This document shows positions 1-64,000 of a DNA stretch of 64,000 nt, piece after piece (positions within the stretch are counted from its first letter, which is position 1; every line of letters begins with the position of its first letter). Location of the stretch: assembly GCA_964608995.1 (NCBI GenBank), contig CAZSQS010000007.1, forward strand, positions 7,843-71,842, read 5' to 3'. This stretch comes from an uncultured Smithella sp. (GTDB taxonomy: Bacteria > Desulfobacterota > Syntrophia > Syntrophales > Smithellaceae). The notes below the pieces were generated by a model that saw only the letters and a list, made by a program, of their open reading frames with translations, was not told the DNA's origin and did not search any database. The position numbers were made by a program, and so were the translations under genes.

Positions 1-764
1 TTATCGCCCTCGTTGTCGTGGGCCTGTTTCTGGGCGTCGATCCGGGCACCATGCTCCAGGTCGGCCAAACCCTCCAGTCGCCACCGGCAACGGTAGAACA
101 AGGCGTGCCTGCCGGCATGGATGATGAAGGCCGTCGTTTCGTTGCTGTGGTTCTGGCTGAAACCGAAAACGTCTGGAATGACGTTTTTGCCCAAGCGGGA
201 AGGCAGTATGAGGAACCGAAACTGGTCCTTTTTTCAGGCGCGGTGGAATCGGCCTGCGGAATGGCCGGGTCGGCCACAGGGCCGTTTTATTGCCCGGCAG
301 ATCAAAAAGTCTATCTCGATTTAAGTTTTTTCGATGAGCTCCACTCCCGCTTCGGCGCCTCCGGCGATTTTGCCCAGGCCTACGTCATCGCCCACGAAAT
401 CGGCCATCATGTGCAGACACAGCTGGGCATCCTCCAAAAGGTCAGCCAGCTCCAGTCACGTGTCGGCGAGGCACAAAAAAACAAATTGAATGTCATGCTG
501 GAATTACAGGCGGATTGCCTGGCCGGTATGTGGGCGCACCACGCCCAGAAGAATCGCAATATCCTGGAAGCCGGCGATCTTGAAGAAGGACTCAATGCGG
601 CAAGTGCCGTGGGAGATGACCGGATCCAGAAAAGGTCACAAGGGTATGTCGTACCGGACGCCTTTACGCATGGCTCATCGGCTGAGCGCGTAGCCTGGTT
701 TCGGAAAGGCTTCGAACAGGGCAGCATACAGGCCTGTGATACCTTCAGCGCACAGAGGCGCTAG
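1..764 (+). CDS. YpfJ-family putative neutral zinc metallopeptidase, 5' end outside window
   Basis: Frame 3 is open from the window edge to TAG at 762-764. The product has GPFYCPADQKVYLD, the zinc motif AHEIGHHVQ and LQADCLAG, which fits the YpfJ/PF04228-type family. Confidence 0.8.
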   Translation, partial: IALVVVGLFLGVDPGTMLQVGQTLQSPPATVEQGVPAGMDDEGRRFVAVVLAETENVWNDVFAQAGRQYEEPKLVLFSGAVESACGMAGSATGPFYCPADQKVYLDLSFFDELHSRFGASGDFAQAYVIAHEIGHHVQTQLGILQKVSQLQSRVGEAQKNKLNVMLELQADCLAGMWAHHAQKNRNILEAGDLEEGLNAASAVGDDRIQKRSQGYVVPDAFTHGSSAERVAWFRKGFEQGSIQACDTFSAQRR

Positions 765-805
765 GTGTCTTATTCATTAATGATCCCAAAAAGGAGGTGA
801 ACGAA

Positions 806-1015
806 ATGGCTGGAGAAGATGTAAAAAAATCTGACAAACAGGACCCCTGGGACGTCAAGCAATACCATGAAGTAAAAAAAGGAGACACCCTGTGGAAAAT
901 TTCCGAGAAATACTACGGAGACGGCAACCTGTATAAGAAAATTTTTGAAGCCAACCGCGATATTCTGAAAAACCCCGACGTAATTCAAATCGGGCAGAAG
1001 CTTCATATCCCATGA
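806..1015 (+). CDS. Small LysM domain protein
   Basis: AGGAGG at 792-797 lies 8 nt before ATG 806, so the track ORF start at GTG 797 is too close to the RBS. The LysM signature is YHEVKKGDTLWKISEKYYGDGNLYKKIFEANRDILKNPDVIQIGQKLHIP. Confidence 0.75.
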   Translation: MAGEDVKKSDKQDPWDVKQYHEVKKGDTLWKISEKYYGDGNLYKKIFEANRDILKNPDVIQIGQKLHIP

Positions 1016-1083
1016 TCGCGCAGTTGGACAGACAAAGCATTTCAACCTTTTCATGATTATTTAACCCATTAAAGGAGGACGGT

Positions 1084-1686
1084 ATGAAAAAAAATCTATT
1101 GATATTGGCGATCCTGGCATTGTTTACGGCAACGTTGTTTATCGCGTGCACTAATGCCGACAAAGGACCTGCGGAGCTGGCCATCAAAGCGGCCGAAGAA
1201 GCTGTGAGCGCCGCCAAAGCTGAAGTGGGGAAAATTGTCCCGGACGAAATGGCCAACCTTGAAAACGCGCTGACGTCCGCTAAGGAAAAACTCACCAGCG
1301 GTAAATTCAAGGAAGCCCTGGCGGAAGCGCAGGGGCTGGTCACCAAAGCCAAAGAAGTCGTTGAGGCGGCCAAATCCAAAAAAGATGAGCTGACAAATAC
1401 CTGGACAAATTTAAGTCAGGGACTGCCGAAAATGGTCGCGGCAATTGAAAGCCGCGTGGGCATTCTGTCTCAGGCCAAAAGCCTTCCCGCCAATCTGACC
1501 GCTGAAGCATTTGAAGAAACCAAACTCGGACTGGCCGAGGCAAAAGCAGGCTGGGCTAAAGCTCAGGAAAGTTTCAATTCAGGAAACCTCTCAGAAGCCA
1601 TCTCCGTGGCCAACGCCGTCAAAGAAAAAGCCGTCAAAGCCATGGAAACCCTGGGACTTCCGGTTCCCGCAGGCGCAAAACCCTGA
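1084..1686 (+). CDS. Ala/Lys/Glu-rich helical lipoprotein, function unknown
   Basis: AAAGGAGG RBS upstream. Signal peptide with lipobox LFIAC. The rest is a low-complexity helical sequence. Confidence 0.6.
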   Translation: MKKNLLILAILALFTATLFIACTNADKGPAELAIKAAEEAVSAAKAEVGKIVPDEMANLENALTSAKEKLTSGKFKEALAEAQGLVTKAKEVVEAAKSKKDELTNTWTNLSQGLPKMVAAIESRVGILSQAKSLPANLTAEAFEETKLGLAEAKAGWAKAQESFNSGNLSEAISVANAVKEKAVKAMETLGLPVPAGAKP

Positions 1687-1711
1687 TTTCAATTAAACAT
1701 TATCCTAAAAA

Positions 1712-1753
1712 CGGGGAAAAGGTCTGTCAGACTTTTTCCCCGCTCTTTTTTTT
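1712..1753. terminator. Hairpin plus T-run between convergent genes
   Basis: CGGGGAAAAGGTCTG / CAGACTTTTTCCCCG inverted repeat with one mismatch, followed by CTCTTTTTTTT on the plus strand. It overlaps the last codons of the minus-strand gene. Confidence 0.5.
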
Positions 1754-2317
1754 CAGGCGCGCCACCCCCCAGAGCCGCGAGCCCATCTTCCGGATCACCC
1801 AGATCAGGAAAATTCCGAGCAGAATCAGAGCTACGACGGGTACGAAAATGGCCAGAAGCGCGGTAATCAAAGACCCGCCCAGCTCCAGTGTGGAAAAGAC
1901 CGGGTTGCCGATCCCCCCTGTGACGGCGGCCGTTTTTGCGCGAAGCGCAACAGTGGATGCCTGAATCAATCCCGCGATACCGCCTCCGGCAATGAGCGCC
2001 ATGGTCCATTTCAGAAAAGGCGGCATCTCGACCAGCACGGCAGCCGTGGTCAGAGTTCCGGCAATCACAGCGGCCGGCGTTGCCATAACATCCAGAGCGG
2101 AATCGAACCAGGGAATATAGTAGCCCAGAATTTCCGCAACGGTTGCCGTGCCGAATGCTATTACCGCGTAGGGACTGCCAAGCCAGGAAAATCCATCCGG
2201 CAACGACAGATAACCACAAAGCGCCGCTAGGCTGAGGATCAAAAGCGGTACAAAAACCCGAAATCCGCAAGCGGCTGCCAGGCCGAGACCGACACCAATG
2301 GACAAAAGCGTTTCCAT
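1727..2317 (-). CDS. DUF4126-like integral membrane protein
   Basis: Gly/Ala-rich multi-pass membrane protein (GVGLGLAAACGFRVFVPLL, IAGGGIAGLIQAS) with a basic C-terminal tail. Start is taken at ATG 2317. The track ORF begins at TTG 2344 and neither start has a clear SD. Confidence 0.6.
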   Translation of the reverse strand: METLLSIGVGLGLAAACGFRVFVPLLILSLAALCGYLSLPDGFSWLGSPYAVIAFGTATVAEILGYYIPWFDSALDVMATPAAVIAGTLTTAAVLVEMPPFLKWTMALIAGGGIAGLIQASTVALRAKTAAVTGGIGNPVFSTLELGGSLITALLAIFVPVVALILLGIFLIWVIRKMGSRLWGVARLKKKSGEKV

Positions 2318-2593
2318 AAAAACAACATTCCAATTTAATTCCAAAGCTTTTCAAGACTATACAGGAATCTCCAGGCAGGCGCAATGTATCTTGGCCGTGA
2401 CATCCGGTAAAAAGAAGTTTTTAAAAATTTCCCCTGTATTTTTTTGACTCTCCGGTAATTTCTGATACGTTATTTCCTTGTTGTGCAAGCAAAATTGAAC
2501 AGGAGTTATGATTCCCTTGACATGGCATACGTCGTTCCATATACTTTCCACGAATAATTTAATATCACCATTGAAACGGATATCTGAATAAGT

Positions 2594-3790
2594 ATGAATC
2601 ATAATATTGTTTTCTCAGGAAGCCTGCTTTTTTTGTCCCTGGCCGATGTGTTTCAAATGCTTGCCGGGAATAACTGCACCGGCCTTTTGACCTTGAAGAG
2701 CCCCTATTCTCCTGACAATGGGCTTGTCTATTTTACGGAGGGAAATCCGGTCAATGCGCGATGGGGCGAATTGCAGGGTATCGAGGCGGTTTATGCCCTT
2801 TTCGGATGGACAGACGGACAGTACGATTTTTCCAATGAAGAATTCGCGGGACTTGAACCGGCTATCAAACAGAGCATGATGGAAATCATCCTTGATGCTC
2901 TGCGAATGCTGGATGAGGGAAAGATTGTCACGATCGGCCCCGAATCACCCATCCAGGGGGTTACAGAAGAAGGCGGCGCCGATGGCTCCAAGACGGATCT
3001 GGTGCATCCCATCAAGGGGCCGTCCATCGATTATCGCGGAGTCGCCATGGAGCGAAATTACACCAACAACGCGGTCATCGTCAAAGAAGGCTCTCACGGG
3101 AAATGGTTGTGGGTGATCTGTGAAGGCACGGTCAGAATCGTAAAAGAGACGCCCCGCGGCCCCCTGACCATTGCCAGGCTGGCGGAGGGCTGTTTTATCG
3201 GCACCATCGCCTCTTTATTGTATGGCGAATATGAACGCAGCGCCACCGTCATTGCCGAAGGCGATCTTCAACTGGGCATCCTCGACGGAGAAGCGCTTCA
3301 CCGGGAATATTCTTTATTGTCGGAACCCTTTAAGAAGATACTGCTGGGACTGAATAAAAGACTAAAAATGATCAACACGCTCGTGGTTCGAGGCTATACA
3401 GGAAATTATTCAAGAGCCCTTCCAGAAGATGAAGTCACGGACGATGAATACCAAAACAGTTCGAACCTGTATATCATCCGGGAGGGCGCGGCCCACGTCA
3501 TCGGCAAAGGACCGGGCGGCGATGCGCCGCTCATCTCACTGGGCCCGGACGATTTCTTCGGCAGAATTCCGTTCATGGCTTTCGGCCACGAACCGCTTTA
3601 CGCCCGGGTCATGACCTCGTCGCCTTTTGAAGCGGAAATTCTTGACAGCCTTGCGCTGCAAAAAGAATATGACGCACTGTCTCAGACCTTTCGAAATTTC
3701 ATTTTCAGCACGGCTACCAACATCGCCATGACCACGAAACTTTTTTATCATTTTCTCAACAATAACCGCCCCTCCCCGGATCCCCAATGA
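2594..3790 (+). CDS. DUF4388 (PATAN-like) domain protein with two cyclic-nucleotide-binding-like domains
   Basis: N-terminal LSLADVFQMLAGNNCTGLLTL...GEGIEAVYALFGW pattern typical of DUF4388. This is followed by two cNMP-binding-like segments (VIVKEGSHGKWLWVICEGTVRIV... and LYIIREGAAHVIGKG...FFGRIPF). Confidence 0.65.
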   Translation: MNHNIVFSGSLLFLSLADVFQMLAGNNCTGLLTLKSPYSPDNGLVYFTEGNPVNARWGELQGIEAVYALFGWTDGQYDFSNEEFAGLEPAIKQSMMEIILDALRMLDEGKIVTIGPESPIQGVTEEGGADGSKTDLVHPIKGPSIDYRGVAMERNYTNNAVIVKEGSHGKWLWVICEGTVRIVKETPRGPLTIARLAEGCFIGTIASLLYGEYERSATVIAEGDLQLGILDGEALHREYSLLSEPFKKILLGLNKRLKMINTLVVRGYTGNYSRALPEDEVTDDEYQNSSNLYIIREGAAHVIGKGPGGDAPLISLGPDDFFGRIPFMAFGHEPLYARVMTSSPFEAEILDSLALQKEYDALSQTFRNFIFSTATNIAMTTKLFYHFLNNNRPSPDPQ

Positions 3791-3821
3791 CGGACAAAAT
3801 TTTTTACCCGGTGGTTTCCTC

Positions 3822-5057
3822 ATGAAAAAACGACTGATTCTTTTTATCGGCCTGTGCCTGTTGGCAGGTCTGGCTTTCACAGGCTGTTCAAAGCACTCCG
3901 CTATTCTGCTCGATACGGGCGAACTGCCCAAAGATTATTCACGCCCTCTGCCCGAAGGCGAGCTGGCGCTTCGAAAAATTACCGATCCCGCCCAGATTCC
4001 CGACTATACACGCGCACTCGCCGATCTGGAGGGACTGGCCGAAGCCATTGACCGAAGCCTGAGCTATCTGTCCAAGCCGTCGAGCCGGCAGTTTTACCCC
4101 TATGGCGAGATCACGCATGACGGAGCCGTTAAGACGCTTCAGGCACTCAAGGCGCTTGTCACCTCCGGCATCCCCCCCGAACAGATGAACCTCGCCTTGC
4201 GGGAAAAATTCGACACATACATTTCCGTTGGCTGCGACGATCGGGGAACCGTCCTGTTCACCGGGTACTATACCCCTATTCTCGATGGATCGCTTGTCCG
4301 CACGGAGCGTTTCCGGCACCCGCTCTACGCATCACCGGATGATCTGATCAAAGACGCGGATGGCCAAATACTGGGACAGCGGGTTTCCGAAAACGAGATC
4401 CAGCCATATCCCTCACGGGTGGATCTGCAAAGCTCGGGTCAGCTTGAAGATCGGGAAATCGTCTGGCTTTCTGACCCGTTTGAGGTTTATATCGTCCATG
4501 TGCAGGGCTCGGCCAAGATCCGCCTGCCGGATGGGCAGGTGCAAACTTTCGGTTATGATGCGCACAACGGCTGGGACTATCAAAGCATTGTCCCCAAAAT
4601 GATTGCGGATGGAAAACTCGCCACAAAAAACATCAACCTCCAAGCCCTTATCGACTACTTCAAGGCGCATCCAGACGAAGTGGATAACTATGTTAACATC
4701 AATCCCCGGTTTGTTTTTTTCAAGACGCAAGACGGCAGGCCACGGGGATCGCTCAACGAACCGGTGACCCCGTTTCGAACCATTGCCACCGACAAATCCG
4801 TCTATCCGCGCGCCATGTTCGCCTTTGCCGCCGTGGATCTGGCTCGCCCCATCGGATTTGCCCTCGATCAGGACGCAGGAGGCGCCATCCGGGCGCCCGG
4901 CCGCTGCGATGTGTATATGGGCGAAGGGGAGCAAGCCGGCGAACTGGCCGGCGGCACCTATCGCGAAGGGAAACTGTATTACTTATTTTTGAAGCAGGCG
5001 GTGGACCCGTCAGCGCTTACCGGTCAATCGCCTGCATCTGGAAGCGTTGTCCCTTAA
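3822..5057 (+). CDS. mltA: Membrane-bound lytic murein transglycosylase A (lipoprotein)
   Basis: Lipobox LAFTGC. MltA-type motifs are GYYTPILDGS, VHVQGSAKIRLPDG, RFVFFK, TIATDKSVYPRAM and DAGGAIRAPGRCDVYMG. Confidence 0.85.
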   Translation: MKKRLILFIGLCLLAGLAFTGCSKHSAILLDTGELPKDYSRPLPEGELALRKITDPAQIPDYTRALADLEGLAEAIDRSLSYLSKPSSRQFYPYGEITHDGAVKTLQALKALVTSGIPPEQMNLALREKFDTYISVGCDDRGTVLFTGYYTPILDGSLVRTERFRHPLYASPDDLIKDADGQILGQRVSENEIQPYPSRVDLQSSGQLEDREIVWLSDPFEVYIVHVQGSAKIRLPDGQVQTFGYDAHNGWDYQSIVPKMIADGKLATKNINLQALIDYFKAHPDEVDNYVNINPRFVFFKTQDGRPRGSLNEPVTPFRTIATDKSVYPRAMFAFAAVDLARPIGFALDQDAGGAIRAPGRCDVYMGEGEQAGELAGGTYREGKLYYLFLKQAVDPSALTGQSPASGSVVP

Positions 5058-5724
5058 AGCTGAAGAACGCGGCCTGGCGGGTGATTTTCAGCACTTTCAG
5101 CCCATCCGGCCGGGACTGACCTTCTTTGAGTGTATGCTCGTTGATCTGAACAAAGCGTTCATTGATGTCGGCACTGTAGAAATGTAAAAATATCTTGATT
5201 TCAGGAACGCGGCTTCTCGCCTCACCAGGCAATTTGTTAAGCGGCGGATATTTGTCGGCAGAAAAATTCCCTGTCTCCCCTTCACGAACTGGCGTTTGCT
5301 CTGTGTGCATATCCGTGGAACGCTCCGGCACGCGATCTGGCACATTCGCTGCGGGCTTCTCCTCCGGGGCATACGCCATATCCTCCTGTTTTTGCAGAAG
5401 CGGCGGATCGAGCGGTTTTTGGGATTCCTGAATCAATTTGGCATCGTATTCATACATCGGCTCAGGCGCAACGCTCGCCGCGTCCGGCGCCGTCTGGTTG
5501 TGAGCCGTGCTTCCCATTTTTGAAGCGGTTTTCGTCTGCTGAGCCCACCAGTAAATCCCCGCGACGTTGATGACGATTAACAAAACCGCCAGCGCCGCCA
5601 CATAGGGCCACCATTTTTTTCGATCGCGCGGCGGCTGATGATGGTGGTCGGAAAAAAGGTCCGGCGCCGCGCCGCGATGACGGTTCTTTTCGATTTTTTT
5701 CAACCCTTCGAGGATGTAAGACAT
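5017..5724 (-). CDS. GspB/ExeB-like single-pass membrane protein
   Basis: N-terminal MSYILEGLKKIEKNR motif and one TM helix (WWPYVAALAVLLIVINVAGIYWW). The start overlaps the stop of the upstream ExeA-like gene (TAATG). The 3' end overlaps convergent mltA by 41 nt. Confidence 0.5.
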   Translation of the reverse strand: MSYILEGLKKIEKNRHRGAAPDLFSDHHHQPPRDRKKWWPYVAALAVLLIVINVAGIYWWAQQTKTASKMGSTAHNQTAPDAASVAPEPMYEYDAKLIQESQKPLDPPLLQKQEDMAYAPEEKPAANVPDRVPERSTDMHTEQTPVREGETGNFSADKYPPLNKLPGEARSRVPEIKIFLHFYSADINERFVQINEHTLKEGQSRPDGLKVLKITRQAAFFSFKGQRFQMQAIDR

Positions 5725-7355
5725 TAACGATTAACCTTTCTGCTTTCCAGTACCGGCGGTGTGTTATCGACCAGGCCTTGCAGATAGGCGACGGTCATCG
5801 GCCCAACCACTCCGTCCGGCGTCAGTCCCACACTGCTTTGAAACTTTTTTACCTCATTGGAAAGCTGTTCATCATAAATTCTTTTTCCCGTCATCGGCCG
5901 CTTTTGGATGATCGACAAATGCCTGTCGAGCCAGATCACCATCCGCCCGCTCCTTCCGATGCGCAGCTTCTGGCTATACTCGGCAGGCGGACGCCACAAG
6001 AGCGTAAAGTCGCCGCTCCAGATCAGAAATATTTCCTGAATGGCGTAAGTGTTGATAATCAGACCCTCGGCGATTTCCGCGTGATTGTCATTGAGCGACA
6101 TCAGGGTCACATAAAAATGTTTGTTGGTTTTTTCGTCCAGCAGCTTAAGAACGGCCGGTTTATTCATGGTGCGTAAGTCCATCAGATTCCCTTTGGACTC
6201 AATCGCGCTCAACCCCTCCCGGGCGGCCTGCCGCGCAATGCTTTGCTGCCTTGAAGGATCAAACGGCAAACTCCACAATCGAAAGAGTGTCTCATAGGCG
6301 TGCCTCGCGGTTATGGTTTTTTCATTGGGAGAGGGCTTGGCCAGAACTTGCCCCGCCGGTTTCATCTCGCTTTTGATGTTTGAAACCGTCACCTGGGTTT
6401 GGGGGGTATCTTTCTTCTGCGCCCTGGGCAAAACCGGCGAGGAGGAGATATTGGCGCGCCACATCAGCATGGCGAAAACCAGCAAAACAAGACTCAGTGC
6501 GGCGGCCCCGGCATAGACCAGCTTCTTTCGCGAAAGGCTTCGCCCATTGCCGACCACTTCCGCCGCCGCTGTCGCGAGGGTTTTTTTATCCACCTCATCC
6601 CGATTCTGTATGAAGGCGCCCACCAGAGCCCGGTCGCAAATGGCGTTGATCAGCCGGGGAATTCCACCCGAAAGCCGGAAAAGCAGATTCAGCGTGTCAT
6701 CGGGAAACAGGCGCCCGCGCCGCCATCCCGCCACGCGCAGACGGTGCTCAACGTATTGCCCCACCTCGGTTCGCGACAGAGGCCCCAGATGGTAGCGGGC
6801 CGTAATGCGCTGCGAGAGCTGGCGCAACTCCGGCCTGGACAACAGATCCAGAAGCTCCGGCTGCCCCAGCATGATGATCTGCAAAAGCTTTTTTTTGTTG
6901 GTCTCCAGATTCGTCAGCAGGCGGATCTGTTCAAGAACATCGGGCGTAAGATTTTGCGCCTCTTCAATAATCAGAATCGCGCGCCGTCCCTTCTCGTGTG
7001 TCTGTAGAAGATAGGTGTAAATTTCAGAAACCAAAACCTTGTTGCTGTTGGTCCCTTCGGGATACAGTATGGAAAACTCATCGCAGATGCTGGCGAGCAA
7101 TTCAACGGAGGTGACTTTCGGATTCAGGATGAAGGCAATATCGGCGTTGTCCGGCGCCTGCTCGAGCAGGCAGCGGCAAACCATGGTTTTTCCCGTGCCC
7201 ACTTCGCCGGTAAGCAGAATGAATCCACTGTCGGCGCCCATGCCGTAAATGAGATGCGCCAGCGCTTCCCGATGCCCGTCGCTCATATAAAAATAATGAG
7301 GGTCGGGCGCAATCGAAAAGGGATTCTCCTTGAGTCCAAAATACTCTTTATACAT
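5724..7355 (-). CDS. ExeA/GspA/MshM-like AAA ATPase with C-terminal peptidoglycan-binding domain
   Basis: FGLKENPFSIAPDPHYFYMSDGHREAL, Walker A LTGEVGTGKT and a Walker B-like ILIIEEAQ. One TM helix. C-terminal FQSSVGLTPDGVVGPMTVAYL matches a PG_binding_1-type motif. Confidence 0.8.
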   Translation of the reverse strand: MYKEYFGLKENPFSIAPDPHYFYMSDGHREALAHLIYGMGADSGFILLTGEVGTGKTMVCRCLLEQAPDNADIAFILNPKVTSVELLASICDEFSILYPEGTNSNKVLVSEIYTYLLQTHEKGRRAILIIEEAQNLTPDVLEQIRLLTNLETNKKKLLQIIMLGQPELLDLLSRPELRQLSQRITARYHLGPLSRTEVGQYVEHRLRVAGWRRGRLFPDDTLNLLFRLSGGIPRLINAICDRALVGAFIQNRDEVDKKTLATAAAEVVGNGRSLSRKKLVYAGAAALSLVLLVFAMLMWRANISSSPVLPRAQKKDTPQTQVTVSNIKSEMKPAGQVLAKPSPNEKTITARHAYETLFRLWSLPFDPSRQQSIARQAAREGLSAIESKGNLMDLRTMNKPAVLKLLDEKTNKHFYVTLMSLNDNHAEIAEGLIINTYAIQEIFLIWSGDFTLLWRPPAEYSQKLRIGRSGRMVIWLDRHLSIIQKRPMTGKRIYDEQLSNEVKKFQSSVGLTPDGVVGPMTVAYLQGLVDNTPPVLESRKVNR

Positions 7356-7361
7356 AAAAAC

Positions 7362-8354
7362 CTACAACAGGCGCTCCGCGCCGGTAACCATCACCGTTGT
7401 TTTAATCGATCCGGGAGGTTCGCTGGTGAACACGATCATAAAGGGAATTTGCCCGTAGGGAATTACCCGTTCATTCGAGTTGTTGATGCCCTCCGGCTGT
7501 GAAAGATGCTTGATAATTTCCTCCTCGGAGAGGTTGGCCAGCTCTTCATCCGTCAGAATATTCCCTGCATAGCTGGTTCGCTCGCCCAGCACAACGGAAT
7601 ATGCGTCGAGAATCTCCCCCTTGATGCGTATGCGGGCGACTGGGTAATCGGCTTCGTTAATCAGCGTCCCCTCGACAATACGAAGATTGCCCAAAACAAA
7701 ATTATTGGCAATCCGCTGACGGATATCCTTGATTTTCACCTGCGTGGCCACGGTCTGGCCATCGGCGGAATAGGTCGCCTCGCCACCGATGAATTTCCGT
7801 GCAAGGTCAACATAACGCGCGCCGATGTCCGGAAAAAACACCCAGTAAATCAGTGCCGGAATGACAACAATGACCAAAACCGCAAACAGCGCAACTTTCC
7901 AGGCCTGGCCTTTTTTGCGCACAGGCGGCGGCGCCATCGCTTCTTCTTCGAAATCATCGTCATCTGCGACGGATTCCGTCTCTGAATCGACAGGCGTACC
8001 CTCTGACAGATCAATGTCTTCGAGCCGGATATCTTCGCGTTTGACCGGTTCAAACGCCGGATTGGCCTTTTCCTCGATGATAGCCTCAACGGGTTTTGTC
8101 CCGGGTTGATCAGGCGGCACCGCTTTCGGCGGGGCTTCGGCTTTTGCGTCAATAAAGGCCGGCGCGAAGGCCGGGGCATTGACCGCTTCTTCCGGCACGA
8201 TATCCGGCGCAGGCTCCACGTGCGGTTTGCTGCGTGGATTCTCCTGAAAGAAAACATGATGACAGCGGCTGCAGCGCATCCATAATCCATCGTCTTCCAT
8301 CTGCGCTTCGTTAAAACGGAACTTGGTCCGGCACTGCCGGCATTGCACGATCAT
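7362..8354 (-). CDS. MJ0042-type zinc-ribbon / DUF3426-like membrane protein
   Basis: N-terminal CRQCRTKFRF...MRCSRCHHVFF double CxxC zinc ribbon, an acidic/Pro-rich linker, one TM helix, and a C-terminal beta-rich domain as in DUF3426 proteins. Confidence 0.65.
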   Translation of the reverse strand: MIVQCRQCRTKFRFNEAQMEDDGLWMRCSRCHHVFFQENPRSKPHVEPAPDIVPEEAVNAPAFAPAFIDAKAEAPPKAVPPDQPGTKPVEAIIEEKANPAFEPVKREDIRLEDIDLSEGTPVDSETESVADDDDFEEEAMAPPPVRKKGQAWKVALFAVLVIVVIPALIYWVFFPDIGARYVDLARKFIGGEATYSADGQTVATQVKIKDIRQRIANNFVLGNLRIVEGTLINEADYPVARIRIKGEILDAYSVVLGERTSYAGNILTDEELANLSEEEIIKHLSQPEGINNSNERVIPYGQIPFMIVFTSEPPGSIKTTVMVTGAERLL

Positions 8355-8381
8355 AGGCGTTCCTCTTTTGCTGACACCCCA

Positions 8382-8906
8382 TCAGACTTGCACGATACAA
8401 ACATCCGGCAGGAATCGGTCCTGCTCATTGTAATCAAGCCCATATCCGACGACAAATCCATCCTCCATCGTAAAACAGACATAATCTGCTTCCAGGGGAA
8501 CCTCCCTGCGCCTGAGCTTGTCCAAAAACACGCACACCTTAATCGACCTGGGATTTCTCTTTAGCAGGGTATCGATAATATAGCGAAGGGTCAGACCCGT
8601 ATCAATAATGTCCTCCACCACAATGACATCCCGGCCTTCGATGGCCATCTCGATGTCTTTGGTGAGACGAATCTGGCCGGAGCTTGTAGAACCGGCGCCA
8701 TAACTGGCCGCGCGGATGAAATCCAGCTGGCAGGGAATGGTGAGCTCCCGCGCCAGGTCCGCCAGAAAAATAAAAGCGCCCTTGAGCACACCGATCAGTA
8801 ATATTTCGCTGTCCGGATAATCTCTGGATATGTCGCCTGCAACTTCTTTGACCCGCCGCGCAATTTCGCTTCGGGAAAGAAAAACCTCCCTGGATGCCTC
8901 AACCAT
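8382..8906 (-). CDS. hpt: Hypoxanthine phosphoribosyltransferase
   Basis: LLIGVLKGAFIFLADLAREL and the PRPP-binding motif DVIVVEDIIDTGLTL. ATG 8906 has an AAAGGAA upstream. The track start at 8912 is a TTG. Confidence 0.9.
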   Translation of the reverse strand: MVEASREVFLSRSEIARRVKEVAGDISRDYPDSEILLIGVLKGAFIFLADLARELTIPCQLDFIRAASYGAGSTSSGQIRLTKDIEMAIEGRDVIVVEDIIDTGLTLRYIIDTLLKRNPRSIKVCVFLDKLRRREVPLEADYVCFTMEDGFVVGYGLDYNEQDRFLPDVCIVQV

Positions 8907-8968
8907 GAACAATTCCTTTAAATATCGTGGAATTTTGGGAAAATACTACTCAAGATCACCGCCGCCTG

Positions 8969-9790
8969 TCAATATAAATTCCAACGACGGCACAAGGAAA
9001 CAAACGCATTGATATTATCCCACACCATTTTTTCCGCCGCATCCAATTCTTCGGTACAGGAAAATTCGGATGACAGACTCAGCAGGATGGGATTAAGCGG
9101 GGAGATCTCCCGCCCGAATTTTTCATAGTCAATGTGAGAGATCATGTACTGCGATCCGTCGAAATAATATTTACCCAGGCGGTTGGCTTCTTCCGAATGA
9201 AACGGCCAGGCCATTTTCCAGGATAAATATTCAAGCGCCGTTTCGCTGAGCCCGGGGAGATCAAAATCTTCCGCTTTGATTTCGCGGCCGATACGATCGG
9301 CAATCAGCTTAAAATACGTCACGACCAGATCGATGTCTGTCAGGCACAGGCCATACAGATACCAGTCTTTAATCAGCTTGAGCAAAATAAGCTGCTGGGA
9401 GCGCGGTATAAAATGATGGCTGGGGCACAGATGACCCGCGCAGACTTCCTGCCCGTAAAAAGAGACGCCGCGCAGATCCACGCCGCCATTTTGCAAAGGA
9501 TGCAAAAGACAACCGACGCGTTTTTCGTCGGCATCGAGAAAGCCCAGATACTCGCAGCAGTAAATGACTTCATAGCGCTTGCGGAAATCCTCCGAAGCCA
9601 GCGTCTCCTGCGCATAGCGCTCCACATCGGCGGGGGCCTTGACCATTTCGCGGAAACGTCTCGTCCGCGCGCGAAGTCTTTTTGTCAGGGATTCCCGCGA
9701 CGAATCCACATAATTATATAAACCGCAGCAGGCGCCGCAGGATTTTCCCGGATCCGGCTGGCACAACACTTTGATATCCGCAGACGACAT
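8969..9790 (-). CDS. Hypothetical Cys-rich protein (CxxCC motif, YkgJ/UPF0153-like N terminus)
   Basis: 273-aa ORF with SCGACCGLYNY near the N terminus and further Cys/His clusters (CAGHLCPSHH). No other domain recognised. Confidence 0.45.
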   Translation of the reverse strand: MSSADIKVLCQPDPGKSCGACCGLYNYVDSSRESLTKRLRARTRRFREMVKAPADVERYAQETLASEDFRKRYEVIYCCEYLGFLDADEKRVGCLLHPLQNGGVDLRGVSFYGQEVCAGHLCPSHHFIPRSQQLILLKLIKDWYLYGLCLTDIDLVVTYFKLIADRIGREIKAEDFDLPGLSETALEYLSWKMAWPFHSEEANRLGKYYFDGSQYMISHIDYEKFGREISPLNPILLSLSSEFSCTEELDAAEKMVWDNINAFVSLCRRWNLY

Positions 9791-9927
9791 CTCAACCTCT
9801 TTTTCAACGGCCTGGCCTGTATCCCTCTTGCGTCAGGCGGGCGCAACTTATAGAAGGATAAGCGTTGCAGGTCAAGACTAAAAATGGTAATACCCCGCCA
9901 AATGAATGAACAGGACATGAAAAATCC

Positions 9928-10329
9928 ATGAAAGTAATCGACGAAATTGTTTTGCCCAACGGTCTGATCCTCACCGTGACGGACAAATCCCGCTCCATCG
10001 CCGCCGATACCACAAAAGTCGAACTGGTTTTCCAGATGAAAATCGAGGTGACACAATCGCTTCTACCGTCTGCGGCAGATTTTGAAACCCTGGTCAATAT
10101 TTTTGGAAACCAGCTGACCTACGAACACATTTTGGAGCGAACCTTCGTCCACGATAAAAACGAAGACACCGTGCGAAACGAGCTTCTCGACACGTTTAAA
10201 AAGAATTCTCTGACGTATCTGTCCTCGCCGAATTTTGCCCAAAAAATGGCACTGGCCACCCTTCGCGACATTAAAAACAATCCCTTCAAGTATTCAACGC
10301 CGCCCCGAATGCCGGAAGAAGAATTCTAG
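9928..10329 (+). CDS. Hypothetical protein
   Basis: 133-aa ORF, divergent from 8969-9790. No recognisable motif. Coding is inferred only from ORF length and the absence of a competing gene. Confidence 0.4.
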   Translation: MKVIDEIVLPNGLILTVTDKSRSIAADTTKVELVFQMKIEVTQSLLPSAADFETLVNIFGNQLTYEHILERTFVHDKNEDTVRNELLDTFKKNSLTYLSSPNFAQKMALATLRDIKNNPFKYSTPPRMPEEEF

Positions 10330-10364
10330 GCGAGCCTTACACGCACAACAAAAGAAAAGGAATC

Positions 10365-12842
10365 ATGACACAAACTATTGCCGATGCCTTGTTGCATTTA
10401 GCTGAAAAACCGAGCCGCTATATCGGCACGGAAGTCTCTGCCGCGCGCAAATCCGCAGCGGATTTACGTTTTTTACTGGCCTTCCCCGACACCTATGAAG
10501 TGGGCATGTCGCATCTGGGCCTGCAAATTCTCTATGCCGTGCTCAACGCGCGCGAAGGCGTCTGGGCCGAGCGCTCATTTGCCCCTTGGCCGGATCGCGA
10601 AGCCCTGCTTCGCGAGCGCGGCTTGCCGCTGACCTCGCTGGAATCCGGCTCACCGCTTTCGCAGTTTGATCTGGTTGGTTTTTCACTGCAATATGAACTC
10701 TCTTACACCAATGTGCTCAATATGCTGGATTTGGGCGGCGTGGCGATTCGATCCGCCGACCGACGCGAAACGGATCCGCTTATTCTGGCGGGCGGCCCCT
10801 GCGCTTTTAATCCCGCGCCACTTTCGGCTTTCATCGATGCCTTTGTCATCGGCGAGGGGGAACAAGCCATCCTGGAAATTGCCGAGAGCGTCATCGAGTG
10901 CAAAAAGCAAACGCTTTCCCGGCGTGCCGCGCTCGAGAAGCTCGCGAGGATTCCGGGCGTCTATGTGCCCTCCCTGCATGTCCCCGGGAACGTCATCTCC
11001 AGGCGCGCGCCTGTCAATCTCAATGACTGGCCCCATCCTGTCTCGCCGGTGGTGCCGCTCATGCAAACCGTGCATGACCGCATCGTCATAGAGCTGGCCC
11101 GCGGCTGCACGCGCGGCTGCCGGTTTTGCCAGGCGGGCATGCTCTGGCGTCCGTATCGCGAACGAAACGCATCGCAAGTTCTGGAAATGGCAAAGCAGAC
11201 GCTCGGAAACACAGGACATGACGAAATCTCGCTTCTGGCGCTCAGCGCCGGCGATTACAGTTGTATTGAACCCCTGATGCAGGCGCTGATGCAAAAGCAT
11301 TCGGCTGAAAAAGTCGCGCTGGCGCTGCCGTCGCTTCGCGTGGAAACCCTGGGACAGGCGCTGATTGAGGAAATCAAGCGCACGCGCAAAACCAGTTTCA
11401 CGCTGGCGCCCGAGGCGGGAACAGACAAAATGCGCCGCATCATCAACAAGGGCAACACCGCGCAGGATCTTTTGACGTCCATCGATAAAGTCTTTGCCTC
11501 CGGGTGGAAAGCCGTCAAGCTCTACTTCATGATCGGGCTGCCCGGCGAAGATGAAAGCGATCTTGCCGGCATTGTAGATTTGAGCTACGCGGCGCTTGGC
11601 GCGGCAAAAAGGCGCGGCCAGATCACCGTGAGCCTGTCCACCTTTGTTCCCAAGCCGCACACACCGTTTCAGTGGGCCGGGCAGTTGTCTTTGGACCAAA
11701 CTAAGGAGCGGCAGAATTTCCTGCGGCAAAAAATGCACAACCGCAATCTCAACGTCAAATGGCACGACGCACGCATGAGCCTCCTGGAGGGTCTGTTTTC
11801 ACGCGGCGATGAACACATCGGCCACCTTCTGGAAATCGCATGGCGCAAGGGCTGCCGCTTTGACGGCTGGGGCGAGCTTTTGCGCTTTGATTTGTGGGAA
11901 AGCGCCATTGGCGAAGCCGGAATATCGGTTGACGACTATCTGCGGGAGCGATCCACCACCGAGCCCCTGCCTTGGGATTTTATTGACTGCGGCGTCAGCT
12001 GCGAATTTCTTATCGCCGAAAAACACAAAGCCATCGAGCAGCAAACCACGGCGGATTGCCGGTTTGATGTCTGTCAGGCCTGCGGCGTGTGTGACTTTAA
12101 AGAGATACAGAATATCTTTTCCGACAAAGACTTTGGCACGCCGCATCAGGCCCCTGTCGCACCTGCGCAGATGGCGCCCCTGCGTGAAAAAGTCTATCGA
12201 TTAAGCTTTGCCAAAACCGGCCGGTCACGATTTTTATCCCATCTGGAGCTCGCGTCGGCGCTGACGCGCGCGCTTCGACGAAGCCCCTTGCAGCTTTCCT
12301 ACTCCGAAGGCTTTCATCCGCATCCCAAAATCTCGTTTGCCACGGCCACCTCCGTGGGCATGGAAAGTTTCTCGGAATTGCTCGATATCACGGCCCGCGA
12401 GTTTCCAGGCGATCTGGCCGTGCTTCAGAAGAACATCAATGCCGCCTTGCCGGAAGGTGTTTATGTTACGGCCATTGCGCTTTTGCCTTACACCGCCCCG
12501 GACCTCGCCCGCGCGCTTAAGGGATTTTGCTATGATCTGGTCTTGCCCGCCGATACGGACGATTCGAGACTGCAAAGGCTGGATCACAGCCTGCGCGCAT
12601 TTCTGGCCGCGGACACGTATGTCATCACCCGCATGGCCAAAGGCAAATCAGTCAAGCGCGACATCCGTCCCTTTGTAAAAAGCCTCACGCTTTCGACGCC
12701 GGAAAAGAAAGTGATCGCCGAGGTCAGCCATGCGCAAAACGGCTCCGTGCGCCCGGTGGACATCATCGAACACATTATGGGATTTCCGGCCGATGCCATT
12801 CATCTTGTCACCATCGTTAAAACACACACGCTTCTGATCTGA
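10365..12842 (+). CDS. B12-binding-domain radical SAM protein fused to a DUF2344-type C-terminal domain (TIGR03960/TIGR03936-like)
   Basis: ELARGCTRGCRFCQAG matches the CxxxCxxC radical SAM motif. There is an N-terminal B12-binding-like region and a C-terminal YRLSFAKTGRSRFLSHLEL...EGFHPHPKISF segment typical of DUF2344. Confidence 0.8.
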   Translation: MTQTIADALLHLAEKPSRYIGTEVSAARKSAADLRFLLAFPDTYEVGMSHLGLQILYAVLNAREGVWAERSFAPWPDREALLRERGLPLTSLESGSPLSQFDLVGFSLQYELSYTNVLNMLDLGGVAIRSADRRETDPLILAGGPCAFNPAPLSAFIDAFVIGEGEQAILEIAESVIECKKQTLSRRAALEKLARIPGVYVPSLHVPGNVISRRAPVNLNDWPHPVSPVVPLMQTVHDRIVIELARGCTRGCRFCQAGMLWRPYRERNASQVLEMAKQTLGNTGHDEISLLALSAGDYSCIEPLMQALMQKHSAEKVALALPSLRVETLGQALIEEIKRTRKTSFTLAPEAGTDKMRRIINKGNTAQDLLTSIDKVFASGWKAVKLYFMIGLPGEDESDLAGIVDLSYAALGAAKRRGQITVSLSTFVPKPHTPFQWAGQLSLDQTKERQNFLRQKMHNRNLNVKWHDARMSLLEGLFSRGDEHIGHLLEIAWRKGCRFDGWGELLRFDLWESAIGEAGISVDDYLRERSTTEPLPWDFIDCGVSCEFLIAEKHKAIEQQTTADCRFDVCQACGVCDFKEIQNIFSDKDFGTPHQAPVAPAQMAPLREKVYRLSFAKTGRSRFLSHLELASALTRALRRSPLQLSYSEGFHPHPKISFATATSVGMESFSELLDITAREFPGDLAVLQKNINAALPEGVYVTAIALLPYTAPDLARALKGFCYDLVLPADTDDSRLQRLDHSLRAFLAADTYVITRMAKGKSVKRDIRPFVKSLTLSTPEKKVIAEVSHAQNGSVRPVDIIEHIMGFPADAIHLVTIVKTHTLLI

Positions 12843-12916
12843 CGGAACAAAAAACAGAAATAATAATCAATATATTAGCGGATTAACCGGTCATTGCCTG
12901 TATCATTGCTGTCTCA

Positions 12917-12948
12917 GTCCCGCCCATCCGAACGGGACATATCTGTCC
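12917..12948 (+). promoter_or_regulatory. Upstream inverted repeats GTCCCG-N10-CGGGAC overlapping GGACA-N4-TGTCC (candidate activator site)
   Basis: Read directly: GTCCCGCCCATCCGAACGGGACATATCTGTCC. The GGACA half-site starts exactly 100 nt upstream of the GG of the TGGCAT box at 13034. The same architecture occurs at 14615-14649. Confidence 0.45.
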
Positions 12949-13033
12949 GATAACCTGTGGGTTAGGCAGGTCATAACTGCCTGCCTCCAACCCATGTGTA
13001 TAAATATCATACACATAGAATTTCAGTGGGATA

Positions 13034-13050
13034 TGGCATAAAATTTGATT
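13034..13050 (+). promoter_or_regulatory. Sigma-54-like -24/-12 promoter candidate
   Basis: TGGCATAAAATTTGATT compared with the consensus TGGCACG-N4-TTGC. GG and the -12 TTG are spaced correctly and the -12 C is replaced by A. It lies 93 nt upstream of ATG 13128. It shares 13 of 17 positions with 14735-14751. Confidence 0.45.
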
Positions 13051-13127
13051 GCATCTTAACCATTTACGGATTCAAGCGATAGGGGCATTCATCAATAGTC
13101 GTAAAATTAAAAATTTGGAGGAGTAAA

Positions 13128-14516
13128 ATGAAAAAAAGCTTTTTAATGGTTCCCATTTTGTTATTGGCGTTTCTGATGACCGCCACATCGGGTCATGCGC
13201 AGTGGTGGTGGATATCCAGCTCCTCCTCTTCGAGTTCATCTTCGTCCAGCTCTTCTTCTTCGAGTTCGTCCGGATCAAGCTGGTGGTGGATTTCAAGTTC
13301 TTCTTCGTCTTCGTCTTCTTCGAGTTCATCGTCATCGAGCTCCAGCAGCTCTTCTTCCGGTTCTTACTCCGATCCCGGAACAGGCCCGTTTGCTTTAGTG
13401 CCGGACAATCAGGTGGCTAATGCCTGCAAGCTGGATCCCAATCTGCTCAAAACCGCCGACCGGACCATCGGCGCGCCCTATATCATTGTGCGCTACGGAA
13501 AGCTCTGCCATCAATACCTGCCCAACGGCACGGACCGCGCGGCTGAAGTTTATTCCACCACCAAATCGCTGGGCGGGGCCGTCACGGGCGCGGTTGCCTA
13601 TGAAACACGCAATATGAACCGCACCGGCCGCAAAACCGGACCGCTTTCAGACGTTGACCGTGTGGATCACTGGCTGGATCGTTTCAGTTATAATGATGAC
13701 GCCCTGATCGCCCACGTGCTGGCCATGGTGGCCCATAACCGCAGCCTGACCAACGGCCGCATGACCTATGAGTACGATACCGTCGGCTCCGTTCAGATCA
13801 ACAGCTTAAGCGATATCATCAACACGGCCATCGCGCAGGATTCCAGCCGCCTGGGCCGCAACATCGATGAATTCACAAAACGGTTTGTTTTCAATCCGTT
13901 GGGCATGACCAACTCCACCTGGTCCAACGGATCGTCCAATAAAACCTTCGCCTACACCTGGTCAACGACCATGCACGACATGGCACGTCTGGGGCTGATG
14001 ATCCTGCACCGTGGCACGTATAACGGCAAACGCGTGATGTCGGAGGGCTGGGCCTATCGCATGACGCATCCCGCTTTTGAAGAGGCCAACACCGCTTACG
14101 GCTATTTGACCTGGCTCAATTCCCGCGGTGGCGGCACGGGTCCCGGAGGCGCCGGCACGGGTACGGATGGTGATACGTGCGCGCCGGCAGCTTTATGGAA
14201 CAGCTACCCGCACTATCCGTCCACATATCCGAACTGCAAAGCCAGTCTTGGAAATAATTGCAATCAGGTCAATGACATGGGCGTCTGGAGCGCACAGGGC
14301 ATGGGCGGCCAGTTCATTGTGGGCCATCCCGGACTGGATCTCCTGATCGTTGCTAAAAATTTCAGCGGTGGCGACGGCCCCACCGGCCTTTGGAAGGCCA
14401 TTCGTCCGGCGCTGGTGGCGCTGGATCCCGTTTACAAGGGTAACGAATCGTCTTTCTGTTCGGCCTACGCCGCAACGACTTACGCGCCGGATATGCCGAC
14501 CCAGCCCAAGCCGTAG
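13128..14516 (+). CDS. Secreted beta-lactamase-fold serine hydrolase (esterase-like) with N-terminal WWW-polyserine tail
   Basis: GGAGGAG RBS. Signal peptide MKKSFLMVPILLLAFLMTATSGHA with an AxA-type cleavage site before QWWW. The tail is QWWWI-S19-GSS-WWWI-S22-G. The catalytic part has the S-x-x-K motif (YSTTKSLGG). Confidence 0.8.
   Translation: MKKSFLMVPILLLAFLMTATSGHAQWWWISSSSSSSSSSSSSSSSSSSGSSWWWISSSSSSSSSSSSSSSSSSSSSSGSYSDPGTGPFALVPDNQVANACKLDPNLLKTADRTIGAPYIIVRYGKLCHQYLPNGTDRAAEVYSTTKSLGGAVTGAVAYETRNMNRTGRKTGPLSDVDRVDHWLDRFSYNDDALIAHVLAMVAHNRSLTNGRMTYEYDTVGSVQINSLSDIINTAIAQDSSRLGRNIDEFTKRFVFNPLGMTNSTWSNGSSNKTFAYTWSTTMHDMARLGLMILHRGTYNGKRVMSEGWAYRMTHPAFEEANTAYGYLTWLNSRGGGTGPGGAGTGTDGDTCAPAALWNSYPHYPSTYPNCKASLGNNCNQVNDMGVWSAQGMGGQFIVGHPGLDLLIVAKNFSGGDGPTGLWKAIRPALVALDPVYKGNESSFCSAYAATTYAPDMPTQPKP
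13200..13361 (+). repeat. WWW-polyserine tail module (protein-level low-complexity repeat)
   Basis: Codon-by-codon reading gives CAG TGG TGG TGG ATA, 19 Ser codons, GGA TCA AGC TGG TGG TGG ATT, 22 Ser codons, then GGT. All six Ser codons are used. Confidence 0.95.
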
Positions 14517-14561
14517 CAGGCACATTACTGCATTGTTTGGAACGCACTAAAAATTCATTAA

Positions 14562-14598
14562 CCTGAGGAGGACGGGCTTTAAGCCCGCCCTCCTCAGG
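14562..14598 (+). terminator. Rho-independent terminator candidate after the first tail-bearing gene
   Basis: CCTGAGGAGGACGGGC / GCCCGCCCTCCTCAGG form a 16-bp stem with one mismatch and a 5-nt loop, followed by TATTTACATTTTT. Confidence 0.6.
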
Positions 14599-14614
14599 TA
14601 TTTACATTTTTCTT

Positions 14615-14649
14615 GTCCCGTAGCGTCCCATCGCGGGACAAATATGTCC
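14615..14649 (+). promoter_or_regulatory. Second copy of the GTCCCG...CGGGAC / GGACA-N4-TGTCC upstream inverted repeats
   Basis: GTCCCGTAGCGTCCCATCGCGGGACAAATATGTCC. The GGACA at 14636 is exactly 100 nt upstream of the GG at 14736. Confidence 0.45.
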
Positions 14650-14734
14650 GACCATCTGATGGCCACATCAGGCACGTTCACCTTATAAATCAATATCACT
14701 TAACAATACAATAGTTTACAAACCATGTGCCTCA

Positions 14735-14751
14735 TGGCACAGATATTGATT
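14735..14751 (+). promoter_or_regulatory. Sigma-54-like -24/-12 promoter candidate
   Basis: TGGCACAGATATTGATT has a perfect TGGCAC -24 box and TTGA at the -12 position. It lies 99 nt upstream of ATG 14835. Confidence 0.5.
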
Positions 14752-14834
14752 GTTGATGTGTGCCACAAAGAGATGCGCCGTAAATGGATTTTCGGCGGAA
14801 AATTAAAAAAAACAAACAGCGCGGAGGGGAAAAG

Positions 14835-15773
14835 ATGAAAAAGTTTTTATTTATAGTTCCAATTCTGTTTTTGGCATTTCTGATTGCCTCATCAAACGGT
14901 TACGCCCAGTGGTGGTGGTTCTCCAGTTCATCATCTTCCAGTTCAAGTTCGTCTTCCTCAAGTTCAAGTTCAAGTTCAGGTTCAACGTGGTGGTGGATTT
15001 CCAGTTCATCATCTTCCAGTTCGTCGTCCAGTTCTTCATCCTCTTCATCCTCAGGAGCCACAGGTTCAGTTGAAGCCAGAATTGAAGCGGGTGGAACCAT
15101 CCCGGCGGGAACCTACACGCTGACCCGGAAAATTTCCATCTCAAAAAGCGGACTGACCATCACGGCCAACAATGTCATTCTTGACGCGAAAAACTTAACC
15201 GACACGTCCTCGGGCGACGCCATCACCATCAGTGGCAGCAATAACAAGCTCATCGGCATCACCGTCAAGAATGCCGGACATAACGGCATATTAATCAAAG
15301 GCAACGGCAACACCCTCCAGAACTGCATCACGCATTCCAATAAGAACACAGGGATAAACATCAAGGGCAGCGCGGCCAACAACCTCATCACCGGCTGTAA
15401 ATCCTATAACAATTACGACACGCATACCTCCGGTGAAAATGCCGACGGCTTTGGCGTGAAGGATTGCACCGGCAGCGGCAATAAATTTGAAAACTGCGAA
15501 GCCTGGGATAATTCAGACGATGGCTGGGATTTCTGGGGCACGACGGGCGCCGTAACCGTCATCGGTTGTTATGCGCACGATAATGGAAGAGGTTCAGCCG
15601 GAGACGGCAATGGCTTCAAGCTGGGTGAAAGCGGCGTTTGCGGCAGGCATTATTTGAAAGATTGCACCGCCAAGAACAATCTCGCCTGCGGTTTTACGAA
15701 AAATGGCAACACCTGCACAATCACCTATGTCAATTGCGTCAGCAGCAATAACGGAAAGGTGGACAAACGGTAG
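14835..15773 (+). CDS. Secreted right-handed parallel beta-helix protein, pectate-lyase-like (PL9-like by motif) with N-terminal WWW-polyserine tail
   Basis: GGAGGGGAAAAG precedes ATG 14835, and the track start at 14784 lacks an RBS. Signal peptide MKKFLFIVPILFLAFLIASSNGYA precedes QWWWF-S19-GST-WWWI-S18. Repeated beta-helix turns (NNKLIGITVKNAGHNGILIKGNGNTLQNC...), GENADGFGVKD and DNSDDGWDFWG. Confidence 0.75.
   Translation: MKKFLFIVPILFLAFLIASSNGYAQWWWFSSSSSSSSSSSSSSSSSSSGSTWWWISSSSSSSSSSSSSSSSSSGATGSVEARIEAGGTIPAGTYTLTRKISISKSGLTITANNVILDAKNLTDTSSGDAITISGSNNKLIGITVKNAGHNGILIKGNGNTLQNCITHSNKNTGINIKGSAANNLITGCKSYNNYDTHTSGENADGFGVKDCTGSGNKFENCEAWDNSDDGWDFWGTTGAVTVIGCYAHDNGRGSAGDGNGFKLGESGVCGRHYLKDCTAKNNLACGFTKNGNTCTITYVNCVSSNNGKVDKR
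14907..15053 (+). repeat. WWW-polyserine tail module
   Basis: QWWWF, 19 Ser codons, GGT TCA ACG TGG TGG TGG ATT, 18 Ser codons, then GGA. Confidence 0.95.
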
Positions 15774-15903
15774 TTTTTTGTCGGATCAGAAAAAGGCGGC
15801 TATTTGAAAAAAGGCAGGTACCAAAAGGCTTCGGCGGATCAAATGAGACAAAGCCGTTTATTGCCGGAGCAAATATAAATCAGTTTTAAAGGGAGGGGAA
15901 AAG

Positions 15904-16710
15904 ATGAAAAAGTATTTATGGATGATTCCGGTTTTGTTTTTGGCATTCCTGATTGCCTCATCAAACGGTTATGCCCAGTGGTGGTGGTTCTCCAGCTCAT
16001 CATCTTCCAGTTCAAGTTCGTCTTCCTCAAGCTCAAGTTCAGGCTCAACCTGGTGGTGGATTTCCAGTTCCTCATCCTCCAGCTCATCCTCTTCCAGTTC
16101 GTCTTCGTCAAGCTCTTCGTCTTCAGGATCGGGTGGAACGATGACGATTACCAGCACGATTATCGTTAAAGCGGGGGCCACCTATGACGGCAAGGGCGTC
16201 ACCATCAAGGCCGTGGGGCTTGGCGACGGCAGTCAGGACGAAAATCAGAAACCCATTTTTCGGCTCGAAAACGGCGCAACGCTTAAAAACGTCAACATCG
16301 CCGCGCCCGGCGCAGACGGTGTGCATTGCTACGGCGGCTGCACCGTCACCAACGTGGTCTGGCAGGATGTGGGCGAGGATGCCCTGACGATTAAATCCTC
16401 CGGAACGGTCACAATCAATAATTGTAAATTTTACAAAGCCACCGACAAGGTCATTCAGGTCAACGCTGCAAGCACCCTGTATGTCAACAACAGTTCCGCC
16501 GACACCATGGGCAAATTTATTCGCCAGAATGGCGGAACGACGTTCACCTGCACATGGTATTTAAACGGCGTGAACATTAAAAATGCCTCGGAATGCATCG
16601 CGCGAACGGACAGCTCGACCACGAAACTTTATTACAGAAACCTGACCTACTCCAACGTCGGCACCTTGTGGAAGTTCCCCAATGCCGGCAGCCAGGTCAA
16701 ACCCTACTAG
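15904..16710 (+). CDS. Secreted pectate lyase, PL3-type, with N-terminal WWW-polyserine tail
   Basis: Same RBS string GGAGGGGAAAAG. Signal peptide MKKYLWMIPVLFLAFLIASSNGYA precedes QWWWF-S17-GST-WWWI-S21. The catalytic part (GDGSQDENQKPIFRLENGATLKNVNIAAPGADGVHCYGGCTVTNVVWQDVGEDALTIKSSG...FIRQNGGTTF) closely resembles Bacillus/Fusarium PL3 pectate lyases as I remember them. Confidence 0.85.
   Translation: MKKYLWMIPVLFLAFLIASSNGYAQWWWFSSSSSSSSSSSSSSSSSGSTWWWISSSSSSSSSSSSSSSSSSSSSGSGGTMTITSTIIVKAGATYDGKGVTIKAVGLGDGSQDENQKPIFRLENGATLKNVNIAAPGADGVHCYGGCTVTNVVWQDVGEDALTIKSSGTVTINNCKFYKATDKVIQVNAASTLYVNNSSADTMGKFIRQNGGTTFTCTWYLNGVNIKNASECIARTDSSTTKLYYRNLTYSNVGTLWKFPNAGSQVKPY
15976..16125 (+). repeat. 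WWW-polyserine tail module
   Basis: QWWWF, 17 Ser codons, GGC TCA ACC TGG TGG TGG ATT, 21 Ser codons, then GGA. Confidence 0.95.
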
Positions 16711-16919
16711 TCTGCGTTCAAGGCTGGTCTGGTTTATTTTTTTTCGACAAAGATGAGAAACACCGACATGCTCTTCCAGGGAAGGAAGATCAGGGCGCCC
16801 CAAGTCCATGAAAGGGTGCGGGGCGCCTAAACCTGGTCATACCCGATACCATCGGAAACCGCCATATCGGCCTTTGGACCATTGACATGAAAGCCGGATG
16901 AGTCCGCACGGAGGGGAAA

Positions 16920-18554
16920 ATGAGAAAAAGCTTTTTGATCTTTCCTGTTTTGTTTCTGGCATTGCTGGCAATAGCCACAACAAGCCATGCCCAGTGGTGG
17001 TGGATTTCGAGCTCATCTTCCTCTTCCAGCTCATCCTCCAGCTCTTCATCCTCAGGCTCCTCGTGGTGGTTTATCAGTTCATCATCTTCTTCATCCAGTT
17101 CGTCGTCCAGTAGTTCGTCGTCATCTTCTTCTTCTTCCTCCTCGTCGTCTTCATCGTCGAGTTCTTCGTCAGGTACGACGTTTAAAAACCCGCTTAACGG
17201 TTCCGGCCCTGACCCGTGGATGACTTACTATAACGGAAATTACTACATGGCGGCAACCACGTGGGGCGGCGCGAACACGGGTCTGACCATGCGCAAGGCG
17301 CCAATCATCGCGGCGTTGAAAACCGCGCCCCAGACGCGTATCTGGCAGGATTCGACCTCATCGCGTTGCTGCAATATGTGGGCGCCGGAGTTCTTCCTGC
17401 TTAACGGCCCCAACGGCTGGCGCTGGTATGGCTATTACACGGCGGGCCCGACGACCTGTTGCGACGGCCAGCGGCTCCATGTCATTGAAAGTGCGGGAAC
17501 CGACCCGATGGGACCCTATACCTATAGGGGTCAACTTTCCGATACCACCGGCGGATGGATGATTGACGGCAGCATCCTCCAGTTAAACGGCAAACTCTAC
17601 CTGCTGTTTTCCGCATGGAGCGGCAGTAATCAAAATGTTTACATCGTCGGCATGACCAATCCATGGAGTCTTACCGGCAACCGGGTGCTGCTCTCGACGC
17701 CAACCTACAGTTGGGAGAAACAGGGAGGCAACGTCAACGAGGGCCCCGTGGCGATCCAGAGAAATGGCAAGACGTCTGTAGTCTATTCCGCAAGCGCCTG
17801 CGCCAATCAAAATTACGCAATGGGCCAGATGACCCTGACGGGAACCAACCCGCTGGTGGCCTCTGCCTGGAGCAAGAAATCGACCGCCGTCTTCACAAGG
17901 GCCAACGGGGTTTACGGCCCCGGGCACAACACCTTCTTTACCTCCCCGGATGGATCGGAAACCTGGATGGTCTATCACGGCAATGCCTCTTCGACCGGCG
18001 GATGTGATATGTACCGCCAGCCGCATATCAAAAAGATCGCTTTTAACAGCGATAACACCCCCAGTTTGGGAAGCCCGATCAATCCGGCCAACTCCGTCAC
18101 CGTCCCCTCCGGGGATAAAGGCGCGGGCGCGCGGCCCGTCTATCGCATCGCCAACCGCAATAGCGCCAAGGTGTTGGAAGTCGCCAACTGTAACGCAGCG
18201 GATGGCACCAACATCCAGCAATACGCGTCACTGGGCAATACCTGCCAGCAGTGGACCACGCAGGATACCGACAGCGGGTATGTCATGATTGTGAATGTCG
18301 CTACCGGCAAACTTCTGGAAGCAGCGGGATGCGGCACATCGGATGGAACAAACATCCAGCAGTGGAGCTGGCTGAAAAACACCTGCCAGCAGTGGAAGCT
18401 GGTGACCACTACCAGCCCGTACGTGAAAATCATCAACCGCGCAAGCGGCAAGGTGCTGGATGTCTCCAACTGCTCCACCGCCAATGGCGGCAATGTCCAG
18501 CAATGGAGCGATCTGGGAAATTCCTGCCAGGAATGGCAGATCACATCACCGTAA
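16920..18554 (+). CDS. Secreted GH43-family glycoside hydrolase with C-terminal ricin-type (CBM13-like) beta-trefoil and N-terminal WWW-polyserine tail
   Basis: GGAGGGGAAA RBS. Signal peptide MRKSFLIFPVLFLALLAIATTSHA precedes QWWWI-S16-GSS-WWFI-S32. GH43-like motifs are GPDPWMTYYNGNYYM, WAPEF, GPGHNTFF and WMVYH. The C-terminal region has three QxW repeats (CQQWTT, CQQWKL, CQEWQI) with IQQY/IQQW/VQQW. Confidence 0.8.
   Translation: MRKSFLIFPVLFLALLAIATTSHAQWWWISSSSSSSSSSSSSSSSGSSWWFISSSSSSSSSSSSSSSSSSSSSSSSSSSSSSSSGTTFKNPLNGSGPDPWMTYYNGNYYMAATTWGGANTGLTMRKAPIIAALKTAPQTRIWQDSTSSRCCNMWAPEFFLLNGPNGWRWYGYYTAGPTTCCDGQRLHVIESAGTDPMGPYTYRGQLSDTTGGWMIDGSILQLNGKLYLLFSAWSGSNQNVYIVGMTNPWSLTGNRVLLSTPTYSWEKQGGNVNEGPVAIQRNGKTSVVYSASACANQNYAMGQMTLTGTNPLVASAWSKKSTAVFTRANGVYGPGHNTFFTSPDGSETWMVYHGNASSTGGCDMYRQPHIKKIAFNSDNTPSLGSPINPANSVTVPSGDKGAGARPVYRIANRNSAKVLEVANCNAADGTNIQQYASLGNTCQQWTTQDTDSGYVMIVNVATGKLLEAAGCGTSDGTNIQQWSWLKNTCQQWKLVTTTSPYVKIINRASGKVLDVSNCSTANGGNVQQWSDLGNSCQEWQITSP
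16992..17174 (+). repeat. WWW-polyserine tail module (second triplet is WWF)
   Basis: QWWWI, 16 Ser codons, GGC TCC TCG TGG TGG TTT ATC, 32 Ser codons, then GGT. Confidence 0.95.
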
Positions 18555-18597
18555 GAGAAAAAAGAAGCTATTAAATTCATGAAGGAAGGAGTTCACT

Positions 18598-19821
18598 ATG
18601 AAAGACAGGTTTTTTAAAAGAGGAATCTCCGTTCAGATGGCGCTGACCGGACTCGTTTTTGCGCTGGTTTTGTTTGCGGCAGGCGCTAATCAGGCTTTTG
18701 CGCTATCCGGCGATTACCGCACGCACGACCCCAGTATGATCCGGGCGACCAACGGCTGCTATTACGCCTTTTCCACCGGCGACAACGCCTACAATCGGGG
18801 AAACATCCAGATTCGCAGATCCTGCGATCTGGTCAGCGGCTGGAAGCTGCTTGGCACGGTCTTTACCACCGTCCCCTCCTGGATCAGCTCCGCAATCGGC
18901 TCGACGCCGGGAAATCTCTGGGCGCCGGATATCAATTACTTTAACAACAAATACTATCTGTACTATTCCGCCTCCACGTTCGGCTCGAACCGCTCGGCCA
19001 TCGGTCTGGCCACGGCTACAAACATCGAAGGCCCCTGGACGGATTCGGGTCAGGTGATTCGCTCCTCAACATCCAACAACTACAACTGTATCGATCCGGA
19101 AATCGCCTGGACCATCACCAACAATCAGCGCGCCGAGATGTGGCTGTTGTTCGGCTCCTTCTGGGACGGTATCAAAATGCGTCAGCTCAACAATTCGACC
19201 GGCAAACTCTCTACGACCAAAACCACGCTGTATTCACTGGCCTCCCGTGGCGGCGGCGCAATTGAGGCCGCCTCCGTCGCGTGGCGCAACGGGTATTACT
19301 ATCTGTTCGTTTCATTCGACAAATGCTGCAGCGGCACGAGCAGCACCTACCGCATCATGGTGGGCCGCTCCAAAAATATCACCGGGCCGTATGTCGATAA
19401 AAGCGGCGTGGATATGCGAAACGGCGGCGGCACGCAGGTTCTGACTAAATCCAGCAACATGGTCGGCCCCGGCGGCCAGGATGTCTTTCTTGACGGGTCA
19501 ACCTACCGCATGGTCTATCACTACTATGATTCCAACCAAAACGGCGACTTTCGGATGGCCATCCGGGATCTGAACTGGTCGGGCGACTGGCCCGCGGCAG
19601 GCTCCATGTCTTCTGCTGTCAGTTCGTCTTCGTCAAGTTCCTCCAGCTCGTCGAGTTCATCCTCCAGTTCTTCGTCCAGCTCGTCGTCCTCGAGTTCGTC
19701 TTCCTCGTCTTCAAGCTCATCGTCTTCGAGTTCGTCAGGATCAAGCTGGTGGTGGTCCACAAGTTCGTCTTCAAGCTCATCGTCTTCGAGTTCGTCAGGA
19801 TCAAGCTGGTGGTGGTTTTAA
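18598..19821 (+). CDS. Secreted GH43 arabinanase-like glycoside hydrolase with C-terminal WWW-polyserine tail
   Basis: GAAGGAAGGAG RBS only 43 nt after the previous gene. It has its own, different signal peptide (…LVLFAAGANQAFA). GH43 arabinanase-like motifs are YRTHDPSMI, LWAPDINYFNNKYYLYYSAS, DPEIAW, FGSFWDGIKM and GPGGQDVF. The C terminus is S39-GSS-WWW-ST-S12-GSS-WWWF-stop. Confidence 0.8.
   Translation: MKDRFFKRGISVQMALTGLVFALVLFAAGANQAFALSGDYRTHDPSMIRATNGCYYAFSTGDNAYNRGNIQIRRSCDLVSGWKLLGTVFTTVPSWISSAIGSTPGNLWAPDINYFNNKYYLYYSASTFGSNRSAIGLATATNIEGPWTDSGQVIRSSTSNNYNCIDPEIAWTITNNQRAEMWLLFGSFWDGIKMRQLNNSTGKLSTTKTTLYSLASRGGGAIEAASVAWRNGYYYLFVSFDKCCSGTSSTYRIMVGRSKNITGPYVDKSGVDMRNGGGTQVLTKSSNMVGPGGQDVFLDGSTYRMVYHYYDSNQNGDFRMAIRDLNWSGDWPAAGSMSSAVSSSSSSSSSSSSSSSSSSSSSSSSSSSSSSSSSSSSSSSGSSWWWSTSSSSSSSSSSSSGSSWWWF
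19621..19818 (+). repeat. C-terminal WWW-polyserine tail module containing an exact 52-nt direct repeat (19705-19756 and 19765-19816)
   Basis: Codon reading gives 39 Ser, GGA TCA AGC TGG TGG TGG TCC ACA, 12 Ser, GGA TCA AGC TGG TGG TGG TTT, then TAA. The 52-mer TCGTCTTCAAGCTCATCGTCTTCGAGTTCGTCAGGATCAAGCTGGTGGTGGT occurs twice with a 60-nt period. Confidence 0.95.
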
Positions 19822-19856
19822 TTCAACTGCTCATTGAGCAAATCGCAAACACACAA

Positions 19857-19886
19857 AAAGCCGGGGATTGCCCCGGCTTTTTTTTA
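19857..19886 (+). terminator. Rho-independent terminator after the five-gene block
   Basis: AGCCGGGG ATTG CCCCGGCT hairpin followed by TTTTTTTT. Confidence 0.8.
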
Positions 19887-19916
19887 TCCAAGATATCATT
19901 ATCGTATCTGGACCAC

Positions 19917-19994
19917 TCATTCCCGCGAAAGCGGGAATCCAGAACTCTTTAATAAGCCTGGATTCCGGGTCGCGCTTCGCTTGCCAGCAATGAC
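19917..19994. repeat. REP-like intergenic palindromic element (ATTCCCGC-N4-GCGGGAAT core)
   Basis: Perfect 8-bp stem with GAAA loop at 19919-19938. A second stem GGAATCCAG (19934-19942) / CTGGATTCC (19958-19966), then GGGTCGCGCTTCGCTTGCCAGCAATGAC. The core recurs at 59618-59637. Its translations give the SFPRKRESR / RLRGND-type pseudo-peptides. Confidence 0.7.
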
Positions 19995-20033
19995 AAGAAT
20001 TGGAACTACGACGCCGTCTCACTCAACAAGGGA

Positions 20034-20894
20034 TCACCGCAATTTTTCATACACCATCATGACGGTGTTGACATAAACCTCGCTGCGATTGTAATACCAG
20101 ATGGCTTTTCGCTTTTGCTCATCGGAAGCGCTTTCCCGCCAGCCGAATTTCTTCAGATAGTAGCCCATGCTGAACTTTGCATCCGTCAGGTTAAACGGAT
20201 CGGCGAGGCCGTCTTCGTCTCCATCAACACCGAAAAGCCAGAAAGACGATGGAATAAACTGAGCCGGCCCCATGGCGCCGGCAAACGACCCGGCAATGCT
20301 CAAAGGATCAATATTGAGGTGGTCAGCAATGTAAATCAGATGCGCCAGTTCGCCAAGCGCCCAGTTGGCCCGTTTGCGAATACGCTTGTAGGTTTTCTCT
20401 TCTTTGAGCTGGGGATACTCATCCACATAGCGATTGCGGAATTTCAGCAAGTAATCCGGATCCAGTAAAAAGGCCAGATTGGCATAAGCCGTGGCCACAT
20501 TGTAAGGCATGGGATACGTGCCCAGCCGTGATTCGATGAGCAAAATGGCGGTGATGATCCGAGGCGACGTGCCGTAACGCGCTTCAACGGCCGCAAGCGT
20601 CCCCGCGTGCTCAAGCATAAACGCCGCGGAGCGCTGAATCTGCGCGGGAGGAATTCGCATCACATCCGGGCGTTCGGCTGATCCTTTCGGGCTGGAATAA
20701 AAAAGGTTTTTAATGACAATATCCGGCCGGACCTCAACGCAATCTTCACACAGGATACTTTGCGCCTTCGCAGGGTCAATCCCCCGGCCAACGAGCAAAG
20801 CCTCCACTGTTGCCCGCTGCGCCCAGGCTGCACCTGAAAAGAAAACGAATGCCGGCACAACCACGGCCAATCCATACCAGAGACTTCTTCTCAT
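20034..20894 (-). CDS. Lytic murein transglycosylase (MltB/SLT_2-like)
   Basis: Signal peptide. ILLIESRLG (catalytic Glu context) and GSFAGAMGPAQFIPSSFWLFGVDGDEDG. Confidence 0.8.
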   Translation of the reverse strand: MRRSLWYGLAVVVPAFVFFSGAAWAQRATVEALLVGRGIDPAKAQSILCEDCVEVRPDIVIKNLFYSSPKGSAERPDVMRIPPAQIQRSAAFMLEHAGTLAAVEARYGTSPRIITAILLIESRLGTYPMPYNVATAYANLAFLLDPDYLLKFRNRYVDEYPQLKEEKTYKRIRKRANWALGELAHLIYIADHLNIDPLSIAGSFAGAMGPAQFIPSSFWLFGVDGDEDGLADPFNLTDAKFSMGYYLKKFGWRESASDEQKRKAIWYYNRSEVYVNTVMMVYEKLR

Positions 20895-20983
20895 TCATCC
20901 ACCTTCGGGTTTTTGTCTTTGGCGTCATGATATTGGCCGGTATTCGTTTTTGCAAGCAAAATCGGGCCCGAACGAGAGCGCGT

Positions 20984-22423
20984 CTATCCGGTATACCCCA
21001 CAGCATCCGCCAGTTCTTTGACCACGGCCTTGACGGACATGGCCTGCGCTGTGGTTTCTTCTGAAACGGAAGACGCCTCCTGGGCGCCTGCGGCGTTGGT
21101 TTGCGCCGAGCGGCTGATTTCCTCAATCAGCGCATTAATCCGATTGACCGTGTCGAGCTGCCCGGAGGCCTTTTTGGCGGCCTCCTCGGTATAGGTATAG
21201 ATATTCATGGAACTGGTGCCATATTCAACAAATTTTTTCACGCTCAGCCCGATATAATCGTTTCCGTTACTGGAAATTCTTGTGGTCTTGTCGATCAGGG
21301 TCAGCGAGTTTTTAGCCGCTTCCGTCGAACGCGCCCCTAAACCGCGAATATCATCGGACACCACCGCAAAACCGCTGCCCGCATCCCCGGCGCGCGCCGC
21401 CTCCACCGAGGCATTGAGGGCCAGCAGATTGGTTTGAAACGCAATTTTCTCGATCGTCTGAACAATGCCGGAGGTCTCCTCACTGGTTTGCTTGATTCCC
21501 TTCATTGCCTTTTTGGCTTCTTTCATCGTCCCGAAGGCATCCATCCCTATACCGTTAATGCTCATTAATCGGTCCTTTAAGGTTCCAATGATGTCCATAT
21601 AGCTTTTGTTGAGGGTTTTGAGTTCCTCGGTGGCGGAATAGGTTTCTTCCACAGCTGAGGCCTGAACGGACGTCCCTTCCGCCAGATGTGAACTCGAATT
21701 GGCAATCTGTCCGGCTGCCTCGGCAAATTGCTCGGCCGTTTCCGTCAGATTCGCAATCACCCGGTAAATCGGACCGGTAATGGAGCGCGCAAAATAGACG
21801 CCCAGCGCCAGCGCCAGAAGAATCCCGAAAATCGTTCCCGCCACGGCCGTGATTTTCAGCCACGAGGCTCTGGCCAGCGCAGCGGCCCCTGTCGCTTCCG
21901 CCATTTCTTCATTCATGTCCGACAGGCGCCTCATAAGGGTCTGACCCTCCTCCAGCGCTGCGGATAACTTTGTATTCATCACCGTGAGGGCCTCATCGCG
22001 CCGATCGTTTTTCAGAAGGTCCAGAAACTCCGCATCCACCTTCCGCCATGACTCCCAGGCGGTTTTAAGATTTTTCCAGATCGCATCGATGTTGTCCTTG
22101 CGCGGCAGGGCGTCATAGGCCTTGAAGGCCGCATCGGCGCGCTCCCAAGCCTGAGAAGCGCTTCTTTGCAGGCGCTCTCTTTCAAGCGGATTGGCATAAG
22201 TCTCCGGCGCCAGAAGCGTCTGCTCGATGGCCAGAATACTTTGTTGCTGATCACTCATGACCGAAAGGTGATACGTTTCCGGCAGCTGAACGTGAACAAA
22301 CGCTTTCAAATGTCCCGCAATGCTGGAGATCCCGAAAATCCCCACCAGGCCGCCCACCAGCAGTACACCCGCCATGATCAAAAATCCGCCAATTAATCTT
22401 GTACTCAATTTCTGATTTTTCAT
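20984..22423 (-). CDS. Methyl-accepting chemotaxis protein
   Basis: Two TM helices flank a helical sensor region. The highly conserved signalling hairpin is [31 protein letters not shown]. The ATG overlaps the upstream MCP stop (ATGA). Confidence 0.9.
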
Positions 22424-23976
22424 GATCGGCCCTCCCCTGTTCGCGCATCATCCGATAACATAAGTTCCTCGCTGACCCCCGGTGGCGGAAGCTTGAGAGT
22501 CCCTGAATTGGAGGAAGGCCGGGACGCAAAATCCTTTTCCGAAATTTCACCAATCACGTCGGATAACGCCCGAATATACTGTTTCATCGATTCGCACTGC
22601 GCGCTCATTTGCTGGGCGGCCGCCGCCGCTTCTTCGGCGCTGGCGGCGTTACCCTGGACCACCGAATGAATTTCTTCGATGGACTGCTTCACCAGACTGA
22701 ATTTCGGCAACTGCTGCTGACACAGATCCGCCGCGCGCTCCAGAAGCGAGACGAACTCCTTGGCCACAACATTGTAGTTTTCAAATTTATCCGATGTTGT
22801 GGCAACCAGCTCCGCGCCTTTATAGATTGATTCAACCGTCCCGCTGATGAGCTGAGTTGTTTTTTTGGCCGCTTCGGCAGAGCGGATGGCCAGATTGCGC
22901 ACCTCATCGGCCACCACGGCAAATCCTGCCCCCACTTCGCCCGCGCGCGCCGCTTCCACCGAGGCATTGAGCGCCAGTAGATTGGTCTGGAAGGCTATTT
23001 TTTCAATGTTTTTCAGAATACCCGAAGTTTCTTCGCTGGAGGACTTGATGTCATTCATGGTTGAAGCTGTCAGTTTGACATTCTCATGGGTTTGTTCGCG
23101 AAGCTTGTCTGCGTCATAGGTCGTTTTTTTGAGCGCTTGAACCTGATTGTTGTGGGCATGACCCTCGCTTGAAAGCGCATTGATGGCTTCAAAGGCTTCT
23201 TCCACCGAAGAGGCCTGAATAGCGGTTCCTTCAGCCAGGTGATTACTCGACTGTGCAATTTGTCCGGCCGCCTCGCCAAACTGCTCGGAGGCCTCCGTCA
23301 ATCGAGCAATCACCCGACTGATGGATCGCGTAATGGAACGTGAAAAATAAAGCCCGAAGAGCACCGCTATAATAATCCCCAAAACCATGCCGGCCAGAGC
23401 CGTGATCGTCAGCCACCACGACTGACTCACCCCGGCTGCCCCGGCTTGAGCAGCCAGATCCGCATTCATATCCGAAAGTTTCTGAAGGAGGCCCCGGCTG
23501 GACTCAAAGGCTTGTTCCACCTGCCCATTCATTAAAAGGAGCCCGGCGTCGCGATCGCCCGCCGTCATCTTGCCAATGTAGTCTTCGCTCGCCTTTCGCC
23601 ATCCCTGCCAGGCTGGTTTGAGCTCTTTTAATACGGCCTTTTCTTGCGCCGTGCGGGGCAACTGTTCATATTTTTTCCAAAACACATCGGCGCGTTCGAA
23701 TGCCTGATTCAATCCCTTGTAAATATTATCCTTTTCACTGTGGCTGTCAAATACCTCCGGCACGAGAAGCGAGCGGCTCAGCCGATGAATCTTCATCTGC
23801 GCTTCAGAGATCACGCCAATATCATAGGTGGCCCCATGGTAAACGCTTGAGATATTACTCAGTTTTTCCGTAACTTGCCCAATACCCACCACCCCCACGA
23901 GACCGCCTGCCAGAAGCATCAGCCCCATGAGCCCGAATGCGCTAATCAGCTTCACACTTAATTTCCTGTTTGTCAT
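22420..23976 (-). CDS. Methyl-accepting chemotaxis protein (tandem paralogue)
   Basis: Same architecture and the hairpin [42 protein letters not shown] 23976 has AAAGGA 8 nt upstream. The track start at 24000 is a TTG. Confidence 0.9.
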
Positions 23977-24131
23977 TTTATGTCCTTTTATGGTTTTCAA
24001 AAAAACCGGGAATTCCAGTAGTCAGCTTCCCTATTTCATCAACTGGTAAATCGGCATAAAACGGGTTTTCTTGAATTTCCGGATGAAAAAAGGCACCACA
24101 TAAAAAATTGGCGGCCTGATCATAAATTTTA

Positions 24132-24160
24132 TTGACAAATAAGCCGATTTTATCTATAAG
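24132..24160 (+). promoter_or_regulatory. Sigma-70-type promoter candidate for rplU-rpmA
   Basis: TTGACA (24132-24137), a 17-nt spacer, then TATAAG (24155-24160). It lies 33 nt before rplU. Confidence 0.6.
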
Positions 24161-24192
24161 CATCGGTCTTAACGACAATCGAGGATAGGAAT

Positions 24193-24504
24193 ATGTACGC
24201 AATTATCAAGACAGGAGCAAAACAACACAAGGTCAGCGAGGGTGATATTTTATCCGTAGAAAAGCTCACCGGCGACAAAGGCACTGAGGTTGTTTTTGAT
24301 GAAGTTCTGATGGTATCGGAAAACGACACCGTGAAAATCGGCAAGCCATTTGTAAGTGGCGCCACGGTTACCGGCGAAATCGTCGCCCAGATCCAGGGCC
24401 CCAAACTTCTGATCGGCAAGCAGAAACGCCGCAAGGGATTTCGCAAGAAAACCGGACACCGTCAGGAATTAACCAGTATGAAAATTAAGAAGATTTCGAT
24501 ATAA
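24193..24504 (+). CDS. rplU: 50S ribosomal protein L21
   Basis: [20 protein letters not shown]... is the canonical L21 N terminus. 103 aa. Confidence 0.95.
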
Positions 24505-24516
24505 GCGGAGGACATC

Positions 24517-24774
24517 ATGGCACATAAAAAAGGTCAGGGAAGCTCCCGCAACGGTAGAGACTCCAATTCACAGCGCCGCGGCGTTAAAGTATTCGGCGGT
24601 CAGAGCATCAACGCGGGCTCCATTATCGTGCGGCAGGTCGGCACCAAAATTCACCCCGGCAATAATGTAGGAATGGGCAAGGATTTTACGCTTTTCTCGC
24701 TCATCACCGGGGTGGTCAAATATGAACGCCTCGACAAGACCCGCAAAAAGGTCAGCGTCTATGTGGCGGCGTAA
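24517..24774 (+). CDS. rpmA: 50S ribosomal protein L27
   Basis: [29 protein letters not shown] is the canonical L27 sequence. Confidence 0.95.
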
Positions 24775-24798
24775 AACGATTGATAAAATCTGAAATTC

Positions 24799-24828
24799 AA
24801 GGCGCTTAGATTCTAAGCGCCTTTTTTA
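24799..24828 (+). terminator. Rho-independent terminator after rpmA
   Basis: AAGGCGCTTAG ATT CTAAGCGCCTT hairpin followed by a T-run. Confidence 0.75.
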
Positions 24829-24915
24829 TTTAGGGCCCGGTTGAAAGCCATACGCGAATCGGTTCTTTAGTCCGGCGCATGCCGGATAAAACCATTCCCG
24901 ACAGGATTATTCCAT

Positions 24916-25932
24916 ATGAAATTCGTTGATGAAGTCAAAGTGTATGTTCAAGCGGGGCACGGCGGCGCAGGCGCAGTCAGCTTCCGCCGCGAGAAGTTCA
25001 TCGCCAAAGGCGGCCCCGACGGCGGCAACGGCGGAAAAGGCGGCGACGTCATTTTGCACGCGACCAACAGCCATCACACCCTTCTGGATTTAAAGTATCG
25101 CCAGCACCTCACGGCCCAAAACGGCGGGCATGGCTCCGGTAACAACCGCAGCGGCCGCGACGGCGACGATTTGAATATCAATGTCCCGGTGGGGACGGTT
25201 GTGAAAGATCACGAGACGAAGGAGATCCTCGCCGACCTGACCGAAGTCGGACAAACCTACATTGCCGGGGCGGGCGGCATCGGCGGCAAAGGCAACGCCC
25301 ACTTCAAAACCTCAACGCATCAAACCCCGCGCTTTGCGCAGGAGGGCATGGAGGGACACGCCTGCACGCTGACACTGGAGCTCAAGCTGCTGGCGGATGT
25401 GGGACTGGTGGGATTTCCCAACGCGGGCAAATCCACTTTCATCGCGCGCGTGTCGGCCGCCCGGCCGAAAATCGCCGACTATCCCTTCACAACGCTCACC
25501 CCCCATCTGGGCGTCGTTTCGCACGGGAACGCTCCCGCGTTTGTCATTGCGGACATCCCCGGCCTCATTACCGGCGCATCGGAGGGCATGGGCATGGGGA
25601 TTCAGTTTCTGCGCCACGTCGAGCGGACCTCCGTTTTGCTGCACATTGTGGACATTTCCGACGAGGCCCATCCCGACGCCTGGAAAAATTTTGCGGCGAT
25701 CAACAAGGAACTGGCGCTTTACAATTCTGAGCTTTCCGACAAACCGCAAATTGTCACCCTCAACAAGATTGATCTGCCGGTTGTGCGCGAGAGCGTTAAA
25801 AAAACCGTTGCGCAATTTTCGAAAAAAGGGATAATGCTTCATCCGTTTTCCGCCGTCACCGGTGAAGGATTGCAGGATATTTTAAACAGCATCATAACCC
25901 TTTTGAGCCAGAAGAATGCTTTAACCCCATGA
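24916..25932 (+). CDS. obg: GTPase Obg/CgtA
   Basis: MKFVDEVKVYVQAGHGGAGAVSFRREKF with a Gly-rich Obg fold. G1 motif GFPNAGKST and G3 motif DIPGLI. Confidence 0.95.
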   Translation: MKFVDEVKVYVQAGHGGAGAVSFRREKFIAKGGPDGGNGGKGGDVILHATNSHHTLLDLKYRQHLTAQNGGHGSGNNRSGRDGDDLNINVPVGTVVKDHETKEILADLTEVGQTYIAGAGGIGGKGNAHFKTSTHQTPRFAQEGMEGHACTLTLELKLLADVGLVGFPNAGKSTFIARVSAARPKIADYPFTTLTPHLGVVSHGNAPAFVIADIPGLITGASEGMGMGIQFLRHVERTSVLLHIVDISDEAHPDAWKNFAAINKELALYNSELSDKPQIVTLNKIDLPVVRESVKKTVAQFSKKGIMLHPFSAVTGEGLQDILNSIITLLSQKNALTP

Positions 25933-27074
25933 ACGATATTCGGTTGCAAACCCTTGCCCCGGTCAAAAAAATTCTCATTAAAATCGGCTCAGCCGTGCTC
26001 ACAGGCTCTGATGGTCTGGATTTAAAAGTCATCGAAGCGCTCTCTGGCGAGATGTGTGATCTCACCCGCCGGGGATTTTCCATTGTGCTTGTCACCTCCG
26101 GCGCCATCGCTTCAGGCAAGCACCGCCTGGGACTCACGGCCCCCCTCAAAAACATGCCCGAAAAACAGGCCGCCGCCGCCGTCGGCCAGGGACGCCTCAT
26201 GCGCGTCTATTCCAAGGCGTTTGAAAAAAACAACCTCTACGTCGCGCAGATTCTTCTGACCATGTCGGATCTGACGGACCGGCAGCGCTACCTCAACATC
26301 AGAAATACGCTCTCCACGCTCATGGAATGGCGCGTCACGCCGATCATCAACGAAAACGACACGGTTGCCGTCGATGAAATCAAATTCGGCGACAACGACA
26401 ATCTGGCCGCCATGATCGCCAACATTATCGGCGCGGACCTCCTGATCAACCTCACGGCCACCGACGGCCTGTACGACGGCAATCCATCTGTCTCCAAAAA
26501 AGCCAAACGCATTGAACTGGTCCGCGAAATCACGGACGCTATTGAAGCTATGGCCACATCGGAGACCTCATCGGTTGGCACGGGTGGCATGCAAAGCAAA
26601 ATTTCAGCCGCCAAAAAAGTCACTTCGCTGGGCATGGCCTGTATCATCGCGCCGGGAAAACGCAAAAAAGTGCTCTCCGATATTCTCGCAGGCCTTGACG
26701 TCGGAACGCTGTTTTTACCGCAGGCCTCACGTCTGGCCAGCCGCAAATACTGGATTGCCAACACGCTTAAACCCCGCGGCCGCGTGGTTCTGGACGAAGG
26801 CGCTAAAAAAGCCCTTCTGGAAAAAGGCAAAAGCCTGCTCCCGTCCGGCATCACATCCGTCGAAGGCGATTTCAACCCGGGTGATCCCGTCATCTGCGCG
26901 GACGCAGACGGCGCGGTGCTGGCCAAGGGCCTTGTCAATTACAGCGCCGGGGACGTCCGCCTCATTCTGGGCAAAAGAACGTCCCAGATTTTATCCGTTT
27001 TAGGCCACAAGGACTACGATGAGGTCATCCACCGCGACAATCTCGTCCTCATCGAACCGATTCGCAAAAAATAA
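25929..27074 (+). CDS. proB: Glutamate 5-kinase with PUA domain
   Basis: ILIKIGSAVLT, VTSGAIASG, INENDTVAVDEIKFGDNDNLAA and a C-terminal PUA-like region. The ATG overlaps the obg stop (ATGA). Confidence 0.9.
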   Translation: MNDIRLQTLAPVKKILIKIGSAVLTGSDGLDLKVIEALSGEMCDLTRRGFSIVLVTSGAIASGKHRLGLTAPLKNMPEKQAAAAVGQGRLMRVYSKAFEKNNLYVAQILLTMSDLTDRQRYLNIRNTLSTLMEWRVTPIINENDTVAVDEIKFGDNDNLAAMIANIIGADLLINLTATDGLYDGNPSVSKKAKRIELVREITDAIEAMATSETSSVGTGGMQSKISAAKKVTSLGMACIIAPGKRKKVLSDILAGLDVGTLFLPQASRLASRKYWIANTLKPRGRVVLDEGAKKALLEKGKSLLPSGITSVEGDFNPGDPVICADADGAVLAKGLVNYSAGDVRLILGKRTSQILSVLGHKDYDEVIHRDNLVLIEPIRKK

Positions 27075-27110
27075 AAATCGAAACACCCAAATAACCATCA
27101 GGAGGAGACC

Positions 27111-27704
27111 ATGATTCCATTTATCGTATTGGTAGTCATCATCGCCGTTTTCGCGTTTTATTTGATTGGAATTTACAACAAACTGATCGCGCTTCGCAAT
27201 TTATTCAAAAACGCCTTCGCGCAGATCGACGTTCAGCTTCGACGCCGCTACGATCTCATTCCCAATCTGGTGGAAGCGACCAAAGGCTACCTGACCCACG
27301 AGCGCGCCACGCTTGAAGCCGTCATCCAGGCGCGGGGCGCCGCCGTTAACGCAGGCCGCGTCGCCGCCGCTCAGCCGGGAAACGCCGCCGCCATGGCCGG
27401 TCTTAACGCGGCGGAAGGCACGCTGGCGGGTGCGTTGTCCAAGCTTCTGGCCGTAGTCGAATCCTACCCGGATTTGAAGGCTAATACAACCGTCCGTGAT
27501 CTGATGGAGGAGCTCACCTCCACGGAAAACAAAGTCGGTTTTGCGCGCCAGGCCTATAACGACGCGGTCACCGACTACAACACCCAGCGCGAACTCTTCC
27601 CCAACAACGTCGTCTCCTCCCTGTTTAATTTTGAGTCGGCCGCGCTTCTGGAAGCGGTAGAGGAGGCTTCGCAGCGCTTGGCGCCCAAAGTGTCGTTTCA
27701 ATGA
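27111..27704 (+). CDS. lemA: LemA family protein
   Basis: N-terminal TM helix, then YNKLIALRN...QIDVQLRRRYDLIPNLVE...YNDAVTDYN, typical of LemA. Confidence 0.9.
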   Translation: MIPFIVLVVIIAVFAFYLIGIYNKLIALRNLFKNAFAQIDVQLRRRYDLIPNLVEATKGYLTHERATLEAVIQARGAAVNAGRVAAAQPGNAAAMAGLNAAEGTLAGALSKLLAVVESYPDLKANTTVRDLMEELTSTENKVGFARQAYNDAVTDYNTQRELFPNNVVSSLFNFESAALLEAVEEASQRLAPKVSFQ

Positions 27705-27729
27705 CTTGTGACCCTGTTGACGATCCCCG

Positions 27730-29718
27730 ATGAACACGGATAAACCGACCAACTTTTTCGCCCGCCAGGAAGCAGCAAGACGAAACTGCCGCAACTATCT
27801 GATCGGGTTTTGCGCTGCGGTGCTCGTCATCATCGTGGTCACCACGATGGCGCTGCGGTTTGTCTGGTATCTGTATCTCCACTTCCAGGCCGTCTCCACC
27901 ATCAATTTTGCCGAAAGCCGGGTATATATGCAAAAAGTGGACGGGTTTTCGCTTTTCGATCCCGCCTCCTTCATCCTGGTGGCCTTTGTCCTGACAGCCA
28001 TCATCGGCGCGGCCAGCCTTTATAAGCTCCACGCTCTGCGCCAGGGCGGTCCGGCCGTGGCCGAGCTCTTAGGCGGCGAGCTCGTCAGCCCCGACTCAAC
28101 CGATCCGGCCCGGCGGCGGCTTCTCAATATTGTGGAGGAAATGTCCATCGCTTCGGGCATTCCCATGCCGAAGGTGTATGTGCTGGCGCGCGAATACAAC
28201 ATCAATGCCTTTGCCGCGGGCCTGACGTTTAACGACGCGGTGGTGGGCATAACGGGTGGCGGCCTCGAAAGGCTCAGCCGCGACGAGCTCCAGGGTGTAA
28301 TCGCTCACGAGTTCAGCCATATCCTAAACGGCGACATGCGCCTCAATGTCCAGCTCATCGGCATTCTCTTCGGCATTTTATTTCTGGGCATCTCAGGACG
28401 GAAATTTCTCTCCGGCAGCCGATTCACGCTGCGGGTGGGGCTCCCCGCCATCGCCACAGGCGTTTTGCTCACCGTCATCGGCTACCTGGGCACCTTTCTG
28501 GGCCGGGCGCTTCAGGCCGCCATCTCGCGGCACAAAGAGCGACTGGCCGACGCCTCTGCCGTCCAGTTTACACGAAATCCGCTGGGGCTTTCAGGCGCGC
28601 TCAAGAAAATCGGCGGGGCCACCTTCGGCTCGAATATCCGCTCACATGACGCCCGCCAGGCCAGCCACTTATTTTTTGGTGAAAGCCATCCGGATAACCT
28701 CTTTCCGTTTCTGGCCACGCATCCGCCGCTTAAAGAGCGCATCCTTCTGCTGGAGCCTTCATTTGACGGCGTTTTCCCCTCGTGGCGGGATGATCGCATA
28801 AAGCCGAAAGACGCTTATGTGGCCGCTTCGTCCATCTCCACGCTCAACATCCCCATCCGGGCGCCCAGGCTCGGCGGCGGCAGCGCCGCTGAGGTTGTCG
28901 GGGCAGTGGGAAACCCGTCGGCGGAAAACATTGTCCAGGGACAGGTTTTTCTCGATGCGCTCCCGATAGGTTTACACAAGGCCATGCAGACACCCGCAGG
29001 AGCGTCGGCAACCATCTTCGCGCTTTTGCTCGAACCCGATGCCTCCCGCAAACGCGTCCAGGTCGAAGCGCTCAGGCGCGCCCTGACTCTGCAGGGCGAC
29101 ACAGATCAAGTCGTTCGCATCGCCGCGGAAATGGCCGGCCTGTCAAGGGAGTGTCGGCTGCCGCTCATCGAGATGGCCATGCCGGCGCTTTCGCGACTCA
29201 ACAGTCTGGAAAAGCGCAATTTCCTGCTCATCTTAAACGCGCTCATCAACGTGGACGGGCGCATCAGCCTTTTTGAGCTCTCCGTTCAGTGGATTCTCAA
29301 CCGCTACATCAATCCCGAGGAGGCACTTTTCCGCAGCATCACGAAATTCACCTTCGCCCAGGCGGGGATGGACGCGGTCGTGCTGATATCCGCCTTGGCC
29401 ACAGCCGGGCACGCGGGTGACATCGAAAAAACCCAGCGCGCCTTTGAGGCCGGCATCGCACGGATTCCCGAACTCGCCGCGCGCCGCCCGGTTTTACTTA
29501 GTCAGGAGATAGACTCCTACATGCGCGTCAACCGCGCGCTGACCAACCTGACATCCGCCTCATTTAAAATCCGCCAAACCGTTATCGACGCCTGCGCCCA
29601 CTGCGCCTTTGCCGATAAAATCGTCACCGCCGACGAGAGAGAACTCCTGCGCGTCATCGCGCTTGCCCTCGAATGCCCCCTGCCGCCGTTTATCACTGCC
29701 GAAAACCCCACCAGGTAG
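27730..29718 (+). CDS. M48-family zinc metallopeptidase (HtpX-like) with long C-terminal TerB-like region
   Basis: TM helices. HEFSHILNGD (HExxH) and ADASAVQFTRNP. The C-terminal ~300 aa have two DG/D..E.LL-type segments (INVDGRISLFELS and ADKIVTADERELLRVIA). Confidence 0.8.
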   Translation: MNTDKPTNFFARQEAARRNCRNYLIGFCAAVLVIIVVTTMALRFVWYLYLHFQAVSTINFAESRVYMQKVDGFSLFDPASFILVAFVLTAIIGAASLYKLHALRQGGPAVAELLGGELVSPDSTDPARRRLLNIVEEMSIASGIPMPKVYVLAREYNINAFAAGLTFNDAVVGITGGGLERLSRDELQGVIAHEFSHILNGDMRLNVQLIGILFGILFLGISGRKFLSGSRFTLRVGLPAIATGVLLTVIGYLGTFLGRALQAAISRHKERLADASAVQFTRNPLGLSGALKKIGGATFGSNIRSHDARQASHLFFGESHPDNLFPFLATHPPLKERILLLEPSFDGVFPSWRDDRIKPKDAYVAASSISTLNIPIRAPRLGGGSAAEVVGAVGNPSAENIVQGQVFLDALPIGLHKAMQTPAGASATIFALLLEPDASRKRVQVEALRRALTLQGDTDQVVRIAAEMAGLSRECRLPLIEMAMPALSRLNSLEKRNFLLILNALINVDGRISLFELSVQWILNRYINPEEALFRSITKFTFAQAGMDAVVLISALATAGHAGDIEKTQRAFEAGIARIPELAARRPVLLSQEIDSYMRVNRALTNLTSASFKIRQTVIDACAHCAFADKIVTADERELLRVIALALECPLPPFITAENPTR

Positions 29719-29810
29719 CGCCCTCGGCATCCCGCACGCCCGACACACACAATCGTTTGCGTCGCGAGTAATGATTGCCAAGTGGGGCCTAGGTGTGTTA
29801 AAGGCCGCGC

Positions 29811-31133
29811 ATGTCTTTGTGGGAAAAGAAAAATCGCATACTGGTGACGTGTCCGAAGGGAGTGGCGCCATGCCTCAAGGCAGAGCTGGAGGCGCTGGGG
29901 TTTCCCGTCCTGCACGAGATTGATACGGCCGTGCAAACGGAGGGGACGCTGGCCGATACGATGCGTCTCAATCTACATCTGCGCACGGCCCAGCGTGTTT
30001 TGTATCAACTGCAACAGTTCAAGGTCATCTCACCTGCCGCGCTCTATGAACGGATGAACGGCATCCCGTGGGAGACGATTCTGCATGTCTCCGGGCCGGA
30101 CGCCTATGTCTGCGTCACGTCCATGGTAGAAAACGAGCAAATTAGAGACACACGGTTTGCCAATCTCAAGGCCAAAGACGCGATTGTGGACCGGCTGCGT
30201 GACAAGTGCGGCGTGCGGCCGGATTCGGGCCCGGAAAAGGATCGGGCGGTTGTCCATGTTTACTGGCGAAACGATTCGGCCAGTGTGTATATCGATACCT
30301 CCGGCGAACGCCTCTCTATGCGCGGCTACCGCAAGATTCCGCTTGCGGCCCCCTTGCAGGAATCACTGGCGGCGGCTCTGGTTTTGTCCAGCGGCTGGCG
30401 GCATGACAAGGCGTTCATCAATCCGATGTGCGGCAGCGGCACGATTGCCATCGAGGCGGCGCTGATTGCGCTGAATCGCGCGCCGGGGCTTTCCCGCAGT
30501 AATTTCGGCTTTCTCCATCTTCTTGATTTTCCGCGAGACAACTGGCATGCGCTGCGCGATCAGGCGCGAAAGATCTCGCTTAAAGCGCTTCCGGGCGTCA
30601 TCATTGCTTCGGACATTGATCCCAATGCGGTGGACGCGGCGCGCCGAAACGCGCAGACCGCCGGGGTGGATCGCCTTGTCGAGTTCAAGGTTTGCCCCTT
30701 TGAGAAAACGCCCGTGCCGGGTGGCGCAGGCGTGATCCTGATGAACCCGCCCTACGGCGAACGCATGGAAACGCTGCCGGTTAGACCCAGCCACGCGACT
30801 GAGCGAAAGAAAATGGTCGGCGGCAAGCAAGTCATCCTGCGCAAAGCCCCCGCTCCGGCTGCGGTCTCATTTGAAAGGGATCCCCGAAAGCGGCTGGAAA
30901 GCCTGTATGAAAGCTGTGGTGATTTCTTCAAAAGCATCGGCCGGGGATACCGCGGCTACATCTTCACCGGCAATCTGGAGATGGCCAAAAAAATCGGGCT
31001 TCGCACCAAGCGGCGTCTGCCGTTTTTCAACGGCGATATCGAATGCCGCCTTTTGGAGTATGATCTGTACGTCGGCAGCAAAAAAAATACCGCTACACAA
31101 GAGTCGTCAAACTTACCGCCAGCCGGTGAATAG
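29811..31133 (+). CDS. THUMP-domain class I SAM-dependent RNA methyltransferase (RlmL/UPF0020-like)
   Basis: N-terminal THUMP-like region, DPMCGSGTI (SAM motif I) and the NPPYGERM catalytic motif. Confidence 0.8.
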   Translation: MSLWEKKNRILVTCPKGVAPCLKAELEALGFPVLHEIDTAVQTEGTLADTMRLNLHLRTAQRVLYQLQQFKVISPAALYERMNGIPWETILHVSGPDAYVCVTSMVENEQIRDTRFANLKAKDAIVDRLRDKCGVRPDSGPEKDRAVVHVYWRNDSASVYIDTSGERLSMRGYRKIPLAAPLQESLAAALVLSSGWRHDKAFINPMCGSGTIAIEAALIALNRAPGLSRSNFGFLHLLDFPRDNWHALRDQARKISLKALPGVIIASDIDPNAVDAARRNAQTAGVDRLVEFKVCPFEKTPVPGGAGVILMNPPYGERMETLPVRPSHATERKKMVGGKQVILRKAPAPAAVSFERDPRKRLESLYESCGDFFKSIGRGYRGYIFTGNLEMAKKIGLRTKRRLPFFNGDIECRLLEYDLYVGSKKNTATQESSNLPPAGE

Positions 31134-31150
31134 CTTATCCGAAAACGCCC

Positions 31151-32341
31151 TTAACGCCGCAAAAGCTTCCGAACCCAGCTCATCCATGCGGGCTCTTCCT
31201 TATCGCCTCGCGCCCCCTGGTCTGTTTCCCCTTTAAATGTCAATAGCTTCAGCATATCCTCCAGCGAGACCACACCGACGAGCTGATCATTTTCAACCAC
31301 CATCAGACGGTTATGCCTCGCCCGGTTCATGACGGTCAGCGCCTGTTCGGCGCTTTCGTCCGGTGAAATCATCGTGTCCGGCCCGCAAGGCTCAGTCACC
31401 GCCCCGACGGTCTGGTGCTCCCATTCATCGCGCGGCACGCGGCCTGCGTTTTGGACAGATACACAACCGGACAATCTGCCAAAGGACATGACCGGATAAA
31501 ACGAATAATTATATTGATATGCATAATCATTGATAAATTCTTCGAGCGATGCGGATCGGGAAACCACCACCGGATCTTTGGCCATCACCTCCCGAACCGA
31601 AACGCCGCGAAACAAACTGCTGGCCATCATCTGGCGGTAGGACCCCAGCGCCGCCATCCGCACGAAAAAACCGATCATCAGCCACCACAGGCCGCCGACA
31701 AAACTTCCCGTCAGAATAGACACACCACCCAACGCCATGAGAACAATGCCCAGTCCCGAGCCCACCCGGGCAGCAACGGACGTTGCCCAGCGCAAATCCT
31801 TTTTCCAATGCCACAAGATGGATCGCAAAATCCGTCCGCCGTCGAGCGGAAACGCCGGAACCAGATTAAAGACGGCCAGCGCCAGGTTCAGCCACGCCAG
31901 ATAGGCCAAAACCCCCGTCACCGTAACCGAAAGGCCCCTGTCCTGTCCCCCCGCCAGCACGACAAACATCAACGCGCCGGCGGCAGCACTCGAGAGGGGA
32001 CCCACCACCGCCATCCAGAATTCGGCTTTGGGCGAGGGCGGATCGTTTTTCATTTCCGCCACGCCGCCAAAAAGAAACAGGGTAATGCCTTTCATGGAAA
32101 TACCGAAATGCCTGGCCATAAGCGAATGCGCCAGTTCGTGAAACACGATGGACATAAACAGCCCCACGGCGCCTGCCACCCCCATCCACCAGTAGGAGGA
32201 TTGCGGCAAATCCTTGTAAAATTCAGGGAATAGCCTTGTGGCGAGCGACCAGGCAATGAGCAGGGCCAAAATCAGCCAGCTGGGATCAACTTTGATATCA
32301 AAACCAAACAATCTAAAAAGTGTTACCGGACGTCCAAACAT
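31151..32341 (-). CDS. Site-2 (M50) metalloprotease with tandem CBS domains
   Basis: HELAHSLMA (HExxH) in a TM helix, and NLVPAFPLDGGR (the second M50 motif). The C-terminal CBS pair ends in NRLMVVENDQLVGVVSLEDM. Confidence 0.85.
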   Translation of the reverse strand: MFGRPVTLFRLFGFDIKVDPSWLILALLIAWSLATRLFPEFYKDLPQSSYWWMGVAGAVGLFMSIVFHELAHSLMARHFGISMKGITLFLFGGVAEMKNDPPSPKAEFWMAVVGPLSSAAAGALMFVVLAGGQDRGLSVTVTGVLAYLAWLNLALAVFNLVPAFPLDGGRILRSILWHWKKDLRWATSVAARVGSGLGIVLMALGGVSILTGSFVGGLWWLMIGFFVRMAALGSYRQMMASSLFRGVSVREVMAKDPVVVSRSASLEEFINDYAYQYNYSFYPVMSFGRLSGCVSVQNAGRVPRDEWEHQTVGAVTEPCGPDTMISPDESAEQALTVMNRARHNRLMVVENDQLVGVVSLEDMLKLLTFKGETDQGARGDKEEPAWMSWVRKLLRR

Positions 32342-32578
32342 ATTGCGTTACACATCTTTCTTTCCAAACATTCATCGCGTCGGCGGACAAAATCGTTTTT
32401 ACCGTACAGTCTTAAATTAACTTTTTACCTGAAAAAATCAACTACCGATTTTTCTTTTTCGCCATAAAGACCGATATTGAGTCAAATATCGCATCCGACG
32501 CGAAAATAATTGACACTGTGGCTGTTTTTAAGGTATTTTTCGCGGAAAGTCAGATATATCCGGTATCGGGAAGGTTGC

Positions 32579-34702
32579 ATGATGATCTCTAAAAAAATTT
32601 TTCTTTCGGCCCTTGTCTTGATCCTTTCTTTGTCCCCGATGGCGCAGGCTAACCCCGAAGCGCCCCGCTGGGTTTCTCTTTCAACGGATTCCCCTGATAC
32701 AGTGCGGGAAATCATTCGCTCGGAAGTGGACAATCGTGAATTCTTTTCCACGTCTCAGGAAGAAAGAAAAAACCTCAAAGCCGTGGAGGACGAAAAGGAA
32801 AAAGAAGATGCGGGATATAAAAACGCCGTCATCACCGCAAACCGCGAGTTCATCCGGGCCAAAAAAAAGCGAGATGACATCACCTCGCAGTTTCACATGT
32901 CTTCAACCGACCTTGATGAATCCGCCCGCGCCATCAAGTCCATCCGCACTACGATAGAAAATCTCGACCACCAGATTGCCCGTTATGAACAGGACATCAA
33001 AACCCAGCAGGATTCTCTCAAACGCTGGCTGCAAACCGAAAAACAGGGCGAAGCGCTCGTGGCCGTCATCTATACGCGCGGTTTCCGCGATAAAACTCAC
33101 GATCTCGAAGCGAAGGCGGACATCGCCTCCGCGCCGCTGATTGCCTCGTATATGGGCACCTTCATTAAGTCTTTCACCAAAGTCGTCAACAATGTCACCG
33201 CGGTGGATTTTATTCGCGCCACCGAAGAAGGCACGGCCAAGTGGAACAACGAAGAGCCAATTCGCACCGCGCTGGAAACCACGAACAAAGGCACATCGTA
33301 TTTGAGGATCAAGCGCTACGACCTCTATCCGTTTCAGGAAAACAAAACGGGCAAAGTCAAAGCCGGTGGCAGTTCCGGTTTTAAAGCGGCGCTCATCAAT
33401 TCCCGTACGGAGCTGGACGAGTTTATCAAGGCCAACGATTATGATGCCACGAAACATGATCTGGATCGCGCTTACCGCGCCATTGCCAACGTCAACCGCA
33501 GCAACATCCTCGCGGAAGAAGGGTTGAACGAACAGGTCAAATCCTTTCAGGACAGAATTCTCAGTTTACAAAGCAAAATCCGCGAAGCCAGCTCGGAGCG
33601 AGGCGCCCAGCAGGCACAGCTCAAACGCCGGGAAGAAAGCTATTACAAACTAAGCCTTGATGTCGCCGCCATCCGGGAACGCAAAGACGCGGCGGAAAGA
33701 GTGTTTCAGCAGGCCCAGGGCGCCTTGCAGGAAAAAAAGCGCACGCATGAATCCATCATCATTAAATCGGCGCTGGCCGCCACCAAAGGCTCGCAGACAC
33801 CCGCCGAAGCCTCGGCGGAAGTCATCCTCGACAAGCTGGCCGAAGTCAAAAACGACGCCAAGACGCAGCACTCGTCATCGGCTACCGAAGTGACCAATTT
33901 CCAGGTCACGGCGGAAAGCGCCACGCAATCCATTACGGAAGCGCGCATCACCGCCGTGCGGCTGATCTCGTTTATCAATGAAGGCGACAGCGTCCGCGTG
34001 AAAATGGCGTTTCGCGTTCGAACCATTTTAGAAGAACAACCGCCCGCGGAAGATCCGGCCAAAGCCACTGCACCGGCCCCCGTCCAGGCGGAAACTGCAC
34101 CGCCTGCGCCCGCAGCGAAAGAAACGCCTGTTGCCCCGGCCACCCCGGCCGCCCCGGCAACTCCGCCTCCTGCTCAGCCTCAACCCAAGGTGGCGGATGC
34201 CCCTGCTCCAACGCCAGTCCCTGCGCCCAAGGTCATTGCGCCTTTCAAACGATCCTACCGCCCACTGGCAGTAAAAGACGCGCTGGGCTGCGCCTTTGAA
34301 CTGCGCAGCGCAACGCTCACGCAGGAAGGCCTGCGCGTTTTGGTCGAAGTCATCAATTTGGATACGGAAGTGCGTAAAGTCGCCTTCTACGATGATCGCT
34401 TCGGCAGCTGGCCGCGATCCAAGGTATTCGACGAAGCGGAAAACGCCTATTTAACATCCGATGCCTACGTCTGGCAGGGATCAGAAAAAAAACTGATGGT
34501 TGAAATAGACGGGCGGGGACGCGGCGTTGAAATTCAGCCGCAGACCTCCGTAACGATGGAGCTGATCTTTAAAGATATTCCCAACACGGCTAAGAAGGTT
34601 AAAATTCAACTGCACCCGTTTATTTACCATTACCCGGGCGGTAGAAGAGAAACCTGGCAGGAATTTGACCTGGATCTGCCGGTCATGACGATCCGGCGTT
34701 AA
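32579..34702 (+). CDS. Secreted coiled-coil protein with Pro/Ala-rich linker and C-terminal beta-rich domain, function unknown
   Basis: Start is taken at ATG 32579 (MMISKKIFLSALVLILSLSPMAQA signal peptide), and the track ORF has an unlikely 23-codon extension. Long heptad-like charged region, then a ~65-aa P/A-rich segment (PAEDPAKATAPAPVQAETAPPAPAAKETPVAPATPAAPATPPPAQPQPKVADAPAPTPVPAPK). Confidence 0.6.
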   Translation: MMISKKIFLSALVLILSLSPMAQANPEAPRWVSLSTDSPDTVREIIRSEVDNREFFSTSQEERKNLKAVEDEKEKEDAGYKNAVITANREFIRAKKKRDDITSQFHMSSTDLDESARAIKSIRTTIENLDHQIARYEQDIKTQQDSLKRWLQTEKQGEALVAVIYTRGFRDKTHDLEAKADIASAPLIASYMGTFIKSFTKVVNNVTAVDFIRATEEGTAKWNNEEPIRTALETTNKGTSYLRIKRYDLYPFQENKTGKVKAGGSSGFKAALINSRTELDEFIKANDYDATKHDLDRAYRAIANVNRSNILAEEGLNEQVKSFQDRILSLQSKIREASSERGAQQAQLKRREESYYKLSLDVAAIRERKDAAERVFQQAQGALQEKKRTHESIIIKSALAATKGSQTPAEASAEVILDKLAEVKNDAKTQHSSSATEVTNFQVTAESATQSITEARITAVRLISFINEGDSVRVKMAFRVRTILEEQPPAEDPAKATAPAPVQAETAPPAPAAKETPVAPATPAAPATPPPAQPQPKVADAPAPTPVPAPKVIAPFKRSYRPLAVKDALGCAFELRSATLTQEGLRVLVEVINLDTEVRKVAFYDDRFGSWPRSKVFDEAENAYLTSDAYVWQGSEKKLMVEIDGRGRGVEIQPQTSVTMELIFKDIPNTAKKVKIQLHPFIYHYPGGRRETWQEFDLDLPVMTIRR

Positions 34703-34714
34703 GCGGGTCAGTCC

Positions 34715-36268
34715 TTATTGCGGCAATTTGATTTTCTGACCGACCAGCAGAACATCGGCCGCTCTCATGGAATTAAGGCGGCGCAAATCATCCACCGTCA
34801 TCGCGCAGCTTTTGGCCAGCGAATACAGCGTGTCCCCTTTTTTAACCCGATACGACCGATAGGACACGACTGTCTGGCCTTTTTGGGCAACCGGCACCAC
34901 AATACGCTTTCCGGCATAGAGGCGATCCGGAAGGCGCATATCGTTGAGTCTCAAAAGAACTGAGACTGTCGTATCATGCTGCCGGGCAATGGTGATGAGC
35001 GTTTCACCCCGTTTAACGCGATAGACAGTGGTTTTGATCTCGCCCGGCGCAAATGGGACCTGGAGTTTAGCCCAAGCCCCCCCCTGTGTCGCCTGATCGG
35101 CAACGACAACAGGCTGGCCGCCGGGCTGGCCGGAAAAGTGATTGACCACCGCCTCAGCAACCGCACGGGCCATCAGCTTGTGAAAACTTTCTTTCTTGAG
35201 CATCCTCTCTTCCTGCGCATTGGACAGATACGCAGTTTCCAGAAGCACCGCCGGAATATCCAGAAGTTTTAAAACGCGAAACGGGGCCTCTTGAAAAACG
35301 GGATATTTCAGGCACTGGACGCTGCCGATCCGATCAATCAACGCTGTGGCAAAAGTTTTGGAATAATTTAACGTGTTCGTCTGGAACATATTTAAAATAA
35401 TCTCATCGGATTGATTGTTGCTCTCTCCATTGGCCACACCGCCAATCACATCGGAGAGATTTTCGTTATTGGCCAACAGGCGCGCCGCTTCGCTCGAGAC
35501 GCCGCCTCTTGAAAGGCAATAGACGGAACTGCCCCTGGCCCGGCGGTTTCTGGCCGCATCCGCATGCACACTGATAAACAGACTGGCGTCTGCGTCACGG
35601 GCAATCTGCAACCGCTTGCTGAACGAGACATAGTAATCGCCGTCGCGCGTCAGAATTGCCCGATAGCCGGGTATTTTGTCGATAGCTTTCTTGATTTCGC
35701 GGCTGATAGACAGGACCACATGTTTTTCATACGTTCCGCCTCTGCCGACAGCGCCCGGATCTTCACCGCCGTGGCCGGGATCCACCACGATGATCCGCGT
35801 TGTCGCGGCAGACGGCCCAGCCGGTTGACTGACCGGCTCTTCCGTTTTTGCACCACCTGCGAAAACATCCACGACCACGCGATCCGGCTTGTCCATGAAC
35901 TTCTTTAACTTAAAAACATCCGTCTTCCAATGCTCGCCCAGTGTCAGGCTGACTTTGCATTTGCCGCCGTCTTTGGACTCAAAAAGGATTTTATCAATCC
36001 CCGGCTTGCCGATGATCATTTCGCCGGAAATGGAGGCGTGCAGGGAGGCATCATAGAATTCGAGCGAAAGCAGATTTTCGCTGACGACATAGGAATAATC
36101 CGGAACATCGCTGAGGTCAAACACAATGCGGGTATGATCGGGGGCGGCCCAGCTGCGGACTTTCGATATCTCCACCGCCGCAAACACCACCGCAAACTGA
36201 GACAGCAAGGCAAACACGGCTAAAACACAAACGCCAAGCCGGATTCGTTTGTCAAATGCATTCATCAT
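34715..36268 (-). CDS. amiC: N-acetylmuramoyl-L-alanine amidase with N-terminal AMIN domain and two C-terminal LysM domains
   Basis: Start at ATG 36268 (MMNAFDKRIRLGVCVLAVFALL signal). AMIN-like VRSWAAPDHTRIVFDL. Amidase_3 motifs IVVDPGHGGEDPGAVG and ISVHADAA. Two YRVK(R/K)G(E/D)TL LysM repeats. Confidence 0.85.
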   Translation of the reverse strand: MMNAFDKRIRLGVCVLAVFALLSQFAVVFAAVEISKVRSWAAPDHTRIVFDLSDVPDYSYVVSENLLSLEFYDASLHASISGEMIIGKPGIDKILFESKDGGKCKVSLTLGEHWKTDVFKLKKFMDKPDRVVVDVFAGGAKTEEPVSQPAGPSAATTRIIVVDPGHGGEDPGAVGRGGTYEKHVVLSISREIKKAIDKIPGYRAILTRDGDYYVSFSKRLQIARDADASLFISVHADAARNRRARGSSVYCLSRGGVSSEAARLLANNENLSDVIGGVANGESNNQSDEIILNMFQTNTLNYSKTFATALIDRIGSVQCLKYPVFQEAPFRVLKLLDIPAVLLETAYLSNAQEERMLKKESFHKLMARAVAEAVVNHFSGQPGGQPVVVADQATQGGAWAKLQVPFAPGEIKTTVYRVKRGETLITIARQHDTTVSVLLRLNDMRLPDRLYAGKRIVVPVAQKGQTVVSYRSYRVKKGDTLYSLAKSCAMTVDDLRRLNSMRAADVLLVGQKIKLPQ

Positions 36269-36416
36269 GGCCAACAAATAACAAATTTCCCAAACATCTG
36301 CAAGAACAGTCGGACATTTCTTCCTCCGTTCATTTGCGCCCCGGACACTCATTTTCCCGCTTTTGCATATTATGTATTGAAGATTCACAAAGGATAGTGT
36401 AGAAAATCGATCCTGT

Positions 36417-36493
36417 GGGCGATTAGCTCAGCTGGATAGAGTACTGGCCTCCGAAGCCAGGTGCCGTGAGTTCGAATCTCACATCGCCCACCA
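36417..36493 (+). tRNA. tRNA-Arg (anticodon CCG), CCA encoded
   Basis: The hand-folded cloverleaf has acceptor GGGCGAT/ATCGCCC, D stem GCTC/GAGT, anticodon stem CTGGC/GCCAG with loop CTCCGAA, a 5-nt variable loop, and T arm GTGAG-TTCGAAT-CTCAC. 77 nt. Confidence 0.9.
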
Positions 36494-36525
36494 TGCCATT
36501 CTCCGATACATTATCAAACAGAACA

Positions 36526-36556
36526 AAAAGCCCGCTCACTCAAGCGGGCTTTTTGT
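36526..36556 (+). terminator. Rho-independent terminator after the tRNA
   Basis: AGCCCGCT CACTCA AGCGGGCT hairpin followed by TTTTTGTTTG. Confidence 0.75.
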
Positions 36557-36620
36557 TTGCAATTGTTTCAAGAAGTTGTAATATGGCCAAACTCTAACAG
36601 TTGGTGGAAAGGGTTTCTCC

Positions 36621-38882
36621 ATGAACGCCTTTGCCGACAAGCAGATCTCAAAGAACACTTCGACAGAGGTTTGCCGCCCTGGGGCCTCCGCATCTTTGGC
36701 GCCTTTGCGACATCATTTTCATGAAGAGACTTCCGGTAAACGACCGGTAACGCCGGATCAACGGGTTTCGACTGACGGTGATACTCCCCTCCCCTCCCGG
36801 GAAAATTCAAAAAGACCTGTTCACGCTTTTGGCAACATACCGGTTTATTCCGGAGCGCATCAAGCTTCAAACAACCGGACAATCTCCGCACCTGCTTCCC
36901 TGCCCTCGCTGTTTCGCGCTGTCCCGCCTCGCACAAGCAGCCCTCGCCTGGGGGCAAAATCAGACAGCGCGGAAACGGACGCCAGCCGTTTCGCGGAAAG
37001 GATTCTATCGAGAAGCCCACAGTTTGCCGACAGCCCCGCGAAAGACAGGACACCTCCATCGGTTGCCGCAGGCGGCGTGGGCCTTGCGGAAAGTGAACGG
37101 AATTTTTTTGAACCGCGTCTTGGGAAAAGCCTGCATCAAATAGGCATTCATTGCGATGAGGCCGCCGCCCGGAGCGCCCGACGCCTGGGGGCTAACGCCT
37201 TTACACTGGGATCAAATATCTGGTTCGGATCAGGTCAATACCACCCCGGCGCTTCTTCCTTTAGGCGTACGCTGGCCCATGAGCTTGGCCATGTTGCTCA
37301 GTCGGCGGCAGGCTTCGATTCCGGAATGATCCGCCGCACGCCCGGCGAGGATGATTTTGATTGGACGCAAAGCCGTCTGGCCCAGGCCATCTCGGCCGCC
37401 CTCGATGCAATTCAGGCGCCCACGGGGCTTACCGATCCAGAGACGGATGAGGCTCTTTACGCGCCGCTGATCAACAGCGAAGTTGTCCTTCGGTTATTAT
37501 CCGAGTCTCCCCTTTTCCTGACACTGGCTGAGTCGGTCGAAAACACGTATTTGAGCGAACCGGAATCATCTCCTTTGCATTTTGATTTTCACTTGAATGC
37601 CGAACGCCCGACGGAGTTTATGCGGGGAAGCGGCGATGAAGCCTCAGTGGTCAGTGTGTTTATCCATCCACAGCAGGCGGTAACGCGCAGGCTGGCGCTG
37701 GTGGTCGGGGCGATTGTCCATGAGCTGGCGCATGCCTCGCATGAGCACCTGCCGCGGGTCAGCACCCGCGGGCTTGGCGAGGTCGCTATTACAGAAGCCA
37801 GAGGCGTGGCGGAAGAAAGAAACACGCGTGTTGAGGAATTTGCCATTATGGACGAAATCATGGCCAGTTCGTCCTGGCAGACGCTGACGATGAACGCGCG
37901 CCTGAACCGGCCCGACACAGCCGAGGACATCACAGAAGCCTCCGTGCGGGACTCGTTTCGCAGCGGATTACCCAAGCTCACCTATCAGGAATATTTTATC
38001 GTGGAGGTCATGCTGAACCGCTACCGGCCTGAAAGCGCAAGCGATGACGATGCGCGCCACTACGCGCGGATTATCCTCGACCAGGCAGGCCTGCCCGAGG
38101 TGGCGCCCGGAAACGTCGCACGCTTCTGGGTGTACTGGTCACAGGCCTCCCGGATGCCCACCCGGGATGAGCAAGGCGGCCCGGAAGTCGCAATCAGCGC
38201 CATTGAGACCGAAGCTCTCGTGGAGCTTCCCCCCGCGCCTCCGCCGCTGGAGCACGCGGCAAAGGCCATTCAAATTTACAACCGTCACGACAGAAATCTC
38301 CGCCGGGCCAGTGCCGCGCTGAATGACGTCTCCCCTCGATGCGTCGATTTCATCCATTTTGTGAGCGAAGACTTCCATTACCGGACGCTCATCGATCAGG
38401 GGTTCGAGCCGCTGCCGGCCGACCCGGACCGTCGCATCGATGCCTGGACCACATTGATGGATATGTGGTCCGCCATGCAGGAGCGCCACGACCGCCGTGC
38501 CGCGAGTCAAACCGAAGCCGTCGCCTTTATGGCCTGGTATGCCCAGCACCTTCAAGGCGTTCGTGAAGAAGCGCAGCCGGAAGCGGCACAGCCCCCGGAG
38601 ACGGCAACACGGGCCCATCGAAGAGAGCAGGCCAGACAAGACAGGCTTGCGCTTGAGCACCGCGAAGACCAGGCTGATCAACAGCTACAGGCGCTTCGAT
38701 ATTTCGCGTGGGTGCTGATTTCTGAAAAGATGTCGCGTGAATGGACAAGCTACGACGCGCCCGAGGCCTCTTTACAGGAGCGGCACTTGCAGTTTCTGGA
38801 AGAAGCGGCAGGCGCCGCACCGGAGAGCCCCGGCCTCATCAGCGGCGAAGAAGAACTGCTGAGAGGCATTCCCCATCCCTGA
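36621..38882 (+). CDS. DUF4157-domain protein with two HExxH metallopeptidase-like motifs
   Basis: FEPRLGKSLHQIGIHCDEAAARSARRLGANAFTLGSNIWFGSGQYHPGASSFRRTLAHELGHVAQ matches the DUF4157 signature as I know it. A second VHELAHASHEH lies ~190 aa downstream. No signal peptide. Confidence 0.75.
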   Translation: MNAFADKQISKNTSTEVCRPGASASLAPLRHHFHEETSGKRPVTPDQRVSTDGDTPLPSRENSKRPVHAFGNIPVYSGAHQASNNRTISAPASLPSLFRAVPPRTSSPRLGAKSDSAETDASRFAERILSRSPQFADSPAKDRTPPSVAAGGVGLAESERNFFEPRLGKSLHQIGIHCDEAAARSARRLGANAFTLGSNIWFGSGQYHPGASSFRRTLAHELGHVAQSAAGFDSGMIRRTPGEDDFDWTQSRLAQAISAALDAIQAPTGLTDPETDEALYAPLINSEVVLRLLSESPLFLTLAESVENTYLSEPESSPLHFDFHLNAERPTEFMRGSGDEASVVSVFIHPQQAVTRRLALVVGAIVHELAHASHEHLPRVSTRGLGEVAITEARGVAEERNTRVEEFAIMDEIMASSSWQTLTMNARLNRPDTAEDITEASVRDSFRSGLPKLTYQEYFIVEVMLNRYRPESASDDDARHYARIILDQAGLPEVAPGNVARFWVYWSQASRMPTRDEQGGPEVAISAIETEALVELPPAPPPLEHAAKAIQIYNRHDRNLRRASAALNDVSPRCVDFIHFVSEDFHYRTLIDQGFEPLPADPDRRIDAWTTLMDMWSAMQERHDRRAASQTEAVAFMAWYAQHLQGVREEAQPEAAQPPETATRAHRREQARQDRLALEHREDQADQQLQALRYFAWVLISEKMSREWTSYDAPEASLQERHLQFLEEAAGAAPESPGLISGEEELLRGIPHP

Positions 38883-38941
38883 GCGCAAATCATATTTACT
38901 GTAGTCACAGCGGATACGTTGCTTGCGCCGGTGTTTCCGGG

Positions 38942-39853
38942 CTACTTGAGGAAGATTCCGCTCAGAATATAACCTATGGCAATCAGCGCTTGAGTGGATA
39001 GGACCAGAAAGACATTTTGTCCCATGGCCGTAAGGAAGGCGGGCCGGTCGTCATACCGGAAGGACCCCTTGATCACCTGAAAGGCGACAGGCAACGTCAC
39101 AAGCGCAATCAGGGTGAATACCGGCATGAAGCGGAACATCACTGCCCAGATCAGCCACAGATACACAAGTACGGTCACCGCCGAGAAAAAATAGGCCGCC
39201 CGTTTCTTGCCCGCGACAATCGGCAGCGTGCGTCTTTTCACCGTGATGTCTGCTTCCGCATCCGGGAATTCGTTGAGCAACAGCAGGTTGTGCACCAGAA
39301 AAAATGACGGCATCGAGGCGATCAATGCGCTTAACGAATAGACGCCGGTGTGCACAAAATAGGCGCCCAGAACCGGAAGGATACCCAGCCCCAGTCCGGC
39401 GGACCACTCCGGATACCCCATCTTCAGGATTAGGGGGGTGTAAAAAATGATGAGAAAAACCGCCAGAAGCAAAAGCGGCAAAAGCAGGAAGCCTGAGGTC
39501 CGGACAAAAAATATGGAGATGGGAATCAAAATAATCAAGCAGATGATCCCGATCCACAAAACCTCGGATACGGTGAGCAGACCAGTGGGCGCGGCACCGC
39601 TACCGCCGCTGAAGGGCGTGCGCTGTGTTTTGTAATCGAGCCCGCTTCGCGCGTCGAAATAGTCATTGAAGATATTGACCGCCGCATGGGCCACCAGCAA
39701 TCCGAACGTCGCCAGCACCGCATATTCCAGGTAGAACGGTGAACCGAAGCGCCTTGATTCATACCATGCGATCGCCGCCCCCAGAATACCCAGAATGAGA
39801 GCAAGAATGAGAAACGGAATACGAATAACGGTTATGATGCCTTGAAGTTTCAT
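38942..39853 (-). CDS. UbiA-family prenyltransferase (MenA-like)
   Basis: Eight or so TM helices. The Asp-rich motif NIFNDYFDARSGLD (NxxxDxxxD) and a second LLNEFPDAEAD motif. Confidence 0.7.
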   Translation of the reverse strand: MKLQGIITVIRIPFLILALILGILGAAIAWYESRRFGSPFYLEYAVLATFGLLVAHAAVNIFNDYFDARSGLDYKTQRTPFSGGSGAAPTGLLTVSEVLWIGIICLIILIPISIFFVRTSGFLLLPLLLLAVFLIIFYTPLILKMGYPEWSAGLGLGILPVLGAYFVHTGVYSLSALIASMPSFFLVHNLLLLNEFPDAEADITVKRRTLPIVAGKKRAAYFFSAVTVLVYLWLIWAVMFRFMPVFTLIALVTLPVAFQVIKGSFRYDDRPAFLTAMGQNVFLVLSTQALIAIGYILSGIFLK

Positions 39854-40060
39854 TGTGAAGTTTTATTTCACCTCTATCTGCAAAATTTATGAGTCTGCTC
39901 TTTTACAGATTCGACGTCTTCTTGGCAAGCAGTTTATCACCCGAGGGCAGACTTTACAGCATGAGGATGACGCGCAAAATATGTCGGGGCGTGAACACCG
40001 GGAACGGTTTCAGGTTTATGGCGGGTGGAGGCCATTTGCGGGAAATGAAGGTTCGCGGTT

Positions 40061-41137
40061 TTATCCCTGCTTGTTTAAAAGTTCCGCCTGATGGTTGGAG
40101 ATGAGCGCGTCGATCATGGCGCCGATGTTGCCGTTGATGAAACTGTCCAGATCGTAGCGGGTGAGGTTGATGCGGTGGTCGGTGATGCGGCCCTGCGGGA
40201 AGTTGTAGGTGCGGATACGCTCGGAGCGGTCACCGGTGCCCACCTGGCTTTTGCGCACCTGGGCCTGTTCGGCGTTGTGTTTTTGCACCATGGCGTCGAG
40301 TATCCGGGCGCGCAGAACCTTCATGGCCTTGATCTTGTTTTTGAGCTGTGATTTTTCATCCTGGCAGGTGACGACCACCCCCGTCGGCAAATGCGTGATG
40401 CGCACGGCCGAGTCGGTGGTATTAACACTCTGGCCGCCGTGGCCGGTGGAGCGATACACGTCGATGCGCAGGTCGTTTTGATCGATGTCCAGTTCCACTT
40501 CGTCCACTTCCGGCATGATGGCCACGGTGACGGCGGAGGTGTGGATGCGCCCCTGCGCCTCGGTGATGGGTACGCGCTGGACACGGTGCACGCCGCTTTC
40601 AAATTTCATACGGCTGTAAGCGCCCTTGCCATCGATCTCGGCAATGATTTCCTTGAAACCGCCCATGCCGCCCGAAGGCGATGAGCTGACGATTTCCACT
40701 TTCCATCCCTGCGCCTCGGCGTAGCGCGCGTACATACGAAACAGATCTCCCACAAAAAGCCCGGCTTCGTCCCCACCCGTGCCAGCGCGGATTTCCAGAA
40801 AAACGTTTTTATCGTCGTTGGGGTCTTTGGGTAAAAGCAGGATTTTGATTTTTTCTTCAAGCTCGGCCTGCCGGGTTTGCAAAGGCTGCATTTCTTCTTT
40901 GGCCATCGCCCGCAGTTCTTCATCGGATTCCGCCATGAGCTCCTGGTTGCCCGCGATGCGGTTGCAGACCTCTTCATAGTCGCGGATGGTCTCGACCAGT
41001 TCGCTCAAATCTGAATGTTCTTTGGCGTATTTCTGATACAGGCCCTGTTTGGAGACGATGTCCGGGTCGCTCAGCAGTCCTTCGAGTTCGCGATAGCGCA
41101 GCTCAATATCGCGAAGTTTATTCAATATAATATCCAT
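40061..41137 (-). CDS. prfA: Peptide chain release factor 1
   Basis: RF1-type [15 protein letters not shown] (PxT tripeptide region) and the GGQ motif [21 protein letters not shown]. Confidence 0.95.
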
Positions 41138-41190
41138 GGTTTTGATCCGATGTGTTAAAAAGAAACAGGATTTCTGTGCGAAGAAAGATA

Positions 41191-41233
41191 CATCTATAGC
41201 GCCCCTTTATGGAATTAAGCGGCGCTATAGATG
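41191..41233 (-). terminator. 13-bp perfect inverted repeat between rpmE and prfA (terminator/attenuator candidate)
   Basis: CATCTATAGCGCC (41191-41203) and GGCGCTATAGATG (41221-41233) with a 17-nt loop. On the minus strand it is followed by TATCTTTCTT. Confidence 0.4.
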
Positions 41234-41295
41234 CTGGATTCGTTGACTCGTCATATGGGCTGATGTCCGAAGGCGAATGCCTGAATCGGACGAAA

Positions 41296-41547
41296 TTACG
41301 CGGTGGCTTTTTTGGTGGTTTTCTTTTTGGCCGTCGTCGCTGCTTCAGGTTTGGTTTCGTATCTCTTCCTGAATTTCTCGACGCGTCCTGCCGTATCCAT
41401 AATTTTCTGTTTGCCTGTCATGAACGGATGGCAGTTGGAACAGATTTCAATTTTAATGTCTTTTTTGGTGGAGCGGGTTTCAATCACGTTGCCGCAGACG
41501 CAGGTGATGGTGGTCTCCTCATATTTCGGATGAATGCCTTCTTTCAT
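41296..41547 (-). CDS. rpmE: 50S ribosomal protein L31
   Basis: [27 protein letters not shown]...[19 protein letters not shown] lies upstream of ATG 41547, so the track ORF start at 41580 is an over-extension. Confidence 0.9.
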
Positions 41548-41689
41548 TGTCGCTTTGTCCTCCTGATTCCTGATCGGCAAAAACGATGCAGGTCTCTGTA
41601 ATTTTAAATAGATGGGCTCTCTATATCATATAAGGTAAAAACTCAAGCAAATTTATTTGCGGTCCTTAAGGGATATTATTACCGCCACT

Positions 41690-42937
41690 TCAGGAATTCA
41701 TGGATTCCAGGAATTCCTTATTATTATCGGTTTTCCGGATTTTGCTGATGATGAATTCCATGGCGTCCACCGGATTCATTTCCTGCAGCAGACGGCGCAA
41801 GATCCAGATACGATTGAGCGTCACTTTGGGAATCAGCAGTTCTTCCTTGCGGGTGCCGGAACGGATCAGGTCAAACGCGGGGAAGATGCGCCTGTCGGCA
41901 ATGCGGCGGTCCAGATGCAGTTCCATGTTGCCGGTGCCCTTGAACTCTTCAAAAATGACTTCGTCCATGCGGCTGCCCGTATCAATGAGCGCCGTGGAGA
42001 TAATGGTGAGAGAGCCGCCGTTTTCGATATTTCGGGCCGCGCCGAAGAAGCGTTTGGGTTTGTGCAGGGCGTTGGAATCGACACCGCCGGAAAGGACTTT
42101 GCCCGAGGGCGGAACCACGGTGTTGTATGCGCGGGCAAGCCGCGTGATGGAGTCGAGTAGAATGACGATGTCCTTTTTATGTTCTACGAGGCGTTTGGCC
42201 TTTTCAATGACCATTTCCGCCACCTGTACGTGGCGCGTGGCCGGTTCGTCAAAGGTGGAGGAGATGACTTCGCCTTTGACGCTGCGTTGCATGTCGGTCA
42301 CTTCTTCGGGGCGTTCGTCAATCAGAAGCACCATTAAAACGACTTCTTTGTGGTTGGCCGTGATGCTGTGGGCAATGTCCTGGAGCAAAACGGTTTTACC
42401 GGCGCGGGGCGGAGAGACGATGAGCGCTCTTTGTCCCTTGCCGATCGGGACAAAAAGATCCAGCGTACGGGTGGAATAATTTTCGGAATCGTATTCCAGG
42501 TTGAGTTTTTCCTGGGGGTATAGCGGCGTCAGGTTATCGAAGAGAATCTTATCGCGGGCCTGCTCGGGAGTCTCATAGTTGACCGTATCCACCTTTAAAA
42601 GGGCAAAATATTTTTCACCTTCTTTCGGGGGACGAACTTCGCCGGAAATGGTATCGCCGGTTCGAAGGTTGAATCGGCGGATCTGCGAGGGTGAAATATA
42701 AATATCGTCGGGGCTGGGCAGATAGTTGTAATCGACTGCGCGAAGGAAACCGAAGCCGTCCGGCAGGATTTCCAACACGCCGGATCCGGAAATGACGCCG
42801 TTTTGTTCGGCCTGGGTTTGCAAAATGGCAAAAATGAGGTCCTGGCGGCGCATGCCGCTGGCGCCCGGCACATCCAGTTCTTTGGCCATGCTGGTCAGTT
42901 CGCTGATCGGCAGCCTCTTAATGTCTTCGATGTTCAT
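41690..42937 (-). CDS. rho: Transcription termination factor Rho
   Basis: N-terminal [21 protein letters not shown]...[14 protein letters not shown], Walker A SPPRAGKT and [23 protein letters not shown]. Confidence 0.95.
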
Positions 42938-43332
42938 AACTTCTTCCTTTTATTAATTAATTTTTAACAGGCACGGTATTGAGATAGGCAATCTTGACTG
43001 CTTTATGCTTATTTAAAGACAAATAAAGACATTTTTTGGTTTTTAGCAGTTACAGGTTTTCTATCGGCTTGTTTGTTTGAATACTTGAGTCGCTCCAAAA
43101 GGCAGGGCCTTAAGCCTCTGACGAATTGTAGAAATGCTATACGAATCATTTTCAGGTGTCAAGATATTTTAGAATATAATTCAGAATATAATTTTCTTGC
43201 GGATATTGTGTCGCGGGTATAAAGAGTTCTCCAACGAAAACAAGTTTCTTTCAAAATCTTTTCTTGATTTCCGGATCGTACTGAACTAAATGATTTTTAA
43301 TAATATTTAACCTGAAAGGTGTTATTGACGTT

Positions 43333-44817
43333 ATGGATGATATTCACTCAAGCGACCCTGTGGACGAGAATTCAGCCCCTGAATTACCGGAGCTTTCCCT
43401 GGAGACGATGACGCCGGAGCTTCAGGCGGCCTGCCTGCGGGCGGGCTGGAACACGCTGACGCCGGTGCAGGCCAAATCGATTCCCTTTCTTCTGGAGGGG
43501 CGCGATATGATGATCCAGTCCCGGACCGGCAGCGGCAAAACCGGCGCGTATCTTCTGCCGATCCTGCAAAAAATTAACCTGGAAAAAAAAGTCGCCCAGG
43601 CGCTGGTGCTGGTTCCCACGCGAGAACTGGCCCTGCAGGTTTCGCTGGAAGCGAGAATGCTGGCCGAAGGAACAAAATTACAAACGGCGATGGTTTACGG
43701 TGGCGTCGGTTATACGGCACAACTGGAGGCTTTCCGCGCAGGCGCACAACTGGTTGTGGGAACACCGGGACGCATTCTCGATCATTTGCTGAAAAACACG
43801 TTATCGTTGAATCATATAAAAATATTGATCTTTGACGAGGCGGACCGGATGCTCTCGATGGGATTTTATCCCGACATGGTGAAAATCCGCAAATATCTGC
43901 CGACACGGGAGATGCAAAGCAGCATGTTTTCAGCAACCTTTCCGCCACAGGTCATCCGGCTGGCCGAACAATTTTTACACAAGCCCCAACTGATGAGCTT
44001 AAGCGGCAATCAGGTGCACATCGCCGAAATCGAACACGCCTACTACGTCGTTCCGGGAATGCGCAAAGACCGCTCGCTGGTGCGGATCATTGAGATTGAA
44101 AATCCCGCCTCGGCCATCATTTTCTGCAATACCAAAGACACCGTTCACTACCTGTCGGTCGTCCTCAAGCGGTTCGGCTATGACGCAGACGAATTGAGCT
44201 CTGATCTGGCGCAAAGCGCGCGTGAAAAAGTGATGGCGCGCGTGCGCCGTGGAGCGCTTCGATTCCTGGTGGCCACCGATGTGGCCGCACGCGGTATTGA
44301 TATTCCGGATCTGTCCCACGTCATCCAGTACGAACCGCCGGAAGATCCGGAAGCCTACATTCATCGCGCCGGACGCACGGGCCGCATGGGATCGGGCGGT
44401 GTGGCCATCTCGCTGGTGGCGGAGATGGAAAAATACAAGCTGATGAGCATTGCCCGTTTTTACGACATTCACATGGAAGAGCGAACGCTGCCGGATGATG
44501 AGGCGATTCAAAAAGTTGCAGGCGAACGCATCACCGCGCTCCTGGAGGCCAAGCTGCGCGCCCGGGACAATCTGCAATTGGAAAGAATGCGCCGATTCCA
44601 GCCTCTGGCGCACCATCTGTCCCAATCCGACGAGGGGCTTTCCCTGATGGTGATGTTGCTCGACGACTATTATCAACAATCTTTGCATGCGCCACCGGAG
44701 CAGCCAACCGCTGACATCAAGGAAGAAAAACCGGATAAGCCGGAAATGCCGGATAAGCCCGCCATCAAGAAAAGAAGGCCTCGTTCAAGAAGTCGAAGCT
44801 CCCAAAAGGAATTATAA
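43333..44817 (+). CDS. DEAD-box RNA helicase
   Basis: Q motif TPVQAKSIP, SRTGSGKT, FDEADRML, SAT and HRAGRTGR. Basic C-terminal tail. Confidence 0.9.
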   Translation: MDDIHSSDPVDENSAPELPELSLETMTPELQAACLRAGWNTLTPVQAKSIPFLLEGRDMMIQSRTGSGKTGAYLLPILQKINLEKKVAQALVLVPTRELALQVSLEARMLAEGTKLQTAMVYGGVGYTAQLEAFRAGAQLVVGTPGRILDHLLKNTLSLNHIKILIFDEADRMLSMGFYPDMVKIRKYLPTREMQSSMFSATFPPQVIRLAEQFLHKPQLMSLSGNQVHIAEIEHAYYVVPGMRKDRSLVRIIEIENPASAIIFCNTKDTVHYLSVVLKRFGYDADELSSDLAQSAREKVMARVRRGALRFLVATDVAARGIDIPDLSHVIQYEPPEDPEAYIHRAGRTGRMGSGGVAISLVAEMEKYKLMSIARFYDIHMEERTLPDDEAIQKVAGERITALLEAKLRARDNLQLERMRRFQPLAHHLSQSDEGLSLMVMLLDDYYQQSLHAPPEQPTADIKEEKPDKPEMPDKPAIKKRRPRSRSRSSQKEL

Positions 44818-45722
44818 TGTTTAAGGTGTTGTTTCCGGCCCACAAGGATGTTTGTGCAATCCTGCTTTTTTCTCTGGTTGTGTTTTTGGCTTCCTGCGCC
44901 GCGACGCCACCTGTCGCGCCCGCGCCGAAACCGGCTAAAATTGCCGTTGTGCTTGGGGCCGGCGCCTCAAAGGGGTTTGCGCATATCGGCGTTTTGAAAG
45001 TCCTGGAGTTGCAGAATGTTCCCATCCATATGGTTGTGGGAACAAGCGCCGGAAGCCTCGTCGCCAGTCTCTATGCCTGGAGCAAAAGCGCTTATGCATT
45101 GCAGGACATTGCCATGACCATGGAGCAAGACAAGGTCATTGACTATGACTGGAAGGTTTGGAAAGGCGGGCTTATCAAAGGCGAGAAGCTGCAAAACTTT
45201 ATCAATGCCAGTGTAGGTCATGTTCCCATTGAGAATCTCAAAATTCCCTTCTACGCCGTAGCAACCAACGCCAACACCGGCGAGGAAATGGTTTTTGGCA
45301 GAGGCAACACCGGCATAGCCGTTCAGGCCAGCTGTAGTGTGCCGGGGGTGTTCCAGCCGGTCAGAATCGGGAACAACACTTACGTGGATGGCGGACTGGT
45401 CAGCGCTGTAGCGGTGGATGTGGCCAGGCGCTACGGGGCGGACGTGGTGATTGCCGTAGATATCTCAGGCGGCCTGGATCAAAATGCCCCCAACGGGATC
45501 ATGGACACAATGGGGAAAACGGTCAGCATCATGTATATGCGAAATATCAATGCACAGCTGAAAAACGCCGATGTCGTCATCCGGCCGAACGTGAAGGACA
45601 TTGGTTCGACGGAAATGGAAAAATTCAACCAGGCGATTTTTGAAGGTGAAAAGGCGGCCGTTGCGGCCATGCCCGAGATACGAAAGATCATCGATAGGCT
45701 GGTAATGGAAGGGCGTTTATAG
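44817..45722 (+). CDS. Patatin-like phospholipase lipoprotein (RssA-like)
   Basis: Lipobox FLASC. GAGASKGFAHIGVL (oxyanion Gly-rich loop), GTSAGS (GxSxG) and DGGL. The start overlaps the helicase stop (TAATG). Confidence 0.85.
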   Translation: MFKVLFPAHKDVCAILLFSLVVFLASCAATPPVAPAPKPAKIAVVLGAGASKGFAHIGVLKVLELQNVPIHMVVGTSAGSLVASLYAWSKSAYALQDIAMTMEQDKVIDYDWKVWKGGLIKGEKLQNFINASVGHVPIENLKIPFYAVATNANTGEEMVFGRGNTGIAVQASCSVPGVFQPVRIGNNTYVDGGLVSAVAVDVARRYGADVVIAVDISGGLDQNAPNGIMDTMGKTVSIMYMRNINAQLKNADVVIRPNVKDIGSTEMEKFNQAIFEGEKAAVAAMPEIRKIIDRLVMEGRL

Positions 45723-46018
45723 GCGGATGCAGGTGATGGAAACACAAGGCTGCGCCGTCTGTCCCCTGTACCTTCCATCAAGAGGGTGATCCACAACCTC
45801 GAGAAAGAGCGAGGATTGCCGTCAATCCCGCGCATGCGTTGACAACACTGGCGACGACCTGCGGCAGTTGCGCCAACAGCCAGAGATTAAACTGTGTTTT
45901 AAAAGGCCGCGCCGCCTGGTGGTTGTGGGCCAGGCTTGCGGGTTGGAACCAGTCCCCTGATAATGGAATTATTTGCATACGAATCTTTAACAAACATACC
46001 CATGGAGGAACACTCAGA

Positions 46019-46405
46019 ATGACCGATACGATGGCCGCCTGGCACAAACTGGTTGAAACGCGCGATGCCGCAGAGCTCGACGCCATTTTAGCCGATAACG
46101 TCGTTTTCCATTCACCGGTGGTGCATACCCCTCAGGCGGGAAAGCCCATTACCACCTTGTATCTCACGGCCGCCCTGCATGTGCTCAATAACGACACATT
46201 TCGCTATTTGCGCGAAGTGGTTCAGGGGAATTGCGCCGTCCTCGAGTTCCAAACCGTCATCGACGGCATCACAATTAACGGCGTGGATATGATCGCGTGG
46301 GGCGAGGACGGCAAAATTAACGATTTCAAAGTCATGATCCGTCCGCTCAAGGCCATCAACCTGGTGCATCGGATGATGGGCGAAATGCTCGAAAAGATCA
46401 AATAG
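46019..46405 (+). CDS. NTF2/SnoaL-like fold protein
   Basis: GGAGG precedes ATG 46019. The 128-aa product (AWHKLVETRDAAELDAILADNVVFHSP...) resembles SnoaL-like/NTF2 family proteins. The upstream part of the track ORF lacks coding character. Confidence 0.55.
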   Translation: MTDTMAAWHKLVETRDAAELDAILADNVVFHSPVVHTPQAGKPITTLYLTAALHVLNNDTFRYLREVVQGNCAVLEFQTVIDGITINGVDMIAWGEDGKINDFKVMIRPLKAINLVHRMMGEMLEKIK

Positions 46406-46533
46406 CCGACAAGACACATCAACAAAGACGTATCATAACCGTTTAGATTTCCCGCCGTTTTCGGGCAGATGTCGCTGTGCGCTGAAAAAACGGCGGGGTG
46501 TCATACTCAAACAAAAGAAAGGAGCTGTTTTTT

Positions 46534-47109
46534 ATGAAGAAAGGATTCAAGGGATGTCTGGTCTTGGGATTAATGGTGATGGCTTTATCTTTTTCAGGAT
46601 GCACGCTGCATGTCACAAAACACATTTCCGACAAGCTTGATCAGGAGGCCATGTACAAAACGTATGATGTCCGCCCCATGGATTTATCCACCGCCTCGAA
46701 GTGTCCCGCGCCGCCGTCCGTTAAAATCGTCAACGCTGAAACAAGGGAAGAGGACTATCATGCCTTCAGGAATCCGCCCTACAAAGGTTATATTAATCCC
46801 CGGATCATGATGGACAATGCCGCCGCATACCTCAAGGGCGCATACGAAAAAAGCAATATTAAAGTCGATGACTCATCCGGCAAGGTGATTGAACTGAAAA
46901 TGATCGAACTGCAGTCCGTGGCGGGAGCCTGGTCGTTTGGCTCCAATATCAAACTGGAAGTAACGATTCCCGAAAAAAAAATAACGAGAGTCTATGAGGC
47001 CCAGGAAAACGCCGGCAATGGATTTTCCGCGGCGGCCTATGTGATTCACAAAGCCTCGCAGCAGATTCTTTACGATCCGGCGGTACTGGACTATATTTTA
47101 TGCAAGTAA
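46534..47109 (+). CDS. Lipoprotein, function unknown
   Basis: AAAGGAG RBS. Signal peptide MKKGFKGCLVLGLMVMALSFSGC with a lipobox. Confidence 0.6.
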   Translation: MKKGFKGCLVLGLMVMALSFSGCTLHVTKHISDKLDQEAMYKTYDVRPMDLSTASKCPAPPSVKIVNAETREEDYHAFRNPPYKGYINPRIMMDNAAAYLKGAYEKSNIKVDDSSGKVIELKMIELQSVAGAWSFGSNIKLEVTIPEKKITRVYEAQENAGNGFSAAAYVIHKASQQILYDPAVLDYILCK

Positions 47110-47168
47110 CGCGCATCGGCCCCTGACCTTCGCGTGCACTGTGCTTTAACCTGTTTTCAGAAAAACGC

Positions 47169-47206
47169 AAAGACGCCCCGGAATCTCAAGACTCCGGGGC
47201 GTCTTT
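47169..47206. terminator. Bidirectional terminator hairpin between convergent genes
   Basis: AAAGACGCCCCGGA (47169-47182) / TCCGGGGCGTCTTT (47193-47206), with A-run and T-run flanks. Confidence 0.75.
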
Positions 47207-47258
47207 TTAATTTTAGCGTCAGAATAAAAACATCTGCGACGCTATTTTTCCTATCATC

Positions 47259-48128
47259 CTATTTCTTGTAGCTGTAGAAACCCTCGCCGGTTTTCTGGCC
47301 GTATTTGCCCTGCGTGTAGAGTTTCACAACGGTGGGCACAGGCAGATCAGCCGGATTGCCGGACTCATAGAAGTGGCTCATGCCGATATCGAAGGCCAGA
47401 TCAACACCGGTGAGATCCAGCAGACGGAAGGGCCCCATCGGGTGACCGGCGCCATAGACGCACGCTTTGTCGATGTCTTCATAAGAGGCTACGCCCATTT
47501 CCAGCATCCAGAAGGCTTCCTTGTGGATTGCGCTGAAAATGCGGTTTAAGATGAACCCATCCACTTCTTTTTTCACATGGACGGGAATCTTGTCGATTTT
47601 CAAGCAGAAGTCCATCATGCACTTCGCGGTTTCGTCGGAGACATGCGGTCCCTGAACGACTTCGACCAGTTTCATGACCAGCGCCGGATTGAAGAAATGC
47701 AGATTGCACACCTGGGAGGGACGCTTGGTGGCATCGGCGATGCGTGAGCTGACGATAAAGGAGCTGTTCGAGCATAAAATGGCGTTCGCCGGAGCAATTT
47801 TATCGAGGTCGGCAAAGATTTTGCGCTTGAGGTCAATGCGTTCCAAAACGGCTTCGATCACCAGATCCGCATCCTTGGCGGCCACGCTCAGATCACCGGT
47901 AAAGGAGATTCTCGCGCGAGCGGCTTTGGCATCGGCTTCCGTCATTTTGCCCTTCTGGACACGACCGGCCAGATAGTTGTCCGCGAATTTCTCCGCTTTT
48001 TCCAGAACAGCCGCAACCACATCGGTGCAAACCGTCTTATAGCCGGACAGAGCGCACTGCATCGCAATCTGGTGCCCCATGTTTCCCGCGCCAACCACAC
48101 ATACGTTTTTCAGATCTTCAATTTTCAT
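47259..48128 (-). CDS. hbd: 3-hydroxybutyryl-CoA / 3-hydroxyacyl-CoA dehydrogenase
   Basis: Rossmann motif VVGAGNMGHQIA, NSSF, HFFNPA and a C-terminal dimerisation domain with GFILNRI. Confidence 0.85.
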   Translation of the reverse strand: MKIEDLKNVCVVGAGNMGHQIAMQCALSGYKTVCTDVVAAVLEKAEKFADNYLAGRVQKGKMTEADAKAARARISFTGDLSVAAKDADLVIEAVLERIDLKRKIFADLDKIAPANAILCSNSSFIVSSRIADATKRPSQVCNLHFFNPALVMKLVEVVQGPHVSDETAKCMMDFCLKIDKIPVHVKKEVDGFILNRIFSAIHKEAFWMLEMGVASYEDIDKACVYGAGHPMGPFRLLDLTGVDLAFDIGMSHFYESGNPADLPVPTVVKLYTQGKYGQKTGEGFYSYKK

Positions 48129-48276
48129 ACTGCATCCTCTCTTTCTTGTTTTTGATTTTTTTCTTCCGGTCGTGACGGGTATATCCGCCCGACCGTGAAT
48201 AGACTTCGATCGTCGGATGTATGAACTATGTTGTGCATGGTTTTGTCAAGTATTATTTGATTTTTTTGAATGATCG

Positions 48277-48305
48277 TTGACAGTGTGGCGCAATTTGATA
48301 TAGAT
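48277..48305 (+). promoter_or_regulatory. Sigma-70-type promoter candidate for the TetR-family gene
   Basis: TTGACA (48277-48282), a 16-17-nt spacer, then TATAGAT. Confidence 0.5.
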
Positions 48306-48341
48306 ACCCTTCACCGCGCAGAAAGGTCAGGTGTTTGATTG

Positions 48342-48968
48342 ATGAAAACTCAAGCTGCGTCAGGGAAGAAAACCGTTCCCAAAAAATGCAGCGATCTGTT
48401 TCGGAAAAGACAGGAACAGATCATCCATAAAGCCACCAAGCTCTTCATGAAAAAAGGGTATGCGCAAACCACCATGCGCGAAATATCCAAGGCCACAGGG
48501 ATTGATATCCGTAATATTTATTACTTTATCAAAAGTAAAGAGGAGATTCTTTTTCTGGTTTTTGAAATGCTTCACCGGCCCATCTATGAGCATTTCGAGC
48601 GCCAGGAGATCGCCGGCATTGACGACCCCGAAGAGCAACTGCGCGTCGTCATCCGTGAAATGATCCGAACCGGCTGCGACTATACCGACGAGATCGTGCT
48701 GATGTACCGGGAATCCAAATCGCTTCCCAGGCGACTGCTCAAAATCATGATGGAGCGCGAAAGCAAAGGAGTGGCTCAGATTGAAGCCATTTTGCAAAAA
48801 GGCGTCGAGCGGAAAGTATTTGACATCGACGATACGTCTTTTACCGCCAACGCCATCCTTTATCAATTGAGCCTCTACTCCCTTCGCCACTGGAACATGA
48901 AAAAGTATACCAAGGAACAGCTGGTTGATCTGCTTTCAAAAATTGTCATGTCCATGGTGAAACGGTAG
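48342..48968 (+). CDS. TetR-family transcriptional regulator
   Basis: HTH region ATKLFMKKGYAQTTMREISKATGIDIRNIYYFIKSKEEIL. Divergent from hbd. Confidence 0.85.
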   Translation: MKTQAASGKKTVPKKCSDLFRKRQEQIIHKATKLFMKKGYAQTTMREISKATGIDIRNIYYFIKSKEEILFLVFEMLHRPIYEHFERQEIAGIDDPEEQLRVVIREMIRTGCDYTDEIVLMYRESKSLPRRLLKIMMERESKGVAQIEAILQKGVERKVFDIDDTSFTANAILYQLSLYSLRHWNMKKYTKEQLVDLLSKIVMSMVKR

Positions 48969-49025
48969 CGCTCCGGTTCAATCACGGCAAGCGTATGCCC
49001 CTTGGACCGCATAAGGAATGCCTTC

Positions 49026-50570
49026 ATGACGCGTCTCTTCAAGACTCTCCTGCCGTGGATCGCCGCCGTATCGGGCGGCGTGCTGGCGTTTCTGGGCTAC
49101 GCCGGGTTTGATCACTTTTATCTGGAATGGATTTGCCTGGTGCCCATCCTCTGGGCGATTTCCGACGCAAAACCGCTGCGGGCGTTCTTTATCGGCTGGG
49201 TGGCGGGCCTGGTGGGCCATGCGGGCGGCTTCTACTGGATTGTTTATATGTTTGAGGAATTCGCTGGCCTGCCGCGGACTCCCGCCATCCTCGGGCTTTT
49301 GCTTCTGGCATCGGCCAACGCGCTGGTGTTTGCACTTTGGGCGGCAGGAACGAGGCTCATCGTCCGCGCCACCGGCTGGAGCATCATCTGGGTGTCGCCC
49401 GTCATCTGGACGGCGCTTGAAAAATTCTGGCCGCAGATTTTTCCCAACTACCTGGGCGCAAGCCAATATCAGCTTTCCGCACTCACCCAGATTGCGGATG
49501 TCACCGGCATTCTGGGCGTCACGTTTTTAGTGGTCTATGTCAATTCGCTTCTATGGGCGATCCTCGAGAGGCGCATCCACAAACAGCCGTTTGCCTGGCG
49601 GCCCATTACCGTATTTGCCCTCGTGATAGCGCTGACGATGGGCTATGGCGCATATCGCATCCGGACCATTGACACGCAGGCAACAGCGGCCAAAAAGCTC
49701 ACCATCGGGCTTGTGCAGACCAATCGCGGCGCGGGGCAGAAACACGCCGACCGGGACCGGTTTTTGAGAGAGCATCAGGAGCTCACCAGAGAGCTTCTCG
49801 CGGAGCGCAAAATCGATCTTCTGGTCTGGCCGGAAAATATCGTGTCGCTTCATCTGACATCGCGCCACGGGCAGCTGCCGCCTGCGGCCTTCGGCCAGCT
49901 CGACGCGCCGCTTTTGTTGGGCGCCATTTTGCAAATGGAGCAAAATCGCGAAACGCGCTACTACAACAGCGCCGTGCTTCTGGATCCATCCGGGCAGATT
50001 CTGGGCACTTACGACAAAACCATCCTGGTGCCTTTTGGCGAGTATATTCCGATGGGAGATATTTTTCCGTGGCTGTATTCCTGGTCGCCCTATTCCAGCC
50101 GGTTCTGGTCCGGCGAGATGACTGAACCGATGATCCTGGGCGGCCGGCCAATTTCCGTGAATATCTGCTATGAGGATATTTTTCCGGGCCATATCCGCCT
50201 GCTGATGAAAGGCGGACGTGACGGGCTTTTGCCGCAGGCCATGTTTAATCTGACCGACGATTCCTGGTACGGCAACACCGTGCAGCCCACCGAGCATCTC
50301 GTACTGGCCAGCTTCCGGGCTATTGAGCATCGGCGTCCTCTGGTGCGAGCCACCACCACCGGTATTTCCGCTCTCATCGATCCCGTGGGGCGCTTTACAC
50401 ACCGTACCGGTCAATGGACGAAGGAGACGCTCGTCGGCGACATCCCACTGATGTCGGGCCGCACCGTCTATGCGCGCGTCGGCGACTGGCTGGGATGGTT
50501 GTGTGCAAGTCTCGTCCTGTTCGCGTTGATACAGGCGTATCGGCTCAGGCGAAAAAGGAGCGCGTCATGA
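49026..50570 (+). CDS. lnt: Apolipoprotein N-acyltransferase
   Basis: Multi-pass N-terminal membrane domain plus a CN-hydrolase domain (LLVWPENI, NSAVLLDP, NICYEDIFPG). AAGGA lies 8 nt before ATG 49026. The track start at 49002 is a TTG. Confidence 0.85.
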   Translation: MTRLFKTLLPWIAAVSGGVLAFLGYAGFDHFYLEWICLVPILWAISDAKPLRAFFIGWVAGLVGHAGGFYWIVYMFEEFAGLPRTPAILGLLLLASANALVFALWAAGTRLIVRATGWSIIWVSPVIWTALEKFWPQIFPNYLGASQYQLSALTQIADVTGILGVTFLVVYVNSLLWAILERRIHKQPFAWRPITVFALVIALTMGYGAYRIRTIDTQATAAKKLTIGLVQTNRGAGQKHADRDRFLREHQELTRELLAERKIDLLVWPENIVSLHLTSRHGQLPPAAFGQLDAPLLLGAILQMEQNRETRYYNSAVLLDPSGQILGTYDKTILVPFGEYIPMGDIFPWLYSWSPYSSRFWSGEMTEPMILGGRPISVNICYEDIFPGHIRLLMKGGRDGLLPQAMFNLTDDSWYGNTVQPTEHLVLASFRAIEHRRPLVRATTTGISALIDPVGRFTHRTGQWTKETLVGDIPLMSGRTVYARVGDWLGWLCASLVLFALIQAYRLRRKRSAS

Positions 50571-51433
50571 ATGACCCAATATACCGGGGCGTCCTGACGA
50601 CGCAATACGGAAGGAGTTTTCTGCTCGCCGATGACGGCACGAAGCCGCTGGACAATGAAAAAATCTGGGAAGGCTACCTTGCGCACTGGACGGGAAAGCG
50701 GGTCTCGGCCCGCAGGCTTGTCCAAAAGGATTACGACACAGGCAAACCCATCATTATTCTCTGGCCGGACGAGCCTGTCTCGTGCGAACCATTTATTGAA
50801 CTTTACTTCAATGAACGGCTCGTGAAATATCCCGCCTCGCTTCTGGGACACCTGGCCGTCAACGTCAGCGGCGAAATCTTCAACTTCTCGCACCGGACGT
50901 ATGAAAATGAGGTCATGCGCCATGAAGACTATTTCTACCGGCCGGCGCTGGGCGAATTCGCGCCCCACCCGGAAACCGGACGCGACAACCTGACGGACCC
51001 GGAAAAACCCTACTATGACAAATTCGGCAGACTGTTCATGCGCACGATTTCCGTCCTTCGCCTCACCGGGCTCGATACACGGCGGCTGGCCGGCTTTTTT
51101 CATGCCCGGCTCAATGAAATCCACAGCGCGCCGCCCGATCCGCGTAAACCCGGATACTACAGCGGATTCAACCTCTTTACCCGAAACTGCGCCACGATGA
51201 TCCGCAACGGCTTTCAGGATCTGGGCTTTTCATCGATTCGCGGCATTTTCCCGCGGGAGGTGTTCGTAAGCGCCTCCTATTATTTTTTGAAACAAAATAC
51301 GGATGCAACCATCCAAGCCTCAAGCCATGTGCTTCGTCAGCTTAGGGTGCCCCAGGCGGCAAAAAGCGCCCTGCCCCCGATGATGAATCCGGTAAACTGG
51401 TTAAAGTATTGGCGCCTTGCACAAAACGCCTAA
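50567..51433 (+). CDS. Hypothetical protein translationally coupled to lnt (possible DUF4105/Lnb-N-like His...Cys motifs)
   Basis: ATG 50567 overlaps the lnt stop (ATGA). 288 aa with no signal peptide or TM helix. Contains LLGHLAVNVSG and FTRNCATMIRNG. Confidence 0.55.
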   Translation: MNDPIYRGVLTTQYGRSFLLADDGTKPLDNEKIWEGYLAHWTGKRVSARRLVQKDYDTGKPIIILWPDEPVSCEPFIELYFNERLVKYPASLLGHLAVNVSGEIFNFSHRTYENEVMRHEDYFYRPALGEFAPHPETGRDNLTDPEKPYYDKFGRLFMRTISVLRLTGLDTRRLAGFFHARLNEIHSAPPDPRKPGYYSGFNLFTRNCATMIRNGFQDLGFSSIRGIFPREVFVSASYYFLKQNTDATIQASSHVLRQLRVPQAAKSALPPMMNPVNWLKYWRLAQNA

Positions 51434-51528
51434 AGTTTTATTGAAAAACTGCCGAACGTATCTGTATAGCTTCATGCGAGGCCATAAATAAACGGTACTT
51501 AACTTTTTCCCTGACGGGTTACTTCGAC

Positions 51529-52434
51529 ATGACCAAACACACCAGAGCGCTGGCCGTCTTATTCGCAGACATTACAAAAAGCTCCATCATCTATGAAAAG
51601 CTTGGCGATCAGGCCGCCCAGGAAACCGTAGGCCGAATTCTCTCAACCCTGTCCGATCTGACGCTGGAAAAGGGCGGCAGTGTGATCAAAAGCGTGGGCG
51701 ACGCCATTATTTCGACGTTTCCGGCAATGGATAGCGCCGTTGAAGCCGCCATCCTGATGCAGCAGGCAATGAGCGCTCATTTTTCCAGCGCTCAAAACAA
51801 CCTTCCACTGCACATCCATATCGGCATCCAGTATGGGCCGGTGGTTGTGGAAAATGGCGATATTTTCGGAGATGTCGTCAATACAACCGCGCGTCTCGTG
51901 GACTTCGCCAATCCGCGGCAAATTGTCACCACGCGCCAGGCCCTGGAAAAACTGCCCGCCGATACACCGCATCGCACGCGATACATCATGAACATTACAG
52001 CCAAAAATATCGCCGGTGAGCTTGAGCTTTTCGAAGTTATCCATGAGGAACAAAGCACCACCACCGTCATCGACTGCCGCAGACTCGAAAAAATCCTCTC
52101 GAGCAGCCTTCACCTGACGCGCGGGGCGCAAACGGTGATTGTCAACCGCCAAAATCCTCTGGTGTCCATCGGTCGGGAAAGCTTCAACGACATCATCATC
52201 CGCCATCCCTGGATTTCGCGGGCGCACGCCGTCATTGAAAATCGCGGCGGCGTCTTTTTAATCAAGGACAAAAGCACCAACGGCACGTTTGTCTATCCGG
52301 ATGAGGGAGAACCTTTTGTGGTCAGTAAAGCCGAAGCCTCACTTGCCGGACGAGGAGCTATCATCTTCGGCCGCGGCAAAGACAGCCAGCGCGAAGGCGA
52401 AACCACCGATCTGATTTCCTACGACATTCCGTGA
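51529..52434 (+). CDS. Class III adenylate/guanylate cyclase domain fused to FHA domain
   Basis: AVLFADITKSS...KSVGDAIISTF...FGDVVNTTARL form the cyclase core. The C-terminal VSIGRESFNDIIIRHPWISRAHAVIENRGGVFLIKDKSTNGTFV is an FHA domain. Confidence 0.85.
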   Translation: MTKHTRALAVLFADITKSSIIYEKLGDQAAQETVGRILSTLSDLTLEKGGSVIKSVGDAIISTFPAMDSAVEAAILMQQAMSAHFSSAQNNLPLHIHIGIQYGPVVVENGDIFGDVVNTTARLVDFANPRQIVTTRQALEKLPADTPHRTRYIMNITAKNIAGELELFEVIHEEQSTTTVIDCRRLEKILSSSLHLTRGAQTVIVNRQNPLVSIGRESFNDIIIRHPWISRAHAVIENRGGVFLIKDKSTNGTFVYPDEGEPFVVSKAEASLAGRGAIIFGRGKDSQREGETTDLISYDIP

Positions 52435-52481
52435 CGCGGCCCCTTGTTTTTTTTATGAAACCGGGGCCGGACACCCTGCCA

Positions 52482-53687
52482 TCACTCAGTGAAATATTTG
52501 TTCAGATCGATTTCTTCCCAGCCGGAATACCCGCGCACTTTCAGCCATATTTTCAATGTCGAGGGCTGCGCCACGACCGAATAGATAGTTTTGATAAACC
52601 CGCCTTCAGGGAAGGTCGCCGCGCCTTCGGGAATCGTCATATCAAAGATTTGCATCATCTTCTGCGGTGTGATGGCGCCTTTGTTCAATTCACCCTGATC
52701 CATCAAATTCAATCGGCGGGTGACGGTGAGACCAATGCCCTCGGTTGTCGTATCGAAGAAAACAATCGGGTAATCCACCCAGGAAGGATCGATAAAGTCG
52801 TTGGTGGCAGCAATCAGCCCGTCAGCGTTGCGCGGCGCCACACGAAACGTGGCCCATTCGTAGATTGTGGCCCTATCGGGAAAAGACGCGTTCATGATGA
52901 GCCCCGCGTCGGGCAGTGTGGATTGAAACCACCTTTCCACCTCTTCGGCGGATGTGTTGCGAAAAAGGCTCTCCAATAAGATATTATTGGCGTTTTCGCG
53001 GCCTTCCGGCTCGGTGGGATCGGCATTCTGGCCGTTTTGGAGTTCCAGAAAAATGCCCTTACTATTGATCGCGGTCTGATAAAACAGTCCGCCGAGAAAG
53101 TCGATATGGGCCACGGAGGCGGGCCAGCCATAAGGATTCCAGACGACCACATGAAAATATTTACTGAAACGGCGCAGGGTTTCAGAAGGCAAATCCAGGT
53201 TGCGCCCGGTCACGACAGCGCCATCTTCCGTGTAGTCGCCCCAGGCGGATAAACTGCTGCACCCGGCTTCAAAAATCGTCACGAGGGAGGTGGATAAAAT
53301 ATAGGTCTTTTCCTGATCCAATTCGTTGGTTTCAGCCATCCCGTCGAGAAAATCCTTGAATATCTGGGGAAATTGATCGTAACTCACCTGGGCCGCCGCC
53401 GCCAGGTCATCATAGCTGACCCCTTTCTCGCCTATGAGAAACTCATCGACGGCTGCTTCGTAAAACGCGCCCAGCTCCCCTTTGAGCAGCAGTCCATATT
53501 GCCGGCCCATCTGATGGAAGGTGCCGCTGAGTTTGGCAATATAAAACGATCCCGACGGACTTTTATAAAGCTCTCCTCCCTCGAAGGTTCGAATGGGGGC
53601 ATTTTTATCCTGATCGCCATCGGCACACGACGTGGCCAAAAAACACACCATCAACATTAAAATAACGAATATAAATCGTTTATTCAT
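52482..53687 (-). CDS. C45-family / Ntn-hydrolase-like lipoprotein
   Basis: Lipobox LATSC. FEAGCSSLSAWGDYTEDGAVVTGRNLDL resembles the autoprocessing Cys context of C45 acyltransferase/hydrolases. Confidence 0.6.
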   Translation of the reverse strand: MNKRFIFVILMLMVCFLATSCADGDQDKNAPIRTFEGGELYKSPSGSFYIAKLSGTFHQMGRQYGLLLKGELGAFYEAAVDEFLIGEKGVSYDDLAAAAQVSYDQFPQIFKDFLDGMAETNELDQEKTYILSTSLVTIFEAGCSSLSAWGDYTEDGAVVTGRNLDLPSETLRRFSKYFHVVVWNPYGWPASVAHIDFLGGLFYQTAINSKGIFLELQNGQNADPTEPEGRENANNILLESLFRNTSAEEVERWFQSTLPDAGLIMNASFPDRATIYEWATFRVAPRNADGLIAATNDFIDPSWVDYPIVFFDTTTEGIGLTVTRRLNLMDQGELNKGAITPQKMMQIFDMTIPEGAATFPEGGFIKTIYSVVAQPSTLKIWLKVRGYSGWEEIDLNKYFTE

Positions 53688-53958
53688 AAAATTCCTGCCT
53701 CCTTAAAAGCAATCCTCTCTTAAAAAATCATTTACCTGCTTTCCACACAACCCGCCTGACGCTCCCCTTAGGTTTTCCGATGCTCATTTTGAACTATATC
53801 GGCAAAAACTGCAAAGCATTGAACCCGTCTGGGGAAATCCCTTGAATAAGGACGTAAGTTTATATGTCCATCGTCGTATTTCCCCCAAGTTTTATTCAAA
53901 TTGTGCCGATAATCTATCAGATATAAAAATACCTGGAAAGGCCAAAGCCTGATCGATC

Positions 53959-55218
53959 ATGCTATCGCTCGACACCGCAACCGTCATCTTTATGGTGCTC
54001 ATCATCACGTGCATCTGCGCATTGCTGATCATGCTTCTTTGGCGAAACAACCGTCATCGCTATCCGGAATTGCACCTCATGGCCTGGGGCTTTGCGATCC
54101 AGACACTGGCCATGATCCTGCTTTCCTTGCACGATCTGGCCCCGGAAGGTTTCTCCATGGTGGCCGGCAATGCGCTGATTATTGCCGCGGCCATCACCGG
54201 CTACATCAGCCTGGAGCGTTTCCTGGACAAACGGGGGCCGCAATTCCACAATGTCATCCTTCTGGGACTGTTTATCCTTCTCCAGATCTATTTTACGTAT
54301 ATCGCCCCCAATACAGCGGCCCGTCTTTACAACTCCGCAGCGGCGCTTTTAATCATCTGTCTGCAATATGCCTGGCTCTTGCTCTGGCGCGCCGGGGCCG
54401 CCCTGCGCCCCATCACGCGCGATGTGGGCCTTGTTTTTCTGGGTTTTTCCGTGCTGGGCATCGCCCGGATTCTCGCCGCTTTCGCCCGGCCCGATATGGG
54501 GGACTATTTTGAAACCGGCAATTTTCAGTCCTGGGTTTTCATTCTGTATGGCGTTTTTTTTATATTGTTCACCTATACCTTGTCTTTGATGATCAACCGG
54601 CGACTGCTTCGCGACGTTTACACCGGGGAGGAAAAATTTTCCAAAGTTTTTCATAGCTCCCCTTACGCGCTGATTCTGTCATCTCTGTCTGACGGCAGGA
54701 TCCTGGATTTCAATGATGGTTTTTTAAAGATGTTCGGTTATGACCGAAGCGATGTGGCCGGGAAATCCGGCATGGAAATCAACACCTGGTATAACCCCGA
54801 GGACCGGGAACTCATCATGGAAACGCTTCGGCAGGAAGGCGGCCTGAGAGAAAAAGAACTGCTCTTTCGGCATAAATCCGGACAGGTGCTCTGCGGGCTG
54901 GTCTGGAGTGATGTCCTGACCATCAACGCCGAACCCTTTGTTTTGTCGAGCATCATCGACATCACCGGGCGCAAACAGCAACAATTTGAACGCGAGGCCC
55001 TGATCGAACAGCTCCAGCAGGCCCTCGCGGACGTTCGCACGCTCAGCGGTCTTTTGCCCATCTGTTCATCGTGCAAGAAAATCCGCGACGACAAGGGCTA
55101 CTGGAATTCACTGGAAGCGTATATTCAAAAACACTCTCCGGCAAAGCTCTCCCACAGTATCTGCCCGGAATGCACTAAAAAGCTCTATCCGGAATATGCC
55201 GACCGGAAAAAAGAATAA
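53959..55218 (+). CDS. Membrane PAS sensor with C-terminal 4-Cys (CxxC...CxxC) module and no kinase domain
   Basis: About seven N-terminal TM helices, a PAS domain (FSKVFHSSPYALILSS...DITGRK), then LSGLLPICSSCKKIRDDKGYWNSLEAYIQKHSPAKLSHSICPECTKKLYPEY. Confidence 0.75.
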   Translation: MLSLDTATVIFMVLIITCICALLIMLLWRNNRHRYPELHLMAWGFAIQTLAMILLSLHDLAPEGFSMVAGNALIIAAAITGYISLERFLDKRGPQFHNVILLGLFILLQIYFTYIAPNTAARLYNSAAALLIICLQYAWLLLWRAGAALRPITRDVGLVFLGFSVLGIARILAAFARPDMGDYFETGNFQSWVFILYGVFFILFTYTLSLMINRRLLRDVYTGEEKFSKVFHSSPYALILSSLSDGRILDFNDGFLKMFGYDRSDVAGKSGMEINTWYNPEDRELIMETLRQEGGLREKELLFRHKSGQVLCGLVWSDVLTINAEPFVLSSIIDITGRKQQQFEREALIEQLQQALADVRTLSGLLPICSSCKKIRDDKGYWNSLEAYIQKHSPAKLSHSICPECTKKLYPEYADRKKE

Positions 55219-55266
55219 GCCTGTCGATTGTTTTATCAATTTTTCTTCAACTGAACCCATCGTTTT

Positions 55267-56445
55267 TCAGGCCTTTTTCATTAAATATCCGTCTTTGAGC
55301 GCCCGGGCCAGTATCACGCCGGCGCGCACCAGGGACAGGCCTGTGGTTTCGCTGATCCTGGCCAGTGTCGCGGCGCCGCCTGAGATCGCATTGACCACGG
55401 TTTGCATTTCGGGGTCTTCCGTCTGCGGAACTTTTTTGACGTCGATCCGGTCTTCCCGACCGGGAAAATATGGCTTCAGAGCATCGCGCTCATCCGCCAG
55501 ACGGCAGGTATCCATCAAAACGAAATTGACGGGGTGGTTCATGTGGCCGGAGACAATTTTATTGGCGGCCACGTGAAATTCGCCCTCACGCAGCGACACC
55601 AGATCGACCAGGGCGTCTTCGCCCTGCAGAGACCCGAGAGAAGCGTCCAGGACCCGGCCATTTTTTATAGCGATGAAACCTTCCTGCGCCCCGGCCTTCA
55701 CATGAATCGTCCCCTCCTTGTCGAGTTGCTCAAAAATCTGCATCATGTCGATCAGAGAGATTTCATCGAGCCTTCCGCCAAGTATTTTTTCGGTTTGTTT
55801 CATTTTCCCCAGCATCATATCCATCCGGGAGGAGGCCATATTGGCGCATAAATCGACAAACGACTGGATTTTTGCTTTTTCAGCCGGTGTCGCATCAATA
55901 AATTCAACGCCCAGCTCGCAGATGTCTTTCGAGGTCTTGATCTTGCGGATGGCGCAAAACAAATGCATGTCGCTGTCCATCGCGTTGAAGATCACCCGGT
56001 AAAGCACATCGGAGGCCGGCTCTCTCGCCTCCCCGGCAGGAATGCGAAAACCGCATCCGCCTGCGCTGATGTCCGTCAGCGTCGCCTGCGATATAAAATT
56101 GCCGTCTTTGTCCAGAAACTGCGCCGGTAAATTCACCGCGACGCGCTTGAATTGCCGGATGGAGCATTGGTCGATCTTGTCCGGATATTTGCAGAACATG
56201 ACGGGGAAATAATGCGCGTTGATGAGCAGGATCTTCGTCTCGAATCCATAGGCGATGCCGTCTTTGAGAAAGCGCATCTTGCAGTGCGTGTTGGGTTTGA
56301 GCTGCGCCGCCGCGCCGGATGATTTCACAACGCCCGTGATGAGGAACACATCCTGCTTCCAGCCCAGAAGCTCAGTGGTCAGATAGGATTTGTAATAGGA
56401 TTCGATGGCGATGGGCAGCCCGACTTCAAAAACATGATTGTCCAT
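55267..56445 (-). CDS. PilZ domain - DUF4388 (PATAN-like) fusion protein
   Basis: AGGAGAGG precedes ATG 56445, so the track start at 56688 is an over-extension. PilZ-like RQFKRVAVNLPAQF...DISAGGCGFRI. C-terminal DUF4388-like ISLIDMMQIFEQLDKEGTIHV...GEDALVDLVSL. Confidence 0.7.
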   Translation of the reverse strand: MDNHVFEVGLPIAIESYYKSYLTTELLGWKQDVFLITGVVKSSGAAAQLKPNTHCKMRFLKDGIAYGFETKILLINAHYFPVMFCKYPDKIDQCSIRQFKRVAVNLPAQFLDKDGNFISQATLTDISAGGCGFRIPAGEAREPASDVLYRVIFNAMDSDMHLFCAIRKIKTSKDICELGVEFIDATPAEKAKIQSFVDLCANMASSRMDMMLGKMKQTEKILGGRLDEISLIDMMQIFEQLDKEGTIHVKAGAQEGFIAIKNGRVLDASLGSLQGEDALVDLVSLREGEFHVAANKIVSGHMNHPVNFVLMDTCRLADERDALKPYFPGREDRIDVKKVPQTEDPEMQTVVNAISGGAATLARISETTGLSLVRAGVILARALKDGYLMKKA

Positions 56446-56650
56446 GGAGCCTCTCCTGGCGGTATTGCGTTTCATGAAACGAAAACGGTTGTTCGAGAAA
56501 CTTCGAAGGTATTTGTAACACAAGTTCATCCAGAGTTCTACGGTATTTGATGAATGAACCGGGGCAAGAGACGTCCTTCGTGAGTAATTCCATGACAAGT
56601 GGATCAGTGATGCAGAATTGGCAATCCCATGGTGGCGCATGAAGATCACC

Positions 56651-56679
56651 TTGACACTTATTCCGGCGTTTTCTATACT
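56651..56679 (+). promoter_or_regulatory. Sigma-70-type promoter candidate
   Basis: TTGACA (56651-56656), a 17-nt spacer, then TATACT (56674-56679). It lies 36 nt before GTG 56715. Confidence 0.6.
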
Positions 56680-56714
56680 TCGCTTCACAAAGATTTTCGG
56701 ACAAGGGGGAATGC

Positions 56715-57137
56715 GTGAAGAATCTGGTGATTTTATCCGGCGGTTTTGATCCGATTCAGATGGGCCATGTGTATATGATGGAAGCCGCGTCGCTTTTGGG
56801 CGAGATTGTGATTTGCCTCAACAGCGATGAGTGGCTTCGGCGAAAAAAGGGCAAACCATTCATGACCTGGATTGAACGGGCGACGATTGTCGGCAATATG
56901 AAACAGGTGATTGATGTTTTGCCCATGAATGATGAGGACAATACCGCCTGTGACGGCATTCGATGCGCGCATGAGAAATATCAGAAGCAGTATAACGCCA
57001 TCCATTTCGGCAACGGCGGCGAGAGAAACCCTGTTTCAACGCCCGCCAAAGAACAGGAATTATGCAAAAAACTGGGCATCCGGTTAATCTGGGATTTGGG
57101 CGAAAGGGATAAAGTGCCTCCCTCGGGCTGGATTTGA
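56715..57137 (+). CDS. Cytidylyl/adenylyltransferase-family small nucleotidyltransferase
   Basis: GTG start with AAGGGGGA upstream. ILSGGFDPIQMGHVYMM contains the (H/T)xGH nucleotidyltransferase motif. Confidence 0.65.
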   Translation: MKNLVILSGGFDPIQMGHVYMMEAASLLGEIVICLNSDEWLRRKKGKPFMTWIERATIVGNMKQVIDVLPMNDEDNTACDGIRCAHEKYQKQYNAIHFGNGGERNPVSTPAKEQELCKKLGIRLIWDLGERDKVPPSGWI

Positions 57138-57181
57138 GATTTACAAAAAACTTTTTTGGCTGCGGGATGTGTTTTACCGGA

Positions 57182-58630
57182 TTACTTTTTCCGGGGCTCA
57201 AACTGATTTTTGGCCATCCAGAAAGACGGCAGGTGGCGGATTAAATACAAAAGACTCCTGCGATGTTCCCAGAGGCGACCGCGAAAGCGCCTGCGCCAGC
57301 CCCAATCCGAATAGAAGCGTTTGACGTATTCGTTATAGAGCTGATCGAGCCGTTCCTTCGAGGCAATCCCTTTCGGGACAAACACAAAATTCAGACAGTT
57401 CATTTGACGCCAGTCTTCCTCAAACGTTCCTTCCTCGCGGATGGTTGACCAAAGCGGCGCGCCGGGAAAGGGCGTGAACTTGGCCATATTCATGTCGTCG
57501 AGCCCCAGGGAAATAATAAAATCGGACGTGCGTTTGACCGACTGCTCCGTTTCACCCGGAAGCCCCATCATGAAAAGCCCCTTGGCGCGAAGTCCCGCCG
57601 CCTGAATGCGCCTTACCGTGTCGCACACCTCGTCGAGCGATACACCGGACTTATGGCGCTGCAGCATCTCCGGATCGGCCGATTCAATGCCCAGCGACAC
57701 CATCAGGCAGCCCGCGTCCTTGAGCATGCGCAGAAGCTCATCGTCCGTATAGCCCACGCGCACGGCGCAGTTGAAATGCATCCCCAGAGGCGCTCGCGAA
57801 AGCTTTTCGTACAGATCGACAATACGCCTTCGATTGGCGGTGAAAAGGTCGTCGTAAATATTCACATGCCGCGCGCCGAAGCGATCACGCAGATATTTCA
57901 TGTGCTCGTAAATGTAATCAGCGGAGTTGTAGCGGAACCCTTTTTGAAAAACGGAGCGGTCACAGTAGGAGCAGGCATACATGCAGCCGCGCGACGTAAT
58001 CATCGTGGCGCCCGGCGTCTGAATGTAGCTGAAAAGCGGCAGATGATAGTCGCGCGGGAACCCGCGCAGCAATTCATAGGCGGGAAAAGGCAGATCATCA
58101 AGATTGGTGATATGCCGGCGCGGCGCATTGGCCACGGCGCCGCCCGGTTCGCGCCGGATCAGGCCGGGGATGCCGGCCGGGTCGTCGCCTGCGGCCAGTT
58201 CACTCATCGTCTGCTCCCCCTCACCTGCCACCATAAAATTGAAGGCGGGATACGCCTCGAGCAGTTTTTCGCGAAGCGCCGATACATGAACGCCGCCGCA
58301 GACCGTCACAATGCCGCGACGGCTTTTTTTGATCATCTGTGCAAGCTCGGCCGCATCGGGAAAGGACGACGTGGTGGTGGAAAAGCCGACAATGTCCGGG
58401 GAAAAAGCCAGAATATCGGACGCCTGTTTTTTCAGATCAACCGGCGCACCGGGCCCCAGACAGTCATAGACAAAGACATCATGTCCGTCGCGCCCAAGCC
58501 ATGCGGCGATGGAGAGCATCCCCTGCGGCACCATGCGGTTGGCGATGTCGGTCAGATCACGCTTTCCCGGAAACCAGTTGGAACCGCGCGGATGAACCAG
58601 CACGATACGTTTTTTTGGTGAAGCGCTCAT
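57182..58630 (-). CDS. B12-binding-domain radical SAM enzyme
   Basis: N-terminal cobalamin-binding-like Rossmann region (RIVLVHPRG...), then TSRGCMYACSYCDRSVF (CxxxCxxC). It starts 12 nt downstream of the KS-like gene on the same strand. Confidence 0.8.
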   Translation of the reverse strand: MSASPKKRIVLVHPRGSNWFPGKRDLTDIANRMVPQGMLSIAAWLGRDGHDVFVYDCLGPGAPVDLKKQASDILAFSPDIVGFSTTTSSFPDAAELAQMIKKSRRGIVTVCGGVHVSALREKLLEAYPAFNFMVAGEGEQTMSELAAGDDPAGIPGLIRREPGGAVANAPRRHITNLDDLPFPAYELLRGFPRDYHLPLFSYIQTPGATMITSRGCMYACSYCDRSVFQKGFRYNSADYIYEHMKYLRDRFGARHVNIYDDLFTANRRRIVDLYEKLSRAPLGMHFNCAVRVGYTDDELLRMLKDAGCLMVSLGIESADPEMLQRHKSGVSLDEVCDTVRRIQAAGLRAKGLFMMGLPGETEQSVKRTSDFIISLGLDDMNMAKFTPFPGAPLWSTIREEGTFEEDWRQMNCLNFVFVPKGIASKERLDQLYNEYVKRFYSDWGWRRRFRGRLWEHRRSLLYLIRHLPSFWMAKNQFEPRKK

Positions 58631-58642
58631 GAGGGGGCTTTC

Positions 58643-59605
58643 TTAAGTTGAAGCCGCCACAATGATGGCGGGCTTTCCTGAATCCGAACAATTGTAGTGC
58701 ATCAACACGGAAGCTTGATTGTGACGCATGGCGTAGGCCAGACCGAAGGCGGACGCGGTTGGGTAAATCCCGCAGTGACGCAGATAATCCTGCGTTTGCA
58801 TCCCCTCAGGCGCATCGGGGTTTTTCAAGCGAAACCCCGGTAGCCAGATGCGTTCTTTTGCGCCGGAAGCGCTTGAACACAGAGACGCAAATTCATCGCT
58901 TTTCGCATACTGCCGGGGCGTCATTTTTTCGGAATTCATCCTGACCGTCAGGAGATTCCCGATTTCGTTTCCCCCCTCTGAACCCAGCAAAAGCCAGGAG
59001 CTGCCCTCCCCAATGGGCAAAGCGCGGGAATTATCTGAAAGCGCGTTCATTCGCTGGCGGTATTCTTCGACTGTCGGCGTATAGACATCGCAACCGCCCA
59101 CCAGCGCATAATCCAGCTCGCCGCTTTCAAGGTAGCTTTGCGCAAGCCACAGTGCGGATTCAAACGAGAGTTCCTCATCAGACAAGGTGAGAATGATGCC
59201 CCGGATCCCGCATGAACGCGCCAGGAAAAAAGCGGCCGCATTACTGACAGAGTTGGCAAATTGATTCGGGCTGGGAAATCCTCCGTCATGCTTGAAGACC
59301 TGTGTGACAAACGGCAGGATCTCATCGCCATTGCCCAGCCCCGTCGCCAGAAATATTCCTGTTTTTTTACCGTCAAGCCTTCCGGGCTCAACCTGGTTGA
59401 GGCAAGCGATGGCGCCCGCACAGACCATTTTGATGAAACGCCCGGCCCGCCGCATCGGCTGCCCCATCACCTTTTGCACCAGCGGATCGCAATTAAGCGG
59501 CAGAAGCGCCTCTTCCCAGGGCGAATCTTCATTGGGCGAAAGCGAAGGCCCCAGATAACTGGCTGCGACAACGGCTATGGGTGCGGTATGTTGTTTTTCT
59601 TGCAT
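58643..59605 (-). CDS. Beta-ketoacyl synthase-like partner protein lacking the catalytic Cys (chain-length-factor-like)
   Basis: Thiolase-fold-like sequence. By eye, LTLSDEELSFESAL aligns with FTLSMACVSSSHAL of the adjacent KS, which places Glu where the active Cys sits. Start is taken at ATG 59605. The track N-terminal MDSRLRGNDRNN comes from the REP hairpin. Confidence 0.6.
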   Translation of the reverse strand: MQEKQHTAPIAVVAASYLGPSLSPNEDSPWEEALLPLNCDPLVQKVMGQPMRRAGRFIKMVCAGAIACLNQVEPGRLDGKKTGIFLATGLGNGDEILPFVTQVFKHDGGFPSPNQFANSVSNAAAFFLARSCGIRGIILTLSDEELSFESALWLAQSYLESGELDYALVGGCDVYTPTVEEYRQRMNALSDNSRALPIGEGSSWLLLGSEGGNEIGNLLTVRMNSEKMTPRQYAKSDEFASLCSSASGAKERIWLPGFRLKNPDAPEGMQTQDYLRHCGIYPTASAFGLAYAMRHNQASVLMHYNCSDSGKPAIIVAAST

Positions 59606-59614
59606 ATTATTTCT

Positions 59615-59641
59615 GTCATTCCCGCGCAGGCGGGAATCCAC
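59615..59641. repeat. Second copy of the REP-like hairpin (ATTCCCGC-GCAG-GCGGGAAT) between the two KS genes
   Basis: GTCATTCCCGCGCAGGCGGGAATCCAC has the same 8-bp stem as at 19919-19938. Confidence 0.7.
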
Positions 59642-59655
59642 TTTCTCATCAAATC

Positions 59656-60825
59656 CTACAACTTTTCAATCACGTAGCTTGTACAGGTTGCGCCGAATCC
59701 GAAAAAGTTAAAAAGATACGCCCCGCGCGGCGCGGGCAGGTTTTGCTGCGACGGTGCAAATCCAATGTCCGGATCCATCTCGGAAAAGCCGAAAGTAACC
59801 GGCAGCGTGCCTTCCTCCAGACAGGACAGCCACAGCGCCGTCTCCACCGCGCCCGCCGCGCCCAGGCCATGGCCGATTGCGCCCTTGAGCGAAATCACCG
59901 GTGGCAACGAATCGCCAAACACTTTCAAAAGCCCCCGCCCCTCGGACAGATCATTGTCGCGCGTGCCGGTGCCGTGCGCCTTGACCACCACAATCTGCTC
60001 TGGGCGGATCTCAGCACGCGTCAACGCCTCGTCCACCACCGTCCGGACCGTTTCGCCGTCCGTGCCGGCGGAGGTCAGGGAAGAGTTGTCGTTAAAAAGA
60101 TACCCGCCCCTGAATACGTAGCGGTTAGAGGCCGCCGTTTTCCCACCGCCCGCCTCCAGAACCAGACATGACGCGCCTTCGCCAATCTGCATGCCGCTTC
60201 GCCTATTGCAAAACGGGCGGCAGCGCTCTGCGTCATACAGCAGAAGACTGGCAAAGCCGTGCAGCGTCATATTCAAAAGCGGCTCAAAGCCGATGACTAT
60301 GGCCCGTCGAATTTTCCTGTGCTTTAAAAGGTCCGTCGCCATGACCAGCGCATGCGAGCTGGAAACACAAGCCATGCTCAGGGTAAAGCTCATACCGCCG
60401 ATGCCGTGTTTCTCGGCAATCAGCTGCGTGACTTCACCGGGCCCCCGGTTGCGGCAGGAGATGGGCGGGGATTCCCGATCGGGATGAAGCCGCACGGATT
60501 CGGTGAATTCAAATTCGTTGCGGATGAACAGGCCGCCGGTGGTGCCGACTAAAAGGCAGCTTTCGGCGATTTCATCGGGCGAGAGCTGGGCCTGGGCAAA
60601 TGCCTCTGCAATCGACGAATCGAGCATGGCCAGCGATTTTTCCAGGGGGTTGCCGTCATAGGCCACTTCAAAGGCGTTAAATTCGCCTTTCGTTAAATGC
60701 GACGAGGCACAGGGTCCAGCGGGTTTCATGCGTCCGGCAATCAGATTGCGCGCAGATTCAGATGCGCTCCACCCCAGCGTGGTGACGGCGCCCCAGCCAC
60801 GGATATGGATATCGTCCGATCTCAC
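59656..60825 (-). CDS. Beta-ketoacyl-ACP synthase (KAS I/II-like)
   Basis: Active-site context LSMACVSS, and His motifs KAHGTGT and IGHGLGAAG. The GTG start overlaps the ACP stop (GTGA). Confidence 0.85.
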   Translation of the reverse strand: MRSDDIHIRGWGAVTTLGWSASESARNLIAGRMKPAGPCASSHLTKGEFNAFEVAYDGNPLEKSLAMLDSSIAEAFAQAQLSPDEIAESCLLVGTTGGLFIRNEFEFTESVRLHPDRESPPISCRNRGPGEVTQLIAEKHGIGGMSFTLSMACVSSSHALVMATDLLKHRKIRRAIVIGFEPLLNMTLHGFASLLLYDAERCRPFCNRRSGMQIGEGASCLVLEAGGGKTAASNRYVFRGGYLFNDNSSLTSAGTDGETVRTVVDEALTRAEIRPEQIVVVKAHGTGTRDNDLSEGRGLLKVFGDSLPPVISLKGAIGHGLGAAGAVETALWLSCLEEGTLPVTFGFSEMDPDIGFAPSQQNLPAPRGAYLFNFFGFGATCTSYVIEKL

Positions 60826-61133
60826 TTTTTAACCTTCGGCGCAGCAATGACAAAATCCGCCAGGGAGTCAAACGACTGCATCGCCTGCGCCGCCGTGGAG
60901 GCGTTTTTCAGCTCGACGCCGAAAGTATAGCGAAGCTCCATGGCAATTTCCATCGCATCGAGCGAATCGAGCTTGAGCGGCCCGGACCCCCCGATAAAGG
61001 GAACATCCGTGGGCACATCCTCCGCTTTCACGTCCTGGACATCGCAGGCCCGGATGACCAGTTCCTTCAATTTGAAAATCAAATCCTCACGCGAGGACAC
61101 ATTTAATTCCGAATATGCCTTCTCTAAATCCAT
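60822..61133 (-). CDS. Acyl carrier protein
   Basis: GGAAGGAGAG precedes ATG 61133. The phosphopantetheine attachment motif is LDSLDAMEIAMEL. 103 aa. It overlaps the ABC-2 permease 3' end by 10 nt. Confidence 0.8.
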   Translation of the reverse strand: MDLEKAYSELNVSSREDLIFKLKELVIRACDVQDVKAEDVPTDVPFIGGSGPLKLDSLDAMEIAMELRYTFGVELKNASTAAQAMQSFDSLADFVIAAPKVKK

Positions 61134-62242
61134 TGAACTCTCCTTCCGGCGACATAAAAGCAGATTCCCGCGAATCCTGTCAATATAATTAATTTGGGCG
61201 CGATGGCGGCAAGCGACGCGTCGCGCAAAAAGATATCCAGATAGGCCTGATGCGCCCAATACATGGGTGAAATCATAGCCGCCTTCTTCATCACGAGCGG
61301 CATGACCGCATGCGGAAACATAATCCCGCCGAAAACACCCATCAGCACCGCCCCCGTGGCCGCAAGCGTTGTCGCCTGTTCCTGCGTCCGTCCCAGCGCC
61401 GCGACCATGACGCCAAACCCGGTTGTAGCGGCTGCCACAACAAGCGTTACCGGAATTAAATGCCAGGGGTGTCCCCCCAGATGAAAGGCATGGATGACAA
61501 AGCGGGACATGACAAAAACCCCCATGAGCATCATTAAAACAAACTGAATAATATTAATGAGATAATAAGGAAATATCTTTCCCAGGGTCAGCAGAGCGGG
61601 GCTGATCGGATATGTTTTAAGACGCTGGAGCGTGCCATCGTTTTTTTCTCTCAAAAATCCAATGGACATGGGAATCGCAATAAAAAACATCGCGAAAATG
61701 GCATAGGCCGGCACCGAATGCTGAAGCGGTGTCGGCAAATCACGGTTGGCCCTGGTTTTTTCAACAATGAGCGTCGCGATAACCGCATCGAGGTTCTCAA
61801 GGCCCATGACGACCTCCACGGTCGCCGTGGTAATCAGCGATCGCGCCGCCATCTTATAGCCCGCGTCAATCGACGGCTCGAAATAAAGCGCCACGGGACG
61901 CTCCCCTTCTTCAAACCCCTTGGGAATCGTGACGATAAGCTGCGTCTTGCCGTCTTCGAGCATCCGCTCGTCGCTGATGGCCGCAGGCTGTGAGACGACT
62001 TCAATCATTGGATGGGACTTGATTTTTTCTTCGAGGAGGTTCGCCTTGTAAGAGAGGCTTTCGTTTTTCACCGCCACCCGGATCTTGCGCCCGGTCAGCT
62101 TGTCCGTCCAGACCCCCTCCATAGCCAGCGACAAAAAGAAGATGAGCGCCACCGGCATCAAAAACAAAAGCAGAATCGTCTGCCGATCGCGAAGCAGAAT
62201 CAGCATTTCCTTGCGGATCATTTCCTTGAATTGTCGAAGCAT
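61124..62242 (-). CDS. ABC-2-type transporter permease
   Basis: N-terminal KEMLILLRDRQTILLLFLMPV, a large extracytoplasmic loop, then five further TM helices typical of ABC-2 permeases. No ATPase gene is adjacent. Confidence 0.7.
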   Translation of the reverse strand: MLRQFKEMIRKEMLILLRDRQTILLLFLMPVALIFFLSLAMEGVWTDKLTGRKIRVAVKNESLSYKANLLEEKIKSHPMIEVVSQPAAISDERMLEDGKTQLIVTIPKGFEEGERPVALYFEPSIDAGYKMAARSLITTATVEVVMGLENLDAVIATLIVEKTRANRDLPTPLQHSVPAYAIFAMFFIAIPMSIGFLREKNDGTLQRLKTYPISPALLTLGKIFPYYLINIIQFVLMMLMGVFVMSRFVIHAFHLGGHPWHLIPVTLVVAAATTGFGVMVAALGRTQEQATTLAATGAVLMGVFGGIMFPHAVMPLVMKKAAMISPMYWAHQAYLDIFLRDASLAAIAPKLIILTGFAGICFYVAGRRVQWI

Positions 62243-62444
62243 TTCGTTACATCCACACTGAACCAGATTGAGTATCGTTGTCCGGGCTTGAGCCCCATTA
62301 TCATAAATCTCTTGCCTAAAGCTAGTCCTTTGCGCCTTCCCCCGAAAAGACACCGGGACTTGGGACTATCCCCGATGTAAATACAATGACAAGACCGTGT
62401 ACAACGCGCATATTTACTTGATTTTATGTCACTACTTCACTAAG

Positions 62445-62476
62445 GGATCAAAAAGGAGAATTGCAATTGTTGATCC
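62445..62476 (+). promoter_or_regulatory. Nested inverted repeat upstream of / overlapping the START-domain gene start (operator candidate)
   Basis: GGATCAA aaaggag AATTGCAATT g TTGATCC. The outer arms are 7 bp and the inner perfect palindrome is 10 bp. Confidence 0.35.
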
Positions 62477-63207
62477 AAAGAAAACATCTCGCAGATGCGC
62501 CGACCCGAAGGCCGTCAATACGGCGATGGATAATGCTGTCCGGATTGGGACTGATCGCGTTGCTTGTTTGTATGCGGGGGTCATGGACATGGGCTGCGAC
62601 CGAACCGCAATGGAAGTTCCTTTATTCCCAAGACGGCATCGAAGTCTTTGCCGGCGCAGGCACTTTACTGCCCACATTCAAGGCGGAGGCTGTTATCCCG
62701 GTCAACATTGTGGATTTGCTGGCGGTGATTTCCGATGTGTCCCGCCGTAAAGAATGGCTGCCGGACGTTACCTTGAGCCGCATTTTGGAAGGAGACATCG
62801 AATCTCGCGTTGTGATTTATGAACGGATCAACATGCCCTGGCCCGTCAAAAACCGGGACTGCGTCGTGGAGTCCGTGATTACGAAAGATTTTGATCGCGG
62901 CGAAGTGGTGGTGACATATAAACAAGTCACACACAAGGAAGTGCCCCCTGATCCCGGCTATGTGCGCATACCGGTAGTCGAAGGACAGATGCGCTATCGC
63001 TTTATCGATGACGGTCACACTGCGGCATTTTATGTGACAACCCTCGATTTTGGCGGGATCCTTCCCCAGTGGGTGGCGTCACTTGGGATTGAAAGAGTGC
63101 CCGCTTATTCACTCCAGGCCATTGTCAAGCAGGTCGAGCGCACCCGGGGCCAGTATAAAGCGTTTGTAGAAAAACAGCGGGCCAGGTTGAACTTCAAATT
63201 CAAATAA
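62467..63207 (+). CDS. Secreted START/SRPBCC lipid-binding domain protein
   Basis: START-like core (WKFLYSQDGIEVFA...RKEWLPDV...NRDCVV...). Signal peptide IMLSGLGLIALLVCMRGSWTWA. The start is ambiguous: TTG 62467 lies 8 nt after AGGAG, and ATG 62533 is the first ATG. Confidence 0.65.
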   Translation: MLIQRKHLADAPTRRPSIRRWIMLSGLGLIALLVCMRGSWTWAATEPQWKFLYSQDGIEVFAGAGTLLPTFKAEAVIPVNIVDLLAVISDVSRRKEWLPDVTLSRILEGDIESRVVIYERINMPWPVKNRDCVVESVITKDFDRGEVVVTYKQVTHKEVPPDPGYVRIPVVEGQMRYRFIDDGHTAAFYVTTLDFGGILPQWVASLGIERVPAYSLQAIVKQVERTRGQYKAFVEKQRARLNFKFK

Positions 63208-63241
63208 AAAAGAAGTAAAAGCGTTCGGGCTCCATGGAATC

Positions 63242-64000
63242 TTATGCCGACGGCAGATGAGTCAGGGCAACATCCAGAAGCGCCTGATGATCGATCTTGC
63301 CGAGTAGATTTCGCGGCAGCTCCGAAACGATTTCAAAACGCTTGGGAACCTTAAAGCGCTCCACCCTTTCTTGCAGCCAGTGGCGAATATCCGCAGGCGT
63401 CAATGTGTGCCCCGACCGGACGATAATGCAGGCATGCATGCGCTGTCCGAACTCGGCATCCGGCAGCACGACGATGGCAGCCTCTTCAATGAAGGGATGT
63501 TCTCGTAAAACACCTTCAACCTCCCGTGGATAAATATTCTCTCCTCCGGAGATCAACATGTCGTCGGAGCGGCCACAGACGAACAGATGCCGTTTGTCAT
63601 CCCATTGCCCGAGATCTCCGGTATCCAACCATCCATCGGCATCGGCCTTGAGCACCAATGGACCACGAACAAGGATTCTTCCGACCAGTTGCGCCGGCCG
63701 GCCTTCAAAATCCACGAGGCGCACCTCATTGCCCGGCAGCGGCCGCCCCACGGTTCCCGGCGCTTGGGACAGCATCTCCGGCAAAGCGACGGAGACAATC
63801 CCGGCTTCGCTGGAACCGTAAAGGTTGTACAAAATGGGTCCCAAAAGGGCCATCAGGCGCTGGCAAAGTTGCGGAGTAAGGGGCGCGCTGCCGGTGATAA
63901 CGGCGGAAACACGGTCAAAGCCCTCTCCTGAATTCGCCCAGCGCTGCAGTAATGTGGGAACAGAGACCACAATGGGCTTTTCAGGCATCGTAGCCCTTTG
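63242..64000 (-). CDS. AMP-dependent synthetase/ligase (acyl-adenylating enzyme), N-terminal part outside window
   Basis: The frame stays open to the window edge. ANL-family C-terminal motifs are YGSSEAG, WLDTGDLG, RSDDMLISGGENIYPREVE and the final LGKIDHQAL. Confidence 0.8.
   Translation of the reverse strand, partial: QRATMPEKPIVVSVPTLLQRWANSGEGFDRVSAVITGSAPLTPQLCQRLMALLGPILYNLYGSSEAGIVSVALPEMLSQAPGTVGRPLPGNEVRLVDFEGRPAQLVGRILVRGPLVLKADADGWLDTGDLGQWDDKRHLFVCGRSDDMLISGGENIYPREVEGVLREHPFIEEAAIVVLPDAEFGQRMHACIIVRSGHTLTPADIRHWLQERVERFKVPKRFEIVSELPRNLLGKIDHQALLDVALTHLPSA

Follow-up and report, generated by a model that had tools for sequence, protein, structure and literature searches.

A group of lipid-related genes near the end of the 64,000-nt stretch of uncultured Smithella DNA analysed here (the window) raises the question of which of them form one pathway, and what kind of acyl chemistry that pathway could perform. 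The preliminary description had read them as a single cluster, combining a ketosynthase (KS), a KS partner without the catalytic Cys, an acyl carrier protein (ACP) and a cobalamin-binding (B12) radical SAM enzyme (rSAM) with an orphan ABC-2 permease, a secreted START protein and an acyl-adenylating enzyme. The genes, overlaps and domains it listed are all present at the places given. The grouping itself stands for the KS, its Cys-less partner, the ACP and the rSAM, which are a co-conserved unit, but not for the START protein and the AMP-ligase. It is suggested here, with a probability of roughly 0.55, that the operon 62242..57182 is a lineage-specific, truncated Dar-type accessory module with an appended B12-rSAM, which would work through a KS heterodimer and a radical tailoring step. 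The features of the region are as follows.

57182..58630, minus strand: cobalamin-binding rSAM of an unnamed family, last operon gene, 482 aa (PF02310, 73 bits; PF04055, 96.8 bits)
58643..59605, minus strand: catalytically dead KS-like protein, probably chain-length-factor-like, 320 aa (Pfam ketoacyl-synt N-terminal domain, PF00109, 29.9 bits)
59615..59634, minus strand: GC-rich REP-like hairpin within the 50-nt KS/KS-like spacer (from sequence)
59656..60825, minus strand: active beta-ketoacyl synthase (DarD-like), 389 aa (Pfam PF00109 and PF02801)
60822..61133, minus strand: dedicated ACP (DarC-like), 103 aa, DSL motif with Ser57 (sequence, PDB matches, orthologues)
61124..62242, minus strand: ABC-2 type transporter permease (DarJ-like), first operon gene (PF12698, ABC2_membrane_3, 115.6 bits)
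62243..62532, no strand: divergent intergenic stretch separating operon and START, with the breakpoint (in L001, L002 and further relatives, similarity starts at the permease start codon)
62533 (or 62461)..63207, plus strand: START/SRPBCC-domain protein, a neighbour only (Pfam PF01852, START, 50.6 bits)
63242..>64000, minus strand: FadD-like acyl-CoA/AMP ligase, C-terminal half in the window (Pfam AMP-binding and AMP-binding_C)

The five minus-strand genes, in the order permease, ACP, KS, KS-like and rSAM, are tightly coupled. The ACP and permease genes overlap by exactly 10 nt at the permease stop, the GTG start of the KS overlaps the ACP stop by 4 nt (GTGA), and the rSAM gene begins after a 12-nt gap from the KS-like gene. 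The ACP scores 20.6 with PF00550 against a cut-off of 20.8; all 48 of its 48 PDB sequence matches are ACPs, and it is 92% identical to its counterpart in the related locus L001. The KS has an intact Cys-His-His triad (ACVSS, HGTGT, GH), and 16/16 full-length orthologues retain all three residues together with the active-site Lys, while a 17th (L028) is a 257-aa fragment that also has the Cys.

The KS-like protein, which starts at ATG 59605 (320 aa) or GTG 59641 (332 aa), does lack the catalytic Cys as had been described; Glu (SDEELSF) stands in its place, and neither His remains. The same Cys to Glu replacement and absence of both His are found in all 18 of the orthologues that cover the site. 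An AF2 model (pLDDT 77, pTM 0.84) predicts a thiolase fold, every listed PDB match being a ketosynthase-type thiolase-fold enzyme or a chain-length factor (CLF), and the top TM-scores, led by the ishigamide CLF chain 6kxe_B at 0.63, belong to CLF chains (6kxe_B, 6smo_C). As in the type II PKS pairs (ishigamide Iga11/Iga12, AntDE), an active KS lies adjacent. CLFs typically carry Gln at the Cys position, whereas the window protein has Glu, and its sequence identity to type II PKS CLFs is only 10-13%. Taken with the predicted structure, the KS-like protein is probably a chain-length-factor-like partner of the KS.

Comparison with the PDB also bears on the partnership. The best sequence matches of the KS and the KS-like protein are chains B and C, respectively, of a single heteromeric entry, 9s5h, chain C having Val in place of Cys. 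We infer from this Cys to Val chain, rather than from the text of a paper, that 9s5h is the anammox FabF2/FabFmut heterodimer. For the anammox pair, formation of a KS/CLF-like heterodimer has been demonstrated (bioRxiv 10.64898/2026.05.19.726425). It could then be proposed that the operon is homologous to the ladderane system of anammox 'Cluster I' (amxACP, amxFabZ, a PDH-like protein, the amxFabF2/amxFabFmut heterodimer and a B12-rSAM) and makes ladderane-like cyclised lipids, as the core logic of both is a dedicated ACP and a cobalamin rSAM alongside one active and one dead KS. The Val of the 9s5h dead chain is also that of amxFabFmut, and in Desulfobacterota the rSAM orthologue is often found beside TIGR04072-type rSAMs and phytoene-desaturase-like genes. 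We consider this very improbable nonetheless. The window rSAM belongs to another family (107 bits with TIGR04072 against a cut-off of 360); FabZ, PDH and phytoene-desaturase-like genes were not found in the window; the dead KS has 320 rather than about 412 aa, with Glu where the anammox proteins have Val or Thr; and for the KS, 9s5h_B is scarcely a better match than ordinary FabFs are (106 vs 105 bits). In addition, the non-anammox bacterium that has been tested, Desulfotalea, gave no ladderanes (Rattray 2009).

Analysis of relatives proved more informative on the origin of the operon. The five-gene block is orthologous in 16 Smithellaceae loci, with three further cases at contig edges, and in relatives it forms the end of a longer operon: LpxL-like acyltransferase, DarG, DarH, ABC ATPase, ABC-2 permease, ACP, KS, KS-like, rSAM. 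The upstream genes of these relatives pass the curated NCBIfam cut-offs (DarG 132-137 bits vs 70; DarH 378-398 vs 300), and the order DarG, DarH, ATPase, permease, ACP, KS is that published for the dar clusters of Azoarcus BH72, C. pinensis and F. johnsoniae (PMC3949708, PMC12968099). On the strength of these scores and this gene order, both from relatives, the window sequence can be read as the distal half of a module of the Dar type, to which an rSAM has been added. The permease, ACP, KS and KS-like genes also match, gene by gene, modules near DarG/DarH in L089-L091: the permease is 29-31% identical to those of L090 and L091 (E 1e-51 to 1e-59), and the KS-like protein shares 25-26% identity (E about 1e-20) with the product of the gene after the KS in L089 and L091.

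The Dar module (darG-H-I-J-C-D in C. pinensis and F. johnsoniae; darD-E-F-I-C-J-K in Azoarcus BH72) runs from a hypothetical protein (DarG) through a BtrH-like protein (DarH), ABC ATPase, ABC permease, ACP and KS to a hypothetical or KS-like gene. The window keeps the part from the permease to the partner, the likeness of the last gene being one of position, but has no DarG, DarH or ATPase; DarA and the resorcinol-defining ketosynthase DarB are not linked to the operon, and neither the window nor any of the 81 related loci has DarB-like sequences. A B12-rSAM is not listed in the published aerobic clusters and is appended here.

The preliminary description had likened the locus to aryl-polyene clusters. 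This pointed in the right direction, the more precise relative being the accessory module of the Dar type in flexirubin/dialkylresorcinol clusters. The best NCBIfam models of the KS and ACP are PRK09185 (169 bits against a cut-off of 407; fabF, 131 against 494) and PRK09184 (39 against 70), which we take to represent the KS and ACP of APE clusters. With aryl-polyene, xanthomonadin and flexirubin clusters the related loci share, as neighbours of the rSAM, an MMPL exporter with methyltransferase, LpxL-type acyltransferase, polysaccharide deacetylase, glycosyltransferase, a phenylacetyl-CoA-ligase-like enzyme, a KS whose KS partner is N-terminal-only, and MipA. In contrast, all window scores are below cut-off, and the window lacks the ketoreductase, dehydratase, thioesterase, LolA, aryl-starter enzyme and second ACP of such clusters; the FabG-like SDR, dehydratase and thioesterase of related clusters were likewise not found in it.

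The truncation lies at the permease. This protein (372 aa as called in NCBI, with an ORF extendable to 62353) is 76% identical to its L001 orthologue, and homology to relatives ends exactly at its start codon. In relatives a DrrA-like ATPase is encoded directly upstream. The label 'orphan' is correct for the window, since tblastn over the 64 kb detects no ABC ATPase, and the ATPase-less permease is a derived state. The junction between permease and START regions is not a misassembly, because it is 100% identical in three independent Logan contigs or assemblies. DarG, DarH, DarB and an LpxL-like acyltransferase are also absent from the whole 64-kb window. With DarG, DarH, the acyltransferase and an ATPase for the permease all missing from it, the pathway may be incomplete in this genome.

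It could be argued from this loss that the rearrangement left a relic, five genes that no longer function as a pathway; the sequence that now lies upstream (62243..62532) has no more promoter-like matches than expected from shuffling, which would fit. This appears improbable to us. All five ORFs are intact with their catalytic motifs kept, and the junction occurs in several samples. Values of dN/dS of 0.04-0.30 across the five genes (0.04-0.10 for the ACP, about 0.09 for the rSAM) indicate purifying selection, though they were computed over long branches with dS near saturation and so do not prove recent constraint.

The breakpoint also helps to decide whether the genes beyond it belong to the operon, as the preliminary description had assumed. 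There the AMP-ligase would activate a starter for the KS/ACP, and the START protein, whose N-terminus (RRPSIRRW-IMLSGLGLIALLV-...TWA/A) resembles, by its sequence, a signal peptide and is probably one, would be a periplasmic lipid carrier passing the product on to the exporter, so that 56715-64000 and beyond would be one cluster. The START protein, the FadD-like ligase and a 310-aa SDR encoded upstream of the ligase, just past the window end, are all lipid-related; START and operon share a 290-bp divergent intergenic region; and AMP-ligases occur in other clusters of the super-family (fam14; a 578-628-aa ligase in L004 and L007). However, there is no START homologue in the 81 related loci, its adjacency to the operon being seen only in same-species contigs. 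Nor do these loci hold an orthologue of the ligase or the SDR, which show only generic matches of 20-28% to those of related clusters. The ligase (513 aa at full length, from L087) has only generic FadD-type NCBIfam matches below cut-off and is convergent with START. Logan contigs extend the sequence beyond 64000 through the SDR to a VgrG-like gene fragment, and no dehydratase, acyltransferase or ATPase was found in them; ligase and SDR make up a unit by themselves, downstream of the VgrG-like gene. A single cluster is therefore hardly to be expected, and the START, AMP-ligase and SDR genes are transcription units separate from the operon, at a rearrangement breakpoint.

The rSAM had been singled out as not part of the classical gene set, and this was confirmed. 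It carries the cluster motif C216-x3-C220-x2-C223 (CxxxCxxC) and has the same domain architecture as BchE and HpnJ, and reaches no NCBIfam cut-off (HpnJ 170/578, ApyD 161/750, BchE 132/481, TIGR04072 107/360). The closest named models, HpnJ and BchE, are non-methylating enzymes, all far below cut-off, and its context is an ACP/KS module, not hopanoid or porphyrin synthesis. Orthologues (61-86% identity) are found in 80 species-representative genomes, as well as metagenomes, from several anaerobic phyla, in which O2-dependent chemistry is unavailable (BchE and HpnJ likewise occur in anaerobes), mostly in aryl-polyene, flexirubin or "ladderane-like" lipid clusters; the nearest 50%-cluster representatives are unnamed too.

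Its linkage to the KS and ACP genes holds in other genomes. Where at least 3 kb of sequence precedes the rSAM, which is so in 18 close Smithellaceae loci, the KS-like gene is its immediate upstream neighbour in 15, at a distance of 0-240 nt, and KS/dead-KS pairs flank the orthologue in the distant MAGs L029, L062, L068 and L072. In L050 and L055 the orthologue has DarG-DarH directly upstream; in L064 the distance between them is 4.5 kb.

We propose that the truncated Dar-type module could work as follows. The dedicated ACP would be malonylated by housekeeping enzymes, and the active KS and its Cys to Glu partner would form a KS/CLF-like heterodimer catalysing a defined condensation on the ACP. 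Because the operon encodes no ketoreductase, dehydratase or enoyl reductase, the product is likely to be a beta-ketoacyl-ACP or a short, defined acyl-ACP, the substrate type of Dar chemistry. Translational coupling links the B12-rSAM to the dead KS, and this enzyme might then tailor the acyl chain by O2-independent radical chemistry, either C-methylation or a BchE/HpnJ-like C-C bond formation or rearrangement. In relatives, DarH (a BtrH-type acyl-ACP acyltransferase) and the LpxL-like acyltransferase would pass the product on, and the ABC-2/ATPase pair, together with an MMPL-methyltransferase protein, would export it. The operon of this genome has no such partners beside it, and for a complete pathway they would have to lie elsewhere.

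The rSAM may also act on something besides an ACP-bound chain, as its other settings show it beside other genes. Of 38 loci with full flanks, 12 have no KS within 10 kb of the orthologue, and neither do three of the 18 close relatives (L008, L020, L024); at KS-less loci it adjoins an LpxL-like acyltransferase, an MMPL-methyltransferase protein or a GT2. A rather unlikely but still serious alternative is that it modifies a finished lipid, anchor or head group together with export and anchoring genes, its position behind the KS genes of Smithellaceae reflecting no more than operon packaging. HpnJ, the top-scoring named match, would be the model: following glycosyltransfer and deacetylation, it remodels a glucosaminyl head group. 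Outside Smithellaceae (52 loci, 10-kb flanks) the commonest neighbours are a small membrane protein (20), a NodB-type polysaccharide deacetylase (15/52) and an AMP-ligase (11), followed by GT2/GT25 (6/9) and an HpnN-like MMPL-methyltransferase protein (9). In L008 the rSAM directly follows the LpxL-like acyltransferase, and its conserved Arg/Trp/Phe-rich C-terminus resembles a membrane-interface helix. However, the HpnJ score is barely above those of ApyD and BchE, and the neighbouring deacetylase is unlike HpnK, which belongs to another (YdjC-like) family. Glycosyltransferase and deacetylase genes were not found in the window, where, as in most close relatives, the rSAM is coupled to the dead KS.

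As a minor observation on the spacer between the KS and KS-like genes, the hairpin at 59615..59634 has a second copy, with three mismatches, at 19916-19935, where none would be expected by chance.

The minus-strand operon at 62242..57182 contains five genes, and the six-frame ORF list, domain scans and raw sequence bear out the order and overlaps proposed in the preliminary description.

Genes of the operon in transcription order
62242..61124, minus strand: ABC-2 permease, 372 aa, first in transcription order; an identical product is recorded in NCBI
61133..60822, minus strand: acyl carrier protein (ACP), 103 aa, with a DSL motif at Ser57; overlaps the permease gene by 10 nt
60825..59656, minus strand: ketosynthase (KS), 389 aa; GTGA start/stop overlap with the ACP gene
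59605 or 59641..58643, minus strand: KS-like protein, following the KS
58630..57182, minus strand: B12-binding radical SAM enzyme (rSAM), 482 aa; 12-nt gap after the KS-like gene

Alignment with E. coli FabF shows that the KS retains Cys-His-His, and the Cys, both His and the Lys are kept in all 16 full-length orthologues of this active KS. Glu stands in place of this Cys in the KS-like protein (SDEELSF), from which both His are missing; the Glu is invariant in 18/18 orthologues covering the site. HMM scores for the ACP are sub-threshold, yet all 48 of its PDB sequence matches are ACPs. A housekeeping role in type II fatty acid synthesis, with the KS and ACP as FabF and AcpP equivalogs, was rejected from the NCBIfam scores (131 bits against a cut-off of 494 for fabF TIGR03150 on the KS; 22 against 70 for acyl_carrier TIGR00517 on the ACP). 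All five genes are under purifying selection when compared with their relatives (dN/dS 0.04-0.30, with dS near saturation).

The dead KS resembles a chain-length factor in its predicted structure. An AlphaFold model built from 27 sequences (pLDDT 77, pTM 0.84) finds in the PDB only thiolase-fold proteins of the ketosynthase type (probability 1.0), and its highest TM-scores are to chain-length-factor chains (6kxe_B, 0.63; 6smo_C, 0.61). The best PDB sequence match of the dead KS is chain C of 9s5h, which has Val at the Cys position, and that of the KS is chain B of the same entry, by a score only marginally above those of ordinary FabFs. We infer that 9s5h is the anammox amxFabF2/amxFabFmut pair, recently described as a KS/CLF-like heterodimer (bioRxiv 10.64898/2026.05.19.726425). 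Anammox Cluster I and the window have in common an active FabF and a triad-less partner with a dedicated ACP, the heterodimer being a prediction in the case of the window. They differ in that the window rSAM falls below the cut-off of the ladderane-type model TIGR04072 (106.6 against 360), and representatives of the amxFabZ-type dehydratase and the phytoene-desaturase-like enzyme taken from related loci match nothing in the window.

The origin of the operon becomes clearer from its relatives. In Smithellaceae the orthologous operon is longer and runs LpxL-like acyltransferase, 136-aa protein, BtrH_N/DUF4872 protein, ABC ATPase, ABC-2, ACP, KS, KS-like protein and rSAM, usually with a fusion of an HpnN-like MMPL transporter and a methyltransferase ahead of it and sometimes with the 136-aa and BtrH_N/DUF4872 pair duplicated. 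By NCBIfam the 136-aa protein is DarG (132-137 bits, cut-off 70) and its neighbour "BtrH-related acyltransferase DarH" (378-398 bits, cut-off 300), and 15 Smithellaceae relatives have both in the orthologous operon, scoring above these curated thresholds. In Azoarcus BH72 the published order is darA, darB, a hypothetical gene, a BtrH-like gene, ABC ATPase, a toxin-antitoxin insert, ABC permease, ACP, KS and a hypothetical gene (PMC3949708), and in C. pinensis and F. johnsoniae it is darA, darB, G, H (BtrH), I (ATPase), J (permease), C (ACP) and D (KS) (PMC12968099). Compared with these published gene orders from Bacteroidota and Azoarcus, the window has the permease, ACP and KS in the order DarJ-DarC-DarD, whereas DarG and DarH are absent from all of it. 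The operon genes are 62-92% identical to those beside DarG/DarH in two related loci, L001 and L002, and in two others (L050 and L055) DarG-DarH directly precedes the rSAM. A look-up of DarH relatives yielded three further Desulfobacterota loci, L089-L091, in which a block of ABC ATPase, ABC-2, ACP, KS and a protein of 281-290 aa lies near DarG-DarH. Identities of this block to the window are 29-31% for ABC-2, 30-36% for the ACP and 33-37% for the KS, and the protein following the KS is 25-26% identical to the KS-like protein (E about 1e-20). The Dar order in relatives, together with homology gene by gene, points to the window operon being the distal portion of an accessory module of the Dar type, to which the rSAM has been appended. 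A search for a reference dar cluster by tblastn of plasmids turned up nothing but BtrH-like genes from Acinetobacter and actinomycetes, all of them distant (<32%).

With a genuine DarB from L090 as tblastn query (NF005293, 540 bits, cut-off 450), no match was found in the window or in 81 loci carrying the rSAM, and a classical dialkylresorcinol is for this reason an unlikely product. The system is a Dar-type module apparently without DarA and, by tblastn, without DarB, fused to an uncharacterised, widely conserved B12-rSAM.

The missing proximal half of the module also explains the state of the permease. It had been described as an orphan, and no ABC ATPase is detected by tblastn anywhere in the 64 kb; the orphaning is however secondary, the outcome of a rearrangement that removed or moved the upstream half. 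Similarity between the window and its relatives begins exactly at the permease start codon, with none upstream. The junction between the permease and START genes is real, since three Logan assemblies, independent of one another, agree across it at 100% identity. The START look-up lengthened the sequence by about 1.9 kb past 64000 through Logan contigs, one of which (L087) spans the window end.

Genes flanking the operon upstream
62533..63207, plus strand: START-domain protein
63242 onwards, minus strand: FadD-like AMP-ligase, running past the window end; 513 aa at full length
L087 3101-4263, corresponding to window about 64780-65940: SDR (310 aa, PRK07201/PRK05866-like), upstream of the AMP-ligase, and then a VgrG-like fragment

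The fragment upstream of the SDR carries what we take to be a typical VgrG motif (NELRLKDKAGSEEVYLQGEKDW), so that a type VI secretion spike gene lies upstream of the ligase-SDR pair. The START protein has no homologue at any related locus. The AMP-ligase, of generic FadD type, has no orthologues in related clusters, and it and the SDR show only generic similarity of 20-28% to enzymes encoded there. A 140-aa cytidylyltransferase-like gene at 56715-57137 (plus strand) was considered as a further member and rejected, as it is convergent with the rSAM gene and has no homologue at related loci. START, ligase, SDR and the cytidylyltransferase-like gene are neighbours of the operon, not members. A PilZ/PilZNR/DUF4388 protein encoded at 55267-56688 (minus strand), just beyond the 3' end of the operon, likewise has no homologue in related loci.

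The core unit of KS, dead KS, ACP and rSAM is upheld, as in broad terms is the aryl-polyene (APE) analogy drawn at the outset; the START protein and ligase that had been counted with the core do not belong to it. The best-scoring models, PRK09185 for the KS (169 against 407) and PRK09184 for the ACP (39 against 70), are of APE type, and both scores remain below cut-off, and none of the ketoreductase, dehydratases, thioesterase, aryl-acid adenylating enzyme or LolA-like/MMPL export proteins of the APE set is found in the window.

When one genome per species was scanned by alignment, 80 loci with an rSAM orthologue (61-84% identity) were obtained, or 81 with L001, from Smithellaceae, other Syntrophales, Desulfobacterales, Myxococcota, Spirochaetota and Bacillota MAGs. 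The window itself belongs to Smithellaceae (Syntrophales); the best rSAM matches (78-86% identity) bear Smithellaceae, Smithella or Syntrophaceae names. Co-occurrence was recounted by tblastn because the ORF picker had dropped some genes to antisense ORFs (fam35, fam48). The rSAM proved to be co-conserved with the KS/ACP genes: among loci with an rSAM at least 75% identical and at least 3 kb of upstream sequence, 15 of 18 have the KS-like gene 0-240 nt upstream of it, and in these Smithellaceae loci the KS, ACP and ABC-2 genes precede the KS-like gene as in the window. An active-KS/dead-KS pair also adjoins the rSAM in the distant loci L029, L062, L068 and L072. Where at least 5 kb was available on each side (38 loci), a KS lies within the flanks in 26, and 31 have one or more of the recurrent lipid-cluster families there. 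Literature searches on Smithella radical SAM/ketoacyl genes and on aryl polyenes with radical SAM enzymes turned up no account of the module.

The rSAM has domains PF02310 (73 bits) and PF04055 (96.8 bits) and an invariant CxxxCxxC motif at C216, C220 and C223; this is the class B (cobalamin) architecture, in which a predicted B12-binding domain at the N-terminus is joined to a radical SAM core. It reaches no NCBIfam cut-off (HpnJ 170/578, ApyD 161/750, BchE 132/481, AprD4 112/500, TIGR04072 107/360), and its PDB relatives are AprD4, TokK, TsrM and OxsB. Among 1.84 billion 50%-cluster representatives only five full-length ones are at least 44% identical to it, those below them being at most 40% identical; the nearest representatives were scanned for family names and none reaches a cut-off. 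About 45 residues at the C-terminus (57182-57310) are rich in Arg, Trp and Phe (FYSDWGWRRRFRGRLWEHRRSLLYLIRHLPSFWMAKNQF); the family consensus conserves this stretch, which looks like an amphipathic segment at the membrane interface.

Outside Smithellaceae, the large clusters with the rSAM recurrently contain a FabF pair, a PS-DH dehydratase, a 4HBT thioesterase and two further rSAMs, as well as a bona fide TIGR04072 "ladderane-type" B12-rSAM (fam23, 390/360) encoded separately from the window-type gene. They also contain a phytoene-desaturase-like enzyme, PlsC, a phenylacetyl/coumarate-CoA-ligase-like enzyme, a NodB-type deacetylase, GT2/GT25 and an MMPL-methyltransferase protein. These neighbour families are those listed for flexirubin, xanthomonadin and arcuflavin clusters (sources including PMC3949708 and PMC12968099), and they occur in the anammox/Desulfotalea synteny of Rattray et al. 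(2009). Judged from such recurrent neighbours, the rSAM is a conserved part of the aryl-polyene/Dar/"ladderane-like" lipid toolkit of anaerobes. A RiPP pathway, which a B12-rSAM with an ABC-2 permease and ApyD as second-best model might have indicated, was rejected: an ACP, KS and dead KS, all with Dar synteny, stand between permease and rSAM.

In the mechanism we propose, the ACP would be loaded with malonate and the KS/dead-KS pair would carry out a defined condensation. The product would likely be a beta-ketoacyl-ACP or a short defined acyl-ACP, because there are no reductive enzymes in the operon or window. Substrates of this type are what Dar pathways need for DarB chemistry. The translationally coupled B12-rSAM would then tailor the chain by a reaction that needs no oxygen. 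The product would be handed on in relatives by DarH and LpxL-type acyltransferases, and ABC and MMPL systems would export it. We give about one chance in ten to the reading that the rSAM family is an O2-independent, BchE-like former of C-C bonds, cyclising or coupling, acting on the KS/dead-KS beta-ketoacyl-ACP, and that B12-rSAMs more broadly are anaerobic replacements for O2-dependent steps of Dar, flexirubin and aryl-polyene pathways. The main rival to the proposed mechanism is that the rSAM acts on the lipid once finished, or on its head group, which is favoured by the neighbours of the rSAM at loci with no KS (L008, L020 and many non-Smithella loci). The reading of B12-rSAMs as anaerobic replacements fits with two of the Desulfobacterota loci, L089 (8155-9460) and L090 (8123-9517), both on the minus strand, where a different B12-rSAM directly precedes a genuine StlD/DarB-family ketosynthase (540/450), divergent from DarG-DarH and at the position usually held by DarA. 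This enzyme (464 aa, best model HpnR) is 23% identical to the window rSAM and may do the work of the DarA aromatase without needing oxygen.

If C-C bond formation on the acyl-ACP were correct, lipids that are carbocyclic or cross-linked in some other way would become accessible to strict anaerobes by a route needing neither DarA nor DarB. A single B12-rSAM family, unnamed and strongly conserved (61-86% identity across MAGs of Desulfobacterota, Myxococcota, Spirochaetota and Bacillota), is associated with FAS-like KS/ACP modules and with genes of Dar/aryl-polyene type, and this connects the "ladderane-like" clusters of non-anammox anaerobes with flexirubin/DAR/APE pigment lipids. The Smithellaceae ACP, KS, dead KS and rSAM are a compact set whose reaction might be found by in vitro reconstitution, a testable entry to the chemistry of the rSAMs in such non-anammox clusters. 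Annotation is corrected as well, the KS-like protein being mostly labelled "hypothetical" and the rSAM variously BchE or YgiQ.

Several loci show further copies of these genes. In L032, a related locus, paralogous genes for ABC-2, ACP, KS, dead KS (356 aa) and B12-rSAM follow the order of the window operon (13924-19158, minus strand); the rSAM of this module is of another family (23% identity), and a window-type orthologue lies about 5 kb away beside a PS-DH, a thioesterase and a FabF pair. The MAG Syntrophus sp. PtaB.Bin001 has two members of this rSAM family, one on each of the contigs L014 and L022, at 77% and 76% identity to the window enzyme; a 522-aa gene follows in both cases, and within the available sequence neither contig has a KS or Dar gene.

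An Rfam scan of 55000-64000 at E<=1 detected no riboswitch or other RNA, and a promoter/terminator scan gave 7 promoter-like sites, no clear excess over the 4.7 +/- 2.1 in shuffles. The spacer between the KS and KS-like genes contains a GC-rich REP-like hairpin (CCCGCCTGCGCGGGAATGAC) at 59615-59634 (minus strand), of which a second copy with 3 mismatches is present 40 kb away at 19916-19935; none is expected by chance. Translation of the hairpin produces a spurious-looking MDSRLRGNDRNN extension of the 332-aa KS-like gene call.
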